Both the position numbers and the translations under genes were made by a program. From a phage: DNA of 64,000 bases. A model generated the notes under the pieces. It made no database searches and was not told the origin of the DNA. It worked only from the letters and a program-made list of their open reading frames with translations. This document shows positions 1-64,000 of this stretch, piece after piece (within the stretch, counting starts at the first letter, position 1; each line of letters starts with the position of its first letter). Location of the stretch: the NCBI GenBank assembly GCA_012646185.1, contig GCA_012646185.1_4706.1; one strand, written 5' to 3'.

Positions 1-1625
1 ACCACGACAAAGACGCTGACTCGCCGCATGAATTCGGTAAAGATGAAGTCACTATCGGATCGATGACCGCAACCGCGGACGACGCTCAGAGTAACTACTA
101 TCCGATTCTGGATGGTCTGGTAAGCTGGCGCGGTGAGGAAGGTAACAATATCGGTCTGCGTTTAGAAGCGCCGACCGCATTGAGCAGCAATCCGACCCGT
201 ACCGACATCATCGAACGCATCGGTGCATTCCTGTATCGCATTCAGTTCGTTGAACGTAAATCGGCACGTACCGCACCGACGGTCATCCGTACCATCAGCG
301 GTATGGAACAAGAAACGTTCGCGTTGCAGACAGGTGTTATCCATCCGGACGACGAGACTGATCTGTCCTTTGATAAAGTCGTTGTTGACGCCTACGAGTA
401 CAATGAAACGGGGAATACTCCGATCTTTGCACCGATGGATCAACTTCACATCTATCAGAAGAATATCGACGAACTGACCAAGCGTCTGTATGATGCTGAG
501 AAAGCGGAAGCAGGAAACCACCTGTTGACCGACGTGGAATTCGTTGAAGGTCAGATGAACATCCTTACCGGTGTTGACTACAACGGTATTCCGTATTACT
601 CGGTGGAAGTCCTGGATGCAGACGAAGGCGGCGTTATCTTTGATGGCGGCAGCACCTTCTACGCGATCGACGGTAGCGATGGCACCGTTGACTGGGATAC
701 CTTCGATGCGTTAGCGCAACAGCAGTTCGAATCGTTCGGCAACATGGGCGAAGATCTGGAAGACATGGCTTTCTATCCGTTCTCCATCGTGTATGACATT
801 GGTTACAAAGTCGACACGAAGAAAGCGATGGCAAACGTCTTGTCTCTGCGTCCGGATGTCATGATCATTGCGTCAACCCATACCTGGAAGGGTGTGGAAC
901 TGAATGTTGATGAAGAAAGCTCCATGGGTGCAATGCTGCGTAACTATTACCGCCTGCATCCAGAAAGCGTGCTTTACAATACCCCAGCTTGCCGTGCTGC
1001 GGTATTCATGCAATACGGTGAAAGCATCGAAGCGCCAAGCCTGGGTAAAGTTCCGTTGACGCTGGAAGTTGCGAATAAACTTGCAACTTACATGGGTGCT
1101 TCGGATGGTGTTATCCGTGGTACCCGCATCGATAACAACCCTGGTAACGTTGTCACAACGATGCGTAAAATCAACAAGACGTATCGTAACGCAACGGTCC
1201 GCGATCGTGATTGGGAAAACGGCTTGAACTATGTTCAGACCTACAACCGTAATTCCAACTTCTTCCCGGCTTGGGGCACGATCTACAATAACGACCGTTC
1301 GGTATGGCGTTCGTTGATCAACGTGATCATCGGTTGCGATCTAACTCGTGTCTGCTATCGTCTCTGGGCAGAAACCACCGGTACAACAGGAATGGATGAA
1401 ACCCTGTTCCTGAAACTGATGGGCGAACGCTTCCTGGAATACACCACGGGCCGTTACAACGACCACGTGACTGTTAAGGGACGTTTCTACCTGGATAAAG
1501 AAGACGGTTACAACGGCTTCAGCTATCACGGCGATATCAGCCTGATCGGCGATCCAGGCATGACCGTGGGTACGTTTACCATCACCGGGCTGCGTCGTAA
1601 CACCGAAGCAGCAGAAGCGGCGTAA
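1..1625 (+). CDS. virion structural protein, 5' end outside window; candidate tail sheath
   Basis: Frame is open from window start to stop at 1625; followed 15 bp later by a ~296-aa ORF with strong RBS, a sheath-tube-like arrangement. No motif confirmation. Confidence 0.3.
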   Translation, partial: HDKDADSPHEFGKDEVTIGSMTATADDAQSNYYPILDGLVSWRGEEGNNIGLRLEAPTALSSNPTRTDIIERIGAFLYRIQFVERKSARTAPTVIRTISGMEQETFALQTGVIHPDDETDLSFDKVVVDAYEYNETGNTPIFAPMDQLHIYQKNIDELTKRLYDAEKAEAGNHLLTDVEFVEGQMNILTGVDYNGIPYYSVEVLDADEGGVIFDGGSTFYAIDGSDGTVDWDTFDALAQQQFESFGNMGEDLEDMAFYPFSIVYDIGYKVDTKKAMANVLSLRPDVMIIASTHTWKGVELNVDEESSMGAMLRNYYRLHPESVLYNTPACRAAVFMQYGESIEAPSLGKVPLTLEVANKLATYMGASDGVIRGTRIDNNPGNVVTTMRKINKTYRNATVRDRDWENGLNYVQTYNRNSNFFPAWGTIYNNDRSVWRSLINVIIGCDLTRVCYRLWAETTGTTGMDETLFLKLMGERFLEYTTGRYNDHVTVKGRFYLDKEDGYNGFSYHGDISLIGDPGMTVGTFTITGLRRNTEAAEAA

Positions 1626-1640
1626 TGAGAGGAGTCCATA

Positions 1641-2531
1641 ATGCGTCCTGATAATACCCTACTCGGTGAACAGGGTGTTGGTGCTCTTAGCAACGCGGCT
1701 ATGGTCGATATTCGTGCAGGTGCCCAAAACGGGTACATCAGCAATATCGGTACGTACGTTGCTAACGCCAACTACATTCCTAACCAAATGTTCTGTCTCC
1801 TGCTGGAGGCACCACGTGGTTTCAACTATCTACCTAACCCGGATGTACAGATTGGTTATCTGAAGGCGTTGGTAGAAGAGGTTGCGCATTCGATTACCGG
1901 TCTGCAACGCGGATTGGAAGTTGAATTCGTTAGCGTCCCGGTTTCTGGTTCCGGTGAAATCCAGGAAGAAGTTTCTGACGTTAAACGTCCTCGCTCTAAC
2001 CCGACTTTCGGGATCTATGAGAAAGAAGGTCGTTCCGTTAGTTACTTCCTGGAACAATGGATCACGTATCTGTTGATGGATCCGGATGCCAAATATCCGA
2101 TGTTGTCGTCTATCGTATCCACCGGTGGTCCAACCGACCTGCTGGCGGATTATCGTAGCGCAACAATGCTGTTCGTTGAGCCAGACCGTCAACACAAGAA
2201 AGTGGTTAACGCCTGGCTGTGCACGAACATGATGCCTCATGGTACCGGCGACTGGACATCACGTCGTAACAAGAACGATGCGCCAAACGTGGTAGAATTG
2301 AGCATTCAGTTCACCGCGTTAACACAGACCAACTACGGCGTGCGTGCTTTTGCACAACGTCTGCTGGATAAGATGAACCTGCTTAAAGTGAACCCGGATT
2401 TCCGTCCGGCTTATCTGAGCGACATCGATCCGGCTGTGGCAGCGCAGAAGGTTGGCTATACCTTCGACTTTGATAACAACGATACCTTTGAGGTACCGAA
2501 TACTTATCAAAACGTAACACCTCGCGTGTAA
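1641..2531 (+). CDS. hypothetical virion protein; candidate tail tube
   Basis: ATG at 1641 preceded by GAGAGGAG; position directly after the candidate sheath gene. Function is by context only. Confidence 0.3.
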   Translation: MRPDNTLLGEQGVGALSNAAMVDIRAGAQNGYISNIGTYVANANYIPNQMFCLLLEAPRGFNYLPNPDVQIGYLKALVEEVAHSITGLQRGLEVEFVSVPVSGSGEIQEEVSDVKRPRSNPTFGIYEKEGRSVSYFLEQWITYLLMDPDAKYPMLSSIVSTGGPTDLLADYRSATMLFVEPDRQHKKVVNAWLCTNMMPHGTGDWTSRRNKNDAPNVVELSIQFTALTQTNYGVRAFAQRLLDKMNLLKVNPDFRPAYLSDIDPAVAAQKVGYTFDFDNNDTFEVPNTYQNVTPRV

Positions 2532-2557
2532 CGTAAAAAAAAAAGCATATTAACCTC

Positions 2558-2594
2558 CCTTCCTTCCCCGGCCTTGACGGCTAGGGAAGGAAGG
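2558..2594. terminator. bidirectional intrinsic terminator hairpin, family 1 (UUGAC loop)
   Basis: 16-bp stem ccttccttccccggcc/ggctagggaaggaagg with one mismatch; A-run upstream, T-rich run downstream; lies between convergent genes. Confidence 0.6.
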
Positions 2595-2606
2595 TTTATG
2601 GTTTAT

Positions 2607-3146
2607 TTACTGTTTGTTCGTGGCTTCACGAATGAAAATAACATCAGGATATTCTTGGGATTCAATGAATTCAGGATTACGATAACGACGAATGTGACGC
2701 ATTGTCGTACAAGCAAGTTTGTAAAGATGTTCCTCCTCACGTTGTGTTAATAACATCAGTTGCGCGTCTGGAATCACGAATGGGAGTCTTTCATTCACGT
2801 ATTCCCGAAGGTCATCGAGATCATCGTGATGAATGCCCTCTGAGAGCTTATATAACGCTTCCAGCAATTCTAATCCACCGAACTGGTAACTTCCTATTGT
2901 CGTCTTAAACAATGCGCCAGAACGCGTGGTGGATGCTCTATCGGCGACATCGTATTGTTCTAACATATATCCGTAGACCATGCTACGTCGATCCAGTGTA
3001 TCCGTAACGAGATTACGCCACCGTTCTAGTCTTTTGAGCGCTTTGTCGATAGAGTAAACGATCATGCCATGTTCATCCAACTCTTCCGCAATACCCAATA
3101 GTTCATTGTTGTTAGGTTTTGCTGCACCGATAAGAAAAACACTCAT
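2607..3146 (-). CDS. hypothetical protein
   Basis: 179-aa ORF; start overlaps the upstream stop as TAATG. Confidence 0.55.
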   Translation of the reverse strand: MSVFLIGAAKPNNNELLGIAEELDEHGMIVYSIDKALKRLERWRNLVTDTLDRRSMVYGYMLEQYDVADRASTTRSGALFKTTIGSYQFGGLELLEALYKLSEGIHHDDLDDLREYVNERLPFVIPDAQLMLLTQREEEHLYKLACTTMRHIRRYRNPEFIESQEYPDVIFIREATNKQ

Positions 3147-3559
3147 TACTCAAACTCCTTATTCCAAAACTCGATTAATGAATCGAGCTGTTCCTTACTG
3201 GTTATCTCACCTCCCCTAACAAAATGAAATCGTTCTTGAATGGCGATCTTTTCAAGGATATCGGTAAGCGAATGACGGTGACAGAAATTTCCTGCAGGAC
3301 AATAACACCCTAACACCACAACCGGATGGGAGAATAAAGCCAGCCACTCCGATGTATGATCAACAAAGCTTTTACGCATAAGCGTGTAGTAGCCTGCGGT
3401 ATATTCATCCTCGGTTAACGTTTTTGATTTGATTCCTGTAACAAGTTCCCATGAAGGTGCGAAGAGCGGGTTACCTGTTTTCACCGTCGTGTCCAGTAGG
3501 AACGCTCGTGTGTCTGAAAGCCAACGATATTTGGCTAATTGAAGGGTGTATAAAAACAC
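3146..3559 (-). CDS. hypothetical protein with CYCPAGNFCHRH Cys/His motif
   Basis: 137-aa ORF with a conserved-looking Cys/His cluster; family not verified. Confidence 0.5.
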   Translation of the reverse strand: MFLYTLQLAKYRWLSDTRAFLLDTTVKTGNPLFAPSWELVTGIKSKTLTEDEYTAGYYTLMRKSFVDHTSEWLALFSHPVVVLGCYCPAGNFCHRHSLTDILEKIAIQERFHFVRGGEITSKEQLDSLIEFWNKEFE

Positions 3560-3602
3560 AGCGCTAACCCCAAAGGATAAAAATAAAACCTTGACATAAC
3601 CA

Positions 3603-3632
3603 CCACCGTAGCCCCATACAGGGCTACGGTGG
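3603..3632 (-). terminator. intrinsic terminator hairpin
   Basis: Perfect 12-bp stem ccaccgtagccc/gggctacggtgg, loop cataca, U-rich tract on the minus strand, directly after the 3663..4142 gene. Confidence 0.55.
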
Positions 3633-3662
3633 GGTCATACAGAGAGACGTGTTAAGTTACAA

Positions 3663-4142
3663 TCAGTCTTTCAGCAGCTCAGCTGCATACGCACTGATGT
3701 TGTCGCGAATATGCTTAACCTGAGTTGTCGGGAAAGATTTCTTATACGCGGTAGTCAGGCGTCCGTAAACCTGTTTCTTCTCGTTAGAGCCGAAACCAAC
3801 TTCAGCGCTACGTTGAACCGTTGCAGACACAACGTCTTTGCCCAGCGGCAGGGTTACAGAAACAACGTCAACCTGTTTGTTATCCGCCATGAACTGCGCG
3901 CCAACGCGGCCAACCGCCAGACCGTGAGCCAGACCGATATCGGTGGTCAGTTTCTGTGCTTTTTCCAGGATTTCTTTTTCTTCCGGCGTTACCAGAGTAC
4001 CCAGGAAATCACTGCCTAACTTCTGGCTACCAGATTCGTCCAGTTTAATACCAGCGGCGATTTTATCAGAAAGAGCCTGAACTTCCGGACGTACGTTAGA
4101 AGTGGTTTCAGTCGCTACGGTGGTTTCTACAGCTTCAGACAT
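3663..4142 (-). CDS. hypothetical acidic protein, likely abundant
   Basis: 159-aa ORF, GGAG RBS, codon usage dominated by preferred codons, downstream of a CTATATTAC promoter motif. Confidence 0.6.
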   Translation of the reverse strand: MSEAVETTVATETTSNVRPEVQALSDKIAAGIKLDESGSQKLGSDFLGTLVTPEEKEILEKAQKLTTDIGLAHGLAVGRVGAQFMADNKQVDVVSVTLPLGKDVVSATVQRSAEVGFGSNEKKQVYGRLTTAYKKSFPTTQVKHIRDNISAYAAELLKD

Positions 4143-4259
4143 GTTAATACTCCAATTAGTTTTTTCGATCGATCAAAAGGATAAAATCAGAAGATTCTTT
4201 CTTCATAGGGAAAACACAAGTCGGTTAAGGTTTACTTCTTAAACTCCTTGCGTTCTATC

Positions 4260-4290
4260 AGTTAGGTAATATAGACCTCAACTTTTTTCC
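4260..4290 (-). promoter_or_regulatory. early-type promoter candidate (CTATATTACC motif)
   Basis: Minus strand reads AAAAAAGTTGAGGTCTATATTACCTAA; same motif at three other sites, all upstream of minus-strand genes. Confidence 0.5.
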
Positions 4291-5078
4291 AATAATGCTG
4301 CAACGTTCCGCGCGAAACGAATTACCTTGTAATTGCGGGTCTGTTTGATATCTTCTTCCCCATCACTGTCACCTTCAGACGGATCTTCCCACATGAAGTC
4401 TTGTTCGTCCGCTTTCTGTAAGTAGCGGTATAACTGCACCATGCTGCGTGCGGTCGGAGAGATAGCGCGAAGCTCATCCAATTCTTCATCCGTGAGCAGA
4501 ACATGCGGTGAACGCAGTGGTTCCATTGTCGTATTACACAACAGACGAATCAGCAGATCGACGCACGGAATAACCGAACCTGGTGAGGCGATTTCTGGGT
4601 GTAATGTATAACCCCAATATACAGTGTTAAAATACGTCAAAACAGCAGGTAGTGACGGATGTTCCATCGCACGGCCAATTTGTTGTCTTACGATAGATGC
4701 ACGATCGTTCAATACATCGAAAGTAATCTGCTGCGGTTCCATAACCGCAAGTGAAATACCGTATGCGTCAGCCACACCCAGGATTTCATGAAGGGCCGAA
4801 CGTTCTTCTTCGGTGGATATTGTCCCGATTGCCTTACGCCCTGCAAGGTCAATCAGCATCGGTGAAACAGCTTCTTTAACCGCATTAAAAGAAGCCTGGT
4901 AAGCGTGTTTGTGAATATACAGCGTCCACGCTAATGCGCGCTCAGCCGCATGAAGCAGATCGACATAAGACAGTTCTTGATGGCATGGGCCATACACACT
5001 CACAGCAAGCTTGGTGGCTTTCTCAGAGGCTTGCATAATAACATCCGGTGATTTAGGCATATCGCGTTCTTCTTGCAT
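4278..5078 (-). CDS. hypothetical protein
   Basis: 266-aa ORF. Confidence 0.55.
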   Translation of the reverse strand: MQEERDMPKSPDVIMQASEKATKLAVSVYGPCHQELSYVDLLHAAERALAWTLYIHKHAYQASFNAVKEAVSPMLIDLAGRKAIGTISTEEERSALHEILGVADAYGISLAVMEPQQITFDVLNDRASIVRQQIGRAMEHPSLPAVLTYFNTVYWGYTLHPEIASPGSVIPCVDLLIRLLCNTTMEPLRSPHVLLTDEELDELRAISPTARSMVQLYRYLQKADEQDFMWEDPSEGDSDGEEDIKQTRNYKVIRFARNVAALLEKS

Positions 5079-5182
5079 CTTTTAAATTCCTACTTAACAA
5101 TAAAGTTCATATACGGCGTATGTATCCGTAGAATAATGAGTTCCGGTAAGATCTTACATCAAAATGACGGCATAAAAAGTAC

Positions 5183-5207
5183 CTCCTTACCCACATGGGT
5201 AAGGAGG
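5183..5207. terminator. hairpin, candidate terminator
   Basis: cctccttaccc acat gggtaaggagg; U-rich on the minus strand after it. Confidence 0.4.
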
Positions 5208-5359
5208 TTCGTCCATCACGACGAAAGGACGTTATGTGACGCGGTGTCCATAACGGCCCTGGTAGCAGGCATCAAAGATAACAAAAAGGATGTAAGTTGA
5301 GCTAAACCACCTAAATACGGTAACGATTACTTCCGTACACAATATAACGCAACATCTTT

Positions 5360-6169
5360 TTACCAATGATTAAAGCTGCCCGCTTTAACGACGTCACAGC
5401 GCAGATGGTTACGTAACTGATCCAGGAAGACAACCGGACTGTCGCCAGACAACATGGCCAGCGCGTGTTGGCCACCGGAACGAACAACAAGCTCATCAAC
5501 CATTGGTGCTGTAATCGGAAGATCATACGCATCCATGATTGCTTTGGCTTCCTGTTCTACGTCTTTCTGGAACCCTTCCATCGTCGGAGAGTCATATTTG
5601 GTTGCAAACTCGATCCCAGGCAAGTTAACGTAATCGTAAGTCATGACACGGGTCATAACACGACGGCGCTCACGTTGCCAGATCTGAGGATCGGTTAACG
5701 CGCGAACCGAAAAACACACGTTCACCAACGGCGTTTCAAAATCTTTACGTAATGGATCACCGTACGGCCCGCAAGGAATAACATCCCCCATCACCATCAC
5801 GACAGGACGACCACGACGATCACGTCCAGCTTCCTCTAGCCAAATCTTAGAAAAACAATGGCTTACCTTCGTTTCTTCGATTCGTAATGCTCGCTGCAAA
5901 AAGCTGGTTGCATCCTGACCGATCTCTGGTTTAGGGTGACCGTATTCACCTTTCAACGAACGATTGCGTGCGTTTGTTTGCAATAAGCTGTTTTCCAGGA
6001 ACAGCGGTTTCGAACGCTCAAGTTCGTAATATTCTTCGGTATTGTTAAAACAGTTAAATCCGCCTATAACACAGGTGTAGGCACCGTCAGCATTAGGACG
6101 GATAATACCTTTCTTATTCACACCAAGATAACTGGTGCAAACAAGATTACTAATTGGTGGTTGCATCAT
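5360..6169 (-). CDS. hypothetical protein
   Basis: 269-aa ORF. Confidence 0.55.
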   Translation of the reverse strand: MMQPPISNLVCTSYLGVNKKGIIRPNADGAYTCVIGGFNCFNNTEEYYELERSKPLFLENSLLQTNARNRSLKGEYGHPKPEIGQDATSFLQRALRIEETKVSHCFSKIWLEEAGRDRRGRPVVMVMGDVIPCGPYGDPLRKDFETPLVNVCFSVRALTDPQIWQRERRRVMTRVMTYDYVNLPGIEFATKYDSPTMEGFQKDVEQEAKAIMDAYDLPITAPMVDELVVRSGGQHALAMLSGDSPVVFLDQLRNHLRCDVVKAGSFNHW

Positions 6170-6248
6170 AACCCCTTTATAAGCAACTGAATGAAAAAAG
6201 CGTTACATTCCCGCTTTTACGTCAAGAAGGTGACGCGTAAGCGTTATA

Positions 6249-6980
6249 TCACCATTCATACGATCCGGCGCACTGATGCCCCAATAGTACCAACGCGTCG
6301 TCTTTGGCAGCCAGGTATTTTTCTAACGTTATCCGTGAAACAGACACATTAGAGAAATCCATCACACCTAAGCGATGATCGTAATGGTTAATTTGCATCC
6401 GGTAATAACCTTTCTTTACCACCAGAAACTCACCTTGACGCAACCATAGCGGAACGTTATCAACCTCCGCATGGATATAAAACACCGGACATTCTGTCGT
6501 AACGGAGTTTTCCTTCCCATCGCTATCTGTAATCTTCCCTTTGGGGACAGCCGCGATAAAACATTCTCCGATACGCTCGGTTTGGTACCCGTTGGGGTAA
6601 CGCGGATCGTGAAACAACCAATGTTCATCGCTAATATCCACATCGGATAATAACGTACGATGTGGACGTAAGGCGATATCAAACGGAACACGATAGATAA
6701 CGTACCCGCCTAACCAATGGGCTAAGTGACCGCCAGAAAAATACTGCTTGATTGCGGTACTGTAGCCGTATATACAACCCATCAAACTGCTGGACACACA
6801 GATCCTTGGAAACGACCCGTCTTCCATACGCAAGGTACGTTGAGGGATACGCGGCATCATCGTTTTCAGTTCGGTATCGGTGCTAATATGCAATAAACCG
6901 AAAGGAAGCGTTTTGCTCGGCACCCACGCACAACGTTCCATAATCGCTCTTGGGACAATAGTCTCGATAGACGATAACAT
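6249..6980 (-). CDS. hypothetical protein
   Basis: 243-aa ORF, tightly packed with neighbours. Confidence 0.55.
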   Translation of the reverse strand: MLSSIETIVPRAIMERCAWVPSKTLPFGLLHISTDTELKTMMPRIPQRTLRMEDGSFPRICVSSSLMGCIYGYSTAIKQYFSGGHLAHWLGGYVIYRVPFDIALRPHRTLLSDVDISDEHWLFHDPRYPNGYQTERIGECFIAAVPKGKITDSDGKENSVTTECPVFYIHAEVDNVPLWLRQGEFLVVKKGYYRMQINHYDHRLGVMDFSNVSVSRITLEKYLAAKDDALVLLGHQCAGSYEW

Positions 6981-6981
6981 A

Positions 6982-7692
6982 TCACCCCCTCAGAATCGCT
7001 TCTGTTTCGCTGATCGTATCCGCAGGATAAACCAAACTACTATCGATTGCGTTATTCACGTAACCACCCATTAAGTTGGTGATGGTGTTTGTACCGCTAT
7101 CGATAATGTTTCGTAATCCGATGTCGATGGCTTTTAAGGTGCTGCGTTCCTCATCCGAAAGCAAACGCCATGCTCGACGACGATCGTTGGGGTCACGTGT
7201 GGTGATAGACGCCAGAACAGAATAGATGCTGCTATCCGCATTCAATTTAACACCAGCCAATTTCGCTGACGTGTAGAGCAGCTGATATTTTTCTTTTTCG
7301 GTGTACCACCACGGCACTTTACCGAGCGTATAGATCTCGTTATACATCAGCCATGGGAAAGAGTTTCGCATCACGACATCGGTTGACACCAACACCGTGT
7401 CGCCGGGAAGAAACACAAATTCATAAAACGGCTGACCATCCATGGTAATCTCACGGATGTCAGATGGGTCGATATGGAGCTGGGTCAATGCGTGGCTGAC
7501 ACCATACTGACCATCAGGAAGAATAATCGGGCAGCACGCACAAACCCGGTTCTCACTCCCGATGATAGATAAACCCAATCCCTCGTAACGGACGGGTGTC
7601 AGAATCGAACACCCGCCACGAGTAACAACAGATTTATCTTCTTGTATGTCCCAGTCCGCAAGCACCGCAGCACCGTTGCGGACAAGCGCCAT
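6982..7692 (-). CDS. hypothetical protein
   Basis: 236-aa ORF abutting neighbours in an operon-like run. Confidence 0.55.
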   Translation of the reverse strand: MALVRNGAAVLADWDIQEDKSVVTRGGCSILTPVRYEGLGLSIIGSENRVCACCPIILPDGQYGVSHALTQLHIDPSDIREITMDGQPFYEFVFLPGDTVLVSTDVVMRNSFPWLMYNEIYTLGKVPWWYTEKEKYQLLYTSAKLAGVKLNADSSIYSVLASITTRDPNDRRRAWRLLSDEERSTLKAIDIGLRNIIDSGTNTITNLMGGYVNNAIDSSLVYPADTISETEAILRG

Positions 7693-9216
7693 TTACACCT
7701 CGCTAATCTGGATAACGTAAAGCTGCTGGGCCACGTAATCGGTGGTCAGATGCATCGTTGCGATGGTTGCTGCTTCGAATACCGTGAGTTCAGGACGTTC
7801 ACGCATAATCAAATCGATCTCATCGATGAGACGGTTAACGCCTTGAGCGTCTTCGTGATGCATGGTTTTCACGTACAGCGTACGGAAATACTGCTGGAAG
7901 TTAGCTACGTCGGTATCGGTAAGGGTAGCAACTTCACCACGCACAATTTCCATGACCTTCTTACGGGCATCTTCATCGAGGTCCACCGTAATCAGGTCAG
8001 CAAATACACCCTGCAACGCCAACGCGTATGCACGTAAGCGGTTTGCGGCTTGCTGGCTGGCTTTCATGTTAATGTAGTTACGGTAATGCTGCATGAAGCC
8101 CGCACCGTTAGCCAACAGTTCATCTTTACTGATGAGTTCACGTTCTAACAGGACAGCTGCGGTCAGTGCTTCCGGCGAACCACCTTCTTGCAGATAACCC
8201 ATGTAGACGTCTGCGTTAACGAAAATCGTCATCGTTGACGCGTCTTCAGCACGTTGAATCTGAGAAGCCGACGGTGCAGAAAGAATCAGCTCACCACGCT
8301 CCATACGCAGGATACGATCACGACCGACGCGGGCCATCCCGTTGATCGCCGCAGCACGAGCTTGTTGCATTTTAGCGCGGTAGTTTTCAAGCATCATGTC
8401 GTTGCCGTCCTGGATATCTTCCAGCAGGTTAACGGCCCACATATAGCAGAGGAATGCAGGAGTTGCCGCCGCGCGGGAACCGTGGAATGCAACGTTATCG
8501 CTATCCGGATATGTAATCAGATAAGCGGTGTTGTTCGAAGAAGGAGCGGAACCACGGAAGAAATAGTTGTAGATGTCTTCCAGTGCCTGATCGCTCATCC
8601 CTTCCGTTGCTTGCTGTACAAAACGATCCAGGTTTTCATTACCGGTATACAGCAACGTACGCAGCTTATCACCGGTGATAAACGCAAGCTTTCCGGTTGG
8701 AGTGAAATCGTTATTAATCGAAATCAAGCCATTGAGGTCATAATCGCTAACTAAGGCCTGGTACTCTTCGGAGTTATAAAACTCAGGATAGTAACTCAGA
8801 CTTACTGTCGGGATCAGTTTCGGTGCCAGGATGATCGAATCGATACGTTTTTCCAGTTCCGGGTACAGCGCACGGCATTTCGGCAGGATGGTATTACGCG
8901 CCAACTCTTTGGCATACACCACTTTTTCCACCACGTCTTGAACTGCGGTCTGTAAAACTTCATCGTGGATATAAACCTCGCGTTCGCTGGCAGGTGCTAC
9001 AGCGCCATCTTCGGTTTCATCAAGTGTTTCAGCAACAACCACACGTTCAGCACTAAGCTGTACCAACGCATCCGCGTCTTCCGGTGGCTGGTTCCAGTGC
9101 ATGGTTTCACAAACCGCGGCTAACGGAGTACCTGGAATCGCAGCGACGATTTGGTTACGTTTGATAAACCCTTCGACAATAGGCTCAACAGCATAAACGG
9201 TTTTATTGGTGATCAT
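7693..9216 (-). CDS. hypothetical protein
   Basis: 507-aa ORF in the same tightly coupled run. Confidence 0.6.
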   Translation of the reverse strand: MITNKTVYAVEPIVEGFIKRNQIVAAIPGTPLAAVCETMHWNQPPEDADALVQLSAERVVVAETLDETEDGAVAPASEREVYIHDEVLQTAVQDVVEKVVYAKELARNTILPKCRALYPELEKRIDSIILAPKLIPTVSLSYYPEFYNSEEYQALVSDYDLNGLISINNDFTPTGKLAFITGDKLRTLLYTGNENLDRFVQQATEGMSDQALEDIYNYFFRGSAPSSNNTAYLITYPDSDNVAFHGSRAAATPAFLCYMWAVNLLEDIQDGNDMMLENYRAKMQQARAAAINGMARVGRDRILRMERGELILSAPSASQIQRAEDASTMTIFVNADVYMGYLQEGGSPEALTAAVLLERELISKDELLANGAGFMQHYRNYINMKASQQAANRLRAYALALQGVFADLITVDLDEDARKKVMEIVRGEVATLTDTDVANFQQYFRTLYVKTMHHEDAQGVNRLIDEIDLIMRERPELTVFEAATIATMHLTTDYVAQQLYVIQISEV

Positions 9217-9449
9217 TACTGCGCTCCCTCCAACGCATTACTACCTACGGGTTCTTTGGTTTCCAGACGGCTGTTTAAGCGCGCAGCAACCGCATCTTCC
9301 AATCCCAACGGCATAACCTTTTTGTTCACGTCAGGATCGGCGGCATCATTACCAACGGTTTGACGTACGACCTCAGCAACCAACGTTACCGCGTTCGTCA
9401 GCGCAACAAAGCTCGCTGCCCGAGCCGTGTTAAGTTGTTCTTGGTTCAT
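9216..9449 (-). CDS. small hypothetical protein
   Basis: 77-aa ORF whose stop overlaps the start of the 507-aa gene by 1 nt. Confidence 0.4.
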   Translation of the reverse strand: MNQEQLNTARAASFVALTNAVTLVAEVVRQTVGNDAADPDVNKKVMPLGLEDAVAARLNSRLETKEPVGSNALEGAQ

Positions 9450-9480
9450 TCACTTTTCCTTTTAATGTCAGAGCATCGCA

Positions 9481-9500
9481 TTCTTGACGTACGTCAAGAA
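9481..9500. promoter_or_regulatory. perfect 20-bp palindrome TTCTTGACGTACGTCAAGAA, candidate operator
   Basis: Read directly; a related half-site TACGTCAAGAAGG occurs at 6218-6230, also upstream of a minus-strand gene. Confidence 0.4.
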
Positions 9501-9524
9501 GGTACTGCGTTCAGCGAAATAAAC

Positions 9525-9550
9525 GAGCAGGGGCATGAAGCCCCCTGCTC
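9525..9550 (-). terminator. intrinsic terminator hairpin
   Basis: 9-bp stem gagcagggg/cccctgctc immediately after the stop of the 9551..13897 gene, followed by a U-rich tract on the minus strand. Confidence 0.5.
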
Positions 9551-12500
9551 TTATTTGGCGTCGTTAAAATAAATATCAACAGCTCGTTCCGTTGCGTAGA
9601 GGAGACCAAGATTCACAGTCCCAACCACTTCCGGTGAACCGATGATACGGTTAGCGATACTGGTGCCACTGAAGATAGCATCAAGGGTGTGCCCGTCTTC
9701 GGTTTTGTTCACACCATGACCCACGGAAGAGACAACGGATTTCGCTTGAGCTGCGAAGGTACCTTTATCACCCATCCCCGCACCAAGGTCGTAACGCATG
9801 AAAATACGGATAGCGATCTGGTTCTCGCCTAACGGATTACCGTCTATTCTCACGTTACTGTTATTGATACGCCCCGTAGTTGCTTCGTTGAGTTTCAGTT
9901 CCTTAACGCGTTTAGCTCGTGCTTTATCTGCCTCACCGACGAGCGCTGCCATGGTTTCACTCATATCCTCAATCTGAGCGCGGTACAGTACATCGATCTG
10001 TACAACTTCACCATGAACGTCAGCACGTGGGTTATACTGACTCATACGACGTAATGCTTCAACGGCTTCCTGACTCTCATCACTCAGATCGGTCGCAATC
10101 GGTTCTTCCAGTGTTGCAAGGATCGTTCGTGGTTCAACATGATCGCCGATTTTCACGAGACCACGAATGTTGAGATGGGCGTCAACGATGAGCGTACGGC
10201 TCTTAATCGATGGTGTTACGAGACGATCAGCAAGATTGTCGAAGATATACGAACTGTCCTCGTGAGTCTCTGGAATATCCAGAATACCGACAAGAGACAG
10301 AACACCTGCGCGCCAAACAACCTGACCTGGGTTCCACCAATCGCGTTTAAAATAAAGACGATGGAAAACCACCACATCCTGATCCTTAACGCGATCCCCG
10401 ACTTTATAATCGGTAATGAGATCGTGAGGATAATACTTACCTGGTCCTTTCCCGATTATCGTACCGAGCTGGAAAACCTCTTCCCCTAACTCTGGATCGT
10501 CGTATTGTATCGTAAGCGCAGTTTTGGTGACCTTCTTAACAACACCATCGCCTTGGGCAGCTGCTGCAAAGAGCTTACCAACACGATGCGCGATGACAGT
10601 CTCACCGCCTGTGCGCCATGGTTGTACATCGTAACCTTCAGCAGCAATCATGCGGTTGTGTTGGATCCCGACGAAGACCAGACGTTTTCCATCATCACGG
10701 TCTACAGCCGGAACAGCTAACGCTGACGTACTCATTACCGATGAGATGCCGTCTGTCTTTTCATCGAATGGTCGTGTTTCACCATACACCGACACGATAT
10801 TAGCATTAGGTGCAAGGTAAGCAGAGATACCCACATCCCCACTATCTTTCGTACCCTCTGACACAATACCAACATCGGACTTGTCGTATTCACGATCGCG
10901 TGCGCGTCGAAGCGATGTCTTTGAACGACCCCCGATACCGGTCATCGTTGCTTCTTCACCCTGCTTGATATCCAGCATCGGGTTGGTTTCATCGATCACG
11001 ATGGACGCGCTGTCGTCGAGAATTTGGTTCCAGACGCTTACCGGACTGATTGAGATTTTCTGACGATTTCCTTGACTGCTGTTCTCATTCTGACGAATAG
11101 CGCCAACCAGATCCTTATACACCAATTCAGCGAACTTATCGTACGTTTTAAAACGTTGATAGTTCACATCGTTGGTGTTAGGTGCCCAGTCATCCAGAAG
11201 CAGTTCAACAGCACGCAGTAACAACATGGCGAAATCGGTAGGTTCTCCCATGTTCTGTAGCAACGTACGGCTTACCGGATCAACGAAAAGACGCTCCATG
11301 AGTTCAAGTTCGCGTAAATGACGAACCTTAAGTCCGGCACCATCGACAACGTTAAAATAGATATCTCGATTGTCGAAAGCACCGCGAGCGTAACCGATGT
11401 AGTTACGGTACTCGTTAAATCCGCCCAGCAACAACGTCGTCATGCGATCGTCTTTACTGAAGATCAAACTTTCGTCATCAAAGCTCACCGCGAATTCATC
11501 GGGCGCTAGACCCATACGAGAACCGCGAGGTACCGTACGATAGTTCGCTTTAAGATGTTCTAATAACGGGGTAAGTCCACCCAGATAACTTAGAACAACA
11601 CCAACCGGAATACGTACACCCATGAATTCAAGATCGGCGGCTTCGATCGGCATCTTAGCCGCATTGATACCGAAGAAATCGGGGAACGTCCCTACAGGTG
11701 TTGGTGTTTGTCCTGACTGACAGATATAGAGCTGATTGCGTTTATCGATTGCTAAGAATTCACCCAGCGTGTTACGCGCAAACGTCAGGAGCCCTTCGGC
11801 TAACTGTTCGTTGAACCGATCTTCCCCGATGAACTCCGGCAATGTCTTTGTATCAAGACGTATATCCCAATCAGCAAATTGGATTTGGGTATAGTTGCGT
11901 GCAAGCACAGCGAAGTAATACGGGACTTTGACGGCCGGATCAAAGACGTTACCACGTTTTAACGTGGTTAAGGGCGAAGACTTATCGTAATACATCGCTG
12001 TAAGTTGGCGTGTTAGCCAACGACCGGCGTTATTAACGACACGCTCTGAACGTTTAACAAACACCTTACCGTAGGCGGTACTCAACGCAACTTCGGATGA
12101 TGATACCTTTCTAATAGGTTTATCAACACGTTGTTTACGCATCCGGTATTTGATGCCGTTAACAACATAAATGCCGTCCTTACGAACCTTCGGCAACATC
12201 ACCGGGAACGTGGTTGGGACACCGCCTACAGGAGCCAGTTTAATCGTGATGACTTGATAATCCCCCATCACGTCAACAACATCTTCAACTTTATATCCCG
12301 TGACAGGGTAACCTGCCTGTTGTACGGCAACAACAGCGGCTGCGATGTCCTTTTGCATCACGTGTTCAACGTAATGTTTATCCCACACCGCAAGCGTCGA
12401 TTTACATAGGCTCTTATCGACGATAACATCCGCTTCCGGCATAACCTTTGCTGGCGCTAATTTCGCGGCTTTTGGTTTAACTTCAACATACTCAGCAAGT

Positions 12501-13897
12501 GTTAATCCAGAACCGTCGGGTGCTTCGATTTCGTGAATGGCGTCAGCATTACGCATCGCTGCTTTATATTGGACGCCGCTTAACTGACCCGCATCAGCCA
12601 GATCGCTCGCGCGTACCAACACCGCATCCGATAACGACTGAATATATTCACCGTGTGTTTTCGGTAGCGTTGCTGCGTCAAAGACATCAACCTTTTCTTC
12701 TTCGGTATCGTCGGTAACGACTTCGAAGAGATCGTCGGTAATGTCCTGATCTTCATCGGGTTGGAAATCTGGTTGTACTTCTACCCCGGGTACTTCACGG
12801 ACATCTTCGAACGAGCGTTCTACAATGGCGTTCCACGCATCAGCGTCATCGTCTTCATCCGACCCGCCGACCAACTCCGCTTCTAACTCATCGGGATCAA
12901 GAACGGTAGCCAGATCCTCACCGTTAGGAAGCACGACGTCGCGATCATCATACTCCGCATCCGGGCTGTCTGCAAGAATATCTCGCTCTTGACGAAGAAC
13001 CTGTTCCTCTTCTTGTTTCTGTTCTTCTTCATTCGCACTCTGCGACCACAAACGTGTTACCGCCATCATCCAACGACGCTGGAAGGTTTCAAGTGTCGTT
13101 TTATCGAGTTCTTCCCCTTCCTTAACAAGCCCGGTACGCCATTCCTCCAGCAGGCCCAGATTCAGCGTAAAGAAGTACACACCGTCCGTAAATACAACGT
13201 TAAGCTTATCCAGCGTGGCTCTGTCTAACGAAGCCATCGTACTGTTCTCACGATCGGTTCCCAACCAGCGGAAGAAGTCAAAGAACGACAGCTCCTCCGG
13301 CGTAGCGAAATTCATGAGGTTGTTACGGGTCGGTGCCTGTTGCGTGGTACGCATCAACGAAATCTTCGGCAATGTTGACGGTATACGGAACAACAGAAAG
13401 TGTTGACGATCGCTTTGCTGTGCGATTTCGTTGGCTTTCGACCAAATTGTTTTACGTACGTTGAACCATTCATCATACCAACGGGTGAGCGTTGGACGAT
13501 AAATGTACATGTGGTTAAGATGCGCGTAGTTAGCCACGATCTGAGCGTTGATGTTTTTCTCCACCGTACTTAGATCAGTGACCAAACGAAAACGACGATG
13601 CGATGCACGGTAATCCAGTTTCGCACGCGGTAGCTGGAATCGCTGATCCCGTCGAGGTGCGCCTTGCTTGGTTGCAAGGTCATCCGCGAACGATATCCAA
13701 AGCTGGGCACTTTCTTTGCTCAGCATGTATTCGTTTTCTGGAGGACCTATCAATGATGGATCCGTTGCGGTGTAATGATAGACAGCATAACGCGGCAGCT
13801 GCAATAGCTGCACTAAACGTAATCTCGGTGACAATAGCTCTTGGTAGCGTCTGACACCGAACTGTCGGTAGTAATCAAGGTATTTAAGTTTTGCCAT
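9551..13897 (-). CDS. multisubunit RNA polymerase beta-prime-like subunit, C-terminal part
   Basis: 1448-aa ORF with ATG and GGAG RBS; contains a bridge-helix-like NNAGRWLTRQL (compare E. coli ANSGYLTRRL) and a possible trigger-loop-like TMTGIGG; follows the DFDGD exon. Highly diverged. Confidence 0.5.
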   Translation of the reverse strand: MAKLKYLDYYRQFGVRRYQELLSPRLRLVQLLQLPRYAVYHYTATDPSLIGPPENEYMLSKESAQLWISFADDLATKQGAPRRDQRFQLPRAKLDYRASHRRFRLVTDLSTVEKNINAQIVANYAHLNHMYIYRPTLTRWYDEWFNVRKTIWSKANEIAQQSDRQHFLLFRIPSTLPKISLMRTTQQAPTRNNLMNFATPEELSFFDFFRWLGTDRENSTMASLDRATLDKLNVVFTDGVYFFTLNLGLLEEWRTGLVKEGEELDKTTLETFQRRWMMAVTRLWSQSANEEEQKQEEEQVLRQERDILADSPDAEYDDRDVVLPNGEDLATVLDPDELEAELVGGSDEDDDADAWNAIVERSFEDVREVPGVEVQPDFQPDEDQDITDDLFEVVTDDTEEEKVDVFDAATLPKTHGEYIQSLSDAVLVRASDLADAGQLSGVQYKAAMRNADAIHEIEAPDGSGLTLAEYVEVKPKAAKLAPAKVMPEADVIVDKSLCKSTLAVWDKHYVEHVMQKDIAAAVVAVQQAGYPVTGYKVEDVVDVMGDYQVITIKLAPVGGVPTTFPVMLPKVRKDGIYVVNGIKYRMRKQRVDKPIRKVSSSEVALSTAYGKVFVKRSERVVNNAGRWLTRQLTAMYYDKSSPLTTLKRGNVFDPAVKVPYYFAVLARNYTQIQFADWDIRLDTKTLPEFIGEDRFNEQLAEGLLTFARNTLGEFLAIDKRNQLYICQSGQTPTPVGTFPDFFGINAAKMPIEAADLEFMGVRIPVGVVLSYLGGLTPLLEHLKANYRTVPRGSRMGLAPDEFAVSFDDESLIFSKDDRMTTLLLGGFNEYRNYIGYARGAFDNRDIYFNVVDGAGLKVRHLRELELMERLFVDPVSRTLLQNMGEPTDFAMLLLRAVELLLDDWAPNTNDVNYQRFKTYDKFAELVYKDLVGAIRQNENSSQGNRQKISISPVSVWNQILDDSASIVIDETNPMLDIKQGEEATMTGIGGRSKTSLRRARDREYDKSDVGIVSEGTKDSGDVGISAYLAPNANIVSVYGETRPFDEKTDGISSVMSTSALAVPAVDRDDGKRLVFVGIQHNRMIAAEGYDVQPWRTGGETVIAHRVGKLFAAAAQGDGVVKKVTKTALTIQYDDPELGEEVFQLGTIIGKGPGKYYPHDLITDYKVGDRVKDQDVVVFHRLYFKRDWWNPGQVVWRAGVLSLVGILDIPETHEDSSYIFDNLADRLVTPSIKSRTLIVDAHLNIRGLVKIGDHVEPRTILATLEEPIATDLSDESQEAVEALRRMSQYNPRADVHGEVVQIDVLYRAQIEDMSETMAALVGEADKARAKRVKELKLNEATTGRINNSNVRIDGNPLGENQIAIRIFMRYDLGAGMGDKGTFAAQAKSVVSSVGHGVNKTEDGHTLDAIFSGTSIANRIIGSPEVVGTVNLGLLYATERAVDIYFNDAK

Positions 13898-13900
13898 GGG

Positions 13901-14101
13901 TTAGGCTCCACGAGGTCCCGTTAAGTTGCGTAACAGGAACGCAACTGTATCGTAACCAATATCAATGTTGAATTTATTTTTACCGCTTACCCAGAAAGCA
14001 CGCTTCTTGTGTGAGTTGGTAATTTCGTCAATAGCTTCCATGGAATAAAGAACGTTAACCGAGACCGTATCACCGTCGAACCTTGTCTTCGCCTCAGGTC
14101 G
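13901..14101 (-). CDS. RNA polymerase beta-prime-like N-terminal subunit, exon 2 (catalytic DFDGD-type motif)
   Basis: Open frame encodes RPEAKTRFDGDTVSVNVLYSMEAIDEI...NIDIGYDTVAFLL, matching the beta-prime NADFDGDQMAVHVPLSLEA...QDVVLGLYY region; bounded upstream by in-frame UAG inside the intron core; stop UAA lies 2 codons before the ATG of the next gene. 5' boundary approximate. Confidence 0.6.
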   Translation of the reverse strand, partial: RPEAKTRFDGDTVSVNVLYSMEAIDEITNSHKKRAFWVSGKNKFNIDIGYDTVAFLLRNLTGPRGA

Positions 14102-16060
14102 CTACGCTGAGACCGCCTGCATGGATACGTACATCACAGGCTGCTTGCACTTTCATGCAAGAGGAGACTATATCAAACCGGCAGCGCAACCTGCTACGGT
14201 AACCTACACTTCGAAGACGCTCGTCCTCTACAGGGTGGTAAATCCCTTAGTCGTTGAACCTGCGTTGTTTCACATTCTTGTTTGTAAGAATGTCGTATTA
14301 CTACGCAACAACCAGGCTGCTGATTGCCCATTGTTTCGCACCTTAGCACCGCTTACGCGGCTTTTCTTTCAGCCTAAGCCTCTTACGGAGGTAGTGCATC
14401 TCAACTGTTGTTTCTGCCTTTCGGCACCTCATGGGTCGTTGAGCTTTAGGGGTTCCCAGCATTTCGTAGGTTTTTCAAGCACTCCCTTTCGGGAATACCG
14501 GACTCATTATTAGCTTATTTATTCAAGTATCTGAAATCCCACTTATCTTTACGTCGTTTATCGCACTTGATGTCAGGATGATTAACACGATGCCTAATAG
14601 TTGTTGCCGATAGCTGGCTGAGATTCTCAGCAGATCGTGCGCCAAGAACAACGAGTTTTGTGTCGTCTGGACGCGTAACTTCTACTGCCCGATAATGCTT
14701 ACGTAACACATCACGCCAATATTCACGACGTTCTGGTTCAGCATACTCAAGCATGTAACCGTTAACATCTACTAAACCGTAGCTTTCGTTTAATCGAGAG
14801 GTAGCGGCTGGTTTACTAATACCGATTGCTTTAGCCGCATCGACCACGGTTTTATACGGGGTCTCATTACCGTCTCTATCTACAACCACAATGAAATCTG
14901 GACGTGAATCGAGTAGCTGCTGTCTGCGTTCGACGGCTTGTTGATGAAGCACCATGTTAACGTGTTCGAACCCGTAACCTTCTGGACCGTGCCACCCTGG
15001 ATTGTTATTCGCTCGATAAAGTACCGTCGCAGATTTCACTCCAGTCTGACGTGACGCCTCGTTTGCACTATGAACAACCGTGGTAGAGCCGTCAGGGTGA
15101 TATATCCGTATCTGGTTCATTATACCGGAACCAATGAAGTTACCATCAGCTGATTTAATATCCGGCCATGGTTGAGGATCATCTTTGAATTTAACCACCC
15201 AGCGGTTATTAAACAGTTTGACTTTTCGAACATGTTTGCCCATTGTCGTATCCGTAACACCTGCGACTACTGATGCCTGTGTGATACTCAGGTACTCAGT
15301 AACGGTATCGTTCCATGTATCCCAAAGCAGAACCGGTTTATTGTCGTCGCGTAAACCGTATTCGATGGCGTGTAGAACGTTACGACTTCTGGTCGCCCAT
15401 TCAAGATTATCGAGAGAGTAATTCCATTTGTCGGCATCGAGATGATTAACGTCCAACTTATCGACATTAGCCGGATATTCCCGCCACGCCAACATCAAGC
15501 AGCGATGCAGAACCTTAGTTCTCGTTACATCCCGACAATCATGACGTAGACTAATGAATACGTAATTATCCTTTTTCGGATACGATCTACATTCCTGACC
15601 GTCTTTGCGGCGAATAACTCGTCCTTTCTCATTTATCAGATAACGGGTGTGTCCAGGAATGACACGATAACCAGGGTACTTAGCGATTTCGTAAGCAGGC
15701 TCGAACCGATAGGATAAATTATCAACATCCCAGTTAGATTCGTCACCATCAACAAACATCGCTTTGACGTACTTCTGTGTTTCAATATCAACCAGGATGT
15801 TTTTGTGTGCGATACAAATCAATGCTGGGATATTGAATTCACGACCGGCTAAGATAACCATGTCGCCATTTCTCGGTATCACGACGTGGGTATCACGATA
15901 CCGTAAATTTCCATAGCCGTCTATTTCAATCCAGCTTAGAAACGGAATGGATATAAACTCTTTTTCAGATACTCGCCATTTAAACATCTTAATACCTATT
16001 TAATACTAAACATCATATTAATAGGTTTAAAAGTTAAAAATGACAGAAAATGGCTAAATT
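14102..16060 (-). mobile_element. group I self-splicing intron carrying an HNH homing endonuclease gene
   Basis: Canonical P, Q, R, S core elements in correct order on the minus strand: P ~14366-14381 (GGCUGAAA), Q ~14312-14326 (AAUCAGCAGCC), R ~14244-14259 (GUUCAACGACUAAGGG), S ~14163-14176 (UUGAUAUAGUC); P4 and P7 pairings are complementary. 5' splice site not resolved. Confidence 0.7.
14515..15987 (-). CDS. HNH homing endonuclease (intron-encoded)
   Basis: 490-aa ORF with HNH-type motif DVNHLDADKWNYSLDNLEWATRSRNVLHA, a NUMOD4-like N-terminal segment and three helix-turn-helix-like repeats in the C-terminal half. Confidence 0.8.
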   Translation of the reverse strand: MFKWRVSEKEFISIPFLSWIEIDGYGNLRYRDTHVVIPRNGDMVILAGREFNIPALICIAHKNILVDIETQKYVKAMFVDGDESNWDVDNLSYRFEPAYEIAKYPGYRVIPGHTRYLINEKGRVIRRKDGQECRSYPKKDNYVFISLRHDCRDVTRTKVLHRCLMLAWREYPANVDKLDVNHLDADKWNYSLDNLEWATRSRNVLHAIEYGLRDDNKPVLLWDTWNDTVTEYLSITQASVVAGVTDTTMGKHVRKVKLFNNRWVVKFKDDPQPWPDIKSADGNFIGSGIMNQIRIYHPDGSTTVVHSANEASRQTGVKSATVLYRANNNPGWHGPEGYGFEHVNMVLHQQAVERRQQLLDSRPDFIVVVDRDGNETPYKTVVDAAKAIGISKPAATSRLNESYGLVDVNGYMLEYAEPERREYWRDVLRKHYRAVEVTRPDDTKLVVLGARSAENLSQLSATTIRHRVNHPDIKCDKRRKDKWDFRYLNK

Positions 16061-17529
16061 GAATCACCGCCTAAACCGGCGAGGTACGGGGCAGGAACAA
16101 TAGTAGTTTCTACGAATGATGCATTAGGTAACCAGTCGGGGTATTCCCATGCGATAAATCGTTCATCCGTTATTGGTTCCCAGTTACTATCCAGTTCGGT
16201 TTTCGGTTTTGCCGCAACGGTTGTACGTGCGTAACAGGTTAACGGGATAACGGATTGCATACCGGATACCGGATAACGTGTTACCATCGCAGCCAGGTTA
16301 TTCCAGTACTTATAACCAGCGATATAAATAAGCTCGGTGTAAGTAATGGGGTGAACATCCGCACCAGGCTTATTCAACATCTCCGGAGGTAATTCACTCA
16401 TACCACGGAATAACCGAAACGAATCATTGTTCACATAGACGAGGCAAAGATATCGTCCATTGACCATGATAGGCTCGTTACGCACGCCAGGATCGCTTAA
16501 GGTGTTCAGTAAACGTTCTATTCCGTCCCAGGTTGTAAAGTCATCGATGGTGTCTGGATCAAGCGTGACACGTTCACGTTCCATCGTTTCGGTATCAATA
16601 AGTTCAACTTCTGTAACGTCACGAACAAATATTTCCTGCAAAATACCGGTACGTAACGCATGTTGCGTTACTGGGAGAGCAGCTTTACTCATCTGGTATA
16701 ACCCTAACTGAACTGCGGTACAGGAAGGCTGGTTAGGCGACCCTAATACCTCCGTTGTGGGGTTAATTGCCGAAATAACGTTACGGGTTGAGTTCCAAAC
16801 GCGACGTGAACCAAACTTCCCTTGGAAGATCCCTTTCTTACCTTGGAACATATCCAACAACAAAGCGTAGATATCGTTAAACGTTCTCTGTAAGCTCCAG
16901 CGTTGGCCGTCGTAAACGGGATCGGAATAATCTTTTAATCCATCAGGGACGGTGTTAGAAATTGCAAGGAAACGACGATACAACTCCGTGATTTCTTGCT
17001 CGCTTTCATACCCACCTTCTTTTACTTCTATTTCACGTAAACCCGCAGGTAAAACCAGTAGATGACGAGTCATCGCTTTGAACATGTTCTCTTCGACGAC
17101 TTTAATTCGTAGCTCTCGTTGAGCTGAACCCGTTGAAACGAACTTAATATCAGCGACGTGTTGTGCAAAGAACCCGTACCCTGTCTGTCCTGTTAACGCA
17201 TCAGACGCAACGAAGTCGCGTTGTTCAGGATCCCAACGCGCGTACGCCTTCCCCGACATGATATCGCCATAGAGGTGTTTTAGTCGAATGAGACGATCGT
17301 AGATGACAGGATGTAGGATTTCAACCTTGCATTCAATCACCGCAAATCGACGGTCTCGATCTTCACTACCCGCACTACCAAAGATGGTGTATGAATAGAA
17401 ACCGTCATCGTGGAAATTACCGGTGCTTGGATCACGAATGCTCATGCTCGTGATCTTGGGGAGAAAACGTAACTGCTGTTTATCGAGGTGTAAAATACTA
17501 ATATTAAACGGCTCTCTGACTTTAGCCAT
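16054..17529 (-). CDS. RNA polymerase beta-prime-like N-terminal subunit, exon 1
   Basis: Start ATG at 17529 with AGAGGAG RBS (ORF-track start 17571 is an upstream extension). N-terminus FNISILHL...DGFYSYTIFGS aligns with beta-prime FDAIKIAL...DGLFCARIFGP; KGIFQGKFGSRRVWNSTRNVISAINP aligns with the [26 protein letters not shown] region. Frame stops at 16054 inside the presumed intron, so the true 3' end of exon 1 is uncertain. Confidence 0.6.
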   Translation of the reverse strand: MAKVREPFNISILHLDKQQLRFLPKITSMSIRDPSTGNFHDDGFYSYTIFGSAGSEDRDRRFAVIECKVEILHPVIYDRLIRLKHLYGDIMSGKAYARWDPEQRDFVASDALTGQTGYGFFAQHVADIKFVSTGSAQRELRIKVVEENMFKAMTRHLLVLPAGLREIEVKEGGYESEQEITELYRRFLAISNTVPDGLKDYSDPVYDGQRWSLQRTFNDIYALLLDMFQGKKGIFQGKFGSRRVWNSTRNVISAINPTTEVLGSPNQPSCTAVQLGLYQMSKAALPVTQHALRTGILQEIFVRDVTEVELIDTETMERERVTLDPDTIDDFTTWDGIERLLNTLSDPGVRNEPIMVNGRYLCLVYVNNDSFRLFRGMSELPPEMLNKPGADVHPITYTELIYIAGYKYWNNLAAMVTRYPVSGMQSVIPLTCYARTTVAAKPKTELDSNWEPITDERFIAWEYPDWLPNASFVETTIVPAPYLAGLGGDSI

Positions 17530-17774
17530 GGAGACACTCCTCTTTACCACCACCGGCTGCGGCGGTATCATCTGAACACACGAGAGACGTAATGGGTGAT
17601 GGCGTCACCCATCGCTTCCTTGCTTGAGGCGAGGAAGTTACTAGGTTACGTACCTGCCTGATTTTATCAGGTGGGCGATGTGTGAAGTTATGCTTCAACA
17701 TTATCAATGCCGAAGGTAAACTTCGTGCATCACGTTCCAACGTAACATGGGAACGTATCGAACTGGAGGTATAC

Positions 17775-20700
17775 ATGGTAGATAAAACCCGTGTTGAGGG
17801 TGATGATAATTGGGACAACTGGGATGAAGACTTCTCCCTGGATCTCGATTTTAACGAACCCAAAGACGATCGTAAACCGATAACACGCTTTGCGATAGGA
17901 GCGGTTAAAGGTGCTGCTGAAGATCTTACTTCCTACGAAAGAATGAGGGAGATCGCCAGAAACGCATTGCCTAAGGGCTACAGCGACGGTATGGATCTTA
18001 TCGATTCCGCCGTCGGATCCACGAAGGAACTATACAATGAAGCCGTTCGTGACGTTCTTCCTAAGGTCCAAAGCTCAAAACGGTTAGCCGCACAACTGAC
18101 CAAGAAATACCGTGCGAGCATGCCCGATTTCTCGAAGAAAATTCTTGAGCAATGGGAGCAAGAAGCCAAGGAAGAAGACGAACGTAAAAAAGCTGAAGAA
18201 ACCCTTCGTCAACGCATGGCGAGCGCAGGGGACGATGAGATCGCCCGCAAGGTTGCCGAGGCATTAGGCGAATCAGCAAACCAAAGCGCGGATCAGTTCG
18301 CTGAACAGCAAGCGAAAGAGAGTATCCGTGACGATATCGCTGACAAACGGTACGCTGTAACCAACAAACAAATGAGTGCGATGCAAGAAGGCGTCGCCAA
18401 GATGGTTGGTTTCAACAATGAATTCGCTGCGCGCTACATGCGTAAAAGCCTGGAACTGAAATATCGTTCCTTAGCGATTCAGCGTGCAAGTTTCGACCAG
18501 CATAAAAAGTTAGCCGAAGTCTATATCGGTTTATTACAAAACATCCAGAAGAATACGGCTTTACCTGATGCGGCTAAAGCGAAGATGTCGGAAGAATTCC
18601 GTCGTAGTGCATACCAACGTTTCTTTGGTAATGCGTTAGATGCGATGGGTTCTTTCGAGAACCGTTTCTTTGCCGATGTTAAGAAGAACCTCGCCACCAA
18701 CGCATTAGGTGCTTTAAAAGGCGTCGTGTCTGGCGCAAACGATGCGTTATACGGTTTAAACGAAGCACGTGACTCGATGTCCATGATGGACGGGATGGGG
18801 TCAGAAGGCGATATTAAGGAAATGCAAGGAAAGATGTTGGGTCAACTTATCGGCTCAACTGTCGTACCATGGATGGCTGATAAAGGCAGGATGGCGTTAC
18901 GCGATTTAGCAAAACGTCACCCCAATGCTAAATTCGCTAGCGCGTTAAAAGCCGTGGATCAAGGTGGTGAGGCTGCCGCTTACACGACGCGTAATCTCGG
19001 TAAACTGCTCCAGGAAGATATTCGTAAAAACGAATTCAATCTTAGCGATCCGTTTTACAAGCAATTGTTACGCGGTGCAGGGCGTTGGGCTTTCAACATG
19101 GATAGCGGACGTAACTTCCGCGTGATGAACGACACCGCTGAAACACTGGCGGAGCAAACGTCTTTCGACGGTTTAACCTACCGCAGCATCAACGAAGTTA
19201 TTCCAGGCTTTCTTGCACGCATTCTGAAAAGCAGTGAAGGTATCCGCACCGGAAACAGCGATCCTGATTACGAGGTCTATGACGGCATCAGCGGGCAATT
19301 CGTGTCTCAGCGCACGCGTGAACAAAGCGTCAATGACACGCTGTTTAACAAACGTACATTTGGTTATTACGCCAGCCGTTTCAACGAGGTTATCTCGGTC
19401 ATCGATCCCGATAAACAATTATCGGAAAAAGCCAGGAAGGCACTGGCTAAACAGTTGGCACGAGATAGCGACGCGAACATCGCATTCGACCCGGCTCGTT
19501 TTACGGATGAAAGCAACTTCGATCGTAGCATTGACCGTGACGCTATTAAGGAACTTTCCACGTACTTTCGTGACCGTTACGGTATTCGTGATGATGTCAA
19601 CGATAAGGGCGAACGTCATCAGGTCATTGGAAACCGCGGGCAATATTACACGGAACGTAACCGAGCCGACCTTCGCTACGGTAATTTGAAATCGTTACAA
19701 CCGGATATCCAGCGTAACCTTAACCTACTGAAACGTACTGGTGACGTCCAATATCTGGAACGTATTGGTATTGTAACGAGAAATAGCGACGGAAGTTACT
19801 CGGTTAATCACGATAGGTATTTCTCTGAAATCGATCGGTACATCGACCGACCGGAGTACGCTGAACGTAGTGATGTTAATACGCGATTAACCGCTCAGGA
19901 AACAAGAGCGCTGGCGTTGGGTTATCGTGACGCAAAACCATCAGTTGATGACGTCCAAAATGCGGGTCTGCCGAACATCGATCGTAAGGCTGTTGGAACA
20001 GTAACCGTTGATGAAAACATCGGCTACGATAAATGGTGGAACGACACAGGTGTTATCACCACATCGCTTGAAGAACAGAATCGAGCATGGCAAGAGCTTT
20101 ATCTCGAAGCGTTATCTGAAGCATCCGAACAACGTGTTGAGATGCTTGCGTTGCTGAAAGCCATTTCTGAGAAAGACTGGTCTAATAACGTTTCGCTGGA
20201 TGGTGAAGACGTGCCTGAAGGCGCAGCACCTATTTCATTTATTGATCGTGCCAAACAAAAACTTGGCGGACGCAACCTCTTTAAAGGTGGCCGTAATCTC
20301 CTCTGGAAAGGAATTAAAAATACCGCACGTTTAGGTGTTAAAGGCGCGCGCTGGGGTGCAGAACGCACGTTGGGTAGTTTGGTAAATTCCGGCCGACGCA
20401 TTATCAACTTCAACCGCTTCGTGTTCGGTGCGTTATCCAAGGTCGATCAGGTTCCGTTTGACATTTACGTTAAAGGGGAATCCCAACCACGCATACTGGC
20501 TGCCAAACTTCGTCAGGGGTTATACTTCGACGAGGCGACAGGAAAAGCCGTCAAACGGATGAAGGATATCAAAGGCCCACTCGTTGATGCAGATGGAAAC
20601 ATCGTAATCAGCAACGAGGATATCGAGAAAGGGTTGGTCACTCGCGCCGGTCGTGCCTTTGAGAATTCAGGACTTAAAGCATGGGCGCGTGAAGGTCTTA

Positions 20701-23700
20701 ATGGAATCACGACGGTATTAAGTCTCCCACGGATGTTAAAACGCGGTGCGGTCGAGATCTACAAGCAGCTTGACAAAACACCCGACGTTTACGTCAAGGG
20801 AGAATCAACGCCTCGTCTGTTGTCCATGGTGTTAGCAGCGGGTGGGTATTTCCGTCGCTCGGATGGACAAGTCATCAAAAATCTTGAAGACATCGATGGT
20901 GATGTTGTTGATGCACAAGGTAACGTCGTACTTACGCTTGCCGACATGCAGAAAGGACTTGTCGATAAATACGGTAAAGCGATTCGTCGCTTAAAAGAAA
21001 AGCTCATCAACTTCGGTGTGAAAGCTTTCACGTTACCGTTAACGCTGCTACGTAAGACAAAGGACATCCTTAAAGCCCTTCCAGGTAAAACCGTTAACGG
21101 TCTACGACGGATGGGATTAAATGTCCAATCACCCGACGCATTACTGGTGGGAACAACGTCGAGCATGGTAGATCGGCTCGATGCGATTTACCAGCTTCTT
21201 GACCAGCGTATGCCGGGTGGTGATAAGGATTATCGCGATTGGAATGGGGATGGCGTTCGAGAAGGATCGTTGGAAGACCTGAAACGTAAGCGTGAAGCCA
21301 AGGAAAACGGTAAGGATGACACCGGCAAAGATTCCAATAAAGGAGAAGAAAAGGAGAAGAAACGAGGATTACTCGGAAGCCTTTTCGATATGCTTGGCGA
21401 TACCGCATTAGGTAAACGACTCATGGCGAGTCCGCTTGGAAAAATTCTAGGCGGTCTTGGGGCGGTGTTAAGCGGCGGAGCATCGTTAACCGGATTGTTG
21501 GGCAAGGGTCTCATTAGTGGAACCGGCGCGCTAGTCAAGGGAGGACTAAGTGCGGCAGGATGGTTAGGACGTGGTGCGTTAATGGCGGGTGGGGCTGCAT
21601 TGAACGCCGTTGGTGGGTTATCGGGATTAGGTGCATTCCTCATCTCACCTGTTGGGCTTGCTATCGCTGGCGGTGCATTGGCTGCTTATGCTGGATGGAA
21701 GATCTATCAGCATTTCGCCGAGAAGCCTGACCCGATGCAGAAGCTCCGTCTTATTGCATACGGTGCAAAAGGGGACGATAAAGACTTCAATAAGAAGCTG
21801 CTTGCGACAGAAACATACCTCACCGACCATGTGGTTATGACCGGGGATACCATCGGATTCGATCCGAAAGCCGACTCGGAAAAGATTCTCGAAATCTGGG
21901 AATTGTCCCTGGAAGATTCCGACCGAATGAACGAATGGAAACGCTGGTATCTGCATCGTTTTATTCCTGTTTTCGCTCGTGCGTACAAACTCTGGAAAGA
22001 GCATATGCCGGACGAGAAGAAATACATGGAAATGGATAAATATCCGAACGGTGAGAACAAAGTGAAATGGTCGGAAGCGTTTATCTGGCCTTCCGATAGT
22101 CCTGACGGTCCGTATTACGTCGAAGCTAACCCGTTGGGTTCTTCTGGTGCGACGCGTTATATTGCTGGTCAAGACGTCAAAACCTTGATGCTGAAACAAC
22201 TCGAAGCCATCAAGAAAGAGTACCAGAATCAGATCAAACAATACTCTCATGATGAGGCTATTGCTGATTGGTCACGGATGTCTGACACACAGCGTAAATC
22301 CGTTGCGCCTAACGCATTACGTGGTCAGAAAGCGTCGTTACGTTTTAACGATAAACGTTACAACAGCGCTGGTGCTAAAGGACGACAGAAACTGGATGCA
22401 ACCGCGGTTATTGAAAGCGTAGACCGCCGTGGTAGAAAATGGGTTGCCGGTGGATACATCGATGAACTCACCAGTCTCCGTGTTCGCGCGTACGGTATCA
22501 AGGTTCCGTTGTTAAGCCAGATAAAAGTGCTGATGGAACTTGAAGACGCTGTAGAACCTGGCGTTGTCGCTGAAGGTAAAGGTGTTAAATACGGTGGCGA
22601 TCTTGTCGCGCTCTACAAGAAATTCGCGACGAAGTTCGGAAGAGACGTTAACAGCAAGCATGATCAGGATATCTGGTTTGCTTGGATGAACAACCGTTTC
22701 CTGCCCGTCTTTTTAACCTATTACCAACAAGTTAGCGAAATGGGCGGTCAAGGACTTCTGTCCGACGTGGTACAGAACCTGAAAGACAGCCAACGCTGGG
22801 AAATCGGTGAAGCACTTGTCGCAACACAATACCGTGATGAGAAAGGTACACTGCAGCCTGTATGGTCCTGGAATAGTTGTGGTTTCTCCGGTACTGAAGC
22901 TAACACCACCAGCAGTTCAACAAAGAGCCAACTCGATCTGTTAAAAGAATATGCGGATAAAGAGAAGGTTCGTGAGAAGAACGCGGAAGCATCGCAAGAG
23001 GATACCGATAAATTATCGAAGATCCAAGAGCTGATGATGAAGCAGGCTGGGTACGAGAAGAAGGACGGTGTCTGGCAGAAGAAATCTCGCATTACCGGCG
23101 GGATGAGTAACTCCGAAGCGAATTACAACCCCAATAGGAATAAGGTCGGTGAAAGCAGCTTTACGGCTTCGGCTACTTCCAATGCGGGATTGGGATCAAC
23201 CGGCGATCTTACTGGATTGCCTAACATGGGCTTACAGAAACCGGCAATGGGACCAGGTCCTGAAGCTGGACGTCGTGCGCTTGTTAAATCCGCTGTAAAA
23301 CGCGGCATTACCGATCCAATGGAAATGGCGATGTTCCTTGCGAACATCGAACATGAATCGGGGAACTACACTCACGTACGTGAGGGGAACTACAAGACGC
23401 CAGAGCGTCTTAAACAGGTCTTCCCTTACAAATTCCGTGATGTGCAGGATGCCGCACAGACGATCAGCATGGGGCCGGAAGCGGTATTCGAACGTGTGTA
23501 TGGTAATCGTAAAGATCTCGGAAACACACAGAAAGGAGACGGGGCGAAGTATTTAGGACGCGGCTTCATTCAGGTTACCGGTAAAGCTAACTACGCTCGT
23601 CTGTCTAAGACCTTGAATAAGGATCTTGTCAGCGATCCGACCTACCTGGAAACGCCGGAAGGTGCGGCGGAAGGTAGTGTTGCATGGTGGCTCAACCGAG

Positions 23701-24440
23701 GTAACGTATTACGCGATCCCGCAAAACGGGGTGACGTACGCCAAGTTCGTTATCTGGTTAACGGTGGGTTTAACGGATTACGTGATGTTGAACAACGTTC
23801 AGCTTATTGGATTCAGGCGGCTAAGAATGGCACCCTGAAGAAAATGATGGACGAGTTATCAGGGTCAACATCAGACGATCAAGCTGAAGGACCAACCACT
23901 GCCGAACAGGTGAAGAACGAAGCAGCACAAGAGGCAAACGGAACACCTGCTGTAAGCAACGATCCGCAAGCCCCAGCATCTTCTACTACCCCTGAAGCTA
24001 AACCGTCTGCGGCTGCCGGGACGGCCCCAGCACCTGGAGAAGCATCACCAACGCCCGGAAGTTTCGAAACAGCAAAAGCCGCGGCAGGACAACCGACATC
24101 AACTCCAGCACCTAGCGATTTGCCGTCAAACCCGGGTGCAAATCGAGGGATATCGGTTCCGAATACACCTGCACAGGTTGCGCAGTCTGCGACACAAACG
24201 TCGGCTGCAAGTGAGAACTTCTACGGTAGCGCAGGTGAAATTCTCCGACAGCAGCTGACCACGCAGCAGAACATCGAGAAGAACACCGGTAGAACGAATG
24301 AACTTATTTCGGAATTAATCCAAGCCGTTAAGGGTTCTTCTATCGGTAAGGGTTCTGCAAGTCCTTCTCAACAACAGGCGATGTCGCTACCTAATCGTCC
24401 GCAAGGAATCTCTCCAACACGGACAAGGTACGCACAGTAG
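17775..24440 (+). CDS. giant virion protein (~2221 aa) with embedded lysozyme-like peptidoglycan hydrolase domain
   Basis: Start ATG at 17775 with GGAGG RBS (track start 17682 is GTG). Glycine-rich hydrophobic segment; GH19-like motifs FLANIEHESG and YLGRGFIQVTGKANY; Pro/Ala/Ser/Thr-rich C-terminus. Confidence 0.7.
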   Translation: MVDKTRVEGDDNWDNWDEDFSLDLDFNEPKDDRKPITRFAIGAVKGAAEDLTSYERMREIARNALPKGYSDGMDLIDSAVGSTKELYNEAVRDVLPKVQSSKRLAAQLTKKYRASMPDFSKKILEQWEQEAKEEDERKKAEETLRQRMASAGDDEIARKVAEALGESANQSADQFAEQQAKESIRDDIADKRYAVTNKQMSAMQEGVAKMVGFNNEFAARYMRKSLELKYRSLAIQRASFDQHKKLAEVYIGLLQNIQKNTALPDAAKAKMSEEFRRSAYQRFFGNALDAMGSFENRFFADVKKNLATNALGALKGVVSGANDALYGLNEARDSMSMMDGMGSEGDIKEMQGKMLGQLIGSTVVPWMADKGRMALRDLAKRHPNAKFASALKAVDQGGEAAAYTTRNLGKLLQEDIRKNEFNLSDPFYKQLLRGAGRWAFNMDSGRNFRVMNDTAETLAEQTSFDGLTYRSINEVIPGFLARILKSSEGIRTGNSDPDYEVYDGISGQFVSQRTREQSVNDTLFNKRTFGYYASRFNEVISVIDPDKQLSEKARKALAKQLARDSDANIAFDPARFTDESNFDRSIDRDAIKELSTYFRDRYGIRDDVNDKGERHQVIGNRGQYYTERNRADLRYGNLKSLQPDIQRNLNLLKRTGDVQYLERIGIVTRNSDGSYSVNHDRYFSEIDRYIDRPEYAERSDVNTRLTAQETRALALGYRDAKPSVDDVQNAGLPNIDRKAVGTVTVDENIGYDKWWNDTGVITTSLEEQNRAWQELYLEALSEASEQRVEMLALLKAISEKDWSNNVSLDGEDVPEGAAPISFIDRAKQKLGGRNLFKGGRNLLWKGIKNTARLGVKGARWGAERTLGSLVNSGRRIINFNRFVFGALSKVDQVPFDIYVKGESQPRILAAKLRQGLYFDEATGKAVKRMKDIKGPLVDADGNIVISNEDIEKGLVTRAGRAFENSGLKAWAREGLNGITTVLSLPRMLKRGAVEIYKQLDKTPDVYVKGESTPRLLSMVLAAGGYFRRSDGQVIKNLEDIDGDVVDAQGNVVLTLADMQKGLVDKYGKAIRRLKEKLINFGVKAFTLPLTLLRKTKDILKALPGKTVNGLRRMGLNVQSPDALLVGTTSSMVDRLDAIYQLLDQRMPGGDKDYRDWNGDGVREGSLEDLKRKREAKENGKDDTGKDSNKGEEKEKKRGLLGSLFDMLGDTALGKRLMASPLGKILGGLGAVLSGGASLTGLLGKGLISGTGALVKGGLSAAGWLGRGALMAGGAALNAVGGLSGLGAFLISPVGLAIAGGALAAYAGWKIYQHFAEKPDPMQKLRLIAYGAKGDDKDFNKKLLATETYLTDHVVMTGDTIGFDPKADSEKILEIWELSLEDSDRMNEWKRWYLHRFIPVFARAYKLWKEHMPDEKKYMEMDKYPNGENKVKWSEAFIWPSDSPDGPYYVEANPLGSSGATRYIAGQDVKTLMLKQLEAIKKEYQNQIKQYSHDEAIADWSRMSDTQRKSVAPNALRGQKASLRFNDKRYNSAGAKGRQKLDATAVIESVDRRGRKWVAGGYIDELTSLRVRAYGIKVPLLSQIKVLMELEDAVEPGVVAEGKGVKYGGDLVALYKKFATKFGRDVNSKHDQDIWFAWMNNRFLPVFLTYYQQVSEMGGQGLLSDVVQNLKDSQRWEIGEALVATQYRDEKGTLQPVWSWNSCGFSGTEANTTSSSTKSQLDLLKEYADKEKVREKNAEASQEDTDKLSKIQELMMKQAGYEKKDGVWQKKSRITGGMSNSEANYNPNRNKVGESSFTASATSNAGLGSTGDLTGLPNMGLQKPAMGPGPEAGRRALVKSAVKRGITDPMEMAMFLANIEHESGNYTHVREGNYKTPERLKQVFPYKFRDVQDAAQTISMGPEAVFERVYGNRKDLGNTQKGDGAKYLGRGFIQVTGKANYARLSKTLNKDLVSDPTYLETPEGAAEGSVAWWLNRGNVLRDPAKRGDVRQVRYLVNGGFNGLRDVEQRSAYWIQAAKNGTLKKMMDELSGSTSDDQAEGPTTAEQVKNEAAQEANGTPAVSNDPQAPASSTTPEAKPSAAAGTAPAPGEASPTPGSFETAKAAAGQPTSTPAPSDLPSNPGANRGISVPNTPAQVAQSATQTSAASENFYGSAGEILRQQLTTQQNIEKNTGRTNELISELIQAVKGSSIGKGSASPSQQQAMSLPNRPQGISPTRTRYAQ

Positions 24441-24452
24441 TCATTAGTTAAG

Positions 24453-24470
24453 GGCGGGAGATTCCCGCCC
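24453..24470 (+). terminator. intrinsic terminator hairpin
   Basis: gggcggga gatt cccgccc followed by tcttcttg, 13 nt after the stop of the giant gene. Confidence 0.5.
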
Positions 24471-24489
24471 TCTTCTTGAGGAATGTTAC

Positions 24490-26634
24490 ATGGGTATTCT
24501 TGTTCAAAACGCCCTAATCACCAAACAGGCATTTTTATTACCGGGCGATAGCAGCACGCTGAGTGCCGACATGATTAAAGCGAGACATACACCGTATTCC
24601 TACGATAACGTCGATGATACCACCTTAGGTGGGAACTGGGTGCTTAACCCGCCGCCGCAATATACAAAATTTGCCGACATCAAAGAACGCCGACGTGCGG
24701 TTATGCCGGGATCAACGGGTATGGGTCGAGGCTATAGTGAAAGCATTAACAGCTTTAAAGAAGTCGTTACGTTACGATTCGGTAAACCTCGCTTTACAGG
24801 CGCAAGTATCTTCTTTACTGATTTCTACGATGCGGATGTTGCCGTAACGGTTAAAACCGGTCGCGATCCCGGTATTCTTTATTACGCGGCCAAAGCGTAT
24901 ACCACCGTTCTTTCTTACCTCACACCGCTACCTTACTTGTATATGGTTGGACGTATCGGTCGATATTTCCTGGGTAAGCCAACCAGTCAATATTACTATC
25001 AAGTACCAACCATGCATGTGTATTGGGCGTCTTTCCAGACGTTGGTAAACCAAACAGCGATAAACATGGGTCTTATCGCCGGTGCCGGTAAAGATAAAGG
25101 CTACGTGGAAGAAGGAGGTACCGTACTCCACCAATATTCAATCGGTGGTCAGAACGTTGAAGAATTCATCAACTACGCCTCTAAGACGCTACCGGGGATT
25201 TATAAGAAAGGTGGTGGGATCGATATCTACCAGATTGCAACACGTCGTCAGCGCATACAGAACGCATGGGTACGTCGTATTCAATCCATGATGGAAAACG
25301 ATTACTCGTCTTACGAGGAGTTCTGGAACGATCTTGATAAACGACTTGATAGTGGAGCATTTCCATCGGATGTAACCGGTCGTACGTTAACGCAGTATCT
25401 CGCCGATGTGCAGAAATCTAAAGTTTATAGCGTCGAAAACAAAGGCGATAATAAACAAACAATGGACGACCTTTTATTCGGAAGGGCCACATACACCAAC
25501 AAGGATGCTGATGCCAACTTCAATGTCTCAGCGGCTACCTCCGACGGTGGTACGTCAACACAGAGTCAGGGCACAACAGCCAATGTCGGTAATTCGACGT
25601 CAGGGACAACGCAGGCTTCAACAGCAGCATCGACGGCTGGAGGAGCGAACGTACAGAGCAAAGGAATCGGTCAAACAAATGCGGCCGAGGAAGCTAAGTT
25701 TCTTGATCTGATGGATGCTGAACTGGCCGATGGCGCTCAGTTTATCAGTTTTCGAGTCGACTCTGTCACCAGTGTAACCGAAACGTTTTCAAACAGTGCT
25801 TCAGAAAGTTCAATCGCGCAGACGATGAACAGTCGTGCGCAAGCGAACATCGAACGTCGTTTCACCCTTTCCGGTGGTAATACAGGTTGGGCTATATTGG
25901 ACGAAGCCATCAAAGCCGGTTCCGATCTCGTTAATGGTGCTATTTCCGGGATGGGCCTGGATGGTATTTTTGGTGCCTTCATGGGTTCCGGCTTCGCTGA
26001 CATTCCGAAATTCTATTCCGGATCATCGGTAAGTCTTCCACGCGCAGATCTAACGATGGAATTGCGTTCTTGGAGTGGGGACCGCTGGTCGATCTTTACG
26101 AACCTCATGGTACCTCTTTTAGCGATCCTTGCAGGTGGTTTACCTCAGGCTACCGGTAAATCGTCCTACGGGATGCCATTCATGTGTGAGTGTTATATTC
26201 CCGGTAAAGTTCAGATTAAAATGGGCCTTATCGACAACATCACTGTGACGCGTCATGTTGGAAACGTACCATCGACACGCGAGCGATTACCGTTGGGTAT
26301 CGACGTCAGCTTCAGCGTTTATGACCTGTCGTCCATCGTCGCCATGCCGATCACAACGACGGCCGCATCGATCGCAAAACTGGATCCTCGCGGCTTCTTA
26401 AGTGATCTTCTTGCTGACGATACGCCGCTCAACAACTATCTTGCTGTATTATCGGCATTGACACTTACGGAACAAGTTTACATGATTCCGGATTTAAGTC
26501 GTCGCATGCATAAAACCATGGCTGATATCGATAGTTTCTGGAGCAAAGGTAATTTTGCTAGCTGGTTGTCTGACACCATGCCTGGCAGGATAGCATCAGG
26601 GCTGTTATGGAAACGTACAGAACGACCGTTCTGA
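24490..26634 (+). CDS. hypothetical protein, probably structural
   Basis: 714-aa ORF, ATG with GAGGA RBS, directly downstream of the giant virion protein. Confidence 0.6.
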   Translation: MGILVQNALITKQAFLLPGDSSTLSADMIKARHTPYSYDNVDDTTLGGNWVLNPPPQYTKFADIKERRRAVMPGSTGMGRGYSESINSFKEVVTLRFGKPRFTGASIFFTDFYDADVAVTVKTGRDPGILYYAAKAYTTVLSYLTPLPYLYMVGRIGRYFLGKPTSQYYYQVPTMHVYWASFQTLVNQTAINMGLIAGAGKDKGYVEEGGTVLHQYSIGGQNVEEFINYASKTLPGIYKKGGGIDIYQIATRRQRIQNAWVRRIQSMMENDYSSYEEFWNDLDKRLDSGAFPSDVTGRTLTQYLADVQKSKVYSVENKGDNKQTMDDLLFGRATYTNKDADANFNVSAATSDGGTSTQSQGTTANVGNSTSGTTQASTAASTAGGANVQSKGIGQTNAAEEAKFLDLMDAELADGAQFISFRVDSVTSVTETFSNSASESSIAQTMNSRAQANIERRFTLSGGNTGWAILDEAIKAGSDLVNGAISGMGLDGIFGAFMGSGFADIPKFYSGSSVSLPRADLTMELRSWSGDRWSIFTNLMVPLLAILAGGLPQATGKSSYGMPFMCECYIPGKVQIKMGLIDNITVTRHVGNVPSTRERLPLGIDVSFSVYDLSSIVAMPITTTAASIAKLDPRGFLSDLLADDTPLNNYLAVLSALTLTEQVYMIPDLSRRMHKTMADIDSFWSKGNFASWLSDTMPGRIASGLLWKRTERPF

Positions 26635-26650
26635 TATTCACTGCATAAAC

Positions 26651-26682
26651 CCCTCTCCCTTCCCTTACGGGTTGGGAGAGGG
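26651..26682. terminator. bidirectional terminator hairpin, family 2 (UUAC loop)
   Basis: ccctctcccttccc ttac gggttgggagaggg, 14-bp stem with two central T-T mismatches; between convergent genes. Confidence 0.55.
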
Positions 26683-26688
26683 ATTATG

Positions 26689-27756
26689 TTAACCTAATGA
26701 CACCGTCGGTAAATCAGGATAAAGTTTCTTCAAACCCGCCATCGTGGTGGTAGTTGTATAATTCTTACCCATCGCAGCAAGAGATGCGTATTTCCTACTG
26801 CGGGAGAAAAGAGAATAGAACCCACTGGATGTTTCCATCCACATCGTGAGGAGTTCCGCATCATTACCGTGGTAGTTCGTTTTACCCCATCCAGGTTTAA
26901 ACGCATCGGCAAAATCAATTAAACGCGAGGCTTCAGCGTCGTATTCTTTAAGGGTAATGTACGATGGAATGCGGTAGTTACGAAACAGTAACGTAATGAG
27001 TTCAGGGACAACGCTACGGGCACGTTCGGCAGTAATGAGTTCGGTGATCACAGCAGCCGTACGGAAATCGCCGTTGAGGCCAACGCTGCTTAACGATTCC
27101 GCTAAAGTGGTCGCCATCGCCACTTTATCCTCCGCTGACCCAGAGTCATACAGACTACGCACATCGATGTAGTTGCCTGCTAATGCAGCTTGACGAATCA
27201 ACGACGTGACAACCGTCCGGTTCGTCTTATAGTCGTTGTAACTGAATTCGGTTCGCGTTTTCCCTTGATCGTCGAGATACCGATCGACAATCGTTGAAAG
27301 TTTATAATACTCATCGCCCGACATCAGACTATCGAGAAGCTTAACGTTTCCATCTTTATCAATAAGCTTCCCTAACGCGCCATTGGATTGCTGGTTAATG
27401 GTACTGTAAATCTGGTCTTTTACTTGCGATAGGATGTTATCGGTTGACGATATATTCAGGCCAGTAACATCTTTGATCTTATTCATCAACGCGTTTTCAT
27501 TCAGGGAGATTTTGCCTCCGCTGATATCGATGAAAGAATTAAGATCGCTTATGGAAATCAGGTTTCCTGTTAACGCCGATAATGTACTATTGATACTGTT
27601 CGTAATACTGCTACGAAAACTGGTTAACGCATCAGCCGCTGAAACAGCGGTACCGCTAACCGCTTTAAGGAGCGTATCACGCCCTGTCGAAAAATCGCTG
27701 GTAATGGTTTTGATCTTGGACGTATCTATACTCGGCAGTTTGTCGTAAAGACTCAT
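26689..27756 (-). CDS. hypothetical Ser/Thr-rich protein
   Basis: Start reassigned to ATG at 27756 with AGGAGGA RBS (MSLYDK...). Confidence 0.55.
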   Translation of the reverse strand: MSLYDKLPSIDTSKIKTITSDFSTGRDTLLKAVSGTAVSAADALTSFRSSITNSINSTLSALTGNLISISDLNSFIDISGGKISLNENALMNKIKDVTGLNISSTDNILSQVKDQIYSTINQQSNGALGKLIDKDGNVKLLDSLMSGDEYYKLSTIVDRYLDDQGKTRTEFSYNDYKTNRTVVTSLIRQAALAGNYIDVRSLYDSGSAEDKVAMATTLAESLSSVGLNGDFRTAAVITELITAERARSVVPELITLLFRNYRIPSYITLKEYDAEASRLIDFADAFKPGWGKTNYHGNDAELLTMWMETSSGFYSLFSRSRKYASLAAMGKNYTTTTTMAGLKKLYPDLPTVSLG

Positions 27757-27794
27757 CACGTCCTCCTGAAAAAGAAAAAAGAAATACGGCATAA

Positions 27795-27822
27795 AGCCTA
27801 CCCACACAATGGTGGGTAGGCT
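27795..27822 (-). terminator. hairpin, candidate terminator
   Basis: agcctacccac/gtgggtaggct stem with U-rich tract on the minus strand. Confidence 0.45.
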
Positions 27823-27838
27823 AAGATCAACATCGATG

Positions 27839-28351
27839 TTAAACTTCTTCGTTTTCCGAACCTAACGATTCAGCATCTGGATCATCAACGGGAATGGTTG
27901 CGTCAAAATACCGCTTCGTATGCGTGGTTGTATAACCTACGCTATCTGTGATGGAAATCGTAAACGTGACTTCCCTTGCACGGATTAAGCGTAGTTTATT
28001 CATGAAGTTACGGAACGGCATCGATCCCCGATTCAACTCCTTAATGACGTTTCCTCGAATACTGGAAATGTCTTTATTCGTTTTATCAGGGTGTCGTTTC
28101 TTCACATCACGCATATGTCGGGTAATATACGAATTGAGCTGATTTGCGCCGATCCCTCTCTCCGTATAAATCTGCAACAGGAACTCCGTAAGGAAATCCT
28201 GTCTACCCGTAGGCGTCCAGAAATTGTTACCGTGATGGTAGTTAGTCGCTCGTCCTCGATTGCTTTGAGGATTTTCATCATCGCTCTCATCACGACGCTT
28301 AAGCGGATTAATGCGTGCGCGGAAAGAGACTTCATTATATTTATTTGTCAT
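27839..28351 (-). CDS. hypothetical protein
   Basis: Start reassigned to ATG at 28351, which forms an ATGA overlap with the upstream stop. Confidence 0.55.
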   Translation of the reverse strand: MTNKYNEVSFRARINPLKRRDESDDENPQSNRGRATNYHHGNNFWTPTGRQDFLTEFLLQIYTERGIGANQLNSYITRHMRDVKKRHPDKTNKDISSIRGNVIKELNRGSMPFRNFMNKLRLIRAREVTFTISITDSVGYTTTHTKRYFDATIPVDDPDAESLGSENEEV

Positions 28352-28863
28352 AATACACCAGTGTACTGACTGAGTGCGAAGGTTAGGAGTTCGCAACAGT
28401 CTCTCGCTAGTTTCCTTGTTTTGCGTAATCCATAAGCCGCATCCAAATCGTCACGTTCCGCCAGCGCGTCTAACCACGTCGCAAGTATGCGTCCATACTC
28501 GATAACGTCACGCATGAGAACGTCGAACTGGATAACACGACCATCGGCATCAGCAAGCCAACGATTGAATGTGATTTGTGGTGCTAGTATTGCATATGTT
28601 CTCTCCTCTAATGCGATTATGTTTATGTTGCCTTCGTTATCGAACGCTTGATGCCAACGGCGAAGGTCAAGCATCAACGACTCAGCGTCCATATACCACA
28701 ACGGTAAATACGTTTTACGTGCAACGCGTATATCGTAGATGTTGTGAACCCAGGACGTTGTTTTGTAAAGCAACAAGAGTTCGTTTAACCGTTGCCTATC
28801 ATCTTGAAACGTCTTCCTTTTATAACGTTGGAACGCACGCCTCAAGAAAAAGCGATGTAACAT
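28348..28863 (-). CDS. hypothetical protein
   Basis: 171-aa ORF, first gene downstream of the promoter motif at 28955. Confidence 0.55.
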   Translation of the reverse strand: MLHRFFLRRAFQRYKRKTFQDDRQRLNELLLLYKTTSWVHNIYDIRVARKTYLPLWYMDAESLMLDLRRWHQAFDNEGNINIIALEERTYAILAPQITFNRWLADADGRVIQFDVLMRDVIEYGRILATWLDALAERDDLDAAYGLRKTRKLARDCCELLTFALSQYTGVL

Positions 28864-28944
28864 GGCATCACCTATGTATCATTCTTGCAGGCATCAATGA
28901 AGCCATCACAAGAAGGTAACGTTATACGTCGCCTTCATGACAGT

Positions 28945-28985
28945 CATCATGAAGGTAATATAGTCCTGTTATTTTTTTCAATACG
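28945..28985 (-). promoter_or_regulatory. early-type promoter candidate (CTATATTACC motif)
   Basis: Minus strand reads GAAAAAAATAACAGGACTATATTACCTTCA. Confidence 0.5.
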
Positions 28986-28996
28986 GAGAATGTAAA

Positions 28997-29626
28997 ATGA
29001 GCGAATATGGTGTTGCCCCCGTAGATGATGAACCGCAAGAAGCACCTGATAAATTCGAGGTCCGTCTTGACGAAACCCGTAATATCCGCCAACGATTTAT
29101 TCAACGTCTTGAAATGCTGTTAGATAGCGAATTCAAGGAATTTGAGCATAATCCTGGCGCTGATAACAAAGCCATCGTCGACGTCGAAAACGTCGACCGA
29201 ATAGGTAAGCTGTTGTTGAAATCGTTGGGCGATAACGACAAAGTCGACTTAACATTGAAACGTATCAGTGCCGACCAGGCCATGAACGACAGCGCACTGA
29301 AAACAGCACAAGCCCTAACCGAAACCATGCTGCGCCGCTTAGGTCAGATGGATCAACATCCTCTCGCAGCAGGGGCTGTTTATGAAGGCGAAGTCGTGAA
29401 ACCCGTCACACCTGAAGAACGTGATCGTCGACTTGGTTTTGCGTCATTGGAAGAGTTCGATAGCAAGGAGTTTTCACCAGGCGTTCTCATCCAGGGACGT
29501 GTCGAAGAAACCAGCGATGCTTTCTACGCTAGAATGGCTCAACTGACGGCGTCGGTTCGTGAGGAGGTATCTCAGAAGATGGCTGCAGATCATCAGTCTT
29601 CGGAGGCGTCACACGAGGAGGAATAA
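28997..29626 (+). CDS. hypothetical acidic protein
   Basis: 209-aa ORF, ATG with GGAGA RBS. Confidence 0.55.
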   Translation: MSEYGVAPVDDEPQEAPDKFEVRLDETRNIRQRFIQRLEMLLDSEFKEFEHNPGADNKAIVDVENVDRIGKLLLKSLGDNDKVDLTLKRISADQAMNDSALKTAQALTETMLRRLGQMDQHPLAAGAVYEGEVVKPVTPEERDRRLGFASLEEFDSKEFSPGVLIQGRVEETSDAFYARMAQLTASVREEVSQKMAADHQSSEASHEEE

Positions 29627-30317
29627 AATAACTGAACCATTTTATTCCAAAGAACCGCATGAACATCACAGGTGCGTTAGAAAGTTCGATTGCTTCGTAA
29701 AGTTTGTCATAAGCCAGATCGGAATCAGGGATGGTTTCACTGATTCGTCTGGCTACAACCAATACGTTACAAATCGGATTGTCTTCTAACAGCATCTGAT
29801 TGGGGAGGTGCCAGCGTTTGAAATCGTAAAAGAACATCGCATTATACGTCTTACGGATTTCTGACGGATGCAGTGTGGCCGGATGACGGTAAATAACCTC
29901 AACGCTATCTTGCGCGCCGAGGTATTGCTGGATGCCTTCTTTTAACGCAATTGCAGCATCTCCCACAAATTCAAACGGGTACGTATTCACATGAACCGAA
30001 AAATCCGGTGCAGCAATCCCTGTCAAGCGGTCTTTCATGTAGTCCGCTACCACGTAACATAATCGCCACATCAACTCCGTCGGAATGCATTTATCGAGAA
30101 TGGTTTCATCGATATTTGCCAACGCACCCTTAAACTCTTCGTAAGTGTAAGTAACACCCGCCTGCTTCTCCGGCTCCAGGTTATAGGGTCGGTAATGCCA
30201 TTTCTTCCCCCACTTTCTGATAGCCTCCGGATCCAACGTTGTTGCTACCGCCATTTCGATATCAAGCAGCGCCTCGAGTTCTACGTACACCGTCACTAAC
30301 GCCGCATTTCCAGTCAT
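29529..30317 (-). CDS. hypothetical protein
   Basis: 262-aa ORF; its 3' end overlaps the convergent 28997..29626 gene by 98 nt. Confidence 0.5.
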   Translation of the reverse strand: MTGNAALVTVYVELEALLDIEMAVATTLDPEAIRKWGKKWHYRPYNLEPEKQAGVTYTYEEFKGALANIDETILDKCIPTELMWRLCYVVADYMKDRLTGIAAPDFSVHVNTYPFEFVGDAAIALKEGIQQYLGAQDSVEVIYRHPATLHPSEIRKTYNAMFFYDFKRWHLPNQMLLEDNPICNVLVVARRISETIPDSDLAYDKLYEAIELSNAPVMFMRFFGIKWFSYFIPPRVTPPKTDDLQPSSEIPPHEPTPSVEPF

Positions 30318-31021
30318 CGTTGCTCTCCAGCTTCACCGGTTAACATCTGCATATCGGGAGACGTTTTAATTTTCTTCTCGTACTCTTTTGTTTGTTTGAA
30401 TACCAACTCACCGATTTCTTCCAATTCTTCAACGGTGACGGTATGCAAATAGAGCAACGGAATAATCCAGGTATTCGCACGAAGCATATCCCGAATATCA
30501 TCAACGGTGGGTAACTCCGTAAAGAACTGTTCGTCTACCGCAAATAAATCCCGTGCGATACCATCCACCAGTTTATGATCGCTTTCATGGATCCATGCAA
30601 AACTTCCAGCAAGATGATCGATAAGCATATCGATGTCATCGACCGTTGAGAACACTGTACGCCGAACGTGCGTTGTGAGGTCCATCGTAAAACCCATTAA
30701 CGAAGGGGTTTCCTCAGAACGGAGTTCACGCCAAAGACGGATCATGTTTTCAGGGATAAACAAATCATGGATGAACGTCACACTGAATTTCGTAACCCAA
30801 TCACGAATTGTTGCCCCTTTGGAATATTGTTGCGGTGGGGAATACAAATACACCCAGCGTTTCGTGTACGCGATAACTTCCTTTCGCATCGCCGCATCTA
30901 AAACAAGCACGTAACGATCGGAAGCAAGCTCTTCTAATAAAAGCTCGAACGCAGTATCACTCTCTGGGGAGAACGATCGTTTTATTTCTGCGATACGTCG
31001 TGATAACCGACCACGTAACAT
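30314..31021 (-). CDS. hypothetical protein
   Basis: 235-aa ORF, 4-nt overlap with the downstream gene. Confidence 0.55.
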   Translation of the reverse strand: MLRGRLSRRIAEIKRSFSPESDTAFELLLEELASDRYVLVLDAAMRKEVIAYTKRWVYLYSPPQQYSKGATIRDWVTKFSVTFIHDLFIPENMIRLWRELRSEETPSLMGFTMDLTTHVRRTVFSTVDDIDMLIDHLAGSFAWIHESDHKLVDGIARDLFAVDEQFFTELPTVDDIRDMLRANTWIIPLLYLHTVTVEELEEIGELVFKQTKEYEKKIKTSPDMQMLTGEAGEQR

Positions 31022-31023
31022 AA

Positions 31024-31698
31024 TTAGCCCTCATCAAGGTTATTCTGGAGATGCATTGCGGTGAGGATAACGCCAACCGCCGAAACCGATTTTGCCTTGC
31101 TGTCTTCAGGGAGCTGCTCCAAGCTTACGGTACCTGTTTCTAACAGCATGCGGTTCATCGCGTTGAACTTCTTATCATCACCACCACGAGCCTGCATCAG
31201 CTCTCGGTTCACGTTCGGCATCGACCGTCCTAACGTCGCTTGCATTTCCGGCTGGCTCCAAGTGGAACCTTTACTATCACCCGTCGGCTGATTGGTGAGC
31301 TGGTCCTTGGTGTTGTTGTTTTTCGGAATCGATATTTTAGCACTCAACGTTTCGGCTTGTCGGCGGTTTGGAATCAGGTACAATCTGGTTGGGCGGTCAC
31401 GAAGCACCAATTGCCCTGTTTTCTGGTCGGTGAGATAAATGCGCTGGAAGAAGGGGAAACCGTATTTCTTACCAACTTCCAACGCACGTTTTATCGTCAC
31501 CTCGTTTTTGTTCATGTTGGGTACCCAGATGGGTAGAATCTCTTTCTTATCCCGACATAAACGCATATAGGCATCAAACGTCTCATCATCGATTTCAGCA
31601 AAACGTTTTTTGTAAATAGCGTAAGTCGGGCTCGATTCACCCACCAGGTCTTTGATATACCCAAGAATGAATTTTTCTGCTGCAGCGCGGTTGGACAT
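31024..31698 (-). CDS. hypothetical protein
   Basis: 224-aa ORF. Confidence 0.55.
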   Translation of the reverse strand: MSNRAAAEKFILGYIKDLVGESSPTYAIYKKRFAEIDDETFDAYMRLCRDKKEILPIWVPNMNKNEVTIKRALEVGKKYGFPFFQRIYLTDQKTGQLVLRDRPTRLYLIPNRRQAETLSAKISIPKNNNTKDQLTNQPTGDSKGSTWSQPEMQATLGRSMPNVNRELMQARGGDDKKFNAMNRMLLETGTVSLEQLPEDSKAKSVSAVGVILTAMHLQNNLDEG

Positions 31699-31707
31699 AA
31701 ACGTCTC

Positions 31708-32049
31708 CTATTGTCGTGTCTGTTGCGGAAATACCCGAAACACCTGGACAATGATGTTCTTGTCCTCGCGGTTGGCGATGTCGATCATGTGTTTTGTTCC
31801 AGGACTTTTGAAATCCCAGAACGCAATTAAATGCGTAATGACATCGCCCATCCACTCATTGCGTCTGAATCCAGCACCTTTACGATAAGGGCCATCCCAA
31901 TCGGCAGGAAACGTGGTGTATTTGAACCCGTAATCCTTCGCATAGCGGCGCACATGCAAATCAGCACCTGAATGCGCACCGCCAGCAATGAGATGAACTT
32001 TGTCGTGAGGAAGGTTGTGTAACATCTGGTTCATACGCTTTTCGAACAA
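31708..32049 (-). CDS. hypothetical protein
   Basis: 113-aa ORF; GGAHSGADLHVRRYAKDYGF segment is loosely reminiscent of a Rossmann-like nucleotide-binding fold, not verified. Confidence 0.45.
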   Translation of the reverse strand: MFEKRMNQMLHNLPHDKVHLIAGGAHSGADLHVRRYAKDYGFKYTTFPADWDGPYRKGAGFRRNEWMGDVITHLIAFWDFKSPGTKHMIDIANREDKNIIVQVFRVFPQQTRQ

Positions 32050-32102
32050 GGGATAATCATCCCAGTAGCGTGATCCTGATACCCCTACACGATAGGGTTC
32101 GC

Positions 32103-32423
32103 TTATCTTCCACCGCGCAATGACTTTACGTTGCGTGCGATAAAGGGTGCAACGTAATCACGGAAATTATGGATCCATCCTTTAATGGGTTGGTTGTCGA
32201 GTAAGCACTCACGTACCGAAAACGTACTTACTTCTAATACACCAAACTGTAGTCGCCAATAGCGATTGATTTCAGCTTGGGTATGTTCTAATGTCATGTA
32301 CTCAGGAACACGAGCCAATAGGTCGTGTTTGAATTGCTCAGCAATCGCTGGTTGATGTGACGCAATTGTCTGCGTGATAACATCAATCAGTTCATGTGCA
32401 TGCTTGATAGCAGGTGCGGTCAT
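32103..32423 (-). CDS. hypothetical protein
   Basis: 106-aa ORF. Confidence 0.5.
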   Translation of the reverse strand: MTAPAIKHAHELIDVITQTIASHQPAIAEQFKHDLLARVPEYMTLEHTQAEINRYWRLQFGVLEVSTFSVRECLLDNQPIKGWIHNFRDYVAPFIARNVKSLRGGR

Positions 32424-32435
32424 TTATTTAGCCTT

Positions 32436-33926
32436 TTATTTTTTACTCGGACGATTCAATGCGGGTACCGGGTTCTTTGGTTGTTTTGTCTTTTCATCCA
32501 TCCAGTACGGGAAGTACTCACCAGTACGCATACGCAATAAGTCCATTGTGGACAGGAACGGCAGCGGGTTAGGATCGTCCAAATACGTCCAGTAACCACG
32601 CGTGTTTAACAATACATCCCAATCGAAACCTTTTGCTTTAAGATCGTCGTACAGTTCCTGTGGGGTGCAATACAGCTGTGGGTTTTCGTAAACCTCTTGA
32701 CGCCAGAGATTATGCATCTGACACAGCTCCGACGTGATTTCCAGAGCGCGCTGTAAATACTCATCCTCTTCGCAAAGAGAACGAATGGTCGTACGCTGCA
32801 ACGCAACATCCGGATAAATATCCAAATATACCGTTGAAGCACCATCAGCTGATTTACCACCTGACGCATGCATACCCCAACCACGCATCCAATCTTTATC
32901 ACGCAGGTAGTGGTATTCTGTTAATGATGGTTTAACCCCTTCGCTCTGACTAACCACAATCGGGAACGGTAAGCCGGTGGGTCCGTTTTTAGCACGCATG
33001 TTGAAGACTTGAATCAACTGCAGATCGGTATCCCCGATAAGGTTGTCACCAGGCCCACGCGGATAAAGGACGCGTTTATCGGCGTTCTGAAGAATCGTCA
33101 GTTTATCGATTTTCCAGAGGTTATTCGTATAAAACGTGAAGCGTTCCGGGACGTTCTTAAACTTCTCATCGCCCTTAAACCCTTTCAGTTTTCGTACCGG
33201 CTGCTGTCCCGGCATACCACCGACGTTTACACCGTCACCAAGGTGGGCGGTCATGGTAATGTAGATACCCGCCGACGCTGTGAGTACTGGCATCTGTGAT
33301 AAAATCTGGCTTTTTGCTGCTGCTGAACGCATCGCTTCAGCATTCAGTTTTGCACCACCGGCGGTTTCTTTATCAAACAGTGCATCAACAGCATCGATTG
33401 GTAATCCAGAGAAACTGTCGATGAGTACAACGGTCGGCAACCACCAGGTATAGTTCTCACCATGTTTATTAATAAACGGAACGGCTTTGCGTTGAGATTT
33501 ATCTTTGACCTTGTCGTCACGGAATTTCTTAATCGCATCAAACCAAATGTTACCGCTCATCTGAACAGCATCGGTGATAAACACACGTTCTTCTTCGAAA
33601 AGATCGACACCTGCGATATTAGACATGTTCATCGCAAGCGTTAAGATACGTGTTGTCGTTAACGACATTTCTGTGTCGTAAACGCTACTATTGCTGTTTG
33701 CGTAACGATCGATAACGCGTAACAAGCGAAACATTATGAACGTGGTTTTGTTCATGTTGCCGCGAGCGCCTGCGCCCTCAACAAGCATCATGCCGCCGTT
33801 ACAAATGCTTTCACCGTGTTTACCGACATAGTACCGACCACCAGATGTGGGAATATCCATTAAGCAACCAATGTTGAGATTAAAACGCATCTCTTCACCA
33901 GGAGAAAGGTACTTATTAAGATTCAT
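32436..33926 (-). CDS. RecA/UvsX-like recombinase candidate
   Basis: ATG with AAGGAG RBS; Walker-A-like GGMMLVEGAGARGNMNKTT and VVLIDSFSGL...AMRSAAAKSQ resembling the RecA IVVDSVAAL...ARLMSQA region. Diverged. Confidence 0.45.
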   Translation of the reverse strand: MNLNKYLSPGEEMRFNLNIGCLMDIPTSGGRYYVGKHGESICNGGMMLVEGAGARGNMNKTTFIMFRLLRVIDRYANSNSSVYDTEMSLTTTRILTLAMNMSNIAGVDLFEEERVFITDAVQMSGNIWFDAIKKFRDDKVKDKSQRKAVPFINKHGENYTWWLPTVVLIDSFSGLPIDAVDALFDKETAGGAKLNAEAMRSAAAKSQILSQMPVLTASAGIYITMTAHLGDGVNVGGMPGQQPVRKLKGFKGDEKFKNVPERFTFYTNNLWKIDKLTILQNADKRVLYPRGPGDNLIGDTDLQLIQVFNMRAKNGPTGLPFPIVVSQSEGVKPSLTEYHYLRDKDWMRGWGMHASGGKSADGASTVYLDIYPDVALQRTTIRSLCEEDEYLQRALEITSELCQMHNLWRQEVYENPQLYCTPQELYDDLKAKGFDWDVLLNTRGYWTYLDDPNPLPFLSTMDLLRMRTGEYFPYWMDEKTKQPKNPVPALNRPSKK

Positions 33927-34024
33927 TGGGTAAAGACTCCTTCGATTCTTCGACTAATTCTTAGTGTTCAGAGAATAACTATTTTTAGTTAAGACTGACA
34001 ACCGCTATTTCCACGAGGACAATC

Positions 34025-34867
34025 ATGCATAAATTTACCATTCCTGAAGACCCGATTACACTGCAGACCCTTTGGGATTCACATCGTGCTTTATCAATGG
34101 AAGGCTTTGCGCAAGACTTCGCTTCACTTACCGCAGTAACGAACCTTCGTAGTATGTTTACTAACGGTAAGAAGTTCGTTACCGATTGGCTTAAAAAACG
34201 TGATGAGACGGTTTATCCTAAAGTCTTCGATGACCTCGACACCATCTTTAGCAACAACGCTTACAGCGATCTCATTGGGTATCGCGCTTTTATTCCGAAT
34301 GGTTTAAATGCGCCGATGTCAGATTATGTTGTTGCTTTAACCCAGAGTCTGGATAGCGTAATTGGCACCATCCTACCTGATTTGGATAAGTTGACCGTAA
34401 CGTGCGCTAAAGCCGTCAACGACGTTAACTTCCGCCGTAGTAGTGGTATGGCTCAAACGCTACCTAAAAACGATCCAGAGAACGTTCTAGAGACGTTACG
34501 TGCGATGTTCAAACAAGGGACGGTAACACAGACCACTGTAGGCCGTGCATATAAGAACGAAGACGATATTCGTCAGATCGGAAAAGATCTGGATGCTTCC
34601 CGTATCCGTGCGCTTGACGTTAATCCTAAAGACGTGAAGAAGGCAATCGAACGTTTCATGGAGGTGGCTGACCGTTTAACCGAAATCCTGGTTCAAGACT
34701 ACAACGAAGGTGCGGTGAGCAACGCGATGATTCGCGATATTAGCGACGCTATCTACCAAACAGCCAAGCAGGCTGAACTGTACGCGTTTCTCGTGAACGC
34801 TTTGGCTGAGGCGATCATCGCATATAACGATACCTGGGACGCCGTTAAAAAGAACGCGAAAAAATAA
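34025..34867 (+). CDS. hypothetical protein
   Basis: 280-aa ORF, ATG with GAGGA RBS. Confidence 0.6.
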   Translation: MHKFTIPEDPITLQTLWDSHRALSMEGFAQDFASLTAVTNLRSMFTNGKKFVTDWLKKRDETVYPKVFDDLDTIFSNNAYSDLIGYRAFIPNGLNAPMSDYVVALTQSLDSVIGTILPDLDKLTVTCAKAVNDVNFRRSSGMAQTLPKNDPENVLETLRAMFKQGTVTQTTVGRAYKNEDDIRQIGKDLDASRIRALDVNPKDVKKAIERFMEVADRLTEILVQDYNEGAVSNAMIRDISDAIYQTAKQAELYAFLVNALAEAIIAYNDTWDAVKKNAKK

Positions 34868-34875
34868 CATAATAA

Positions 34876-34911
34876 CCCACCCTACTACCCCGTTAAGGGC
34901 GGTAGGGTGGG
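34876..34911. terminator. bidirectional terminator hairpin
   Basis: cccaccctac ... gtagggtggg outer stem with an inner ccc/ggg stem; AT-rich flanks on both sides; between convergent genes. Confidence 0.55.
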
Positions 34912-34918
34912 ATAAGGT

Positions 34919-35350
34919 TTATTTGCCGTATAGTTGTACCACTCGTTGTGTCGTAGGAACGCAGACTCTTACCAGAAGCTTTTTAATCTCCTGACGAATC
35001 GTTGCTTTATCGTCATAATAAAGCCATGGCGGAACGCGTTGCATTATGCACTGCACGGCTTCATCGTAGTTCGTCGTCCCATTAAGTAACGTCTCACTAT
35101 CCAGATCTTTCCACGCAGTAATACCAAGTCGCGCAGCAAACATCAACGCTGAAACCGACTCAGCTATCTCCAATCGCTCATTCATATCCGCAAGACCTTT
35201 TAGCATGATGTAATTATCATCATGCTGATGTAAGGTGCCATACAAACTTCCGAAGAGAAGTATACGTTTAGCTTTTGCGGTTAAGAGGAACGATAGGAGA
35301 GCGTGTTTCAACGGTTGTTTCTCACGTTCTACCTGTTCGACCATCACCAT
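34919..35350 (-). CDS. hypothetical protein
   Basis: 143-aa ORF. Confidence 0.5.
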   Translation of the reverse strand: MVMVEQVEREKQPLKHALLSFLLTAKAKRILLFGSLYGTLHQHDDNYIMLKGLADMNERLEIAESVSALMFAARLGITAWKDLDSETLLNGTTNYDEAVQCIMQRVPPWLYYDDKATIRQEIKKLLVRVCVPTTQRVVQLYGK

Positions 35351-35353
35351 TGA

Positions 35354-36880
35354 TTACTCCAACACATAACGTGGGTTACTGTATATGTTAGCCCATATAC
35401 CAACGTCGGCACCTGACTCAATAATCACGGCGAAACGAAACGCAACATCAGACTCACGATAAGTTACCGCGTACGCTTTCGTTTCCGGTGATGCTAAATA
35501 GCTCAAGTTCAGACGTTGAGGCAGGTCTAACCCCAAGGACATGGTACAAGACGTAACGCCCTGCTTATCGGGGTTCAGTCTGTAATTCACGTCCACCTTC
35601 AAGCTTTTCGTAACCTGCGTAATCGCACTATGCACTTTGGTAACCGTTTTGCCTTTCTTATCCTTTTCTGTTTCGAAAAGAACGTCGGTAATTTCGGTTA
35701 CAACCAGACGCGGTGTGGATTCGCGGTTAGCGTCAAGCCATTCATCCAGTAACGTCTTTAAGAAGTTCAAGGAATCAATTGCACGCCAAGCAAGGTTAGG
35801 CGGGTTGCACGCTTCCATTAAAATGGCTGTGTTCGATCCACCTAGCGGAAGATGCACGCTCTTACCGAGGCCTGTCGGACGCATCGTAAGATCGCACTCA
35901 CCCTCAAGAATATCGCGATGATATTGACGATGATGAAGGTTATCCGTGTATGCGATATACACTGACTCCGTTGTCCCATGCTCTAATACCCGAGATGCAT
36001 GCGTACGCATAATCTCAACAGCATCATCCGGCTTGCTTAGATAGATAACACTGTACGCACTATCGCTAATCCTTTTCCCTAACTCAAGACGTCCCTTGTT
36101 GTCTTTATCAGTGTTACCACCGAAATAGATGTAGCGGCCATCTTTCGCACGCTCTTGCTGCTGGTTGGTGGTAAAGTAGCAGCGTGAGAACGTAAAGAAC
36201 GGGCTTATTTCCGGTTCGGGGCTCCAATACCCCTTAGCCGGAAGTTCGCGGCGTATTTGGGTTCTTACAGCCCAGTCCTGGTTTTGTGACAGATATGTTC
36301 CACGCGTTGCCAGCATATCCGCACGTTCGTTACCAACATTGCCCTCATGTCCAGGAACGTAGCGCAGCGAAATATCGATAGCGTCACGCTTCGCATCCCT
36401 TATCGCGCTATCGAGTTTCCGCCACCGTTCCGCATTCATTAACGGTTTATTGTCGGATTTAACCCAGTTGTTCTCTCGCCAGTTAGCAAGATGGTTGGTG
36501 GCACCTACAACAACATATTGGCTGTCCGACAACAGCTGGATCCGTTTTGCCCCCTTTGCTTTTCCAAGTTCAATCGCACGTATTGCAGCATCCAACTCAG
36601 CCTGATTGTTCGTTACGTTGAAACCCAAAGCCTCTAACTCATCCACGTATTCCTTGGGTTCGACCAGCACAGCGTCTTTAGGAAAGTCGAGTTTAGGGTC
36701 AACATAACCGTATTGCGTTGGTTTGGGCTTCCCGCTTTTTGAGGGTTCCAAGGTGCCTTTTATTTCTTTCACCATATCGTAGGTGTAGCCGTGCACGCCA
36801 TAGCCACCATACCCACTCGATGTTGGACGGGATCCTCCATCGCAGTAGAAAACGGCACCAAGCTCAGTATTTCCTGCCAT
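35354..36880 (-). CDS. RNase H1-domain protein with ~300-aa C-terminal extension
   Basis: Start ATG at 36880 with GAGG RBS. RNase H motifs FYCDGGS, NNQAELDAAIRAIE, LLSDSQYVV, HEGNVGNERAD match the E. coli RNase HI catalytic residues. Confidence 0.7.
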   Translation of the reverse strand: MAGNTELGAVFYCDGGSRPTSSGYGGYGVHGYTYDMVKEIKGTLEPSKSGKPKPTQYGYVDPKLDFPKDAVLVEPKEYVDELEALGFNVTNNQAELDAAIRAIELGKAKGAKRIQLLSDSQYVVVGATNHLANWRENNWVKSDNKPLMNAERWRKLDSAIRDAKRDAIDISLRYVPGHEGNVGNERADMLATRGTYLSQNQDWAVRTQIRRELPAKGYWSPEPEISPFFTFSRCYFTTNQQQERAKDGRYIYFGGNTDKDNKGRLELGKRISDSAYSVIYLSKPDDAVEIMRTHASRVLEHGTTESVYIAYTDNLHHRQYHRDILEGECDLTMRPTGLGKSVHLPLGGSNTAILMEACNPPNLAWRAIDSLNFLKTLLDEWLDANRESTPRLVVTEITDVLFETEKDKKGKTVTKVHSAITQVTKSLKVDVNYRLNPDKQGVTSCTMSLGLDLPQRLNLSYLASPETKAYAVTYRESDVAFRFAVIIESGADVGIWANIYSNPRYVLE

Positions 36881-36930
36881 TGTAAACCTCATTAATCATT
36901 GTCCGTATGATAGCCCAAAGTTGTACGGTA

Positions 36931-37482
36931 TTACCGATTACCGTCGGTTGACGTCGGTTGATCGCGATTGACTTTCATTGACCGCAGTTTTCCACCGTTA
37001 ATTACGCATTGATTGCGTTGTTTGGCGGAGGTCAGACTATTGCAGACGTAATAGGTATCGATAAAACGTTCAACGCGTTCTTGAAACTCCCTCTCGTCAA
37101 CTTTATCTTTTTCAAAGGTTCGTAACGCTCGATCAACCTCACCCTGGAGAATCCGGTTCTGTTCAACCATACTGTCGATTAAACGGCCTCGTACTTCGTT
37201 CGATGTGTAAAGTTGACGAATCAGTTCTCGGTTGGTGTCTCGCGCATAACGCAATGTTGCATTTTCCTGACGTAAACTACTCACGTCAGCCATCAAGGTA
37301 ATGATTTTTTCGCCAGCGAATAACGTCACGATACCCAATACGATGAAAAAGCCCGTAATCAAGAATATCGAGGACTGTCGAGCTCCATCTCGACGATAGC
37401 GTGTGGGCGGTCGCTTACTTCGCCGAAACAACTCGCGAAGAAAAGGGAAAAGCCAGGGCAACGCCTTGAGTGTAGTAAACAT
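36931..37482 (-). CDS. membrane protein with N-terminal TM helix and coiled-coil
   Basis: Start reassigned to ATG at 37482 with AAGGA RBS; hydrophobic SSIFLITGFFIVLGIVTLFAG followed by charged coiled-coil-like sequence. Confidence 0.45.
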   Translation of the reverse strand: MFTTLKALPWLFPFLRELFRRSKRPPTRYRRDGARQSSIFLITGFFIVLGIVTLFAGEKIITLMADVSSLRQENATLRYARDTNRELIRQLYTSNEVRGRLIDSMVEQNRILQGEVDRALRTFEKDKVDEREFQERVERFIDTYYVCNSLTSAKQRNQCVINGGKLRSMKVNRDQPTSTDGNR

Positions 37483-37536
37483 GCGTGTGTCCTTGATAGT
37501 ATGAAATTTCCAATACAACTTAACCGAGGACGTCGA

Positions 37537-38877
37537 ATGATTAGTATTTTTGGTTTTTATACGTACAAAGGGTACGCTAATAACCACCCAAAAACCACGG
37601 CGAAATTCGGTGAGTTCAGTCAGCACAGTGCTACGTTCAGTCGCGAAATCGGCATCTATACCAACACGGCGTACGCACGTACGACCTTATTAGTGTTGAA
37701 TGCCGAAAACGAAGCTGGTGAAGCACAAACGCTGAATGACGACACCGCAGGCCGTATTCTTCAGGTTGGTCAATGGTTGCTGGAAAAAGCCGCATCGGGC
37801 GAAATCCAGGAAGACCGAGACCAGGTTATCAGTTACCTAAAAGACGACTTCACAACGTATCTGGATTCTATCGACATCCCAACACCCACCACCGATGGTA
37901 CAGTCTATCTACCGGCGTGGATCAGTTTCAAGATAACCGCCACCGGCGATGTCGTCAAGATTTGGTTGTCTGATAGCGTATTCCAAAGTCAATATCCAAA
38001 ATACGAATATGAAGTCGTTCCCCCTGTTCCTAAGGATCAGTTAGATACCTTCTTCGAAGATCTGGCAACATTGAAGAAACTGGTTGACAGTCGAAGCAGC
38101 GAGAAACTGACCGAAGAAATCAACGAGGTGCGCGACCAATTCCCAGACACACAATTGTGGACGAAAACCTATAAAGCGTACGATTACACCGACGATTCGA
38201 AATACATTAATACCGATTGGACGGTGATTATCTACGGTGCAGCAGGTAACAACATTGATAATATCAAGGAGTTCCTGCAAAACTGGATTCTTAGCAATAG
38301 TACGCATGGACGTCCAGACTGGGAAATCGTTCTGCCGGATCTTTTTATCCCGACAGAACACATCTTCATTCCAATCTGGAACCGCCACAGTGCGCCAGAA
38401 ATGACCAATCAGGCACGTATCTATAGTCCTATCTTCGATGATTCGTTGATGGATACCTACCTGAAAAACTTTGCTGATGGTTACGGCGAAACCGCCGAAG
38501 TCCGTAAATCGCTTCAAGCGGTGCCGACGTTGTGGCGCTCGATCGGTTTCTTAAGCGTTGGTAACTCACGTAACCGAGACGGTAAACTTAAGTTCTACGA
38601 TCGTTGGCCGCAATACGCGCTCATCAGCACAACCAGCATCGATATTAACCGTATCGATGATGCGACACGTGAATTCATCACGTTCACTTACGAAATGCTG
38701 AAACTGGCAGAATCGCTGACCGAAGACGACCCGGTACCGTTGGGTTATAGTCGTGTTACGCGTGGTAGCAATAGCTTCTTAGCGAAAAGCCACAACGATG
38801 TTCAGTATCTCTTCTTAACAAAAGAAGCGTTCCTGAAGAAAATGCCGGATGAAGCCGACACGCCTGTTGGAGGTTGA
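37537..38877 (+). CDS. hypothetical protein
   Basis: ATG at 37537 with GAGGA RBS. Confidence 0.6.
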   Translation: MISIFGFYTYKGYANNHPKTTAKFGEFSQHSATFSREIGIYTNTAYARTTLLVLNAENEAGEAQTLNDDTAGRILQVGQWLLEKAASGEIQEDRDQVISYLKDDFTTYLDSIDIPTPTTDGTVYLPAWISFKITATGDVVKIWLSDSVFQSQYPKYEYEVVPPVPKDQLDTFFEDLATLKKLVDSRSSEKLTEEINEVRDQFPDTQLWTKTYKAYDYTDDSKYINTDWTVIIYGAAGNNIDNIKEFLQNWILSNSTHGRPDWEIVLPDLFIPTEHIFIPIWNRHSAPEMTNQARIYSPIFDDSLMDTYLKNFADGYGETAEVRKSLQAVPTLWRSIGFLSVGNSRNRDGKLKFYDRWPQYALISTTSIDINRIDDATREFITFTYEMLKLAESLTEDDPVPLGYSRVTRGSNSFLAKSHNDVQYLFLTKEAFLKKMPDEADTPVGG

Positions 38878-38879
38878 TT

Positions 38880-39506
38880 ATGGCTGTAACACGCATGACG
38901 CCAAGTCCCGGTGCGGTCGGGGTATTCACAGTATCAGCGCCGTTTACCGTTGGTGCGTCAACGCTATATACCGTTACAGCGTTGCGAAGATTCAGCGAAG
39001 TCATCGGTAGTGGAATCGATCTATTTGCGGAACTGTACGAACCGTTATCAATAGACAAATCCACATTCGAAGCGCATCTCGAAGCGAATGCTTATCTCGT
39101 CACGTTGCAACCGGATTACGGTGCACCCGTACTGGTACCTGATACGTATATCACGTCGTACCCAAAGAACGATTCCTTGCGGTATCGTCGCATTATTCTG
39201 GGTATCGATTTCGGGCCTCTTCCTCCCGGTCTTGACCTTTCGTATTTAACAACGATATTGAAAGGTAAGGCTAGTGATATTCTTGGTGTCGAACCTGAAG
39301 TTAAAACGATGGAAATCACTCTCGATGATACCGTTACTCAGGAACAACATCAGATAAACGAAGCCTGTCGTCAGGCTGCGATAAAAGAGCGGGATACCAT
39401 TTACGCACGCTGTGAAACGCAAGAGAAGCAGATAACGGCTTTACTTGCAACCCAAAAGCAACTTATTAAATTGCTTCAAGACGCCGGTATTAATCCGACA
39501 CCTTAA
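38880..39506 (+). CDS. hypothetical protein
   Basis: ATG at 38880 with GGAGG RBS embedded in the end of the upstream gene (track start is TTG). Confidence 0.55.
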   Translation: MAVTRMTPSPGAVGVFTVSAPFTVGASTLYTVTALRRFSEVIGSGIDLFAELYEPLSIDKSTFEAHLEANAYLVTLQPDYGAPVLVPDTYITSYPKNDSLRYRRIILGIDFGPLPPGLDLSYLTTILKGKASDILGVEPEVKTMEITLDDTVTQEQHQINEACRQAAIKERDTIYARCETQEKQITALLATQKQLIKLLQDAGINPTP

Positions 39507-39512
39507 CATATT

Positions 39513-39544
39513 CCCTCCTCCTTCCCTGTTGGGTTGGAGGAGGG
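39513..39544. terminator. bidirectional terminator hairpin, family 2 variant
   Basis: ccctcctcc ttccctgttgggtt ggaggaggg; between convergent genes. Confidence 0.55.
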
Positions 39545-39614
39545 TTATGCCGTCAAGCAAAAAAAAAAATGATAGTCACAGGCTCTCCAATGAAGGAGAG
39601 CCGTGACCGTCAGT

Positions 39615-40316
39615 TTAAGATGCAGATAATCTCGCGTACTTCTGGCGAACATGGTTCTTACGGCGAACTTCGTCGTCCTCGTCACGCCATTCGAGGTAAG
39701 CAACGAATCGACGTAACTGCGCCGCCGTCATCGTTGACGAGTGGTCTTCTACGTCTAGAACAACGTAACGAACGTCACCAACACCATCACAATCAACGTA
39801 ACTGAATACCAAAAGACCATCACCGTATTCAACGATGGTAACTTCGAATCGTTTATCGAACAAATAAAACAGTTCCGATTCAATGATCATCGGAATGACG
39901 CACATATCAGCACGATTGAGGATTTCCATCATCACCCGTAACGCGCGAGGAGTATGGCGAGCGAACTGGTCGTTAAAACGTTGTTTCATCGCTTGTTCCA
40001 CGCCATCTGTTTTTGTTCCAAACCACGGACGTACTACAGATTTCGGTGGTGTAAGACGAAAGCGATATGCTTGTATAAACAACAGAATATCAGCGACGTT
40101 GGGAAATTCTTCCTGGTCTTCGTATATCTTGCGGATAATATCCGGAATCGTAACCATCAAGTATTTCTTATCGCCTCCCACTTTCTCGAGATTAGCAATA
40201 TGCCCTTCTACCACCGGCTGGTAAATGAAATTATACCAATGACGGTATCTTGCAGTACGTTGGTAGTTTGGGATAAAATTAAGAATAATACTCACTGCGC
40301 GTTTTAACGGGTTCAT
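39615..40316 (-). CDS. hypothetical protein
   Basis: 233-aa ORF. Confidence 0.55.
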   Translation of the reverse strand: MNPLKRAVSIILNFIPNYQRTARYRHWYNFIYQPVVEGHIANLEKVGGDKKYLMVTIPDIIRKIYEDQEEFPNVADILLFIQAYRFRLTPPKSVVRPWFGTKTDGVEQAMKQRFNDQFARHTPRALRVMMEILNRADMCVIPMIIESELFYLFDKRFEVTIVEYGDGLLVFSYVDCDGVGDVRYVVLDVEDHSSTMTAAQLRRFVAYLEWRDEDDEVRRKNHVRQKYARLSAS

Positions 40317-40330
40317 CGAAAGGATCCTTC

Positions 40331-40765
40331 TTATGTTTTAATATGCACATCGTCAATCCCCTCGGTAATCCAGCCGATGGGAAGGACAACCGTTGTTATC
40401 CTGTTATGGGTGTAGTGGTTGAGAAAATGGAAATAGTAATTTTTGTTAGACTGTTCGATCCGTAGGTCGAGGTGCGCGTCTTCAGGTAACCGTAACCAAG
40501 CACCGTACAGCTCATTAAACTTACGCTGAATTTTACCGGGGTTCATTGGAACCCCACGACCACGACGATGTAGCTGACGTAATGATTCAATCAAACACTC
40601 AGAGATACCCGTTGTCGTTCCGTTATCGCTTGTATCAATAACGATGAACTCTCGTGACCCACGACCGAGATAAAACCCAGCGACAAAAGCTGCAGCAACA
40701 AAAATTATCGTACCGATACCAATATACCAATAGTAAGTATCCATAACGACCTCACTTATACCCAA
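40331..40765 (-). CDS. small membrane protein
   Basis: N-terminal hydrophobic helix YWYIGIGTIIFVAAAFVAGFYLG. Confidence 0.5.
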   Translation of the reverse strand: MGISEVVMDTYYWYIGIGTIIFVAAAFVAGFYLGRGSREFIVIDTSDNGTTTGISECLIESLRQLHRRGRGVPMNPGKIQRKFNELYGAWLRLPEDAHLDLRIEQSNKNYYFHFLNHYTHNRITTVVLPIGWITEGIDDVHIKT

Positions 40766-41289
40766 TAGTCGGCAAGCGGTTTTACCTTATTAATGGGCAA
40801 CTGTACTTTACCGATGTTCTCTACATCCGCATCAGCGTAGAGAACAATTTTATCATCGTCTCTTTCCCAACGAATAGTAAATCGACCAGGAAGAAGATTA
40901 CTCTGTTCAAGAGACGCAGTAACCTGCTGCGTCAAAACAGACAACCAAGCAGGCATCAATGTTGCAATATCTAAGTCATTTGACCACTCAGCACGTTGCT
41001 CCACTGGGCGTAACATACGTTCGACGGTGCGTTGAACCGTTGCGGTGATATAGCCTTTATCTTCGTCACTGATTGGATCAGGACGAGACACAAAACGTTC
41101 AGCAGGTTTACGGGAAATATGCTCATGCAAATCGATGAGTGGTGTTGTCATAGTACTCGCTCCATCAGAATGTAATTGGGTAACCCGTAGGGTTGTCTGC
41201 ATGCTATTCAGAAGCGCAAAAGCGCCATAAACAACAACGATACCAAGTATAGCCAAAACAGAAATCATTAACGTGTATTGCATTGTCAT
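40756..41289 (-). CDS. small membrane protein
   Basis: N-terminal hydrophobic helix LMISVLAILGIVVVYGAFALL. Confidence 0.5.
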   Translation of the reverse strand: MTMQYTLMISVLAILGIVVVYGAFALLNSMQTTLRVTQLHSDGASTMTTPLIDLHEHISRKPAERFVSRPDPISDEDKGYITATVQRTVERMLRPVEQRAEWSNDLDIATLMPAWLSVLTQQVTASLEQSNLLPGRFTIRWERDDDKIVLYADADVENIGKVQLPINKVKPLADYWV

Positions 41290-41350
41290 CTCCCCCTACA
41301 TACGCATCTTGAAGATCGGTTAAAAACAACAAAAGAAAAAACGATATAAA

Positions 41351-41380
41351 GCAAGGTCCTCTGATATCAGAGGACCTTGG
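41351..41380 (-). terminator. intrinsic terminator hairpin
   Basis: Palindrome caaggtcctctga tat cagaggaccttg followed by a U-rich run on the minus strand, after the 41386..42042 gene. Confidence 0.6.
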
Positions 41381-41385
41381 ATCAA

Positions 41386-42042
41386 TTAGCTTGCAGCTTC
41401 TTCATTTGTATCAGGTTTGCTTCCCCCTAACAAACCGTCAAACAGACCCGTATGTTTCAGGTAGAAGAGAGCGATAGCGCCCATTGCTGCTGCGCTCGTC
41501 GCCGTTAACGCAACCCCGGCACGATACTGCCATTTACGGTCAGGCTTTTGATCGAGAGCCATACGACGCATGTATTCAGCCTCTGCTTCATTCCGATGAA
41601 TTTCGGATTCAGCCAAGCGGGCTAAGGTATCGCGGTCAAGGTTATCATAACGTACGTTCATGGTGGTTTCCTCTTGTTTGGAAGTTGATTGCTTAGTGGA
41701 TTCTTGGTCAACAGTCGTTTCAGATGGTTCAAACGGCTGGTTGTTCATTTTCTGATCTTTATTGGTCATGATAGACTCCTTCAATTTTTGAGACGAAATT
41801 GATTTAAACCATCGTGGATGACGGTATTCAGTTTTACATGTGCAGTTAAGTTTCTCGTGCAGGAAAGCGTAAAAACGTTTTGCGCCTACACGTAAGGCTT
41901 TCAGCATTACCCATCCACGAGCACTCAAACGGTGTAGCTGTTGCGGTATGTCGAGTTTCCTAGCCAAGCGAAAGTATCTTTCAATCACTTCGATAGGAAA
42001 CCATTGTTGTTCCACATCGGTGAGACTGAAAGTCTTATCCAT
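41386..42042 (-). CDS. hypothetical protein with C-terminal hydrophobic segment
   Basis: 218-aa ORF; first gene after the promoter motif at 42074. Confidence 0.5.
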   Translation of the reverse strand: MDKTFSLTDVEQQWFPIEVIERYFRLARKLDIPQQLHRLSARGWVMLKALRVGAKRFYAFLHEKLNCTCKTEYRHPRWFKSISSQKLKESIMTNKDQKMNNQPFEPSETTVDQESTKQSTSKQEETTMNVRYDNLDRDTLARLAESEIHRNEAEAEYMRRMALDQKPDRKWQYRAGVALTATSAAAMGAIALFYLKHTGLFDGLLGGSKPDTNEEAAS

Positions 42043-42067
42043 GAATGAAATCTCGCTGGCTTACTTC

Positions 42068-42100
42068 ACTTAAGTAATATAGCCGTGAAAAATGTTGGAT
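42068..42100 (-). promoter_or_regulatory. early-type promoter candidate (CTATATTAC motif)
   Basis: Minus strand reads CATTTTTCACGGCTATATTACTTAAG. Confidence 0.5.
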
Positions 42101-42192
42101 TAAGTTAAATACCGCAACCGCAGCTAATTTTATAGGCTTTTAGCCTAAACCAATCATCTTCGGAATCATCATCTTTGAAACAGGAATCTATC

Positions 42193-43014
42193 ATGGAAAA
42201 AGTATTTGTTTGTAAGTTGTTTACTAACGGCAATAGCCAACCAATGTACCTGACCGATCCAGTTCTAGGTAATCGGAACAGCACCGTATTCAAAGAAGCT
42301 ATCGAATACGCTAAAAATAAAGCCGTGAGAACACTGACGTCCGATGACTGTATCAACGGTATCACGTGGGCAGAGTTATTCGGTGATGCTGTTAGACACT
42401 TCGTTCGGGACGCAAGAAAACGGGAAATCTGTCTCACGACTATCGTTGTGCGTGAAAATGCAGAAATTTTATCAAACGTTTTGGTTGATTTTAATGACGT
42501 TTGCGTGTTTAATCCAGAGAACACGTTTGAACAATACCTTACTGCCCTGAACAACCAGCTCGGTAAAGATATTCATCCCGAATTCGCCAAGTTAACATAT
42601 CAGTTACTTTTTGACGACGACGATCCAAATACGAATATCGATACCAGCTTATCGCCCCTGGTAAAGAAATACGGATCGGTTCTCGCTACGGCAACACCCA
42701 CCACCGATGGCGGTTATGATATCGAATTGGATGGTCCATTAAAAGAACAAGAGCCTACTGGGGTTAGGGCGGTACATCACAACCTCGTCGTTAAATCTGA
42801 TGGGTGCGATGAACATTACGCTATGATAAACGATGAAAACAATTACCGTTTAAGTCAAGCGATTGGTGTTCTACGCTATACCGAACCCACTGTTGTAGAC
42901 GATTATACATCGACAACAACGCACACCACGTGTTTCATTTTCATCTATCCCAATGAAAGTGTGTACATTACTGACTGCTACGGCAATACCGTAGATAGCT
43001 TACGTCGTTACTAA
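42193..43014 (+). CDS. hypothetical protein
   Basis: ATG at 42193 with AGGA RBS (track start 42175 is TTG). Confidence 0.55.
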   Translation: MEKVFVCKLFTNGNSQPMYLTDPVLGNRNSTVFKEAIEYAKNKAVRTLTSDDCINGITWAELFGDAVRHFVRDARKREICLTTIVVRENAEILSNVLVDFNDVCVFNPENTFEQYLTALNNQLGKDIHPEFAKLTYQLLFDDDDPNTNIDTSLSPLVKKYGSVLATATPTTDGGYDIELDGPLKEQEPTGVRAVHHNLVVKSDGCDEHYAMINDENNYRLSQAIGVLRYTEPTVVDDYTSTTTHTTCFIFIYPNESVYITDCYGNTVDSLRRY

Positions 43015-43020
43015 TCGTCG

Positions 43021-43042
43021 AGCCTGTCCTTCGGGGCAGGCT
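43021..43042 (+). terminator. intrinsic terminator hairpin
   Basis: agcctgtcc ttcg ggggcaggct followed by tttt. Confidence 0.55.
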
Positions 43043-43122
43043 TTTATGCTGTTAAATATCAGGAATAAGAATTAACAAAATAGGAAAATGGTGTGAATAT
43101 AACACAAAGGAGGGAGATGATC

Positions 43123-43239
43123 ATGTTACTCATTCTAATGGAGAGAGCATTGCTGGCGGGTATCTGCGCATTCTCTGTTAAACACGCTGTTGCTATCATG
43201 GCTGAAGAAAGGCGTAATACGCATAATGTATTACGCTGA
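43123..43239 (+). CDS. small ORF (38 aa), candidate small protein
   Basis: Strong RBS AAGGAGGG 7 nt before ATG; not in the ORF track (below size cut-off); its 3' end sits in a 9-bp inverted repeat gcgtaatac/gtattacgc. Confidence 0.35.
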   Translation: MLLILMERALLAGICAFSVKHAVAIMAEERRNTHNVLR

Positions 43240-43349
43240 AAACACTGTGTGCATTAGTGTATGACGAGAAATCGTCGAGGCCCCCGTCTTCACGAGGGCC
43301 AACACCTATGCATGATTATTCATCGTCTGTTAAACAAAAGGTTATAAAC

Positions 43350-43658
43350 ATGAGCAATTTGAACGTTGAATTTACTTCAACAACGCCTGTCATGAATGGT
43401 GTTGGCACTGAAACCAAAATCGTATTAGAACCCATTCCAGGGTTACGCGATCTCGGTGATTTTTATCCACTGATGCCGCGTATACGGAAGGCCTTAAATA
43501 GTATCGATCTTGATTCCAATAAAGATTTCCAACACGATACAGAAAATACCGATCATGTATTGCTGCCATCGGGGATCGCAAAATTCACCTACACGCAAAC
43601 ATTGAAAGCCTCCGATGGTGAAATCCGTCGTTTTATCGTTGAAGTAGAAAGCGCATAA
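43350..43658 (+). CDS. hypothetical protein
   Basis: Start assigned to ATG at 43350 (MSNLNVEF); the ORF-track N-terminal extension begins with GTG and spans a GC hairpin. Confidence 0.5.
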   Translation: MSNLNVEFTSTTPVMNGVGTETKIVLEPIPGLRDLGDFYPLMPRIRKALNSIDLDSNKDFQHDTENTDHVLLPSGIAKFTYTQTLKASDGEIRRFIVEVESA

Positions 43659-43662
43659 AAAC

Positions 43663-43694
43663 CATCCTCCCTTCCCTTACGGGTTGGGAGGATG
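43663..43694. terminator. bidirectional terminator hairpin, family 2 (UUAC loop)
   Basis: catcctcccttccc ttac gggttgggaggatg; inner 20 nt identical to the hairpin at 26651-26682. Confidence 0.55.
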
Positions 43695-43711
43695 AAATAT
43701 GCCGTTAAACG

Positions 43712-44341
43712 TTATTCAACAAACCCTGCATTCAACAGATTGTCGTAAACACGATTAGCGACATCAACAGGAGAATGTGTGTTACTGGTGTCTATACACA
43801 ACGTTTTCGCATCGCCGAGATAGTCCATAAAATCCATGTAACGATAACGTCGTTTATTGAATGTCGCTTCATCGATGTTATCAAACATCTGATGTTTAGC
43901 GTGACGAACACGGAACCGTCTTAAATACGTAGGATAGTCAATATCCAGATAAACATAGTAAGACGGCATGATAATCGACGGTAGGTTCGGCAACAACGCG
44001 TCAAACAACTTAACGTTAGCGTCATTAACCTGGTAAACATACGTCGAAGCAATCGAACGATCGCTAAGCACAGTCTTCCCTTCGTTAAGGGCTGGATGAA
44101 TCACCTTGTTGAAGAGATGATTACGTTGCGACATCATCGCCAATAGTTCAGTTTCTGGATCGAATCTGTTTGTTGGTGTTTGGTCTTCCAGGATAAGTTT
44201 ACGAATGGCTTCTCCGTAGAGAGTACCACCGGGTTCACGTACAACACAAACATTGTTTAAACGACTGTGTAAAGACGAGATAACCGAACTCTTTCCTGAA
44301 TAATCCAGACCTTCAATAACGATATATTTATTACGAGACAT
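43712..44341 (-). CDS. tmk: thymidylate (dTMP) kinase
   Basis: Start reassigned to ATG at 44341 with GGAG RBS (track start is TTG). P-loop YIVIEGLDYSGKSS and REPGGTLYGEAIRKL match the thymidylate kinase signature. Confidence 0.7.
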   Translation of the reverse strand: MSRNKYIVIEGLDYSGKSSVISSLHSRLNNVCVVREPGGTLYGEAIRKLILEDQTPTNRFDPETELLAMMSQRNHLFNKVIHPALNEGKTVLSDRSIASTYVYQVNDANVKLFDALLPNLPSIIMPSYYVYLDIDYPTYLRRFRVRHAKHQMFDNIDEATFNKRRYRYMDFMDYLGDAKTLCIDTSNTHSPVDVANRVYDNLLNAGFVE

Positions 44342-44357
44342 TCCCCGCTCCAATTAA

Positions 44358-45536
44358 CTACTTCGTTTTCGCCGTTATCGGCTGCGATACTGTAATCTCG
44401 ACCCGATCGACATCGGTACGTTTAACGATGATAAGGCTGCGTTCATCACCGAATGGTTCTGAGATCTTACAAGCCTCTTTAAGATTTTCGAGAATCGTGC
44501 CATGGGGTTCAAACACCGCAAAACCGGAACTAGCGTCGATTTTTACTAAATATACACGCACATTGTTTACGGTAATGGTGTCATCCGTCTTGAACCCACA
44601 GCAGGAGGGTAGACAGAACTGGCCGGGAATACCGGCTACGTATGCCTCACCACCGAACATTTCTATTAACGTCACCGGTTTAAATGTTTTCTCTGGGAAA
44701 GCATTATTAAGGATATCGTTTCCATTCACAAACCAGATCGTCACTTTATCTTCAGAATACGCTAGTCGGTATGGTTGAGTTGCGGACGCTTGCGCTTTAT
44801 GCTGGTTAAATAATTTTGATTTTGTCGCAATCACAGCACGGCCTTGGGCGTCAAAGTACAGAACTTCATACCCAACACATCCGATAAACACGCGACGGTT
44901 ATTAAGTTCCGGAATTCTGACTAATAATGCTTCACCGTTGTATCCAGTAGGAACAATACCACGTAGGATGATAGATTCGTTATTCAATACTGAGTTGTCC
45001 ACGACGATGCTTCGCATTACCGCTGGGGTTACTGTTTTATCTGCGGTAGGTTCAGGTTGCTCAGCAATACGGTCAAAAGGTTCGATGGATACCATGGGAA
45101 CGAAGTATTCAACTATATGCTTGTTTTCAGCACCAACGTCCATGACGGTGATCTGCAAACGCGTAGCATCCGAATTCAATGCTTGTTTCACACGTTCTGC
45201 ATTAGGAGTATCACGGTCAATATGAATCAAGGCTTTTACCACACCGTCGTCTTCCAACCATCCCGTTAAAACGCGACCGACGATATCATTCACATCACGA
45301 ATCGGGAAGCACAGTTCAGCACCATCGAGCACCGCTTCGATTTTACTGCTAATGACGGGCACCTTACCGTCGTTAAGATGCGCCAGCAGACCGGTTACTG
45401 CACCTTCACTAACCGGATGTTTTGTCGTCGTACTGACCAACGGTACGATAAAACGATCTTCGCTGTATTTCTCTGCACCACAGATAACCGGGACTTGAGG
45501 ACAATAATCAACCAGCCCCCATTCAACAGTATTCAT
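44358..45536 (-). CDS. hypothetical protein
   Basis: 392-aa ORF. Confidence 0.55.
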   Translation of the reverse strand: MNTVEWGLVDYCPQVPVICGAEKYSEDRFIVPLVSTTTKHPVSEGAVTGLLAHLNDGKVPVISSKIEAVLDGAELCFPIRDVNDIVGRVLTGWLEDDGVVKALIHIDRDTPNAERVKQALNSDATRLQITVMDVGAENKHIVEYFVPMVSIEPFDRIAEQPEPTADKTVTPAVMRSIVVDNSVLNNESIILRGIVPTGYNGEALLVRIPELNNRRVFIGCVGYEVLYFDAQGRAVIATKSKLFNQHKAQASATQPYRLAYSEDKVTIWFVNGNDILNNAFPEKTFKPVTLIEMFGGEAYVAGIPGQFCLPSCCGFKTDDTITVNNVRVYLVKIDASSGFAVFEPHGTILENLKEACKISEPFGDERSLIIVKRTDVDRVEITVSQPITAKTK

Positions 45537-45568
45537 AACGTTTTCCTTCTTGGGTTTTGTACGTGTTG

Positions 45569-46183
45569 CTAACGGCGTTTCGTACCGACCTTCCCATTTC
45601 GATGGTCATCAAGAATACGCCATTCTTCGAACAGGAGTTCAGCAGCGAAATAACCTACAGCGATGCTGTCTATCGCATGCTCATCAAGATTCGCTAACAC
45701 AACACCATTCCTGGGTGTGATGTTCATGAGGTTCAATACTTTCTGGCGAACATCGTCCTTACCAACACGGGACGTCATGATCCCAACGGCGCGTTTTGCG
45801 CTTCGGTTATCAACCCCTAAGAAAGACACCGTAGGGTCAAAATCGATAACCGTTGTCTGAATCGCTGAAAACAGCTCGCTGAGCGCCATACCGCTTTGCT
45901 TGAAACGACCGATGAATGGCGTCTCACAAGCGACCGCTTGCGGCTGGTACTCTTGCAATAACGTTGTCAGCGAACGACGGTGTTCTTGGATACGTGCGGC
46001 ACGATTACCGTATCCAAGCGCAATATCGCCATCGGGATCATATCGACGTGAAGCGTGCCATGTCCCTGCATACAGCAGTTCAATATCTTCGACACGCACG
46101 TCCAAACGTAGTAACGACGCACCGAGTGTATCGGTGCCAGGGTCGATTGCCAGAATATCGTAAGCGTATTCTGGTGGGATCAT
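45569..46183 (-). CDS. RuvC-like Holliday junction resolvase candidate
   Basis: Start reassigned to ATG at 46183 (ATGA overlap with upstream stop); N-terminal YDILAIDPGTDTLGASLL resembles the RuvC catalytic ILGIDPG segment. Confidence 0.45.
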   Translation of the reverse strand: MIPPEYAYDILAIDPGTDTLGASLLRLDVRVEDIELLYAGTWHASRRYDPDGDIALGYGNRAARIQEHRRSLTTLLQEYQPQAVACETPFIGRFKQSGMALSELFSAIQTTVIDFDPTVSFLGVDNRSAKRAVGIMTSRVGKDDVRQKVLNLMNITPRNGVVLANLDEHAIDSIAVGYFAAELLFEEWRILDDHRNGKVGTKRR

Positions 46184-46995
46184 GGTGTTACAACAGCCTC
46201 TACTGACCATGGGAAGGTTTTCGCAATAACACCTTCCAGGAAGCGTTCAACTTCCGATTGCTCATACACCGAAAGCTTTTCAAACGGCGTTTGGTCTTCG
46301 GTTAAACCTACCGCATGAATAGGACCCAGGTCTTTAACCAGGGTAACTTCGCCTTTAACGCCTTCGCGCTTAACGATGATCGCGTGGTCATTAACCTTAG
46401 GATCGTACAGCACGCGCATCATGGTTACGGCGTCATCCGGTTCATGACCGAAATCGATGGCAACACGAGCATTCGTCCCTTCATCATCCAGAAGCTTGCT
46501 CAGCGCTTTACAACGGTCTTCAATCCAATCCAACGCAACCACGGTTTCTTGGCGTAGCTGAACCTCAACTTCTTTTCCTTGTTCGTCGATACGTTTCACG
46601 GTAACAAAATCGTGTAATAGGCGGTCAGGAAGGAGGGAAGCAATAAGCTCAACGTCGGGTTCAGGTTTTTCGTTTTCCAGAATGATAGTCGCTTGTGCGT
46701 CCAGATGTTCTTTAAAACGGATGTAACGTGTTAATCGCAGAACTTCATCTTGGGATTTTGCGTCTTCGGGAATAATCTCCGTCATGACGTTATAAATCTT
46801 TTCAGCGAACGTCGGAATTACGGTGATTGTAATTCGTGCTGGTGTACCACGCTCCTGGTACTCATCGGCTAACTTCTTCGCCATCCCGTTAAAATAAGTC
46901 TGGAGAAACGGTTGCTGCGTTAAAAACATTTTCTCCAGATCGGAATAGCGATGCTTGCGTGCATGGCCTAGCTTCTTCATGGGCTTTTTCATCAA
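46180..46995 (-). CDS. hypothetical protein
   Basis: 271-aa ORF between the Rad50-like and RuvC-like genes; no Mre11 phosphoesterase motifs seen. Confidence 0.55.
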   Translation of the reverse strand: MMKKPMKKLGHARKHRYSDLEKMFLTQQPFLQTYFNGMAKKLADEYQERGTPARITITVIPTFAEKIYNVMTEIIPEDAKSQDEVLRLTRYIRFKEHLDAQATIILENEKPEPDVELIASLLPDRLLHDFVTVKRIDEQGKEVEVQLRQETVVALDWIEDRCKALSKLLDDEGTNARVAIDFGHEPDDAVTMMRVLYDPKVNDHAIIVKREGVKGEVTLVKDLGPIHAVGLTEDQTPFEKLSVYEQSEVERFLEGVIAKTFPWSVEAVVTP

Positions 46996-47013
46996 CAGAA
47001 ATCCTTATTTGTC

Positions 47014-49470
47014 TTAAATAATCGTGACGTGTTCGTTATATGTTTCAGGGAGAATGATGTTCGTTTTATCAAGAACCATACACTCGGCTTTACGGAACGA
47101 CGCATGGTTGATAACATAGTGGCTGATGAACCACACCTGGCTTACGCGGTGACCATCAACCAAACGACGAACAAAATCCATGGCATTAGATTGGTGCTGT
47201 GGATCAAATGTTGATGCGAATTCGTCTAACATCAACGGATAATCCGTGAACCCTTTGTAATGCATCATCGCGATGATGAACGCGATATTGATAATTTCCT
47301 TTTGTCCCTTACTCCCATAAACAATATCTTTTCGCGGTGTCGGATACTTCTCAGTTAAAAGCGGAAAACGATAGTTCAATCCTTGCGCGTCGATAGCACA
47401 CGGGAGTATCTGAAGTTGGTATTCCCAAATACTTGCAATGATGCCGTTCATGTACTCAACGAACGCGTTGATGGGACCCGCGATTGTTTCGGCAATCAAT
47501 CCGTTAGATGGACTTAACTCATCCAGAACAAGTTGTGCGTAACTGAGCTGTTCTTCCACCTCTTTTTGTGTCGTTTCCAACTGAGCCAGAAGCTGCTGGT
47601 CGGTTTTAGCTTCCTGTAACTGCTGTTCGACATGACTTATTCGGCGAACCGTATCAGACATCGCAGCACGTAACGATTTCGTGTAGAGGTGTTGCAGATA
47701 CTCTAACCACAGTTGCGTTAACGCTTTATCGCTGTTATCAGAACGTACCTGATCTTCCATAATCGCCGTAATGGTTTCCAATCTACCTTCCGTGGCTGTG
47801 ATAGCTTGTGTTAACCGCTCAACGGTTGTTAACAACTCTGTCCTGTTCTTATAAAGCAATTCTCGACGTTGCTGTAACGGTTCAACATCAACCGCTTGTA
47901 CCCGTTCGAGCATACCTTGAAGATGCTTCCGTTCCTGTTCGGCTTGTGTGTAACGCGCGAGTTTCTCAAACGCAAGCAACCAGTCATTAATGATTCCAAT
48001 GCTGCGGAATCCTAAACCGTTTTTACGTCCTTCTTCCAGCAGATTGTCCCACATGGGTTTAATGGCGTAATAATCTTTCGTCCAACGTGTTAACTGACGA
48101 TGCTGTTCCATCCAGAGCGTATAGCGCTGAACCTTCTCACTAAGCTCGGTTAACGATTTCTCCTGTTCTTCAACCCAGGCACGGCCCTTCTGAATACGTT
48201 GTTCAATACCCGCTTTGCTGGTCTTTTCTGTCTCACCAACATGAAAGCGATAATTGCATTTTGGACAGCTGGTCTGGGGTTGATGATTCAGGTGGTCAAG
48301 ATGCGCTTCCAAATCGGCTAACGCATGTTTCGCGTTACGCAAACGCATTCTTGCCGCCTCTTCCTCCTTGATGTAAGCTTCAGCATCGTAAACATGATAG
48401 GTGTTGTCGGTATCAATCCATTCTTGCAGTAATTCCGTTAACGGAGCCTGAACTTGCGTGAGCTGTTGTAAACAAACCGCAGCGTCCAGATTCATTGTTA
48501 AAAGCTCACCTGGATGATCTTGCTGAAGTTGTTCGTCTAAACGTGCAATGCGGGCTTTAATTTGATCGATATCACCTTCGCCAGACTGTTTCAACTGGTC
48601 AAGGATATTATCGATACCCAACAGCTCGTCAACCTGACTTTCGAGTTTTGCATTCGCATTCGCGAGTTGCTCTCTTAGTTCAGCCAGATTCTGCTGTTCT
48701 TGTTGCGATGTTCCTCCTTGGTAACGAACAACCGCACGAAGAAGCTCACGATTAAAATGATGGGCGCGTTGTGCGGATTCCAGAAGCTGTCGTTGATCAA
48801 CATCGCTATCGAATAACGGCAATCCCATCATCGCTTCGAGCGCTGAGCGTTGCTGTTTTAACTCTGCTTCCAATCCCTGGTGGTCGGTGCCGGTGTATTT
48901 CGCTTCGATGCGCTGTGATGTTTCAACCAACTTATTCAGTGTATGCTCATTCACCGCTTTCAGTGAACGTACTTGTTGCTTAACCACCTGAAACAACTCG
49001 AGTGCGTAATCGACGTTAACCGGACATATCTGCGTTAATCGTTCGCGACGTTTCATCGGTCCCATTTCGGTGAACTGGTAAGCCGTTTCGTAACCTAACA
49101 ACAAACGAATAGTGTCATCATTAAGTTCGAAATGTTCTTCGATCAGTTTCCACTGAGCGGGTTGTGTGCCACCACCATTCAGGTTCTCGCTGTCGTTAAC
49201 GTAGAACTCATGCTTAAACCCTTTTTCTAAACGACTGATAAGACGGTATTGCTTATTACGGTGTTCGCAGCGGTACTCGTAATACCCGTCTTTATCAAAA
49301 TCGGCACGCTCAGGAACGGTCGGATACAGCAAAGGCAATAGACTACTCTTACCCGAACCGTTGCTGCCTAAAATGAGTTGTACGGGATTATCTGGCCGGA
49401 TGACCAGCTCCCGAATCATCCCGGTATCAAAACGATTGAATCCACGTAAGTGGAGATAGGTGCATCGCAT
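47014..49470 (-). CDS. Rad50/SbcC-like ATPase
   Basis: Start reassigned to ATG at 49470. Walker A LILGSNGSGKSS, long central coiled-coil with CPKC zinc-hook-like motif, C-terminal LMLDEFASTFD plus SHY. Confidence 0.7.
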   Translation of the reverse strand: MRCTYLHLRGFNRFDTGMIRELVIRPDNPVQLILGSNGSGKSSLLPLLYPTVPERADFDKDGYYEYRCEHRNKQYRLISRLEKGFKHEFYVNDSENLNGGGTQPAQWKLIEEHFELNDDTIRLLLGYETAYQFTEMGPMKRRERLTQICPVNVDYALELFQVVKQQVRSLKAVNEHTLNKLVETSQRIEAKYTGTDHQGLEAELKQQRSALEAMMGLPLFDSDVDQRQLLESAQRAHHFNRELLRAVVRYQGGTSQQEQQNLAELREQLANANAKLESQVDELLGIDNILDQLKQSGEGDIDQIKARIARLDEQLQQDHPGELLTMNLDAAVCLQQLTQVQAPLTELLQEWIDTDNTYHVYDAEAYIKEEEAARMRLRNAKHALADLEAHLDHLNHQPQTSCPKCNYRFHVGETEKTSKAGIEQRIQKGRAWVEEQEKSLTELSEKVQRYTLWMEQHRQLTRWTKDYYAIKPMWDNLLEEGRKNGLGFRSIGIINDWLLAFEKLARYTQAEQERKHLQGMLERVQAVDVEPLQQRRELLYKNRTELLTTVERLTQAITATEGRLETITAIMEDQVRSDNSDKALTQLWLEYLQHLYTKSLRAAMSDTVRRISHVEQQLQEAKTDQQLLAQLETTQKEVEEQLSYAQLVLDELSPSNGLIAETIAGPINAFVEYMNGIIASIWEYQLQILPCAIDAQGLNYRFPLLTEKYPTPRKDIVYGSKGQKEIINIAFIIAMMHYKGFTDYPLMLDEFASTFDPQHQSNAMDFVRRLVDGHRVSQVWFISHYVINHASFRKAECMVLDKTNIILPETYNEHVTII

Positions 49471-49584
49471 GCTATGATAATCCTTCTTCGATACCTTCTG
49501 AACCACGGGTTCAGAATGCGAAGCTGAAGCCATACTTCAGCGTTATTTTCTATATCGTTATTTAAATCAGTAGGAGATTACAGC

Positions 49585-50673
49585 ATGAGCGACCTGGCAA
49601 CAGACAATCGCACAAAAGGGAGTCAGCTAGCTCCAGACAACAACGTAAGCGTTTTCCGTATCTATGCCTTGGGTACTGTTGCTGCCGACTTTTCCAATAA
49701 AAGTCTGGAGGAAGATCCTAACCAGGCGCTGGAGGTCTTTCTTGATGAGATGATGTCAGGCGCTGATGGGAAAGTTGAAGCGGCGGGAAGCGTGAAAGAA
49801 GTCAGTGCAACAGACGCTCAAGGGAACAGCTATACGGCGAAAGCGGCAACAACAACCAGCGTACAGTGTTATTGGTTACCTTTCGGTAGTAACCGGATGA
49901 CAGCACCTAACTTGAGGAAAGGTCAACGTGTGGTGGTCTGGCGTACCGCCGATGAAGAACAACTCTACTGGCAGCCCAAAGGAGGGGATAGTGAGCTGAT
50001 GACCATGGAATCGGTTATCCTCACCGTCAGCGCACGTCCTAGCGCTAAGAAGGACCGTAAATCGATTTCAACGGAAGACTGCTATTACCTAATGGTTGAT
50101 ACCTTCCTCAAGAAAGCGGTTATCGGTACAAGCGCACAGCTTGGTGAAGTTACCCAAGTCTACATGGAACTTAATCTGGACGAGGGTTACCTACAGGTTG
50201 CGGACAGCGTCCATCAAAATCTGTTGTTACTCCATTTTGTCGAGCATATGCTGCGTTATCAAAATCAGGATGACAGCATCATCGACGTGACAAAAAAGAA
50301 CATCACATTCCAATGCGAGGATACGCTCAAAGCAATCGCTAAGAACGATATCCGAATGAAAGCAAAAAATATTTATACCGAATGTGAGAACTTTGAACGT
50401 ACCAGCAAAACAGAAAGCGTTACGAGTCAGAATGTTTCTTTGAAGTGTGATCGTTACACCGCGCAAGTATCAGGACAGACCACGTTTAAATGTCCGAATA
50501 CGGTATTCACTGGAGCTGTAAGCTTCACAGGTGAAGACGGAAACACGATGACGTTGAATGGAAACTTCATACACATCGCAGGCTCTTGGCGTTCACCAAC
50601 CGGAACAAACGTATACACCCACGATCACGGCGGTGTAGATCGTGGTAGCGGTCGCACAGACCCGTTCCAATAA
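49585..50673 (+). CDS. hypothetical protein
   Basis: 362-aa ORF, ATG with AGGAG RBS. Confidence 0.6.
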   Translation: MSDLATDNRTKGSQLAPDNNVSVFRIYALGTVAADFSNKSLEEDPNQALEVFLDEMMSGADGKVEAAGSVKEVSATDAQGNSYTAKAATTTSVQCYWLPFGSNRMTAPNLRKGQRVVVWRTADEEQLYWQPKGGDSELMTMESVILTVSARPSAKKDRKSISTEDCYYLMVDTFLKKAVIGTSAQLGEVTQVYMELNLDEGYLQVADSVHQNLLLLHFVEHMLRYQNQDDSIIDVTKKNITFQCEDTLKAIAKNDIRMKAKNIYTECENFERTSKTESVTSQNVSLKCDRYTAQVSGQTTFKCPNTVFTGAVSFTGEDGNTMTLNGNFIHIAGSWRSPTGTNVYTHDHGGVDRGSGRTDPFQ

Positions 50674-50699
50674 ACAAAAGAAAAAGAAATGCTATATAA

Positions 50700-50735
50700 C
50701 CTCCTTCCCTAGCCGTCAAGGCCGGGGAAGGAGGA
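50700..50735. terminator. bidirectional terminator hairpin, family 1 (loop inverted relative to 2558-2594)
   Basis: cctccttccctagcc gtcaa ggccggggaaggagg; inner 21 nt is the exact reverse complement of the inner part of the 2558 hairpin while flanks keep the same orientation. Confidence 0.55.
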
Positions 50736-50749
50736 TTATAGTTTATTTA

Positions 50750-51139
50750 TTAACGCGTTGCATTCTGGATGATTTCTTTTCCGATCTTAACCAAAGCGGG
50801 TATCTGTACAGCGGTTGCGCCTCGATGACGAAACGCGGTCGTTAACGCGGTATCGATACTCACCGCACGTCCGTGAAGACGATCGAAATAGACTTGAGTG
50901 ATTGCGGTAGCGTAATCCTTTCGCTGTTTCTTGGTTTGGCTCAACAGCACCGCACTATGACTAACGATGAAGTAAGCGATTAAGAAGAACGCTGCTGACC
51001 GCGAACCGGGTAGAAAACCTTGTCGCTTAGGGAGCATCTCACAATCGCGAACACTATTATCGTTCGCAAGATCTTCCATATCAACACAGCATAATTTTGC
51101 ATAGGTGTGGAGATAGTGGGTAAAAGTTGAATTTAACAT
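50750..51139 (-). CDS. hypothetical small protein
   Basis: 129-aa ORF, last in a run of small minus-strand genes. Confidence 0.5.
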   Translation of the reverse strand: MLNSTFTHYLHTYAKLCCVDMEDLANDNSVRDCEMLPKRQGFLPGSRSAAFFLIAYFIVSHSAVLLSQTKKQRKDYATAITQVYFDRLHGRAVSIDTALTTAFRHRGATAVQIPALVKIGKEIIQNATR

Positions 51140-51244
51140 TTTCTTTCCTCGATTACAATGAGTTCAATGTATAGCTTAAACGTCACAGAACGACGTATAA
51201 CAGTTTGTTTTAATTTCTAAGGGGTTTCCCTATCTAAGATTGAT

Positions 51245-51607
51245 TTAAAGCGTTCTGAAGAGTTCTGTCGCGTTCTCGTCACGTAAACAGGCTTCGTTCA
51301 ACAATTCAGCTAACAGCTTCGACCGAACTTCAACAAATGTCCTGAGGCGATGCTCCCATTCTAAACGGATGGTGTACGTATTATCCAGGTTTTTGTAATC
51401 AACGACAGATGTAGAACAACGGGCTTCGCGTTTGTTCACGGCACCCCAAACATCACGGATAACCGTCACGCCTTTCTTGGTGCATGTAAACGTTAAAATA
51501 AAGCGATTATTCGCAGCTTCTTCACGGACGCCAACAAATTCACTTCGTAACGATGAGACTTTGATCAGTCGGTCAATAGCTAACGATAAACCGATACGTT
51601 GTTGCAT
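51245..51607 (-). CDS. hypothetical small protein
   Basis: 120-aa ORF. Confidence 0.5.
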   Translation of the reverse strand: MQQRIGLSLAIDRLIKVSSLRSEFVGVREEAANNRFILTFTCTKKGVTVIRDVWGAVNKREARCSTSVVDYKNLDNTYTIRLEWEHRLRTFVEVRSKLLAELLNEACLRDENATELFRTL

Positions 51608-51608
51608 A

Positions 51609-52034
51609 TCAAATCCCCTCTTTCAGAATCTCATTAAGACCGTCAGTAATCCAGTCGAACTTCGTCTTAATCATGGCTGGGTTCAATCCATATACTTCCC
51701 ACACAAGCTGGGGTTTATGTGTTCCATCGTCCAAACAAAGCACATCGATTGAGAGTACCATACCACCCGTCAATTTCATGTTCTCGCAACTACGAAGATA
51801 TGCGGATTCTAGCAATACTTTCCCTAACGCAGTGCAAGCAAATGTTAACCGGGAAGAGTACAGGTACGATGACGTTTTACAGTAGGTTGCTGATATCGGT
51901 TGAATATGTTTGCGGAGTTTGGCGTCTTCACGTAAAAGCAATAACGTGTGATGTAACCGCGTATGCTCGGTAACCGATGAGCTATACTCACCGATACACT
52001 CTTCGGCGACTGATTTAGGCCATTTAATTTTCAT
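51609..52034 (-). CDS. hypothetical small protein, paralogue of 52050..52493
   Basis: N-terminus MKIKWPKSVAEE resembles MEIKFCKSIAIV of the adjacent gene. Confidence 0.5.
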   Translation of the reverse strand: MKIKWPKSVAEECIGEYSSSVTEHTRLHHTLLLLREDAKLRKHIQPISATYCKTSSYLYSSRLTFACTALGKVLLESAYLRSCENMKLTGGMVLSIDVLCLDDGTHKPQLVWEVYGLNPAMIKTKFDWITDGLNEILKEGI

Positions 52035-52049
52035 GTTCGATTCCTCGTA

Positions 52050-52493
52050 TTAACACTGTGTTCCATTCGATAAGCGGGTGGTATCAAAACGATCCAGTTG
52101 GTGTACAATGCTATCAGCAACACGATGCAAATAGTGTATTTTGTCCATTCGTGAAATCGCAGAAATCGTCCAGCAAGCCTCTGACGTCCAATAGGTGCCG
52201 TCTTCACTAAGGCTAACGTTATAAACTAACTTCGTCATCACATTTCTCGCCTTATGCTCAGCAGACCAGAATATGTTTTCTAACACATCCTTCCCCGTTT
52301 GTGAAAACACGAACCCAAGCTTCACGTCGAAGTCGGATGCTTCAAGATTAACGCAGTGAAGATGATTCTCTAACGGCGCAAAAGAGGCTAAACGTTCCAG
52401 CGCATGTTGCAGTGTGGGATGATCGAGCTTTTCGAGATCGTCCACAGGTTGTTCAGGTACAATCGCGATCGATTTACAGAATTTAATTTCCAT
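52050..52493 (-). CDS. hypothetical small protein, paralogue of 51609..52034
   Basis: 147-aa ORF; see neighbouring paralogue. Confidence 0.5.
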   Translation of the reverse strand: MEIKFCKSIAIVPEQPVDDLEKLDHPTLQHALERLASFAPLENHLHCVNLEASDFDVKLGFVFSQTGKDVLENIFWSAEHKARNVMTKLVYNVSLSEDGTYWTSEACWTISAISRMDKIHYLHRVADSIVHQLDRFDTTRLSNGTQC

Positions 52494-52605
52494 GGTAGGT
52501 TCCTCTTGATAGTGGTTGATGATAGTAACGGGGACGGCGATGTCCCCTTGGTTTCTTATTGCCCCGCCCGAACCCGATGGGGTACAGGCGGGTGATGTTG
52601 ATGCG

Positions 52606-53013
52606 TTATAGCGGCATCAGACGTTCTTTAAGTTGGGTTAACTTATTTGCAACGATGTTCTCAACGTCGATCATCTTGTTCATGTTGTCGAGGGTATCCT
52701 GCCAGATGAAAATATCCACGGAACCGGTTCCGACTAACGCGTTCTCAGGACGATGGTCACGGGTCACGTAGCGTGGTCTCTGCGGGCAGGTTTGTAACTC
52801 GATCCAAAGCGCATCTAACGGACCGTGGTCCGTGACACCTAAGGCGAAGAATTCACCTCGTACGACCAGAACATCATCAGCCGTCCTGACACGGGTTGAT
52901 CCTTCGTACACCAATTCCATCTTTGCTCGACAGGCTGGGTTCTCGTTCCACGCCTGGACGGCATCGGCAAGGGCTATTGACGTTGCGGTGGTGTTCGTTT
53001 GATCATGTTGCAT
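52606..53013 (-). CDS. hypothetical small protein
   Basis: 135-aa ORF. Confidence 0.5.
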   Translation of the reverse strand: MQHDQTNTTATSIALADAVQAWNENPACRAKMELVYEGSTRVRTADDVLVVRGEFFALGVTDHGPLDALWIELQTCPQRPRYVTRDHRPENALVGTGSVDIFIWQDTLDNMNKMIDVENIVANKLTQLKERLMPL

Positions 53014-53091
53014 TCTAAGCTCCTCAATCGTTCTACAACGAACTTTTAATGGAAGGGAATATGTTTCCCTTCCTTGGGTTAGGTTATTGCG

Positions 53092-53367
53092 TTACACGGC
53101 TTTACAGCTTGCGTAAACCACAACTGTTCCGTTGTTGATTGCTTCAACCACATCCCGGGTTAACACAACGGCGTTATCGCTTCGAGACGACGGTGCGTAA
53201 TACCCTTCACCGTTCTCGGTAATCAGGCGATAACGGACTAAGCCTATGCTCGGTTCAACACGTAGCACCTTCTCAAGTTTGTATTTGATGATCTTCGTCA
53301 GGCTGACTGTGTCTGACGCGTAGATTGCTTTATAAACCTTGTTCTTTGCTGTCGGTTTCATCAACAT
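53092..53367 (-). CDS. hypothetical small protein
   Basis: 91-aa ORF. Confidence 0.45.
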   Translation of the reverse strand: MLMKPTAKNKVYKAIYASDTVSLTKIIKYKLEKVLRVEPSIGLVRYRLITENGEGYYAPSSRSDNAVVLTRDVVEAINNGTVVVYASCKAV

Positions 53368-53407
53368 GATTTCTGTTGTATTTTCCTTTTCGCTTGTTGG
53401 TGTTGGA

Positions 53408-53707
53408 TTAAGGTTTAGGTTCCGTTTTGTATTGTGCGAGTAATGTGTTGATCTGCTCCCGTTGTTCTTTTAAGTATGCGGGAAGCTGGTCTTCCCGTAC
53501 CGTTCCGATTTCCAACGTGATGTACCAGCGTTGTTCGGAAGCCTGCCATTGAAAACTGCTCTGTAGCCGTAGGATGCTAGGATCACGTACCTTGCTTGCA
53601 CTGTAGTGATCGAACCAATCCAGGTATTCTGCTTTCCCTTCCTCATCGGCAACGTAACGCTGCACGCTGTTCTTCCCTTTGTTTTCGTATCCCGTTGCAC
53701 GTATCAT
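53408..53707 (-). CDS. hypothetical small protein
   Basis: Start reassigned to ATG at 53707, forming an ATGA overlap with the upstream stop. Confidence 0.45.
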   Translation of the reverse strand: MIRATGYENKGKNSVQRYVADEEGKAEYLDWFDHYSASKVRDPSILRLQSSFQWQASEQRWYITLEIGTVREDQLPAYLKEQREQINTLLAQYKTEPKP

Positions 53708-54486
53708 GCGAACGTTTCTCCTGTAATGTGTTGCGGATGGCGTAGCATGGTAGCATCCCATTGTACGATCCGGCTCCGGCTTACCAGCATCATGACGGAT
53801 TCATCGTCAAGCCCTGGCTGCGCAACCGGCAACCAACGTTCGTTAAGCACCTTCGCTTCAACACGTTTCTTGCGGGGATTGTAGCGCACTTCGCTAACCC
53901 AAGCGAATCCAAGTGGATGCACAACCCGTGGATAATACATGCGAAGCAATTGATGCATCCGATCCGTTGCCTCCAGATTGCAATCCACCATGTAAGGTTT
54001 CACCATGGTAAGCTTTTTGGTGTAATACGTTCCAACGGTATGGTTACGCCAACTTGGCAAGGCATGATCCCCTTCTCTCAGTTTGCTATCCGAGTTCATC
54101 GGCCAGACCTGCTGTTTACCGGCCAGCATCGCGTACTGCCGATCAACGCAACGAACCTGATCGGCGAACAATGGATCCAGAACATCATCCACCGCACCCT
54201 TATTGCGATAACCGTGATGTACCACCAACCTGCTTGCGCTCATCGATGCGGGATGCTGGCTCTTATGCGCATACAGCCCACCGTCACCGCGAGGGTCGTA
54301 AAGATAGCCGCATGCGCCACGCCATATCACCTTGCCTACGGTTCTCTCGTTTTCAAGCAGCATCGTCGGCCCATCAAGCAAATTGGTGAACCACTGCACC
54401 TTCACGCATTCCGCTTGGACATGCTCAGGTAATGCCTGATACTCTTTTTGGGTGTATAAGGTATCAAAAATGATTTCATCGTTCAT
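53704..54486 (-). CDS. hypothetical protein
   Basis: 260-aa ORF with GAGGAA RBS; first gene after the promoter motif at 54577. Confidence 0.55.
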   Translation of the reverse strand: MNDEIIFDTLYTQKEYQALPEHVQAECVKVQWFTNLLDGPTMLLENERTVGKVIWRGACGYLYDPRGDGGLYAHKSQHPASMSASRLVVHHGYRNKGAVDDVLDPLFADQVRCVDRQYAMLAGKQQVWPMNSDSKLREGDHALPSWRNHTVGTYYTKKLTMVKPYMVDCNLEATDRMHQLLRMYYPRVVHPLGFAWVSEVRYNPRKKRVEAKVLNERWLPVAQPGLDDESVMMLVSRSRIVQWDATMLRHPQHITGETFA

Positions 54487-54569
54487 TTAAAAAGTTCCTC
54501 TGTTTTTCACGTTAATTAAACAACGTATTGATTTCTATTTGACGCAATACGAACATTGTACGTATGCAT

Positions 54570-54610
54570 CACTAAGGTAATATAGTCGTGAAAGGATTTG
54601 TGTTACAGAA
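54570..54610 (-). promoter_or_regulatory. early-type promoter candidate (CTATATTACC motif)
   Basis: Minus strand reads AATCCTTTCACGACTATATTACCTTAG. Confidence 0.5.
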
Positions 54611-54901
54611 AGGGTTTTGTTGTGTTTTAAGAAGGGATGGATTTAGAAGAGGTGTTTCATGGAAGGTAAACGAGGATAGGTATTTTGATTTAAGTAAGTA
54701 AGATGTTATCTGTATTCGTTAAAAGTGTATTGTTTATCTTAGGTTATGTCTTATTGTTTAATCGTTTAATATTTTTATCTAAGTAGGTTTAACTCTATCT
54801 TGTTTGTATATTTAAATTAAATCAATAAGCTTATCTTCAAAACAATGGATAACATGTGTTTACTACCTTAACGGTAACACATGTCATCTGTGCATTACAC
54901 T

Positions 54902-55110
54902 CCGTTATCACTTCGTTACATGCTTATAAGTTGGATAACTCAAAAAAACATTTGTGATACTCTTCTTCACGTTGTTCATCAGAGTATCTCGTCTATACTC
55001 ATTGCATTCGTATACGACATAACCGTTATACGCTAACGCTACGCTTATAGCTTGATAACTCTAAGGATAAAAACATAAACTCGCTTCGCTCGTTTAGTTT
55101 TTCTTTTTCT
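54902..55110. repeat. imperfect ~45-bp direct repeat pair plus a 12-bp inverted repeat in an AT-rich non-coding region
   Basis: ccgttat...gcttataRSttgGataactc at 54902-54940 and 55023-55066; gataactctaag at 55055-55066 and its reverse complement cttagagttatc at 55099-55110. Confidence 0.5.
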
Positions 55111-55287
55111 TAGAGTTATCCTGTTGCTCGTCTCTAAAGGACTTCGCTCCTCCCCCGTCCCCCGAAGGGGCCGGAGTCGTGGAAATTTTACTTTCCAAAT
55201 ACATTTACAACATCTGTAAACTTTTACTCCAGGTACTTAATCTTATCATTAGAAATTATAAAGAGAAGAATAAACACAAACATAAAC

Positions 55288-55319
55288 CTTCCTCCAACCC
55301 AACAGGGAAGGAGGAAGGG
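55288..55319. terminator. terminator hairpin, family 2 variant (inverted copy of the 39513 element)
   Basis: ccttcctcc aacccaacagggaa ggaggaagg; loop is the reverse complement of the 39522-39535 loop, stems differ by compensatory changes. Confidence 0.5.
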
Positions 55320-55334
55320 AGAGCTTGATTTTAA

Positions 55335-56228
55335 TTAATCGGCGGTGTTATAACCGAATACTGCTTTACCGTAGGTGTGAGTACCGTTAGCTAACGACAG
55401 CACCAGCACATGGTTGTACGTAGCGTTAACGCCCTTGTCAGTAGACTCGGTGGTAGCACCGTTATAGACAAAGGTAGCCGTTTGCAGATTGGCTTTCAGC
55501 TCGGTGATGATCTCATCACTGACACCTGTCTGCTCTTTGATCAGCGTAGTCAGGTTACCTGCCAGGCTTGCATCGATATTTACTTCGTTGCCAGTAATAG
55601 CTTGTAAACCTGCGGTGTAAGTACTGAAGTCTAACGGATAGGTTAACAGACGTGCTGACGTTTTGGTACCATCGCCATCATCAACGTAGGTTAAGTTACC
55701 CAGGTTGGTAACCTTGATGATGTTAGCCAGATCCAGCGTGGTGTTATAAACTTTAACTTGAACAGAGCCATACCACGCCAACGAATCTTCTTTGGCTTCC
55801 AGGGTGATCGTCTGGATACCATGCTGGTCGAAGGTAACCGGCGTAGCTAACGTTTCGGCTTTGATGTCTTTATCTTTATCCAGGAACTTCTCACCGGTCG
55901 GCGTGATCATACCGTAGCGTTGAGCTACAAGGTCAACCACATCACCGATGGTGGTGTCAGCAGTAACGTTAACACGTACAGCGATTTTCTGGAACCACTT
56001 AGCCAGATCCAGACGATGGTAGGTAACATCGCGGTTATTGAAGTAAGGTGTACCATCACCAGGGCTAAGCGTTAAAGTTGCTTCTGGAGCAGAAGCGCTT
56101 TTGGATTTAAGAACGTATTTAAGATCACTGTATTGGAAGCTGGCACCAGTGTCGGCGTTGAGCTGATTGATCTCATCAACGATAAGTTGCCAAGGTGTTT
56201 TTAAAGTAAGCGATACTTGAGTTGCCAT
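55335..56228 (-). CDS. hypothetical protein, likely abundant structural protein
   Basis: 297-aa ORF with GAGG RBS and strongly biased codon usage. Confidence 0.55.
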   Translation of the reverse strand: MATQVSLTLKTPWQLIVDEINQLNADTGASFQYSDLKYVLKSKSASAPEATLTLSPGDGTPYFNNRDVTYHRLDLAKWFQKIAVRVNVTADTTIGDVVDLVAQRYGMITPTGEKFLDKDKDIKAETLATPVTFDQHGIQTITLEAKEDSLAWYGSVQVKVYNTTLDLANIIKVTNLGNLTYVDDGDGTKTSARLLTYPLDFSTYTAGLQAITGNEVNIDASLAGNLTTLIKEQTGVSDEIITELKANLQTATFVYNGATTESTDKGVNATYNHVLVLSLANGTHTYGKAVFGYNTAD

Positions 56229-56369
56229 TTTCTACCTCTATGGTTGTTACATCACTCTCAAAAGATGTAACTGTTTACAGAAATTAATATATTTTATATT
56301 AACGTAAATAATATGGAGAACGACTCCGAATCTCCTTTTCGACCATCAAAAATCAGAGGACACATTATC

Positions 56370-56912
56370 ATGGCCTTAGACTTTAACAAAGCAGCGAAAT
56401 CCCTTCTGCTTGATCTTATCAACACCAAAGCAACCCGCCCACTGACTGAAGAAGAACTGCAGTTCGGTACTCCGGGAGCATCTTCCGAACATGAAAAGAA
56501 CACCGTTATTCAGCTGGATGCTGCAGTTGGTGCAGAAAACCTGCAGGGTAGTCAGCAGTTCTACTACGATCGTCTGGCTCTGTCCGAAGTTTTCGCTGAA
56601 GTAACCGGCGATGTTACTTTCGAACTGCCGCACGGTACCGACAGCATCCAGGCTTCTGAACTGGTAAGCAAGCTGGTCACCAAATTCGGCCTGGCTTCCC
56701 TGACCGGTGAAATCAAAGAAGAAACCTTCCAGCTGTCTGCAGGTACTGTTGCTCAGGTAACTCTGAACGCGATCGAGAACGGTCTGGTATATACCGGCAC
56801 TCTGCAGGTTGCCCTGACCTATGCAGCAGCACCGAAAGACCAACTGGCAACCGTTCTGGCGGATAACGTAGCTGATGGCTTCGTGAAACCGACCGTTAGC
56901 GTTGTTGGCTAA
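56370..56912 (+). CDS. hypothetical protein, likely abundant structural protein
   Basis: ATG at 56370 with AGAGGA RBS; strongly biased codon usage; divergent from 55335..56228. Confidence 0.55.
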   Translation: MALDFNKAAKSLLLDLINTKATRPLTEEELQFGTPGASSEHEKNTVIQLDAAVGAENLQGSQQFYYDRLALSEVFAEVTGDVTFELPHGTDSIQASELVSKLVTKFGLASLTGEIKEETFQLSAGTVAQVTLNAIENGLVYTGTLQVALTYAAAPKDQLATVLADNVADGFVKPTVSVVG

Positions 56913-57107
56913 TAAGCACATAGAGCAATAGTATGGGTTTTGTACAGCTCGGCTATTGCTCTTCTACAATTTGGTTGTAACAATCTGCGTGGTTGCACGC
57001 TTATCTTTCTCATTGAGCGCTTCGTATGAAGCGTGGTGTTGAAAGGGTTGTGGATCTCCTCAAGCGGCCAGGGACCCAGACCAACCTGAATAAACACGAA
57101 CACCTGT

Positions 57108-57146
57108 TAAGCCCCTCCTCATCCGTTATTGGGTGAGGAGGGGTCT
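57108..57146. terminator. hairpin, candidate bidirectional terminator
   Basis: cccctcctca ... gtgaggagggg between convergent genes; a second hairpin agagcaatag...ctattgctct lies at 56916-56960. Confidence 0.45.
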
Positions 57147-57206
57147 TATACGTCTTTATGCGTTCCGTTCGTTCTGGAGCGTTTTAGGACGGTTTACGGC
57201 AGGGTT

Positions 57207-57842
57207 TTATTCAACACTGAAACCGTTCAAACGAATAGCTTCATAACGCTTACGTTCACGTCGTTTACGCGCCTGCCAGCCGTAAATGAACTTCTCGTCT
57301 TTCTCACGACGTTCAGCTAATTCGATGTAATAGGTGCTCTGCATGTCCAGCATCGCGTCGATGAGATAATCCTTACCGGTTGCACCACGCTTAGAGATGT
57401 AAGCATCAAGAGCTGCCAGTGATTTGGGGCCCATTGCACCATCAGCATCAATATCTTTCCAGTAAGTTTGACGGTTATTCATGACGTTCAGATAACGCTG
57501 GAGGTTCTTAACCGCAACCGTTTTACCTGCATTGATACCCAGGTCAAAGAGACGGTCAGCTAAAAACACAGAACGTTTCATGACTTCGTCAAGTTTCATC
57601 TTATCCCAGAAGTGGGTCTTGTAGATAAAGAACGCCATTTCCGTGGTAAGGTTACGCATGTTACCGTCCCAGCCGAATTTCGTTTTCAGCGTGGTTTTGT
57701 ATTGATTGGCAAGCGCTTGCGTCACGCCGTGGTTCGTGATTCCGCCCGAGTCATCTGGATCGTCGACATAACCTGCCTCGATGCTGGTCTTGTCGCGAAT
57801 GATGAATTCGCAGGTGAAATCTTTTTCAGTAATCTTAGCCAT
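57207..57842 (-). CDS. endolysin, GH108-type muramidase with C-terminal peptidoglycan-binding domain
   Basis: ATG with GAGGAG RBS. N-terminal EAGYVDDPDDSGGITNHGVTQ matches the GH108 signature; C-terminal half resembles a PG_binding_3-type domain. Confidence 0.65.
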   Translation of the reverse strand: MAKITEKDFTCEFIIRDKTSIEAGYVDDPDDSGGITNHGVTQALANQYKTTLKTKFGWDGNMRNLTTEMAFFIYKTHFWDKMKLDEVMKRSVFLADRLFDLGINAGKTVAVKNLQRYLNVMNNRQTYWKDIDADGAMGPKSLAALDAYISKRGATGKDYLIDAMLDMQSTYYIELAERREKDEKFIYGWQARKRRERKRYEAIRLNGFSVE

Positions 57843-57968
57843 TAGAACTCCTCGTTGGAATAACGATTTAGAGGAACAGGAAGGGTCTAGAACGCGATAA
57901 ACGATTTAATCCAAGCAAACCCCAGACTAAACTTTTCGAAGCGTTAGAACGCGTTCTAGAGTGCAATA

Positions 57969-60017
57969 TCAAATACCCTTGGTTCCTTTCACGTGATGTG
58001 CGATTTCTTCAACCATTGCACGCAGAGCACGAAGCTGTTGGTCGTGTTCGTACCAACCACCTAACAGAACCCCGCTATACACCATGGTGTCAAGACTTAA
58101 CAGTCCTTTATCTGATACGTTGATCATTTCAGGGAACTGTTCTTGAACACGCTGTGCGATAACACCGATCTTCTCGACATCAGGATCGTAGTTGTGACGG
58201 AAACGGGCAAGCCCGCTGCGCGCCATTTCACGTAAACGTTCACTGAGAGATTCCGGATGATCTTTCAGATAACGGATGTCGTGTTTACTACGCTCATCCG
58301 AGCGAATGTAAGCGTTAGGAACATCGATATTGCTGTTGAAGTACAGCGCACTACCACCGCCTGCAGAGTTCCCCCAATAGAAGCGTGTGATCTCACCGCC
58401 GCCATTTTCCGTGATGATAACATGTTTACCTAAACGCGTACCACCATTACCATCAACGAAGACCAGTTTGTTTCCGCTGTAAGAACCCCAGAACAAGCGT
58501 GTATCGATGATGTGCGTCGCAGCGAGACGGGCGTTACGTGGTGTAGAATACACGGTGTTCACATCTTGCTGTGCATGCGCATCGGAAGCGATACCGTAGT
58601 TCTGTACGTTACCCAATCCTACCTGCGCTTTTGTAACAGCATGTGGGTTGTCTCGACGGTTAGCGTGAGCGTTAACCAGATCACCCGCTAATTTCTGAAT
58701 TGCCCAGTTGGTAGACTGTGGCGTCATGTAACGGTTCGTTGCAGAACCACCTTGCGCTTCAGCTTGGTTAGCGGTTGGATAGTTCTCAACACTTCCTAAC
58801 CCTACTTGTGCTTTAGACACTTGGTGTGGGTTATTCTTGTCAGCGATGTGTGCATTAAGCGGAACTAACGCAAAGGTCTCAATGGACGCTTTGGTTGTGT
58901 TCGGTGCCATTAATCGGTTAGCTGCAACACCGGCACGCGCTTCTTCTTCAGACGCCATTGGGTAGTCTTGCACATTCCCTAACCCAACCTGTGCTTTGGT
59001 CACCCTGTGTGGGTTGTTGTAATCGGCTTTATGCGCATTAAGTGGAATCAATGCGAACTGTTCGATCGCGGCAACGGTACGTAGCGGTGTCATGAAACGG
59101 TTGTTCGCTGTTCCGGCTTTCGCCTCATCATCCGAAGCGGTCGGGAAGTTATCAACGTTCCCAAGGTTAACCTGTGCTTTGGTGACGCTATGCGGGTTAT
59201 CCCGACGGTTAGCATGCGCGTCGACTAGATCGCCCGCCAGTTTAGCAATCGCCCATCCAACCGTTTGTGCGGTCATGTATCGGTCAGGTGCAGTACCGGC
59301 TTCTGCCTCCGCCTTGTTGGCGGTAGGATAGTTCTGTACGTTACCTAGTCCGACTTGGGCTTTTGTTACTTCGTGCGGGTTATCGGTACGGTTAGCATGC
59401 GCGTAATGCAGATCGGTCAGATCTTTATCCGCTGCTTGCATGTCTTTGCGTAGCTGATCGATTGCCGCCCAGAGACGGTTATCGGATGCGGCGTCACCGA
59501 TAAGTATTGCGGCTTTCAGTGAATAGATCGCTAAGCAAAGATGTTCGGTACCGTAGATAGCACTAACGTGGTGGATGTGTGGTTCAGGCGGATAGAGTTC
59601 CGGTTTGTTCTTGATGTCATCCCAGTTGATCGGACGATCGTCAAGTTTGAGTTCTTCGATAGCCTGATATAACGCGTCAATAAGACTTACGTAAACACCA
59701 CCGATGATACGATAGTCGTTAACTAATGTACCCTCGATATCATCGTTGATAATGGCGATGGCTGCACAGATTTCTTTACCCGCGTAAAGCGTTGCATCCT
59801 GATACAAGAAGATGGGTTTATAATCCACGCCTCGTACCAGTGTCTTACCGGTAAGCTTTTCAGTGATGACCAGACTTTCGGTGAAGAACGGTCCGCCATC
59901 GAGGGCGTAACATTTATTCTCGGTTCGTGGAACGGTATGCTCTTCACCAACGATGTGGTTGCTGGCGAGTGTACCGGTCCAGTCCTCGGGGTACTTCAGG
60001 GTAATTGGTGTCGACAT
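57969..60017 (-). CDS. tail fibre protein with tandem repeats and C-terminal intramolecular chaperone domain
   Basis: Five ~60-aa repeats each carrying HxxxxxNPHxVTKAQVGLGNVxNYP; C-terminal SDERSKHD...GGWYEHDQQLRAL resembles the autoproteolytic chaperone domain of phage fibres and endosialidases. Confidence 0.75.
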   Translation of the reverse strand: MSTPITLKYPEDWTGTLASNHIVGEEHTVPRTENKCYALDGGPFFTESLVITEKLTGKTLVRGVDYKPIFLYQDATLYAGKEICAAIAIINDDIEGTLVNDYRIIGGVYVSLIDALYQAIEELKLDDRPINWDDIKNKPELYPPEPHIHHVSAIYGTEHLCLAIYSLKAAILIGDAASDNRLWAAIDQLRKDMQAADKDLTDLHYAHANRTDNPHEVTKAQVGLGNVQNYPTANKAEAEAGTAPDRYMTAQTVGWAIAKLAGDLVDAHANRRDNPHSVTKAQVNLGNVDNFPTASDDEAKAGTANNRFMTPLRTVAAIEQFALIPLNAHKADYNNPHRVTKAQVGLGNVQDYPMASEEEARAGVAANRLMAPNTTKASIETFALVPLNAHIADKNNPHQVSKAQVGLGSVENYPTANQAEAQGGSATNRYMTPQSTNWAIQKLAGDLVNAHANRRDNPHAVTKAQVGLGNVQNYGIASDAHAQQDVNTVYSTPRNARLAATHIIDTRLFWGSYSGNKLVFVDGNGGTRLGKHVIITENGGGEITRFYWGNSAGGGSALYFNSNIDVPNAYIRSDERSKHDIRYLKDHPESLSERLREMARSGLARFRHNYDPDVEKIGVIAQRVQEQFPEMINVSDKGLLSLDTMVYSGVLLGGWYEHDQQLRALRAMVEEIAHHVKGTKGI

Positions 60018-60030
60018 AACCTGGAGGTCC

Positions 60031-62634
60031 TTATAACGTGACTGTACCTAATTTGGTTGTCTTATTGAGATTAATGACAGAGATCTGGGTATCGCTGGTC
60101 GTGATGGTGCCAATATTAACGCGCTGTCCTTTATCATCTTCTTGCTTGTAGATGGTTAACTCCAGTTCTAACTGGTCGCCATTAGGAACAACGGAAACGT
60201 ACCATGTTTTATTACCTGGTGAACTATTATAGTCTTTTAGGTTATAATGACCTTTAGGTAAGGTCATGACCTTACCGGCAAACAAGCAAGTGATGTCTTC
60301 GTTGATGTAGATATCGTAACCGGAAGCAGCAACGACCGTAGAAACCATGTAACGGCTTTTAACAGCGAGAGCTTTATATTCCGCAACGGAATTACCGACA
60401 GCACTAAAGACCTGACCACCATTACCCATCACCGTAGAGACTGCGGTATCAACATAACCGATTCCCCACACTGGATGCACGTTCCAGCGCCAGCCGCTTG
60501 TCTGTAGGTAAGCATACATACCTTCAAATGCGATGGTTGTCCAGTTCCCATCGTTTTGTCGCCCAGCTCGGAACTGGTAGGTGTTCTGGTTCCCTGCAGC
60601 CTGCCGGGAATACGGAACATGTCCCGCAACAAGCCACCCATCACTCACCTTCTTGTAAGCTAATGCACCCCAGGCAGCATACTGACTACCGATAGTTGTT
60701 GTATCGGCTTCCTCGACATAACCCAGCAGTTTGGTTACACCCGTCACCGTAATAGCACCTTTACGTGCGGATACGGTAACTTCCGCAGCGATTCGTCCAT
60801 GTACGCGCGTGCTGTTATTACAGCCAGCAACAAACAGAATACAGGGTGCGTTTGTACCATCTGGAGGTACGGCTAACGCATGCTGCCACTGACTTACCCC
60901 TGATAACTTAGATCCTGTATATGCGTTCCACACGAGCTGTCCGCCTGCTTGCAGGTTGGCTGCGGTTATGCTGACGGCTTCACCGGAAGGTGCGAGTTTG
61001 GTGGCGTCATATCCGATATTACCGGATAAGTTTGAATCGGTTAAATAAGACCCGCTAACTACCGTATTGTCGTCACTTAAATGTACGGTTAGGAAAGGTC
61101 GCGACAACTGACCTGCGCTAACCACCACGTTGTTGGAAGGTGGAAAACCGTAAACGTCTATACCCTCACCTCGATAACGATAGCTAAGGTTCCAATCGTA
61201 GGTCACCAAACGGGCTTCGAAATTACCTTGCCCGCCAGCCGTACGCGAGTTAACGAAAACCTTGTTTTTAGCAAAGAAACCCAGGTAACCATGGGACGCA
61301 AGTGCACCGACGATACGATCGTCAACGCTTTTCCAGTTTGAGTCGTACTGTATTCCACCAGTAGGACCGAGTTTGGCAAGTTCGTCAAACACGTTTCCAG
61401 AGAAACCTCTGATAGTGTACGATCGTGCGTAGGGGGCGGATAAGTTGTCGTTTTGAATCACAGCGACTTGACCACGTTCATCGATTTCAATATTTCCCGT
61501 ACTGTTACCCGAACCCCACTGCCAGAAACCGTCATTATACCCGCTTGTCCCCGCCGTCGTGTTGGAAGGTCCTACCCAGTCTATTCCGCTATCGGTTGAC
61601 ACGTACGTGGATTGTCCAGCACCTGGGTTCATGCTGTAACTGTTGTTGGTGGTTTCAAAATCCAGATAGAACTGATGTACCCCGTTCTTTTGCTGATTTT
61701 TGCGGTTGTTTGTCCACCATGACGAAGCAATCAGAATACGTGCTTTCGTGCCTTTGGTTGCTGCATGCAGACGAATCTGAGCACGCCAGACGATTTGACC
61801 GATCCCGTCAGAAGGGAAATCATTCGTAGTTATGCGGTTGCAGACAATCATCTCGGCACTGTTGCTTATCGCCGTTCCTTCTATCGTTCTACCGCTAATA
61901 TTCGTAAGCTGCGTAGCCGCTACGCTGCCACCGCTGGGACCGATGGAAGATTTAGTTACGGTATAAACATTTAAGTAGAGTTTATAACTGTTAGTGCCAG
62001 CAATAGCGATGTAGATTTTACCGTTAATTTCCCAACAGCAGATATGCGGTGACGTATCAACAAAGTTGGCAAGACTACCATCGAGATACATGGCGACGTG
62101 TTTGGATGCATCAAACGTTCCGTCTGTCAATGCGATAAACATTTTAGGGCTGCTACCGTCTTCAAAAGCAGCTTGACCTAACATGATACCGTTCTGGTGA
62201 CAGTATATCACCGTAGGAATACGATCGAGCGTTGCGGGCTCATAGCGACGGCTGGTTGGAATAACTTCAGTGATCTGTCCGTTTTGATTTGTTTTACAGA
62301 TAACGTAGTAAACCCCTTTCTTTACGCTGTTCGTTGCCGAACGCAGTAACACGATAGTACCGTCGGATTCACGACATACGCCGTAACGACGATAGTCGAC
62401 GGTTAAGGCGATAGCACCATCAGCGGAGCCTTCGATTGCCAGAGGAAAATAACTTTGGTCCCCAACCTGTTCGATATCGGTTACGCCAATATCGATGTAT
62501 TTTTCCATCTCAGTGTTGAACTCAGCGGTACTGTAGGCACCGAGATCGCTCGCGTTTAGTCCCGTTGGATTGTTGCGACTGGCGATACGCGTAGTAACGC
62601 TATTCACCAGCTCGCTGAACTTTTTCATTGCCAT
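60031..62634 (-). CDS. tail fibre or tailspike protein candidate
   Basis: 867-aa ORF with GAGGTG RBS located inside the fibre cluster; no catalytic motif identified. Confidence 0.45.
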   Translation of the reverse strand: MAMKKFSELVNSVTTRIASRNNPTGLNASDLGAYSTAEFNTEMEKYIDIGVTDIEQVGDQSYFPLAIEGSADGAIALTVDYRRYGVCRESDGTIVLLRSATNSVKKGVYYVICKTNQNGQITEVIPTSRRYEPATLDRIPTVIYCHQNGIMLGQAAFEDGSSPKMFIALTDGTFDASKHVAMYLDGSLANFVDTSPHICCWEINGKIYIAIAGTNSYKLYLNVYTVTKSSIGPSGGSVAATQLTNISGRTIEGTAISNSAEMIVCNRITTNDFPSDGIGQIVWRAQIRLHAATKGTKARILIASSWWTNNRKNQQKNGVHQFYLDFETTNNSYSMNPGAGQSTYVSTDSGIDWVGPSNTTAGTSGYNDGFWQWGSGNSTGNIEIDERGQVAVIQNDNLSAPYARSYTIRGFSGNVFDELAKLGPTGGIQYDSNWKSVDDRIVGALASHGYLGFFAKNKVFVNSRTAGGQGNFEARLVTYDWNLSYRYRGEGIDVYGFPPSNNVVVSAGQLSRPFLTVHLSDDNTVVSGSYLTDSNLSGNIGYDATKLAPSGEAVSITAANLQAGGQLVWNAYTGSKLSGVSQWQHALAVPPDGTNAPCILFVAGCNNSTRVHGRIAAEVTVSARKGAITVTGVTKLLGYVEEADTTTIGSQYAAWGALAYKKVSDGWLVAGHVPYSRQAAGNQNTYQFRAGRQNDGNWTTIAFEGMYAYLQTSGWRWNVHPVWGIGYVDTAVSTVMGNGGQVFSAVGNSVAEYKALAVKSRYMVSTVVAASGYDIYINEDITCLFAGKVMTLPKGHYNLKDYNSSPGNKTWYVSVVPNGDQLELELTIYKQEDDKGQRVNIGTITTSDTQISVINLNKTTKLGTVTL

Positions 62635-62646
62635 TATTCACCTCGA

Positions 62647-63132
62647 TTAAATAGGCGAGTCAGGAAGCTGTCCGTCGTCGATTTCAACGGTGCCGATCTT
62701 ACGTGTTGCCGCGAGGTGCACGGTACCCTGAATTTTGTTCCATGTCCCGATACGCATCACGTTTCTGTAATTACTGTTGCTATCTGTTAACGTGTAGGCG
62801 AAACCGCTATCGGTGACAGCAAGATAAACCCAGCCAACAGATTCACTTACACCAGACACATCCAACGTCGTTGCAGGAACAACACCCTCTTTGGTATTGT
62901 ATTCGGCAACACCTTCCGACAAACTTATTCTTCCGTTGTTGTAAGAACCAGACGGTACGATACGATCGCGACTGAAAAAAAGAAAGGGAAGGTAACGCTG
63001 GGTAACAAGCGGTGCAAGTTTAGGAGCCACTTCGGTCTTAACGTAGACATTTGTTTGTGCTGGCGTTACCTCGTGAGGGTTCTTTTGGGTGAGATACGCT
63101 CCCCATTCAGAAAGCAATGTTGATAGCTTCAT
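62647..63132 (-). CDS. small tail-fibre-related protein
   Basis: N-terminal KNPHEVTPAQTNVY shares the NPH-VT-AQ motif of the fibre repeats. Confidence 0.45.
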   Translation of the reverse strand: MKLSTLLSEWGAYLTQKNPHEVTPAQTNVYVKTEVAPKLAPLVTQRYLPFLFFSRDRIVPSGSYNNGRISLSEGVAEYNTKEGVVPATTLDVSGVSESVGWVYLAVTDSGFAYTLTDSNSNYRNVMRIGTWNKIQGTVHLAATRKIGTVEIDDGQLPDSPI

Positions 63133-63136
63133 GCGG

Positions 63137-63646
63137 TTACCCCATGTAACGTTTTTGGCCGAGGATGAAGACTTTGTTAAATACCACCGAAGTGATTCCT
63201 GTTGCGTTACAGCTCACCTGCCCGACGCGAATTGCTGTTGACGTATCGACCCCAGCACTACTCTGCCAGATCCAATCGATCGATCCGTCTTTCTGACGAA
63301 TGAAAAGATAACCGGTTTTGTTCGCCCAGTCGGAAGTAAGTTTTTTGATGTCTAGCGTTCCTTTCGCCAGAATATAGTCGGTACCGGCGATCATGACGGG
63401 TATTTCAGGATACGAGATTACCGTACCGCTGGCGGTAACGTTGCTGATGCGATCACTACGAATATCGGTACAGTCACCGAAATACGCTACGGGGAGTATC
63501 CCCTTAGGGAGCTTTTTGCCGATTCTCGTATCGATCGTGTTTTTATCGGGTGCGTCGATTTGCGCTGCAGTGACTTGGTTAGGGTTATCCTTCCTTGCGT
63601 ACCATGCCGTCATGCGAGCACCCAATTCACTCATTTTTGTGCCCAT
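63137..63646 (-). CDS. small tail-fibre-related protein
   Basis: Start assigned to ATG at 63646 (track start 63652 is GTG); N-terminal KDNPNQVTAAQ motif. Confidence 0.45.
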   Translation of the reverse strand: MGTKMSELGARMTAWYARKDNPNQVTAAQIDAPDKNTIDTRIGKKLPKGILPVAYFGDCTDIRSDRISNVTASGTVISYPEIPVMIAGTDYILAKGTLDIKKLTSDWANKTGYLFIRQKDGSIDWIWQSSAGVDTSTAIRVGQVSCNATGITSVVFNKVFILGQKRYMG

Positions 63647-63680
63647 TTTCACATCCTATCGAAAAATAAAAAGAAGGAAA

Positions 63681-63698
63681 GGTGGGTAGAACCCACCC
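63681..63698 (-). terminator. intrinsic terminator hairpin
   Basis: ggtgggt agaa cccacc followed by a long U-run on the minus strand, directly after the stop at 63704. Confidence 0.6.
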
Positions 63699-63703
63699 AT
63701 CCG

Positions 63704-64000
63704 TTATAACGTTTCGAAGTCGGTTGCTTTGATAACCGCGTTGAAGTTGGCAAGGAATTCCTTAAGCAATGCTTGGAAGACATCACGAAACGCTGTGTTC
63801 GTCTGCAAGCTGGTTAAATAATCGTTCTTAAGGTAATCGCTCAGCTTACCGATCTTCTGCATCTTCTCGCCGTCTTGGTTCTCTCCAGGTTCTTGGCTGT
63901 TGATGTTAACCCATTTGATCCCTTCGAGATCGCCATCGGCAAGGAAGTTAGCGGGCGTCTCATCGTCGTTCAGGATTTTAATCGTGTCGCTGGATTCAAT
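63704..64000 (-). CDS. hypothetical protein, 3' end only (start outside window)
   Basis: Minus-strand frame open from the window edge to TAA at 63704-63706; not in the ORF track because it lacks a start in the window. Confidence 0.5.
   Translation of the reverse strand: MESSDTIKILNDDETPANFLADGDLEGIKWVNINSQEPGENQDGEKMQKIGKLSDYLKNDYLTSLQTNTAFRDVFQALLKEFLANFNAVIKATDFETL

What the first reader, a model, noticed from the sequence alone, without database searches (positions are those of the whole stretch)
17775..24440. Giant ~2221-aa protein with internal duplication, glycine-rich hydrophobic segment and embedded lysozyme-like domain
The protein has a charged coiled-coil-like N-terminal third, two tandem ~80-aa repeats (YVKGESQPRIL... 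and YVKGESTPRLL...), a glycine-rich hydrophobic stretch (GLLGKGLISGTGALVKGGLSAAGWLG...), a GH19-like catalytic segment (ANIEHESG, GRGFIQVTG) and a Pro/Ala/Ser/Thr-rich tail. This resembles the giant cell-wall-degrading virion proteins of jumbo phages and may act as a tape-measure or ejection protein.
Basis: partly seen in the sequence, partly recalled or inferred. Interest (0 to 1): 0.5.

Follow-up and report, generated by a model that had tools for sequence, protein, structure and literature searches.

The report
Jumbo-phage tail tape-measure protein with lysozyme
This 2221-residue gene is a near-identical copy of E. coli jumbo phage Goslar gp204, the counterpart of phiKZ gp181: a few-copies-per-virion tail protein that most likely sets tail length and is expelled at infection to cut the cell wall, so it is real but already known.

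Summary
The window is a Goslar-like Chimalliviridae phage (96.8% nt identity). The protein is Goslar gp204, which is collinear and syntenic with phiKZ gp181 and SPN3US gp239.

Anatomy:
- a long helical N-terminus;
- a confident alpha/beta domain;
- two small beta repeats with a 108-aa period (not ~80);
- a 92-aa Gly/Ala/Leu hydrophobic segment;
- a second, previously unnoted tandem duplication (M1/M2, ~190 aa each);
- a disordered Pro/Ala/Ser/Thr linker;
- a conserved C-terminal helix.

Published Goslar virion mass spectrometry finds about 3-8 copies per virion. The protein is not modelled in either the Goslar or the phiKZ cryo-EM atlas. Its gene sits next to the hub spacer gene. The SPN3US homologue is depleted at least 10-fold or absent in tailless particles. 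phiKZ orf181 is essential and is already called the likely tape measure.

Best reading: a lysin-carrying tape-measure/ejection protein that works like T5 Pb2. This is inferred, not shown. Across the family the wall-degrading cassette is swapped (SLT, GH19, M23, CHAP, VanY, VgrG3-like). Novelty is low.

The parts
17775..24440 (+). Complete ORF, 2221 aa plus stop. Orthologue of Goslar gp204 (YP_009820915.1), phiKZ gp181 and SPN3US gp239.
17682..17774 (+). In-frame 31-codon extension from a GTG, used as the start in the Goslar GenBank/RefSeq record. Probably not translated. The Shine-Dalgarno GGAGG for the ATG lies at 17765-17769.
   Evidence: upstream sequences. (homologues P0003-P0005 start at the ATG equivalent).
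17775..19259 (+). aa 1-495: charged, predominantly long-helix region (79% helix in the model, low pLDDT). Holds family-invariant motifs such as KSLELKYR (~aa 223-230), KNTALPD (~aa 259-265) and SINEVIPGFLARI (~aa 471-483). Candidate ruler part.
   Evidence: Homologues in 259 phage records. PHROG 3201, E 2.5e-295.
19260..19889 (+). aa ~496-705: compact alpha/beta domain predicted with confidence (pLDDT 78-92). No Pfam match and no PDB fold match.
20451..20654 (+). aa 893-960: repeat R1, a small beta-rich unit (DIYVKGESQPRIL...). One of the most conserved blocks of the family.
20775..20984 (+). aa 1001-1070: repeat R2 (DVYVKGESTPRLL...), 108 aa downstream of R1.
21210..21374 (+). aa 1146-1200: highly charged Lys/Glu/Asp linker (up to 12 charged residues per 20).
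21423..21698 (+). aa 1217-1308: Gly/Ala/Leu-rich, almost uncharged hydrophobic segment with small-xxx-small motifs. Candidate membrane-inserting module. An equivalent segment sits at ~55% of the length in nearly all homologues.
   Evidence: Low pLDDT in the monomer model.
21714..22271 (+). aa 1314-1499: module M1, a confident alpha/beta domain (pLDDT 80-93) of unknown function.
22458..23081 (+). aa 1562-1769: module M2, an ancient duplicate of M1 (pLDDT 85-97). The M1+M2 pair is confined to this protein family.
   Evidence: HHalign 99.8%, E 1.1e-27. 500 clusters, nearly all of the listed ones with two matched stretches in ~2000-2700-aa proteins.
23259..23861 (+). aa 1829-2029: GH19 endolysin-type muramidase domain. 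Predicted catalytic pair E1861/E1870. Active-site residues H1860, Y1909, Q1933, T1935, V1995, N1996, R2008.
23868..24227 (+). aa 2032-2151: Pro/Ala/Ser/Thr-rich linker, predicted disordered. Retained in virions: the Goslar MS peptide AAAGQPTSTPAPSDLPSNPGANR maps to aa 2102-2124.
24231..24335 (+). aa 2153-2187: conserved amphipathic C-terminal helix (pLDDT ~80), followed by a short conserved terminal motif in homologues. Candidate hub-docking end, by analogy with the C-terminus of T5 Pb2.
24490..26634 (+). Downstream gene: homologue of Goslar gp203 and phiKZ gp182. It forms the hexameric ring between the tube-initiator ring and the hub in both cryo-EM structures. Context supporting a tail-core role.
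16054..17571 (-). Divergent upstream gene: virion RNA polymerase subunit (Goslar gp205, phiKZ gp180 equivalent). Part of the synteny conserved in phiKZ and SPN3US.

Best explanation
The ORF encodes the Goslar-type orthologue of phiKZ gp181 / SPN3US gp239. This is a low-copy internal tail protein that most likely acts as the tape-measure and ejection protein of the contractile tail and carries its own cell-wall hydrolase.

Proposed mechanism:
1. During tail assembly, three or six copies dock by their conserved C-terminal helix in the baseplate hub, next to the ring made by the neighbouring gene product. The long, mostly helical N-terminal ~1200 residues extend up the tube lumen and limit tube polymerisation to 46 rings.
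2. On sheath contraction and loss of the spike, the protein is expelled ahead of the DNA, C-terminus first.
3. The GH19 domain (catalytic E1861/E1870) cuts MurNAc-GlcNAc bonds and opens a local hole in the peptidoglycan.
4. The 92-residue Gly/Ala/Leu segment inserts into a host membrane and helps form the conduit through which DNA and virion proteins enter.

Shown: orthology, synteny, GH19 homology, fold and active-site conservation, virion presence and copy number (for the 98%-identical Goslar protein), tail association (SPN3US), and essentiality (phiKZ).

Inferred: location in the lumen, the ruler role, the order of exit, membrane insertion, and any role for the R1/R2 repeats and M1/M2 modules, whose function is unknown.
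For: Identity:
- 96.8% nt identity to Goslar over the whole gene; 98% aa identity over the first 1172 aa.
- Collinear with phiKZ gp181 (E 1e-43 and 4e-36) and SPN3US gp239 (E 2e-18 and 5e-10).

Synteny:
- The arrangement 'vRNAP subunit (-) | giant gene (+) | hub spacer gene (+)' is the same in the window, Goslar, phiKZ and SPN3US.
- The downstream product is the ring between tube initiator and hub in both cryo-EM structures. This mirrors the T4 gene order 29 (tape measure), 48, 54 (own knowledge).

Virion data:
- Goslar gp204 gave 34 peptides, 24.5% coverage and an estimated 3.4-8 copies per virion, and is labelled 'Tail protein'. A C-terminal peptide maps to aa 2102-2124.
- SPN3US gp239, the 'tail tape measure protein', is absent or depleted at least 10-fold in tailless particles.

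Elimination:
- The Goslar authors report assigning all hub, spike and inner-baseplate density to other proteins; phiKZ likewise assigns its central baseplate region to other proteins, with gp164 as the spike. Neither atlas models this protein. That pattern is expected for a symmetry-mismatched lumen protein.

Anatomy:
- aa 1-495 are 79% helical.
- A Gly-rich uncharged segment is conserved at ~55% of the length across homologues.
- A C-terminal helix is conserved.
- The module order helical, hydrophobic, muralytic, C-terminal coil matches T5 Pb2.

Lysin:
- PDB GH19 endolysins match at E 2.8e-24.
- 8 of the 9 PaGH19Lys active-site residues are identical and the ninth is a conservative Ile-to-Val change.
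- The phiKZ gp181 domain is experimentally muralytic.
Against: - No structure places this protein or any homologue in the tube lumen.
- No match to any tape-measure family in Pfam or NCBIfam. BFVD tape-measure hits are not significant (E 0.01-0.03).
- The length test is inconclusive. The Goslar tube is 46 x 39.16 A = 1801 A, or about 1201 residues at 1.5 A per residue, against 1216 residues before the hydrophobic segment. But phiKZ has a shorter tube (1622 A, about 1081 residues) and a longer pre-hydrophobic region (~1296 aa).
- Only 64% of aa 1-1195 is helical in the model, and that region contains globular domains.
- About 1000 residues with three folded domains would also have to fit in the lumen (68 A wide in phiKZ).
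- The hydrophobic segment is too Gly-rich to score as a classical transmembrane helix (best 21-aa window about +3.3 kcal/mol on a simple Hessa-type sum).
- The peripheral baseplate and tail fibres are still unassigned in both cryo-EM maps, so a location there is not excluded.
- Pfam GH19 scores just below its gathering threshold (23.3 vs 25.5 bits).
Confidence: 0.66

Rival explanations
1. It is part of the central cell-puncturing device, like T4 gp5. A trimer at the baseplate tip would carry the lysozyme to the peptidoglycan. This is the older model for phiKZ gp181.
For: A review lists phiKZ gp181 as a 'needle-like cell-puncturing device', a putative trimer with glycosidase activity. The copy number of ~3-8 is compatible with a trimer. 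The gene is adjacent to a hub gene.
Against: The Goslar authors report that all hub, spike and inner-baseplate density was assigned: gp13 spike, gp48 cap, gp203 and gp62. phiKZ likewise uses gp164 spike, gp163.1 tip, gp101 hub, gp182 spacer, gp88 initiator and gp174 pin, with no gp181. The models show no OB-fold or beta-helix spike module.
Confidence: 0.07
2. It is a peripheral baseplate or tail-fibre structural protein, as in the RefSeq and PHROG label 'tail fiber protein', carrying an exposed wall- or glycan-degrading domain.
For: PHROG 3201 and many GenBank records say 'tail fiber protein'. Peripheral baseplate and fibre density is unassigned in the Goslar and phiKZ maps.
Against: The label appears to be propagated annotation; I found no evidence behind it. 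The models show long helices plus small globular domains, with no fibre-type beta structure or receptor-binding domain. A conserved uncharged Gly-rich segment and a peptidoglycan-specific GH19 endolysin-type domain make little sense on an external fibre of a phage that infects a Gram-negative host. The gene neighbour is the hub spacer, not the fibre genes.
Confidence: 0.1
3. It is a capsid-packaged ejection protein, like T7 gp16 or the chimallivirus inner-body proteins. It would leave the head with the DNA and build a trans-envelope channel.
For: The combination of lysin, hydrophobic segment and large size resembles T7 gp16 (own knowledge). Chimalliviruses inject many virion proteins. The flanking genes encode virion RNA polymerase subunits, which are head-packaged.
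Against: The SPN3US homologue is absent or depleted at least 10-fold in tailless, DNA-filled heads. Goslar MS labels it a tail protein with only ~5 copies. No prohead-protease processing is reported for it in the papers read.
Confidence: 0.05
4. It is a tail-internal lysin and ejection protein but not the length ruler. Tail length would be set by another factor, and this protein would be cargo in the unusually wide tube lumen.
For: There is no simple proportionality between protein length and tube length in Goslar versus phiKZ. The lumen is 68 A wide in phiKZ. There is no homology to known tape-measure families.
Against: The papers read name no other tape-measure candidate in Goslar, phiKZ or SPN3US. 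The pre-hydrophobic region keeps a narrow length range (~1000-1430 aa in all but one of the sequences listed) across very divergent homologues. Gene position mirrors T4 gene 29.
Confidence: 0.12

Closest known systems
Escherichia phage vB_EcoM_Goslar gp204 (YP_009820915.1 / QBO64023.1; 'putative chitinase' / 'tail fiber protein')
   Same: Same gene: 96.8% nt identity over all 6666 nt, 98% aa identity over the first 1172 aa, and identical neighbours. Detected in purified virions at ~3-8 copies.
   Different: A few percent sequence divergence. The database record starts 31 codons upstream at a GTG, which is probably wrong.
Pseudomonas phage phiKZ gp181 (2237 aa; structural peptidoglycan hydrolase, 'likely tape measure')
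   Same: Collinear homology through the helical N-terminus, both R repeats, the Gly-rich segment and M1/M2. Nearly the same length. Same synteny with vRNAP genes and the gp182 spacer. A muralytic domain at the same relative position (~aa 1830-2030 here, 1885-1978 in phiKZ). Essential gene.
   Different: Only ~24-25% identity. The catalytic cassette is an SLT lytic transglycosylase (PF01464) in phiKZ and a GH19 muramidase here. The hydrophobic segment is shorter and weaker in phiKZ.
Salmonella phage SPN3US gp239 (2372 aa, 259 kDa; 'tail tape measure protein')
   Same: Homologous N-terminus and M1/M2 modules, and the same synteny. Genetic and proteomic evidence shows it is a tail component.
   Different: More divergent: BLAST detects only parts of the protein, with only a marginal match (E 0.031) in the repeat region.
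Phage T5 Pb2 (multifunctional tape measure protein of a siphophage)
   Same: Same functional logic and module order. Coiled-coil ruler, then a hydrophobic stretch proposed to form a membrane channel, then a muralytic domain, then a short C-terminal coil that plugs the baseplate hub. It is expelled at infection.
   Different: No detectable sequence or fold homology. Pb2 is about 1100 aa (own knowledge) and sits in a non-contractile tail. Its lysin is a zinc peptidase that is cleaved off. It has no R1/R2 or M1/M2 modules.
GH19 endolysins: PaGH19Lys (PDB 9EOI) and SPN1S endolysin (4OK7)
   Different: Those are free ~20-kDa lysis enzymes that act from within at the end of infection. Here the domain is embedded near the C-terminus of a 245-kDa virion protein and would act from outside at entry.

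Membership tests
phiKZ gp181-type giant tail protein of Chimalliviridae | Collinear homology over the non-catalytic scaffold: N-terminal helical region, R1/R2 repeats, Gly-rich segment, M1/M2. | tested here: met
   BLASTP vs phiKZ gp181: E 1e-43 (aa 35-693) and 4e-36 (aa 887 to beyond 1600). Vs SPN3US gp239: E 2e-18 and 5e-10. Homologues in 259 phage records, by organism name almost entirely jumbo phages of Gram-negative hosts. The M1/M2 pair is found in 500 clusters, nearly all of the listed ones giant proteins.
phiKZ gp181-type giant tail protein of Chimalliviridae | Conserved position between a divergent virion-RNAP subunit gene and the hub spacer gene. | tested here: met
   Window 16054..17571(-) | 17775..24440(+) | 24490..26634(+). 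Same arrangement in Goslar, phiKZ (gp180|gp181|gp182) and SPN3US (gp240|gp239|gp238).
phiKZ gp181-type giant tail protein of Chimalliviridae | Low-copy virion (tail) component. | not testable with these tools
   Taken from the literature for the 98%-identical Goslar protein (34 peptides, ~3.4-8 copies) and for SPN3US gp239 (lost from tailless particles).
phiKZ gp181-type giant tail protein of Chimalliviridae | C-terminal peptidoglycan-degrading domain. | tested here: met
   Present at aa 1829-2029, but of the GH19 type rather than the SLT type of phiKZ. The family carries interchangeable cassettes: SLT, GH19, M23, CHAP, VanY, Phage_lysozyme2, VgrG3-like_C.
Glycoside hydrolase family 19, endolysin subfamily | Significant sequence homology to characterised GH19 enzymes. 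| tested here: met
   phmmer vs PDB: 9EOI 2.8e-24, 7R6S 5.9e-23, 4OK7 5.2e-19, and a Streptomyces GH19 chitinase (2CJL) 6.8e-4. PHROG 181 endolysin, E 5.4e-53.
Glycoside hydrolase family 19, endolysin subfamily | Pfam PF00182 score at or above the gathering threshold. | tested here: not met
   18.2 bits for the whole protein and 23.3 bits for the isolated domain, against a cut-off of 25.5. Only profile positions 102-141 match. The Pfam model is chitinase-centred (own knowledge). The five closest full-length homologues (P0001-P0005) also carry no Pfam hit.
Glycoside hydrolase family 19, endolysin subfamily | Catalytic Glu pair nine residues apart, plus the conserved active-site residues. | tested here: met
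   PaGH19Lys H50, E51, E60, Y103, Q127, T129, I187, N188, R197 map to H1860, E1861, E1870, Y1909, Q1933, T1935, V1995, N1996, R2008.
Glycoside hydrolase family 19, endolysin subfamily | Lysozyme-superfamily alpha-helical GH19 fold. | tested here: met
Glycoside hydrolase family 19, endolysin subfamily | Muramidase activity on peptidoglycan. | not testable with these tools
   Needs a zymogram or turbidity assay of aa ~1829-2029, with E1861Q and E1870Q controls.
Tail tape measure protein (functional class) | Occupies the tail-tube lumen and is expelled at infection. | not testable with these tools
   Neither the Goslar nor the phiKZ cryo-EM paper models or mentions it.
Tail tape measure protein (functional class) | Protein length scales with tail length (~1.5 A per residue of extended helix). 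| tested here: inconclusive
   Goslar: 1801 A tube, about 1201 residues, against 1216 residues before the hydrophobic segment. phiKZ: 1622 A, about 1081 residues, against ~1296. The region length is ~1000-1430 aa in all but one of the sequences listed.
Tail tape measure protein (functional class) | Gene adjacent to baseplate-hub or tube-initiator genes. | tested here: met
   The next gene downstream is the gp203/gp182 ring protein.
Tail tape measure protein (functional class) | Sequence membership in a described tape-measure family (Pfam, NCBIfam/TIGRFAM). | tested here: not met
   No tape-measure model hit in Pfam (whole protein and six sub-regions) or NCBIfam. BFVD tape-measure matches have E 0.01-0.03.
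Tail tape measure protein (functional class) | Long alpha-helical stretches plus an internal hydrophobic segment. | tested here: met
   79% helix in aa 1-495, with single helices up to 92 residues, at low confidence. Hydrophobic segment at aa 1217-1308.
Tail fibre protein (database label, PHROG 3201) | Fibrous beta-structured trimer with a distal receptor-binding domain. | tested here: not met
   Models are helical with small globular domains. Foldseek vs PDB gave no hit better than E 0.6 for aa 1-1195.

The most novel reading that the evidence does not exclude
The conserved Gly/Ala/Leu hydrophobic segment and the family-specific M1/M2 pair may do more than punch a channel. [quoted passage not shown] That would make this 'tape measure' the virion factor that starts the first protective compartment. 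Nothing here tests the idea. It is allowed only because these modules are conserved across the whole family, have no known fold or function, and no virion protein has yet been linked to vesicle formation in the papers I read.
Probability: 0.08. Interest if true: 0.75.

Novelty: already known. Interest (0 to 1): 0.22.

Why it matters
This is the largest gene of phiKZ and the largest ORF in this window, and it is essential in phiKZ. It is probably the first phage protein to meet the cell wall and inner membrane. It is still missing from both published virion atlases.

A clear domain map could guide three things:
- focused cryo-EM or cryo-ET searches for density in the tube lumen;
- design of tail-length and entry mutants;
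- mining of virion-associated lysins, since the family offers at least seven kinds of wall-degrading cassette on one scaffold.

As a discovery it adds little. The gene, its lysin and its likely tape-measure role are already in the literature.

Tried and rejected
- align_proteins on 68 full-length homologues failed. MAFFT --auto timed out. FFT-NS-2 on 74 sequences was used instead, and 26- and 29-sequence alignments fed AF2.
- Pfam on six sub-regions and NCBIfam gave only noise outside GH19. A Talin_R4 hit on the C-terminal helix (19.4 bits against a 27-bit cut-off) was rejected as helical-composition noise.
- I looked for N-terminal tryptic peptides in the Goslar MS supplement to settle the start codon. 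None were found, and the stored file is truncated.
- Tube length against protein length did not give a consistent ratio between Goslar and phiKZ.
- I searched two EPI-vesicle papers and both virion atlases for any mention of gp181, gp204 or a tape measure. There was none.
- A simple Hessa-type sum does not support classical transmembrane helices in the Gly-rich segment, so 'transmembrane' is kept as an inference only.
- The sigma-70 and terminator scan of the divergent intergenic region gave nothing meaningful. These phages use their own RNA polymerases (own knowledge).

Full report

Yes. The ORF listing shows one uninterrupted frame on the + strand ending at 24440. From ATG 17775 it encodes 2221 aa.

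An in-frame GTG at 17682 would add 31 residues and is the start used in the database record for the closest relative. The ATG has a GGAGG 5 nt upstream, while the GTG has no comparable site. Homologues at 47% identity begin at the ATG equivalent.

**2. What the window is**

Megablast of the gene finds Escherichia phage vB_EcoM_Goslar at 96.8% identity over all 6666 nt. Goslar is a nucleus-forming jumbo phage of the Chimalliviridae. The gene is Goslar_00232 in GenBank and HOV27_gp204 (YP_009820915.1) in RefSeq, annotated 'putative chitinase' and 'tail fiber protein' respectively.

The neighbours are conserved too:
- Upstream and divergent lies a virion RNA polymerase subunit (window 16054..17571, Goslar gp205).
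- Downstream on the same strand lies Goslar gp203 (window 24490..26634).

The same arrangement is found in phiKZ (gp180 | gp181 | gp182) and in SPN3US (gp240 | gp239 | gp238).

**3. Orthology**

BLASTP against phiKZ gp181 (2237 aa) aligns collinearly from aa 35 to beyond aa 1600, with E 1e-43 and 4e-36. The alignment runs through the N-terminal region, both repeats, the Gly-rich segment and the middle modules. SPN3US gp239 (2372 aa) aligns over the N-terminus and the middle modules, with E 2e-18 and 5e-10.

tblastn of the first 1172 aa finds relatives in 259 phage records. By organism name these are almost entirely phages of Pseudomonas, Erwinia, Vibrio, Serratia, Aeromonas, Klebsiella and Ralstonia, and the listed records are 203-309 kb long. 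A search of the 5.8-billion-protein collection gives 118 homologues, mostly of 1500-3800 aa.

**4. Anatomy**

Coordinates are in the 2221-aa numbering. Two AF2 models with family alignments cover the protein.

(a) aa 1-495 are charged and 79% helical, with single helices up to 92 residues. Confidence is low. The region holds family-invariant motifs, including SINEVIPGFLARI near aa 471-483.

(b) aa ~496-705 form a confident alpha/beta domain (pLDDT 78-92). It has no Pfam match and no PDB fold match.

(c) aa 706-892 are low-confidence.

(d) aa 893-960 and 1001-1070 are two small beta-rich repeats, R1 and R2:
- They share 38% identity over 118 aa (E 3e-23).
- Profile-profile comparison gives 99.8% probability, E 3.5e-29.
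- The period is 108 aa, not ~80.
- Their cores are among the most conserved blocks of the family.

(e) aa 1146-1200 form a highly charged linker.

(f) aa 1217-1308 form a hydrophobic segment of 28% Gly, 20% Ala and 20% Leu, with four charged residues and many small-xxx-small motifs. A comparable low-charge Gly-rich window sits at about 55% of the length in nearly all homologues.

(g) aa 1314-1499 (M1) and 1562-1769 (M2) are two confident domains (pLDDT 80-97) and ancient duplicates of each other:
- BLAST between them gives E 7e-4.
- Profile-profile comparison gives 99.8% probability, E 1.1e-27 over 165 columns.
- A phmmer scan of 1.84 billion representatives with M2 finds 500 clusters. Nearly all of the 150 listed are 2000-2700-aa proteins with two matched stretches at about residues 1450-2100.

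(h) aa 1829-2029 form the GH19 domain (section 5).

(i) aa 2032-2151 form a Pro/Ala/Ser/Thr-rich disordered linker.

(j) aa 2153-2187 form an amphipathic helix (pLDDT ~80). It is conserved across the family, followed by a short conserved terminal motif in most homologues.

**5. The lysin**

Pfam GH19 scores just below its gathering threshold: 18.2 bits for the whole protein and 23.3 for the isolated domain, against 25.5. Other evidence is strong:
- phmmer against the PDB gives strong matches to solved GH19-type endolysins: 9EOI at 2.8e-24, 7R6S at 5.9e-23 and 4OK7 (SPN1S) at 5.2e-19.
- 9EOI is PaGH19Lys, a biochemically proven muramidase that does not cut chitin. Its active site is H50, E51, E60, Y103, Q127, T129, I187, N188, R197.
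- These map to H1860, E1861, E1870, Y1909, Q1933, T1935, V1995, N1996, R2008 here. Eight are identical and one is a conservative Ile-to-Val change.

'Chitinase' is a misnomer. The best prediction is a peptidoglycan muramidase.

**6. The lysin is a swappable cassette**

phiKZ gp181 carries an SLT lytic transglycosylase at the equivalent position (PF01464, aa 1885-1978). Other family members carry Peptidase_M23, CHAP, Phage_lysozyme2, VanY, T6SS VgrG3-like_C or GH19, sometimes with DUF5675 or Peptidase_S74. The scaffold is conserved and the wall-degrading domain is exchanged.

**7. Where it sits and what it does**

Published data for close relatives carry most of the weight here:
- Goslar virion LC-MS/MS detects YP_009820915.1 with 34 peptides and 24.5% coverage. 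The estimate is 3.4-8 copies per virion, and the protein is labelled 'Tail protein'. One detected peptide maps to aa 2102-2124, so the C-terminal linker is retained in the virion.
- The Goslar cryo-EM paper states that all density of the hub, spike and inner baseplate was assigned, to gp13, gp48, gp203, gp62 and the wedge proteins. It never mentions gp204.
- The phiKZ atlas assigns its central baseplate region to gp164, gp163.1, gp101, gp182, gp88 and gp174. It never mentions gp181 or a tape measure.
- This contradicts the older idea that gp181 is the cell-puncturing needle.
- In SPN3US, gp239 is called the tail tape measure protein and is absent or depleted at least 10-fold in tailless particles.

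The downstream gene product is the ring between the tube initiator and the hub. This echoes the T4 gene order 29 (tape measure), 48, 54 (own knowledge).

**8. Mechanistic analogy**

T5 Pb2 is the best-described multifunctional tape measure. It has a coiled-coil ruler, a 46-residue hydrophobic stretch proposed to form a membrane channel, a muralytic domain, and a C-terminal trimeric coil that plugs the hub. The protein is expelled when the tube opens.

The present protein has the same order of functional modules, with extra family-specific domains. I found no homology to Pb2 or to any described tape-measure family. So it works like a lysin-carrying tape measure but cannot be filed in a known tape-measure sequence family.

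**9. Caveats**

- The ruler test is inconclusive. The Goslar tube is 46 rings x 39.16 A = 1801 A, about 1201 residues at 1.5 A per residue. That is close to the 1216 residues before the hydrophobic segment.
- phiKZ does not fit the same ratio. Its tube is shorter (43 x 37.73 A = 1622 A) but its pre-hydrophobic region is longer (~1296 aa).
- Part of that region is globular.
- The Gly-rich segment does not score as a classical transmembrane helix.
- Peripheral baseplate and fibre density is still unassigned in both maps, so an external location is not strictly excluded.
- AF2 confidence is low for roughly half of the N-terminal model and about 40% of the C-terminal one.

**10. Verdict**

The object is already known: it is Goslar gp204, the orthologue of phiKZ gp181 and SPN3US gp239.

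The modest additions from this analysis are:
- the corrected start codon;
- the full domain map, including the M1/M2 duplication and the conserved C-terminal helix;
- residue-level support for an active GH19 muramidase;
- documentation of lysin-cassette exchange across the family.

Interest is low to moderate. The one speculative reading worth a test is a role for the conserved hydrophobic and M1/M2 modules in forming the early infection vesicle.

Noticed in passing
window 14144..14530 (-): A group I intron (Rfam RF00028, 56.3 bits, E 1.3e-11) lies in the 617-nt gap between minus-strand ORFs 14515..15987 (phiKZ gp179-like) and 9551..13897 (virion RNAP beta-type subunit). Its upstream (5') end overlaps the last 16 nt of ORF 14515..15987. 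The two ORFs may therefore be exons of one split gene. Goslar's GenBank record also lists this intron.
   Followed up: partly
window 17682..17774 (+): The GenBank and RefSeq Goslar records, and cluster representative P0001, start this gene at a GTG 31 codons upstream. RBS position and homologue N-termini favour ATG 17775, so the deposited protein is probably 31 aa too long.
   Followed up: yes
window ~17590..17640 (divergent intergenic region 17572..17774): Two short hairpin-forming inverted repeats (ATGGGTGA-TGGCG-TCACCCAT, then CTTCCTTGC-TTGA-GGCGAGGAAG) lie between the divergently transcribed vRNAP-subunit gene and the giant gene. I read them by eye from the sequence. The consensus scan found no terminator-like site here and only three weak 9-of-12 promoter-like matches, all overlapping the flanking coding sequences. 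They could be regulatory elements for the phage's own polymerases.
   Followed up: no
homologues P0006, P0056, P0058, P0064: Several full-length homologues are labelled as proteins of Caballeronia or Paraburkholderia genomes, on contigs of 143-493 kb. One is even named 'cell pole-organizing protein PopZ'. These are probably jumbo-phage genomes hidden in bacterial assemblies, with misleading names.
   Followed up: no
window 24490..26634 (+), roughly aa 340-395 of the product: The downstream hub-ring protein (gp203 homologue) has a low-complexity Ser/Thr/Gly/Ala-rich insert (…NVSAATSDGGTSTQSQGTTANVGNSTSGTTQASTAASTAGGANVQSKG…) in its middle. It has no Pfam match.
   Followed up: no
L004 (phiKZ) and literature: The phiKZ tail-tube lumen is reported as ~68 A. 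That is wider than the ~40 A I recall as usual for tail tubes (own knowledge). A wide lumen might be what lets folded domains (M1, M2, the lysin) of this giant protein, and the injected virion proteins, pass through or reside there.
   Followed up: no

Follow-up and report, generated by a model that had tools for sequence, protein, structure and literature searches.

The SbcC-like ATPase of a Goslar-like nucleus-forming phage probably partners a diverged SbcD-like nuclease encoded elsewhere in the genome

Organization of the locus

The window, which is the whole 64-kb stretch of phage DNA that was analyzed, is colinear over its full length with the genome of the Escherichia coli jumbo phage Goslar, a close relative with 93–97% nucleotide identity. 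Genes for an SbcC-like ATPase, a 270-residue orphan protein, a RuvC-like protein, a 392-residue orphan protein, and a thymidylate kinase form one tight operon on the minus strand. The genes and the features of the ATPase are as follows:

47014..49470, minus strand: SbcC/Rad50-like ABC ATPase, 818 amino acids (phrog_77, Rad50 PDB profile matches)
49342..49374, minus strand: Walker A motif (P-loop), ILGSNGSGKSS, residues 33–43
48241..48279, minus strand: zinc hook at the coiled-coil apex, PQTSCPKCNYRFH, with C402 and C405
47110..47325, minus strand: C-terminal ATPase lobe with the signature motif, Walker B, D-loop (D756), and H-loop
46180..46992, minus strand: 270-residue orphan, homologue of Goslar gp11, Goslar clade only
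45569..46183, minus strand: RuvC-like Holliday-junction resolvase, 204 amino acids (Goslar gp10, core gene cg40)
44358..45536, minus strand: 392-residue orphan of the same operon, homologue of Goslar gp9
43712..44341, minus strand: thymidylate kinase, 209 amino acids, from an independent gene call (PF02223, E = 9.6e-28)

The gaps between the ATPase, 270-residue, and RuvC-like genes are short, and the start of the RuvC-like gene overlaps the stop of the 270-residue gene in an ATGA, as read directly from the sequence. The order of these three genes is retained in relatives at 45–50% identity. The thymidylate kinase gene, the last in the operon, is the counterpart of Goslar gp8 and core gene cg32. 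A longer in-frame reading frame of the ATPase gene, opening at 49533, is unsupported; the homologues and the independent gene call begin at 49470, and the sequence AAGGA is located 10 nucleotides upstream of this start.

The 818-residue protein is an SbcC/Rad50-type ATPase

The protein encoded at 47014–49470 is orthologous to Goslar gp12 (99.1% amino acid identity), phiKZ gp165, and RAY gp023, and its gene corresponds to the Chimalliviridae core gene cg44 (PMC10299810, Table S3). The Walker A motif, CPKC hook, and C-terminal signature that an earlier note on this DNA had described are all located where the note placed them. The ABC head is bipartite. Its N-terminal half contains the Walker A motif GSNGSGKSS (residues 35–43) and the Q-loop (Q106), and its C-terminal half the signature YGSKGQKE (S720), Walker B LMLDE (D749, E750), the D-loop, and the H-loop (H784). 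The hook C402-P-K-C405 is positioned midway between the two halves, flanked symmetrically by two arms poor in proline and glycine, each of approximately 230–245 residues. The arms match SMC proteins and designed coiled coils in profile searches of the PDB and are predicted to pair into the extended antiparallel coiled coil, tipped by a CxxC zinc hook, that characterizes Rad50 and SbcC. In an alignment of 40 sequences of the SbcC family, Walker A residues G35, N37, G40, K41, S42, and S43 are invariant, as are C405, S720, D749, E750, and D756; residues C402, Q106, and H784 are conserved in at least 90% of the sequences.

The protein matches the "SbcC-like" family phrog_77 with an E-value of 2e-74, and its Pfam SMC_N score of 39.6 bits is just short of the cut-off of 40. 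None of the NCBIfam models was reached. The relationship to proteins of known structure is visible with profiles only, and the single sequence has no significant match in the PDB. The best PDB match of the SbcC family profile is Rad50 of Pyrococcus furiosus, and both halves of the Rad50 head are covered (3qku, E = 1e-13; 3qkr_B, E = 2e-6). Profile positions 362–460 match the Rad50 zinc hook 1l8d around the CPxC motif (E = 1.5e-4). All 289 phage records identified by a tblastn search with the protein belong to chimallivirus-type jumbo phages. The protein is an ordinary ATPase of the Rad50/SbcC type, predicted to process DNA ends and common to all nucleus-forming jumbo phages.

Neighboring genes do not encode an Mre11-like nuclease

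The earlier note had remarked that the ATPase gene lacks an adjacent Mre11-like nuclease and that its downstream neighbor is devoid of phosphoesterase motifs. Both observations hold: a calcineurin-type gene is absent from the entire 64-kb window, and no phosphoesterase motifs were found in the product of 46180–46992, which also has no match in Pfam, PHROG, NCBIfam, or PADLOC. A clear Mre11 fold in this protein, named in the note as the result that would make the two genes a conventional pair, was not found either. Neither the five motifs nor the calcineurin-like beta-sandwich fold of Mre11/SbcD could be recognized, and the structure model of the protein contains no nuclease fold. It is highly improbable that the 270-residue gene encodes an Mre11/SbcD of extreme divergence, which would make the pair adjacent; this reading is favored only by the position of the gene directly downstream of that of the ATPase and the roughly compatible size of its product.

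The gene is confined to the Goslar clade, in which its product is very strongly conserved, with 302 member sequences in one cluster at 90% identity. The protein has no recognizable fold, and its gene sits between two core genes, those of SbcC and RuvC, with translational coupling to the latter. It might serve as a novel accessory factor in these phages, one that links SbcCD end processing to RuvC resolution or regulates the two; this suggestion is speculative, and the odds are well against it.

The RuvC-like gene noticed nearby in the earlier note was verified by a PF02075 score of 26 bits (cut-off 22.2) and a match to phrog_159 (E = 1.6e-21). Its product contains the catalytic motifs AIDPG (D14), ACE (E87), and DEHAIDS (D167, H169, D172), and RuvC from PDB entry 7w8d aligns with the protein across the catalytic glutamate. 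Judged by its sequence, the product of 45569–46183 is a putative resolvase of the RNase H fold in which the acidic catalytic residues of RuvC are retained. Scores against the NCBIfam equivalogs fall far below their cut-offs, indicating that the protein is a distant member of the family. Its gene is a core gene in its own right (cg40), and there is no indication that RuvC takes the place of Mre11. The 392-residue orphan encoded at 44358–45536, which the note had proposed to check for a nuclease fold, has an N-terminal domain with a prohead-protease-like fold; a nuclease function for it was unsupported by every test, including Pfam, PHROG, NCBIfam, and PADLOC.

Different nucleases serve as partners of other Rad50-like ATPases. 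The SbcC-like ATPase might likewise partner a non-Mre11 nuclease of its own operon, either the RuvC-like protein or one involving the 270-residue protein as an adaptor, and form a clade-specific machine for end processing or resolution. The tightness of the operon, with its ATGA overlap and short gaps, the gene order held in relatives, and a weak similarity to LmuB, AriA, and PtuA are consistent with such an arrangement. However, phages outside the Goslar clade lack the 270-residue gene, and the model of its product offers no nuclease fold. The RuvC and SbcC genes are far apart in the chimalliviruses RP31 and sm033, and SbcC is followed by other genes in phiKZ, Noxifer, L012, L013, and L014. 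Together with the family-wide co-occurrence of SbcC with a proper SbcD homologue, described below, this makes an own-operon nuclease unlikely.

A diverged SbcD-like protein is probably encoded outside the window

The earlier note had recommended searching the whole genome for calcineurin-like phosphoesterases. The near-identical reference genome of Goslar encodes a diverged but intact SbcD-like protein, gp178 (380 amino acids, NC_048170 162609–163751). Residues 7–368 of gp178 match the "SbcD-like" family phrog_100 with an E-value of 1.8e-40. The Pfam Metallophos score is below threshold (14.8 versus 21.5 bits), yet the match runs from end to end. The single sequence of gp178 has no significant match in the PDB. 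In contrast, 16 of the 17 PDB matches of a profile built from seven chimallivirus gp178 homologues are Mre11 or SbcD, and the remaining chain has an E-value of 0.16. The best match is 3qg5_C (E = 5.7e-7), and the others include 2q8u, 7dog, 4lty, 1ii7, and 6s6v. A hidden Markov model built without the Goslar sequence recovers gp178 with an E-value of 7.6e-86 and has no other match in Goslar or in the window.

All five phosphoesterase motifs of Mre11/SbcD can be identified in the family. Motif I (D20-x-H22) is present in all six full-length sequences of the seven-member family, and motifs II (G56-D57), IV (H172), and V (G209-H210-x-H212) are invariant in the seven sequences. So is motif III, which has the variant form GTxxHD (G96-T97-x-x-H100-D101), in which the canonical metal-binding asparagine of GNHD is not conserved. 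Given this substitution, catalysis by gp178-type proteins is likely rather than certain. A six-frame scan of both the window and Goslar with the pattern DxH...GD...GN[HD][DE] found nothing; it missed gp178, whose motif III reads GTNLHD. Canonical motifs alone are therefore unreliable for detecting a diverged SbcD-like gene.

In Goslar, approximately 81 kb separate the gp178 gene from that of SbcC. The gp178 position is about 34 kb ahead of the start of the window, so the partner was invisible to the author of the earlier note. We infer that an orthologue is present in the genome of the phage studied here, from its near-identity to Goslar and the core-gene status of the SbcD-like gene. The note had considered that the nuclease might be encoded elsewhere, be highly diverged, or be of a different kind. 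The partner is very probably both elsewhere and highly diverged, and the existence of an unlinked SbcD homologue makes a different nuclease unnecessary. The SbcD-like gene is listed as Chimalliviridae core gene cg8, "putative nuclease" (PMC10299810, Table S3), so that Chimalliviridae carry both SbcC and SbcD among their published core genes. The Goslar records still label gp178 and its close relatives "hypothetical protein", for which an annotation as SbcD-like nuclease subunit would be suitable. The significance of the finding beyond annotation is small.

Two other candidates for the partner were rejected. Goslar gp157 (185 amino acids; Metallophos_2, E = 3e-8; phrog_547 "phosphoesterase") is too small, and its sporadic occurrence in Yoloswag-type Erwinia phages and in Enterococcus, Bacillus, and Streptomyces phages does not follow that of SbcC. 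The 337-residue "phosphoesterase" encoded near SbcC in the Bacillus phage AgentSmith is, by the annotations of its homologues, a member of the DHH (RecJ/NrnA-like) family, and it has no homologue in Goslar, though several chimalliviruses encode one. A distant SbcC homologue (L011) is immediately followed by a 275-residue gene that was considered as a structural analogue of the 270-residue orphan; it encodes the baseplate assembly protein (phrog_3216, E = 5.5e-64) and has no similarity to the orphan.

SbcC and SbcD genes co-occur but are unlinked

The tblastn searches identified 289 records with SbcC and 315 with SbcD. Eight genera are listed in both, and for seven of them the numbers of records agree exactly: Pseudomonas (81), Erwinia (62), Salmonella (24), Serratia (21), Aeromonas (19), Klebsiella (16), and Ralstonia (13). 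The two genes are 42–121 kb apart, and neither adjacent nor in one operon, in every one of ten genomes that were compared (Goslar, Noxifer, SL2, Viktualia, Kc263, pTD1, CF8, Desertfox, 2050HW, and AgentSmith). Adjacency of the partner gene is usual in bacteria and phages, but it is not strictly defining for Rad50/SbcC. The impression of a Rad50 lacking its partner arises from viewing a 64-kb window, since chimalliviruses carry both genes, never side by side. It is possible that their family-wide separation is related to differential expression of the subunits or to their import into the phage nucleus.

In phiKZ, orf165 tolerates no transposon insertion (10.1101/2025.11.23.690004), and knock-down of 065 and 165 by antisense oligonucleotides lowers plaquing, with phenotypes of unequal strength (065 ++, 165 +; PMC12571901). 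This inequality and the lack of linkage would fit an SbcC-like protein that is mainly a nuclease-free, SMC-like tether or organizer of nuclear phage DNA, with the gp178-type phosphoesterase acting independently. The SbcC profile also matches the heads and arms of SMC3 and SMC2, although more weakly than those of Rad50. However, the protein finds its best structural relatives in the heads and hook of Rad50 rather than in SMC hinges, a hinge domain is absent, and the near-perfect phyletic co-occurrence with the SbcD homologue is that expected of obligate partners. A tether without a nuclease is therefore improbable, slightly more so than a nuclease from the same operon.

Proposed function of the complex

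The SbcC-like protein of this Goslar-like jumbo phage very probably provides the ATPase of a conventional SbcCD complex, in which the nuclease is the unlinked, diverged SbcD/Mre11 homologue orthologous to gp178 and phiKZ gp065 rather than the product of a neighboring gene. By analogy with characterized members of the family, the SbcC-like protein would dimerize, with ATP and DNA bound by its bipartite ABC heads and a Zn-CPxC hook joining its long antiparallel coiled coils. In association with the gp178-type protein, it probably opens or resects DNA ends and hairpins. The processed ends may feed the UvsX-type recombinase and the RuvC-type resolvase of the phage in recombination-dependent replication, for which the phage nucleus is the presumed site. 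Despite the separation of their genes, phiKZ gp065 and gp165 (Goslar gp178 and gp12) should be treated as a candidate complex in this process.

Comparison with known systems

The orthologues phiKZ gp165 and gp065 and RAY gp023 and gp238 have equal lengths and the same motifs, and their genes are unlinked as well. The Noxifer orthologues are annotated as "SbcC protein" (NOXIFER_165) and "nuclease SbcCD, D subunit" (NOXIFER_58). Phages of the phiKZ type also share the divergently oriented neighbor of SbcC, baseplate gene cg43. In contrast, the genes downstream of SbcC in the Goslar type (270-residue orphan, RuvC, 392-residue orphan, thymidylate kinase) are unrelated to those of phiKZ and Noxifer.

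E. coli SbcCD and gp46/gp47 of phage T4 similarly combine a bipartite ABC ATPase, which has a coiled coil and a CxxC hook, with a five-motif calcineurin-type nuclease. Their presumed role is the processing of ends and hairpins for recombination-dependent replication. The similarity of the phage proteins to these systems is visible with profiles only, and motif III is GTxxHD instead of GNHD. The genes of SbcCD and gp46/gp47 are adjacent and co-transcribed, and nearly all characterized pairs are likewise known to be encoded by neighboring genes, whereas those of the phage studied here would, as in Goslar, be separated by about 81 kb. Although identity to both proteins is very low, Rad50 of P. 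furiosus (3qku, 1ii8, hook 1l8d) is the best solved match of the SbcC profile over the head lobes and the hook, and Mre11 of Thermotoga maritima (3qg5) is that of the gp178 profile over the nuclease core.

The SbcC-like gene and its surroundings

Goslar is a nucleus-forming jumbo phage of the Chimalliviridae with a genome of 237 kb. The region 43700-49600 of the window is 96.2% identical to it over 100% of the query (megablast), and the window is colinear throughout with Goslar 197,676-237,307 followed by 1-24,493, at 93-97% identity (local blastn). Therefore, the gene content of the window is that of Goslar gp218-gp187 (RefSeq numbering) and gp1-gp29. The sole stretch unmatched in Goslar by local blastn (344 bp, 54054-54397) is positioned within ORF 53704-54486, a homologue of Goslar gp21, indicating that the N-terminal part of this protein is replaced or hypervariable. 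The window is continuous across both ends of the Goslar GenBank record at 39520-39569, where ~50 bp match the end and the start of the record alike. The published linear ends thus look arbitrary, as with circular permutation of the genome or overlap in the assembly. A gp25-like virion structural or tail-fibre gene contains a diverged internal direct repeat of ~420 bp (58596-59198; ~65% identity, offset 183 bp).

The SbcC-like gene is the first of a compact string of genes:
47014-49470, minus strand, SbcC-like gene, 818 aa (orthologue of Goslar gp12)
46180-46992, minus strand, 270-aa gene (homologue of Goslar gp11)
45569-46183, minus strand, RuvC-like gene, 204 aa
44358-45536, minus strand, 392-aa gene
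43712-44341, minus strand, thymidylate kinase (Tmk) gene, 209 aa in an independent SRA assembly

The gaps along the string are 21, -4 (ATGA overlap), 32, and 16 nt, and AAGGA-type ribosome-binding sites can be read from the sequence before the starts of the SbcC-like, 270-aa, and 392-aa genes. Products of the same lengths (818, 270, 204, 392, and 209 aa) are called in the independent SRA assembly. A longer in-frame ORF of the SbcC-like gene from 49533 is not supported, as all 40 homologues start at the position of 49470, and the ATG at 49533 is located in a hairpin loop. The hairpin (49523-49541, GCTGAAG-CCATA-CTTCAGC) has a perfect 7-bp stem followed by a T-run on the plus strand, and sits in the intergenic region from which the SbcC-like gene and a baseplate gene diverge. 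It carries a terminator annotation in Goslar, though no plus-strand genes end there. Dozens of independent Logan/SRA assemblies, including contig L019, give contigs of near-equal size (7,026-7,121 bp; window ~43660-50730) that span exactly the block from the baseplate gene through the SbcC-like, 270-aa, RuvC-like, and 392-aa genes to Tmk, which suggests that assemblies break repeatedly on either side of it, at repeats or hypervariable flanks.

The SbcC-like ATPase

The Walker A motif, CPKC hook, and C-terminal signature ascribed to the 818-aa protein in an earlier note were all located and are conserved in an alignment of 40 homologues of 800-860 aa. Walker A reads GSNGSGKSS, the signature YGSKGQKE, and Walker B LMLDE; the CPKC hook is at 402-405, and Q106 and H784 are present too. 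No substitution occurs across the alignment in the Walker A residues, C405, S720, D749/E750, or D756, and conservation is at least 90% at C402, Q106, and H784. The single sequence had no significant match among PDB sequences, and Pfam SMC_N fell 0.4 bits below threshold. The relationship to Rad50/SbcC shows up with profiles: a profile search with the protein matched PHROG "SbcC-like" (E 2e-74), and the best PDB match of the family profile was P. furiosus Rad50 (E 1e-13), together with M. jannaschii Rad50 and the Rad50 zinc-hook structure 1l8d, aligned around CPxC (E 1.5e-4). SMC proteins scored below Rad50.

The protein was found by tblastn in 289 phage records, all from phiKZ-like, RAY-like, SPN3US-like, or similar jumbo phages. 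It corresponds to Chimalliviridae core gene cg44 (Goslar gp012, phiKZ gp165, RAY gp023; PMC10299810 Table S3). The phiKZ gene tolerated no transposon insertions (10.1101/2025.11.23.690004), and its ASO knock-down gives a phenotype (PMC12571901). Labels of the gene are inconsistent: records of match groups H11, H24, and H53 name it "nuclease SbcCD subunit D", "BspA family leucine-rich repeat surface protein", or "RecN-like DNA repair protein". A pangenome paper scored an "SbcCD D-subunit" soft-core cluster as present in Goslar.

The adjacent 270-aa protein

The gene adjoining the SbcC-like gene is not an Mre11. The earlier note had seen no phosphoesterase motifs in it (as 46180-46995), and profile and alignment searches agree. 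The protein has no match in Pfam, PHROGs, NCBIfam, PADLOC, or PDB sequences, and neither it nor its homologues contain a phosphoesterase-like pattern of conserved His/Asp. A word-index search found three homologues, and five, three of them strong, came from an exhaustive profile search with HMMER against 1.84 billion representatives; all belong to the Goslar clade. The AlphaFold model (mean pLDDT 74, ~87-96 at residues 21-130; four further models were of poor quality) is composed of helix-plus-three-strand α+β modules, and its top TM in a Foldseek search of BFVD was just 0.35, so that the clear Mre11 fold that would have made a conventional adjacent pair was not seen. The gene is also positioned between SbcC and RuvC in two relatives (L007 and L010), with proteins just 45-50% identical. 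In more distant chimalliviruses (phiKZ-type L008, Noxifer L009, and metagenomic L011-L014), unrelated genes lie downstream of SbcC; the 275-aa gene at this position in L011 proved to encode a baseplate protein. The clade restriction and the lack of a nuclease fold in the model speak against this orphan being a cryptic Mre11 or acting as an adaptor for a different nuclease.

A candidate nuclease partner encoded elsewhere

The Goslar records contain no SbcD or Mre11 annotation, and a canonical phosphoesterase motif regex gave no match in the window or Goslar. The sole named metallophosphoesterase, gp157 (185 aa, Metallophos_2; L004:25000-25557 in the Goslar stretch), is common mainly to Yoloswag-type Erwinia phages and Enterococcus, Bacillus, and Streptomyces phages. 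It was rejected as the partner because it is a sporadic small phosphoesterase not co-distributed with SbcC. Several chimalliviruses (EL, Noxifer, RP12, 2050HW, PhiEaH1) encode a DHH (RecJ/NrnA-like) phosphoesterase (e.g. AgentSmith L015:8722-9735), which Goslar does not.

Goslar gp178 was examined because the published core-genome table lists cg8 (Goslar gp178, phiKZ gp065, RAY gp238) as "putative nuclease" (PMC10299810 Table S3):
NC_048170 162,609-163,751 (L004:46610-47752), outside the window, gp178, 380 aa, still "hypothetical protein" in Goslar records

The PHROG family phrog_100 ("SbcD-like") matches gp178 at E 1.8e-40 over residues 7-368, and Pfam Metallophos matches it end to end at a sub-threshold 14.8 bits. 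Seven aligned sequences from chimalliviruses or related phages (Goslar, Noxifer, a Phikzvirus, SPN3US, PBS1, PhiEaH1, Aphrodite1) show no variation in motifs II (GD), III (G-T-x-x-H-D), IV (H172), and V (G-H-x-H), and the six whose annotated start takes in motif I (D20-x-H22) all have it. The family profile matched 17 PDB sequences, 16 of them Mre11/SbcD: the best was T. maritima Mre11 (3qg5_C, E 5.7e-7), with further matches to 2q8u, 7dog, E. coli SbcD (4lty and 6s6v), and P. furiosus Mre11 (1ii7). HMMER paired GDL with GDL, GTxsHD with G--NHD, and GHvH with GHIH. With the Goslar sequence left out of the HMM, gp178 is still found (E 7.6e-86), and nothing else in Goslar or the window.

Co-occurrence and linkage

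By tblastn, gp178 is present in 315 phage records, compared with 289 for the SbcC-like protein, and many of the homologues are already labelled "nuclease SbcCD, D subunit". Record counts are identical in seven of the eight genera listed by both searches (Pseudomonas 81, Erwinia 62, Salmonella 24, Serratia 21, Aeromonas 19, Klebsiella 16, Ralstonia 13); those for Vibrio are 23 and 22. The two genes are far apart in every genome with both coordinates (approximate shorter circular distance: Goslar 81 kb, Noxifer 105 kb, SL2 112 kb, Viktualia 121 kb, Kc263 88 kb, pTD1 94 kb, CF8 88 kb, Desertfox 109 kb, AgentSmith 42 kb). In Serratia phage 2050HW, the block structure places the SbcD-like gene outside the 10-kb neighbourhood of SbcC as well. 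Judged from Goslar, the gp178-equivalent locus would fall ~34 kb before window position 1, and was therefore not visible to the earlier note. One IMG/VR contig alone has an exact 52-mer in common with the window, and it belongs to a relative at 97.2% identity. Of the options that note had offered, a partner located elsewhere and one that has diverged both apply to gp178, and the use of another nuclease is unnecessary. Because a bona fide SbcD homologue exists and is phyletically coupled to SbcC, a partnership with RuvC and a nuclease-free, SMC-like role of the SbcC-like protein are disfavoured, as are the adaptor and cryptic Mre11 readings of the 270-aa orphan.

Proposed role

The SbcC-like protein and the gp178 orthologue most likely constitute a conventional SbcCD/Mre11-Rad50-type machine. 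In such a machine, the 818-aa protein would regulate the gp178 orthologue, a predicted Mn-dependent nuclease that may open hairpins and process ends, by engaging its heads with ATP as the driver and by tethering through its hook. Since chimalliviruses also encode a UvsX-type recombinase (cg49), a RuvC-like resolvase (cg40), and replicative helicases (PMC10299810 Table S3), end processing for recombination-dependent replication and phage genome repair is a likely role. Phage T4 gp46/gp47 have this function. We infer the physical interaction, activity, and nuclear localisation of the pair. The unusual features of the pair described here are modest: the SbcC and SbcD genes are separated family-wide, and nuclease motif III is G-T-x-x-H-D in all seven sequences, in contrast to the canonical G-N-H-D, so that the metal-binding Asn is not conserved.

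Follow-up and report, generated by a model that had tools for sequence, protein, structure and literature searches.

The window analysed here, a 64,000-nucleotide stretch of phage DNA, comes from a phage related to Goslar, a nucleus-forming jumbo phage, with ~95% nucleotide identity as the genome average. In this window, the original prediction singled out positions 54487-55334 as the longest non-coding stretch, AT-rich and repeat-bearing. These coordinates coincide exactly with the interval between the start of a 260-aa ORF and the stop of a 297-aa ORF, which are homologues of Goslar gp021 and gp022, respectively (Table 1). The gap between these genes is indeed the longest in the part of the Goslar annotation that is collinear with the window and, by the Goslar annotation tables, also the longest genome-wide, the runners-up being 819 bp and 667 bp in length, the latter with an annotated intron. 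The Goslar counterpart of the gap spans 854 bp, from 14,972 to 15,825, with nothing annotated inside. The AT-richness holds as well, with a GC content of 0.30-0.39 by segment of the gap vs ~0.47 for the window.

The 297-aa ORF shares 93% amino acid identity with Goslar gp022 and matches the Pfam family DUF7941 (E=1e-50); a Pfam search with the gp021 homologue gave no match. The hypervariability of gp021 is apparent in the region 53920-54519, which is only 55-77% identical to Goslar at the nucleotide level vs the 95% genome average. In the published Goslar RNA-seq table, the raw reads of gp022 drop from 417, 508 and 503 in the control to 4, 5 and 14 upon ChmA knock-down (tabulated log2 fold change of about -4 to -5), whereas the reads of gp021 are unchanged or higher. 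The expression of the two flanking genes is split accordingly into late and early, and the gap is the boundary between the late and early gene blocks of a Goslar-like chimallivirus, a giant phage of E. coli. The comparison covered 17 Goslar-like genomes, drawn from isolated phages, metagenomic data and bacterial assemblies.

Table 1 Features of the region between the gp022 and gp021 homologues and its flanks, listed in minus-strand order
Feature	Position	Strand	Basis or remarks
gp022 homologue, 297 aa (upstream flank)	55335..56228	-	DUF7941 virion structural protein; late, nucleus-dependent
H1, GC-rich hairpin CCUUCCUCCUUCCC-UGUU-GGGUUGGAGGAAGG, then U-rich tract	55287..55318	-	inverted-repeat search
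Variable U-rich spacer, GC 0.18	55249..55286	-	terminator U tract and TATG word; alignment
Conserved core, candidate ~305-nt non-coding RNA	54942..55248	-	conservation and structure
H2	55238-55197	-	core hairpin
H3	55196-55181	-	core hairpin
H4, C(UUCG)G tetraloop	55176-55153	-	core hairpin
H5	55147-55126	-	core hairpin
H6, 67 nt; 12-bp lower stem is the inverted repeat gataactctaag/cttagagttatc	55120-55054	-	core hairpin
Linker with three AGCGU repeats	55053-55019	-	core
H7	55018-54991	-	core hairpin
H8	54988-54956	-	core hairpin
U7 tract	54948-54942	-	core 3' end
36-codon ORF MYLESKISTTPAPSGDGGGAKSFRDEQQDNSKKKKN	55094..55204	-	within H2-H6; judged not a protein gene
Module 2, degenerate partial core copy, 13-bp hairpin and U tract	54836..54941	-	direct repeat; inverted repeat I9
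Hypervariable AT-rich spacer, GC ~0.30, same-orientation TTATCT(T) words	54601..54835		alignment
Early (virion RNA polymerase) promoter motif TTTCACGACTATATTACCTTAGTGA, gp021-gp014 operon	54569..54593	-	motif family
gp021 5' untranslated leader, ~80 nt	54487..54568	-	GAGGAA ribosome-binding site 8 nt before ATG
gp021 homologue, 260 aa (downstream flank)	53704..54486	-	early gene, function unknown; N-terminal half hypervariable

Terminator and early promoter at the gene block boundary

The first element downstream of gp022 is the hairpin H1, which begins 17 nt past the stop codon, consists of 12 pairs, nine of them G-C, and is directly followed by UUUAUGUUUGUGUUUAUU. The claim that the gap ends with a hairpin of a repeated family is borne out: a second copy is present in the window at 39516-39546, and Goslar carries at least 10 copies, several of which are annotated there as terminators. 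Pair 22-49 (alignment A6) of H1 changes from U-A to C-G in six genomes and to U.G in one. Given the GC-rich stem-loop, the U tract, the proximity to the stop codon, the compensatory change and the recurrence at gene ends, H1 is a predicted intrinsic-type terminator of gp022 and a member of a genome-wide hairpin family. A simple terminator scanner missed H1 because its U tract is interrupted. The phiKZ and 201phi2-1 terminator-hairpin families (PMC11512511) are similar to H1 in that a GC-rich hairpin with a U tract is repeated at many gene ends; unlike these families, the H1 sequence is specific to the Goslar clade, and the likeness covers H1 only, not the core.

At the opposite, low-coordinate end of the gap lies a promoter motif of which the original prediction had given the presence correctly, and the location, at the 3' side, in a manner that is true only in the gene direction. 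The motif is kept in all genomes compared and duplicated in one of these (L006). Its consensus, TTTCACGrCTAyATTACyT, has 15 matches in Goslar, of which ~12-13 are convincing and 14 are on the minus strand, vs 0-2 in shuffled sequences; one copy lies upstream of chmA, and four clear copies are present in the window. Early promoters of jumbo phages are characterized by ~10-nt AT-rich motifs near position -10 (PMC7598289). The motif before the gp021-gp014 operon is likewise recurrent, conserved and AT-rich, and gp021 downstream of it is expressed without the phage nucleus; it is apparently a virion-RNAP early promoter. The short AT-rich CTATATTAC before early operons and the expression of the respective gene without a nucleus are features shared with virion-RNAP promoters of other jumbo phages (PMC7598289), from which the promoter predicted here from sequence differs in its clade-specific consensus. 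The leader that follows is well conserved near the start codon of gp021.

A conserved, hairpin-rich core

Between H1 and the early promoter, the most striking element is the core, the best-conserved stretch of the ~12-kb neighbourhood across the 17 genomes. In a comparison of eight genomes, 97% of the core columns are invariant vs 73-85% in the neighbouring genes, and the core is 94-97% identical in genomes whose gp022 DNA is 75-80% identical and in which 34-37% of the unchanged gp022 codons carry synonymous changes. Across four genomes, the longest invariant run measures 225 bp, vs 86 bp for the runner-up in ~10 kb. Near-invariance extends to the stems, loops and linkers of the core alike, in contrast to the drift of the neighbouring genes. 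The conservation ends exactly at the U run, the length of which differs among the genomes. This conserved, hairpin-rich core is newly noticed here: the features listed in the original prediction are real, but the conserved right-hand core was not separated there from the hypervariable left spacer, and no strand was given. Two of these features fall within or across the core. The imperfect direct repeat matches 54902-54951 with 55023-55076, ~120 bp apart, with a local score of 31 (Markov shuffles, 13.5 +/- 2.4, maximum 25 in 500), and the 12-bp inverted repeat, with arms at 55054-55065 and 55109-55120, extends to 20 nt with 85% complementarity.

The core is present in a single copy in Goslar, at ~15,434-15,740, and in one copy per genome, at the same site, throughout. 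Outside the Goslar-like genomes, it was not detected in phage records (near and distant search modes), plasmids or complete E. coli genomes, nor in viral contigs (two exact patterns) or species-representative genomes (hairpin pattern). A covariance model of the core is not apt: the length of the core exceeds what calibration allows, and its invariance would keep such a model from reaching distant relatives. A clade with 51-54% gp022 identity has the early promoter immediately after the terminator, with no core in between; the core is therefore not essential to all relatives. In the syntenic regions of SPN3US and CR5, tightly packed DUF7941 paralogues were found and no long gap. Compared with the more distant clade, the core and the AT-rich spacer together behave like an insertion of ~700 bp, and the spacer gains and loses small hairpin modules, as might be expected of a miniature mobile element or the remnant of a decayed gene. 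We give such an origin of the element hardly any credence. A mobile element would be expected in multiple copies or at variable sites, whereas the core occupies one site in one copy per genome and is missing from E. coli, plasmids, other phages and other viral contigs; neither terminal inverted repeats nor a target duplication were noticed at the element ends. A gene remnant would be expected to decay, yet the core is better conserved than anything around it.

No conserved small protein gene or annotated RNA gene that would account for the region was found. ARAGORN identified no tRNA or tmRNA genes, in agreement with the original prediction, and the search of the gap against Rfam (Rfam 15) yielded no match at the gathering score, with two chance-level matches of 18 and 15 bits at E<=10. 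Elsewhere in the window, the sole Rfam match at the gathering score is a group I intron at 14144-14530. As predicted, the gap contains no ORF with a Shine-Dalgarno sequence. It does contain a 36-codon ORF, the ATG, frame and stop of which are intact in all 17 genomes, so that a micro-protein of 36 residues could in principle explain the conservation; we consider this highly improbable. The ORF lacks a Shine-Dalgarno sequence, whereas the neighbouring genes have GAGG 6-10 nt upstream; the peptide is of low complexity, with no Pfam match; and the variable codons are mostly non-synonymous. Between the window and genome L024, there are no synonymous changes and one non-synonymous change, with ~12 synonymous changes expected at the gp022 rate (0.64^33, ~4e-7). 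Furthermore, the near-invariance reaches ~150 nt past the stop and ~45 nt before the start of the ORF. Because there is neither a ribosome-binding site nor synonymous drift, we judge that the ORF is not a protein gene.

The core is predicted to fold with a minimum free energy of -86 kcal/mol (z=-4.6), and a 410-nt stretch folds with z=-5.8; the z-scores are equal on both strands. All 87 modelled pairs (1474 cells) are 100% paired in the 17 genomes, with compensatory changes in four pairs (17 cells), vs 36-50% paired and no compensatory changes in slid controls. None of 500 shuffles matches the observed compensatory cells, the percentage paired or the covariation score; two other shuffle measures, the number of pairs changed on both sides (120/500) and that of further pair types (426/500), are not significant. 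The covariation support for the structure is partial because most pairs are invariant and have no variation to show covariation, including H3, H5, H6 and H8. The informative changes stem from a few lineages that also show mosaic recombination. How 55053-54991 folds is ambiguous: RNAalifold favours a different pairing, a long hairpin, and single-sequence folding does not settle the choice. The RNAalifold hairpin has no compensatory pairs and three breaks, all in L013, vs two compensatory pairs and no breaks for the local H7, and was set aside in favour of the latter. As a terminator, H8 with the U7 tract is weak: the hairpin is AT-rich, and 7 nt separate it from the U run.

The substitutions in the stems are strand-specific. 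Nine variable pairs include a G.U state and none an A.C state; read on the plus strand, these would be mismatches, and the pattern points to a minus-strand RNA. Conservation above neutral with no coding explanation is accompanied here by covariation support, albeit partial, on one strand. The strand-specific pattern bears on the possibility that the element functions as DNA, either as a pac recognition site or as cruciforms or protein-binding palindromes. The numerous inverted repeats and the single copy would fit such a function, and flipped loops and hairpins (H1 is inverted in L029, and the H4 loop is flipped in L013), along with an inserted hairpin, show that these palindromes undergo recombination as DNA. 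However, double-stranded DNA or a cruciform would not distinguish G.U from A.C, and with nine stem positions of the former kind on the minus strand and none of the latter, we find a DNA-level function very unlikely. The packaging site that had been listed among the candidates for the region has no support; the terminase gene is ~60 kb distant, on the far side of the junction between the record ends.

Module 2, the AT-rich spacer and a possible origin of replication

Downstream of the core, module 2 contains a hairpin with arms at 54888-54876 and 54860-54848, which are 92% complementary, followed by a U tract at 54847-54838. The part that duplicates the core is the left arm of the direct repeat, 54902-54951. 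Of the 17 genomes, 14 carry module 2, the exceptions being L006, L012 and L013; its stem is conserved and its loop variable, and in L005, a single A-to-G change yields a G.U pair. Module 2 looks like a terminator, apparently a dispensable one. The spacer between module 2 and the early promoter evolves rapidly: only ~10% of the columns are invariant, indels are numerous, and the length ranges from 114 nt (in L013) to 435 nt among the 17 genomes. The spacer is enriched for GATAA/TTATC (11 occurrences vs 2.9 expected; 2 of 2000 shuffles reach 11), and the TTATCT(T) words read AAGATAA on the transcribed strand. The counterpart of the spacer in Goslar (~15,050-15,450) includes the most AT-rich 300 bp of the 237-kb genome (GC 0.28) and six TTATCT words in 140 bp, the top cluster genome-wide, with three words in the next best and a background of 0.21 per 300 bp.

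These features invite comparison with replication origins, which were among the original candidates for the region. In the ColE1 plasmid (RNA II), in phage T4 (oriF and oriG R-loops) and in the primary origin of phage T7, a promoter or RNA is followed by an AT-rich unwinding region. By analogy, the core RNA would form a persistent hybrid with easily melted DNA and be processed to a primer, and the AAGATAA words would bind an initiator or an architectural protein. The longest gap in the Goslar genome, holding its most AT-rich 300 bp and the only cluster of TTATCT words in the same orientation, would be a suitable place for such a transcription-primed origin; the element is single-copy, the core RNA would be directed into the AT-rich stretch, and Goslar encodes an RNase H-like protein, gp190. 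The term 'origin of replication' is absent from a recent review on jumbo phages, so that none is recorded there to contradict this placement. The apparent similarity to the ColE1, T4 and T7 origins consists in a structured transcript oriented toward the most AT-rich DNA and in the RNase H-like gene in the genome.

Several observations argue against this scenario, which we accordingly view as unlikely. The AT-rich part with the repeats is the least conserved, rich in indels and nearly missing from one relative; in L013, the spacer shrinks to 114 nt. The words are short (6-7 nt), with irregular spacing of 28, 41, 21 and 35 bp, unlike the phased 17-22-bp repeats of an iteron-type origin, with which the locus shares an AT-rich region but neither the repeats nor a skew switch or replication genes. 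The cumulative GC skew, a check proposed along with the origin, makes no turn here in the window or in Goslar; the genes on both sides are co-directional, with no replication gene adjacent; and the entire element is missing from the clade in which gp022 is 51-54% identical. Unlike the ColE1, T4 and T7 origins, the AT-rich part is poorly conserved, partly dispensable and devoid of a skew signal. The case for an origin hence stays circumstantial, with the AT-rich stretch and the TTATCT cluster on one side and the indel-rich repeats, the flat skew and the absence from a clade on the other. That the core RNA and the region of TTATCT words jointly constitute an RNA-primed (ColE1/T4-like) origin of the Goslar-like phages seems, if anything, slightly less likely still. 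Should it be true, DNA synthesis in a phage that replicates within a protein nucleus of its own making would begin in an RNA-primed manner, at a nameable site, and the finding would address where and how nucleus-forming phages start replication.

A candidate non-coding RNA of Goslar-like phages

The ~305-nt hairpin-rich core is, judging from its conservation and predicted structure, most likely an undescribed non-coding RNA. A search for its promoter did not identify an assignable motif, and the early motif does not occur ahead of the core. After H1, the spacer, in which only 66% of the columns are invariant and indels occur as well, contains TATG in 14 of the 17 genomes and TATA-C (TATAC) in the other three (L025, L028 and L030). 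The phiKZ-type late promoter (T-3 A T G+1) requires all four TATG bases (PMC7598289), and a start of the core RNA at such a promoter was rejected given the loss of TATG in three of the 17 genomes. No promoter-like recurrence was seen for TTAAGTACC and AAGATTAAGTA at the 5' edge of the core. The plus strand of H2 contains TCTGTAAACTTTTACT, which is matched at 16/16 positions in front of Goslar gp245 and has a longer relative ahead of gp022; with only three sites (E=0.17), it could not be assigned as a promoter. GTTTATGTTT is found twice in the gap and does not constitute a recurrent motif of the window. The published start site of chmA was of no help in the assignment of a core promoter, and a scan of the gap for sigma-70 promoters and simple terminators found nothing above chance; promoters of the host RNAP are unlikely to matter for this phage family.

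The outcome of the promoter search is what would be expected if the core were a cis-acting RNA only, that is, a structured 3' tail of gp022 with back-up terminators and no independent RNA product. Such a tail would keep the late mRNA stable and shield the early operon from late read-through. Three hairpin and U-tract units are lined up on the transcribed strand (H1, H8 and module 2), the region lies exactly at the late/early boundary, and stacked or elongated terminators have been described in a related phage (PMC11512511). Nevertheless, this possibility appears rather unlikely to us. Neither insulation nor stabilisation calls for ~300 nt that are frozen in the loops and linkers too; other Goslar copies of the H1 family lack such a tail, the core being single-copy; and the relatives in which the terminator directly precedes the early promoter manage without the core.

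We lean, with some confidence, towards the reading in which the late/early boundary comprises four minus-strand elements, including a ~305-nt core RNA in its own right. Under this scenario, late gp022 transcription would stop at the H1-family hairpin and its U tract (55318-55287). The single-copy core RNA (55248 to 54942) would start somewhere between 55286 and 55239, fold into the seven local hairpins H2-H8 and end at the U7 tract after H8; in the 14 genomes of the 17 that carry module 2, some transcripts may extend by ~105 nt to the second hairpin and U tract. The fast-evolving AT-rich spacer with the AAGATAA words would come next, followed by the virion-RNAP promoter (54593-54569), which, together with the ~80-nt leader, would drive the early operon gp021-gp014. 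We infer that the core is transcribed as an RNA of its own, with this start and end, and that it acts as a folded particle bound by one or more proteins, be it as a scaffold, a decoy or a regulator, rather than through a short antisense seed, because stems, loops and linkers are all nearly frozen while the neighbours drift. T7 is known for RNase III processing hairpins located between genes. H6, a long interrupted hairpin of ~25 bp that also lies between genes on the transcribed strand, resembles these, a likeness that may or may not extend to processing.

Related jumbo phages are known to encode intergenic sRNAs (PMC11512511). Those of 201phi2-1 and the phiKZ sRNA upstream of gp182 were found by cap-selective long-read RNA sequencing (PMC11512511). 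The core candidate would have in common with these phiKZ-like sRNAs that they are phage-encoded, non-coding, hairpin-rich RNAs of unknown function located in gaps of Chimalliviridae genomes. The phiKZ-like sRNAs each run from a start site to a nearby terminator, and some are conserved among related phages (PMC11512511). They are transcript-defined and shorter than 250 nt (PMC11512511), whereas the core, at ~305 nt (up to ~410), is known from sequence conservation and structure alone. The core has no sequence similarity beyond the Goslar clade, and it follows a DUF7941 structural gene, whereas the phiKZ sRNA precedes a gp182-type tail gene.

The interpretation of the region in the original prediction is partly supported. 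The regulatory hub that it suggested takes the form of a late-gene terminator joined to an early promoter. The non-coding RNA locus, another of its candidates, gains support from a core that is far more conserved than its flanks, with strand-specific substitutions that preserve the hairpins. Of the checks proposed, the tRNA and ncRNA scans left the gap empty, and the comparison with related genomes revealed a core that is near-invariant in 17 genomes and absent from the more distant clade.

Among nucleus-forming jumbo phages, Goslar is the E. coli model. Its annotation is blank in this gap, in which a late terminator, an early promoter and a conserved element that had escaped annotation can now be placed at exact coordinates. 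The conserved core could further be used as a diagnostic marker of this clade of phages. Goslar RNA-seq data, comprising a time course at 5-60 min and a ChmA knock-down (bioRxiv 10.1101/2023.09.20.558163), and RNA-targeting knock-down tools exist, which makes the core directly testable. If it is indeed an RNA, it would be a tractable candidate for a regulatory or scaffold phage RNA in a system in which transcription and translation are physically separated.

The locus and its transcriptional boundary

The region and its flanks match those of Escherichia phage vB_EcoM_Goslar (Goslarvirus), a jumbo phage of 237 kb that forms a nucleus, with ~91% identity across the gap and ~95% across the 24.5 kb aligned; Goslar position 1 corresponds to window position 39520. 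The AT-rich gap between the gp021 and gp022 homologues has exactly the predicted boundaries (54487-55334), is the longest non-coding stretch in the Goslar annotation, and contains no annotated feature in the Goslar record. The same locus was gathered with the gp022 protein as the query from Goslar and two IMG/VR contigs, and from seven metagenome contigs; six further loci (gp022 77-84% identical) were added after a protein search exposed a much wider clade, for a total of 17 genomes with the gap (alignments A4 and A6). Two more loci were recovered from a clade with gp022 51-54% identical. In this protein search, Goslar-like gp022 proteins were encoded on 236-246-kb contigs whose sources label them as assemblies of Salmonella enterica, Shigella flexneri and E. 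coli, in line with reports that assemblies of bacterial isolates can contain the genomes of lytic jumbo phages; a search of complete E. coli RefSeq genomes yielded none.

The hairpin at the gp022 end of the gap (H1) belongs, as predicted, to a repeated family, with at least 10 copies in Goslar, often at annotated terminators; in six genomes, one H1 pair is changed from U-A to C-G. The promoter motif of the original prediction is present as well, on the minus strand, at the low-coordinate end of the gap, which is the 3' side only in the reading direction of the genes. This early motif has 15 matches in Goslar (~12-13 of them convincing), 14 on the minus strand and one upstream of chmA, the phage nuclear shell gene, compared to 0-2 matches in shuffled genomes. 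These properties agree with how early promoters of the virion polymerase are described in the literature, as AT-rich motifs of ~10 nt near -10 (PMC7598289). The family consensus is TTTCACGrCTAyATTACyTnnrTGA. The terminator and the early promoter are elements of known kinds, and passed the tests that could be run. In the published Goslar RNA-seq table, gp021 expression persists under a block of the phage nucleus, whereas gp022 raw reads drop from ~417-508 to 4-14. Thus, the gap is a late-to-early boundary: a terminator closes the gp022 side, and an early promoter followed by a ~80-nt leader opens the gp021 side.

Several additional features were detected around this boundary. The N-terminal half of gp021 (window 53920-54486) is hypervariable among Goslar-like genomes, with 55-77% nucleotide identity to Goslar against a genome average of ~95% and a breakdown of blastn alignments in several relatives, unlike the conserved C-terminal part and 5' leader; this pattern suggests diversifying selection or cassette exchange. 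A ~35-nt motif, TCTGTAAACnnTTACnTCTnTT..GAGAGTnATGT, is located 40-70 nt before the start codons of both gp022 and Goslar gp245, and its first 16 nt also occur inside hairpin H2 on the opposite strand (window 55211-55226, plus); it could be a middle or late promoter, a leader element, or a chance match. A second conserved non-coding stretch (56913-57206) separates the convergent gp023 and endolysin genes. Its 100-bp windows within 56925-57099 are 98-99% identical, with 94-96% invariant columns in 8 genomes; 284 consecutive bp (56814-57097) match Goslar without a difference; and folding is far better than for shuffles, with z=-6.0 (-114.9 kcal/mol) for the plus and -4.7 for the minus strand. 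This stretch could represent a further structured RNA or else a complex terminator region that works in both directions.

Features of the gap and related sites (window coordinates unless stated)
Feature	Coordinates	Strand	Remarks
gp021 homologue	53704-54486	minus	ORF, Goslar homology
gp022 homologue	55335-56228	minus	DUF7941 virion structural protein
H1 hairpin, then U-rich tract	55318-55287	minus	17 nt past gp022 stop codon
H2	55238-55197	minus	predicted fold
H3	55196-55181	minus	predicted fold
H4, C(UUCG)G loop	55176-55153	minus	predicted fold
H5	55147-55126	minus	predicted fold
H6	55120-55054	minus	predicted fold; 12-bp inverted repeat is lower stem
Unpaired linker, three AGCGU repeats	55053-55019	minus	predicted fold
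H7	55018-54991	minus	predicted fold
H8	54988-54956	minus	predicted fold
U7 run	54948-54942	minus	conservation stops exactly here
Module-2 13-bp hairpin and U tract	54888-54838	minus	stem conserved, loop variable
Early promoter motif TTTCACGACTATATTACCTTAGTGA	54593-54569	minus	motif family in Goslar
Early-promoter family in window	4250-4274, 28939-28963, 42058-42082, 54569-54593	all minus	consensus match
TCTGTAAACnnTTACnTCTnTT..GAGAGTnATGT, window site	56266-56283	minus	common motif
TCTGTAAACnnTTACnTCTnTT..GAGAGTnATGT, Goslar site	Goslar 173084-173120		common motif

The conserved core

The two sides of the gap evolve in opposite ways, near-frozen on the right and variable on the left. Across four genomes, the longest invariant run spans 225 bp (54949-55173), the next longest in ~10 kb being 86 bp; across eight, 97% of the columns in 54943-55248 are invariant, compared to 73-85% in the neighbouring genes. 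This core is 94-97% identical even in genomes where the gp022 DNA is 75-80% identical and carries synonymous changes in 34-37% of the unchanged codons.

The core was modelled as seven local hairpins 3' of the terminator. Folding of its 306 nt yields z=-4.6, and a wider 410-nt stretch yields z=-5.8 on either strand. The predicted 12-bp inverted repeat (55054-55065/55109-55120) was recovered, and H3, H5, H6, and H8 are invariant in all genomes compared. In the 17-genome alignment, all 87 modelled pairs (1474 cells) are standard, and four (17 cells) are changed on both sides, the variants stemming from few lineages, which also recombine; with the partners slid by 1-3 columns, only 36-50% of the positions pair and no compensatory changes remain. 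None of the 500 shuffles matched the observed compensatory-cell count or covariation score; two other measures of pair change were not significant in 500 shuffles. A Watson-Crick pair hit by one transition reads as G.U on one strand but as A.C on its complement. Among the 87 modelled pairs, a G.U state is observed in nine variable ones and A.C in none (nine of nine on the minus strand has a chance of ~0.002 if the events are independent). This bias argues for a minus-strand transcript as the target of selection, and against duplex or cruciform DNA in that role. A tenth G.U state is found in the module-2 hairpin, in the related locus L005.

The pairing within 55053-54991 is ambiguous. In the linker at 55053-55019 (minus strand), the loss of a single C after the H6 stem and that of a single A in GCGUAUAACGG, 24 nt away, co-occur perfectly (both in 5 genomes, neither in 12), although recombination has shuffled the neighbouring markers; an alternative helix is hinted at by the possible pairing of GUUAU with AUAAC across the two sites.

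As originally predicted, the gap contains neither a tRNA nor an ORF preceded by a ribosome-binding site, and it matches no family in Rfam. A 36-codon ORF (55204-55094) is intact in 17 of the 17 genomes, but its low-complexity product has no Pfam match. Its few differences are mostly non-synonymous and located in covarying stems; the lack of a Shine-Dalgarno sequence and of any synonymous change between the window and L024 (~12 expected at the gp022 rate) makes it very unlikely to be a protein gene. On the plus strand, the ORFs are interrupted by indels or have no start signals. Elsewhere in the window, the RNA polymerase gene region contains a group I intron (14144-14530, minus strand; Rfam RF00028, 56.3 bits, E=1e-11), the Goslar equivalent of which is annotated at 211817-212245, adjoining the phiKZ-ORF179-like gene gp206.

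The variable half and the distribution of the core

Left of the core, only ~10% of the columns in 54601-54941 are invariant, indels are numerous, and the core and the early promoter lie between 114 and 435 nt apart. The predicted imperfect direct repeat is real, at ~50 bp (54902-54951/55023-55076), with a score far above shuffles; it represents a degenerate partial copy of the core just past the U7 run, present in 14 of the 17 genomes. Module 2 (54941-54836), made up of this copy and the 13-bp hairpin and U tract behind it, is missing from the other three and is therefore dispensable. Among the related loci, whole hairpins have been inverted or inserted: H1 has the opposite orientation in L029 (L029:3655-3700), the H4 loop is changed from UUCG to CGAA in L013 (L013:3860-3890), and the spacers of L010, L014, L016, L024, and L029 contain an inserted perfect hairpin, AACGTTTTGT-GAAG-ACAAAACGTT, beyond the core, with the loop inverted in L029. 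This turnover points to recombination across palindrome arms.

The Goslar counterpart of the spacer includes the most AT-rich 300 bp of the genome and six same-orientation TTATCT words within 140 bp, the only such cluster in the genome (0.21 per 300 bp on average genome-wide, next-best cluster three); in the window, the gap contains 11 GATAA/TTATC words against 2.9 expected. An RNA-primed replication origin, one of two main rival explanations and an unlikely one, gains from this unique composition and word cluster, but these very parts are poorly conserved and partly dispensable, and there is no skew signal. Of the four original candidates (origin, packaging-related site, regulatory hub, non-coding RNA locus), the last two gained support, the origin has circumstantial support and the packaging-related site none; the original interpretation is thus supported in part.

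The core is present in one copy in Goslar and was not found outside Goslar-like genomes in searches of phage, plasmid, E. coli, viral-contig, and species-representative genomes; no gap of this kind is seen in SPN3US or CR5. In the two loci of the clade whose gp022 is 51-54% identical, an early promoter comes after the terminator hairpin, within ~25 nt in L023, ahead of a small membrane-protein-like ORF. Both core and spacer are absent there, which marks the core as an accessory element that is specific to its clade and not universally required. The ORF has ~94 codons and is uncalled in L023 (L023:5883-6256; L031:2162-2511). The gp013-gp021 block, including the early genes gp014-gp021, is missing in this clade, and the genes that come next are those for thymidylate kinase, RuvC, and SbcC.

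A candidate structured RNA

The best-supported reading is that of a composite region, the new part of which would be an unannotated structured non-coding RNA of ~305 nt, putatively expressed from the minus strand. No early motif was found upstream of the core, and the TATG that follows H1 varies among the genomes. The other main rival, a 3' tail that acts purely in cis and carries stacked terminators, appears unlikely. The loops and linkers of the core are as constrained as its stems; with low confidence, this would point to a scaffold or decoy RNA recognised by protein more than to an antisense RNA that acts by seed pairing.

Transcriptome studies of phiKZ and 201phi2-1 have described small RNAs in intergenic regions and 5'-UTRs (PMC11512511; reviewed in PMC13282480). 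The core would be an RNA of the same intergenic kind and a new family, longer than those RNAs and defined by comparative sequence analysis rather than from transcriptomes. Given that published RNA-seq data and RNA-targeting tools exist for Goslar, the existence and function of this RNA can be quickly decided.
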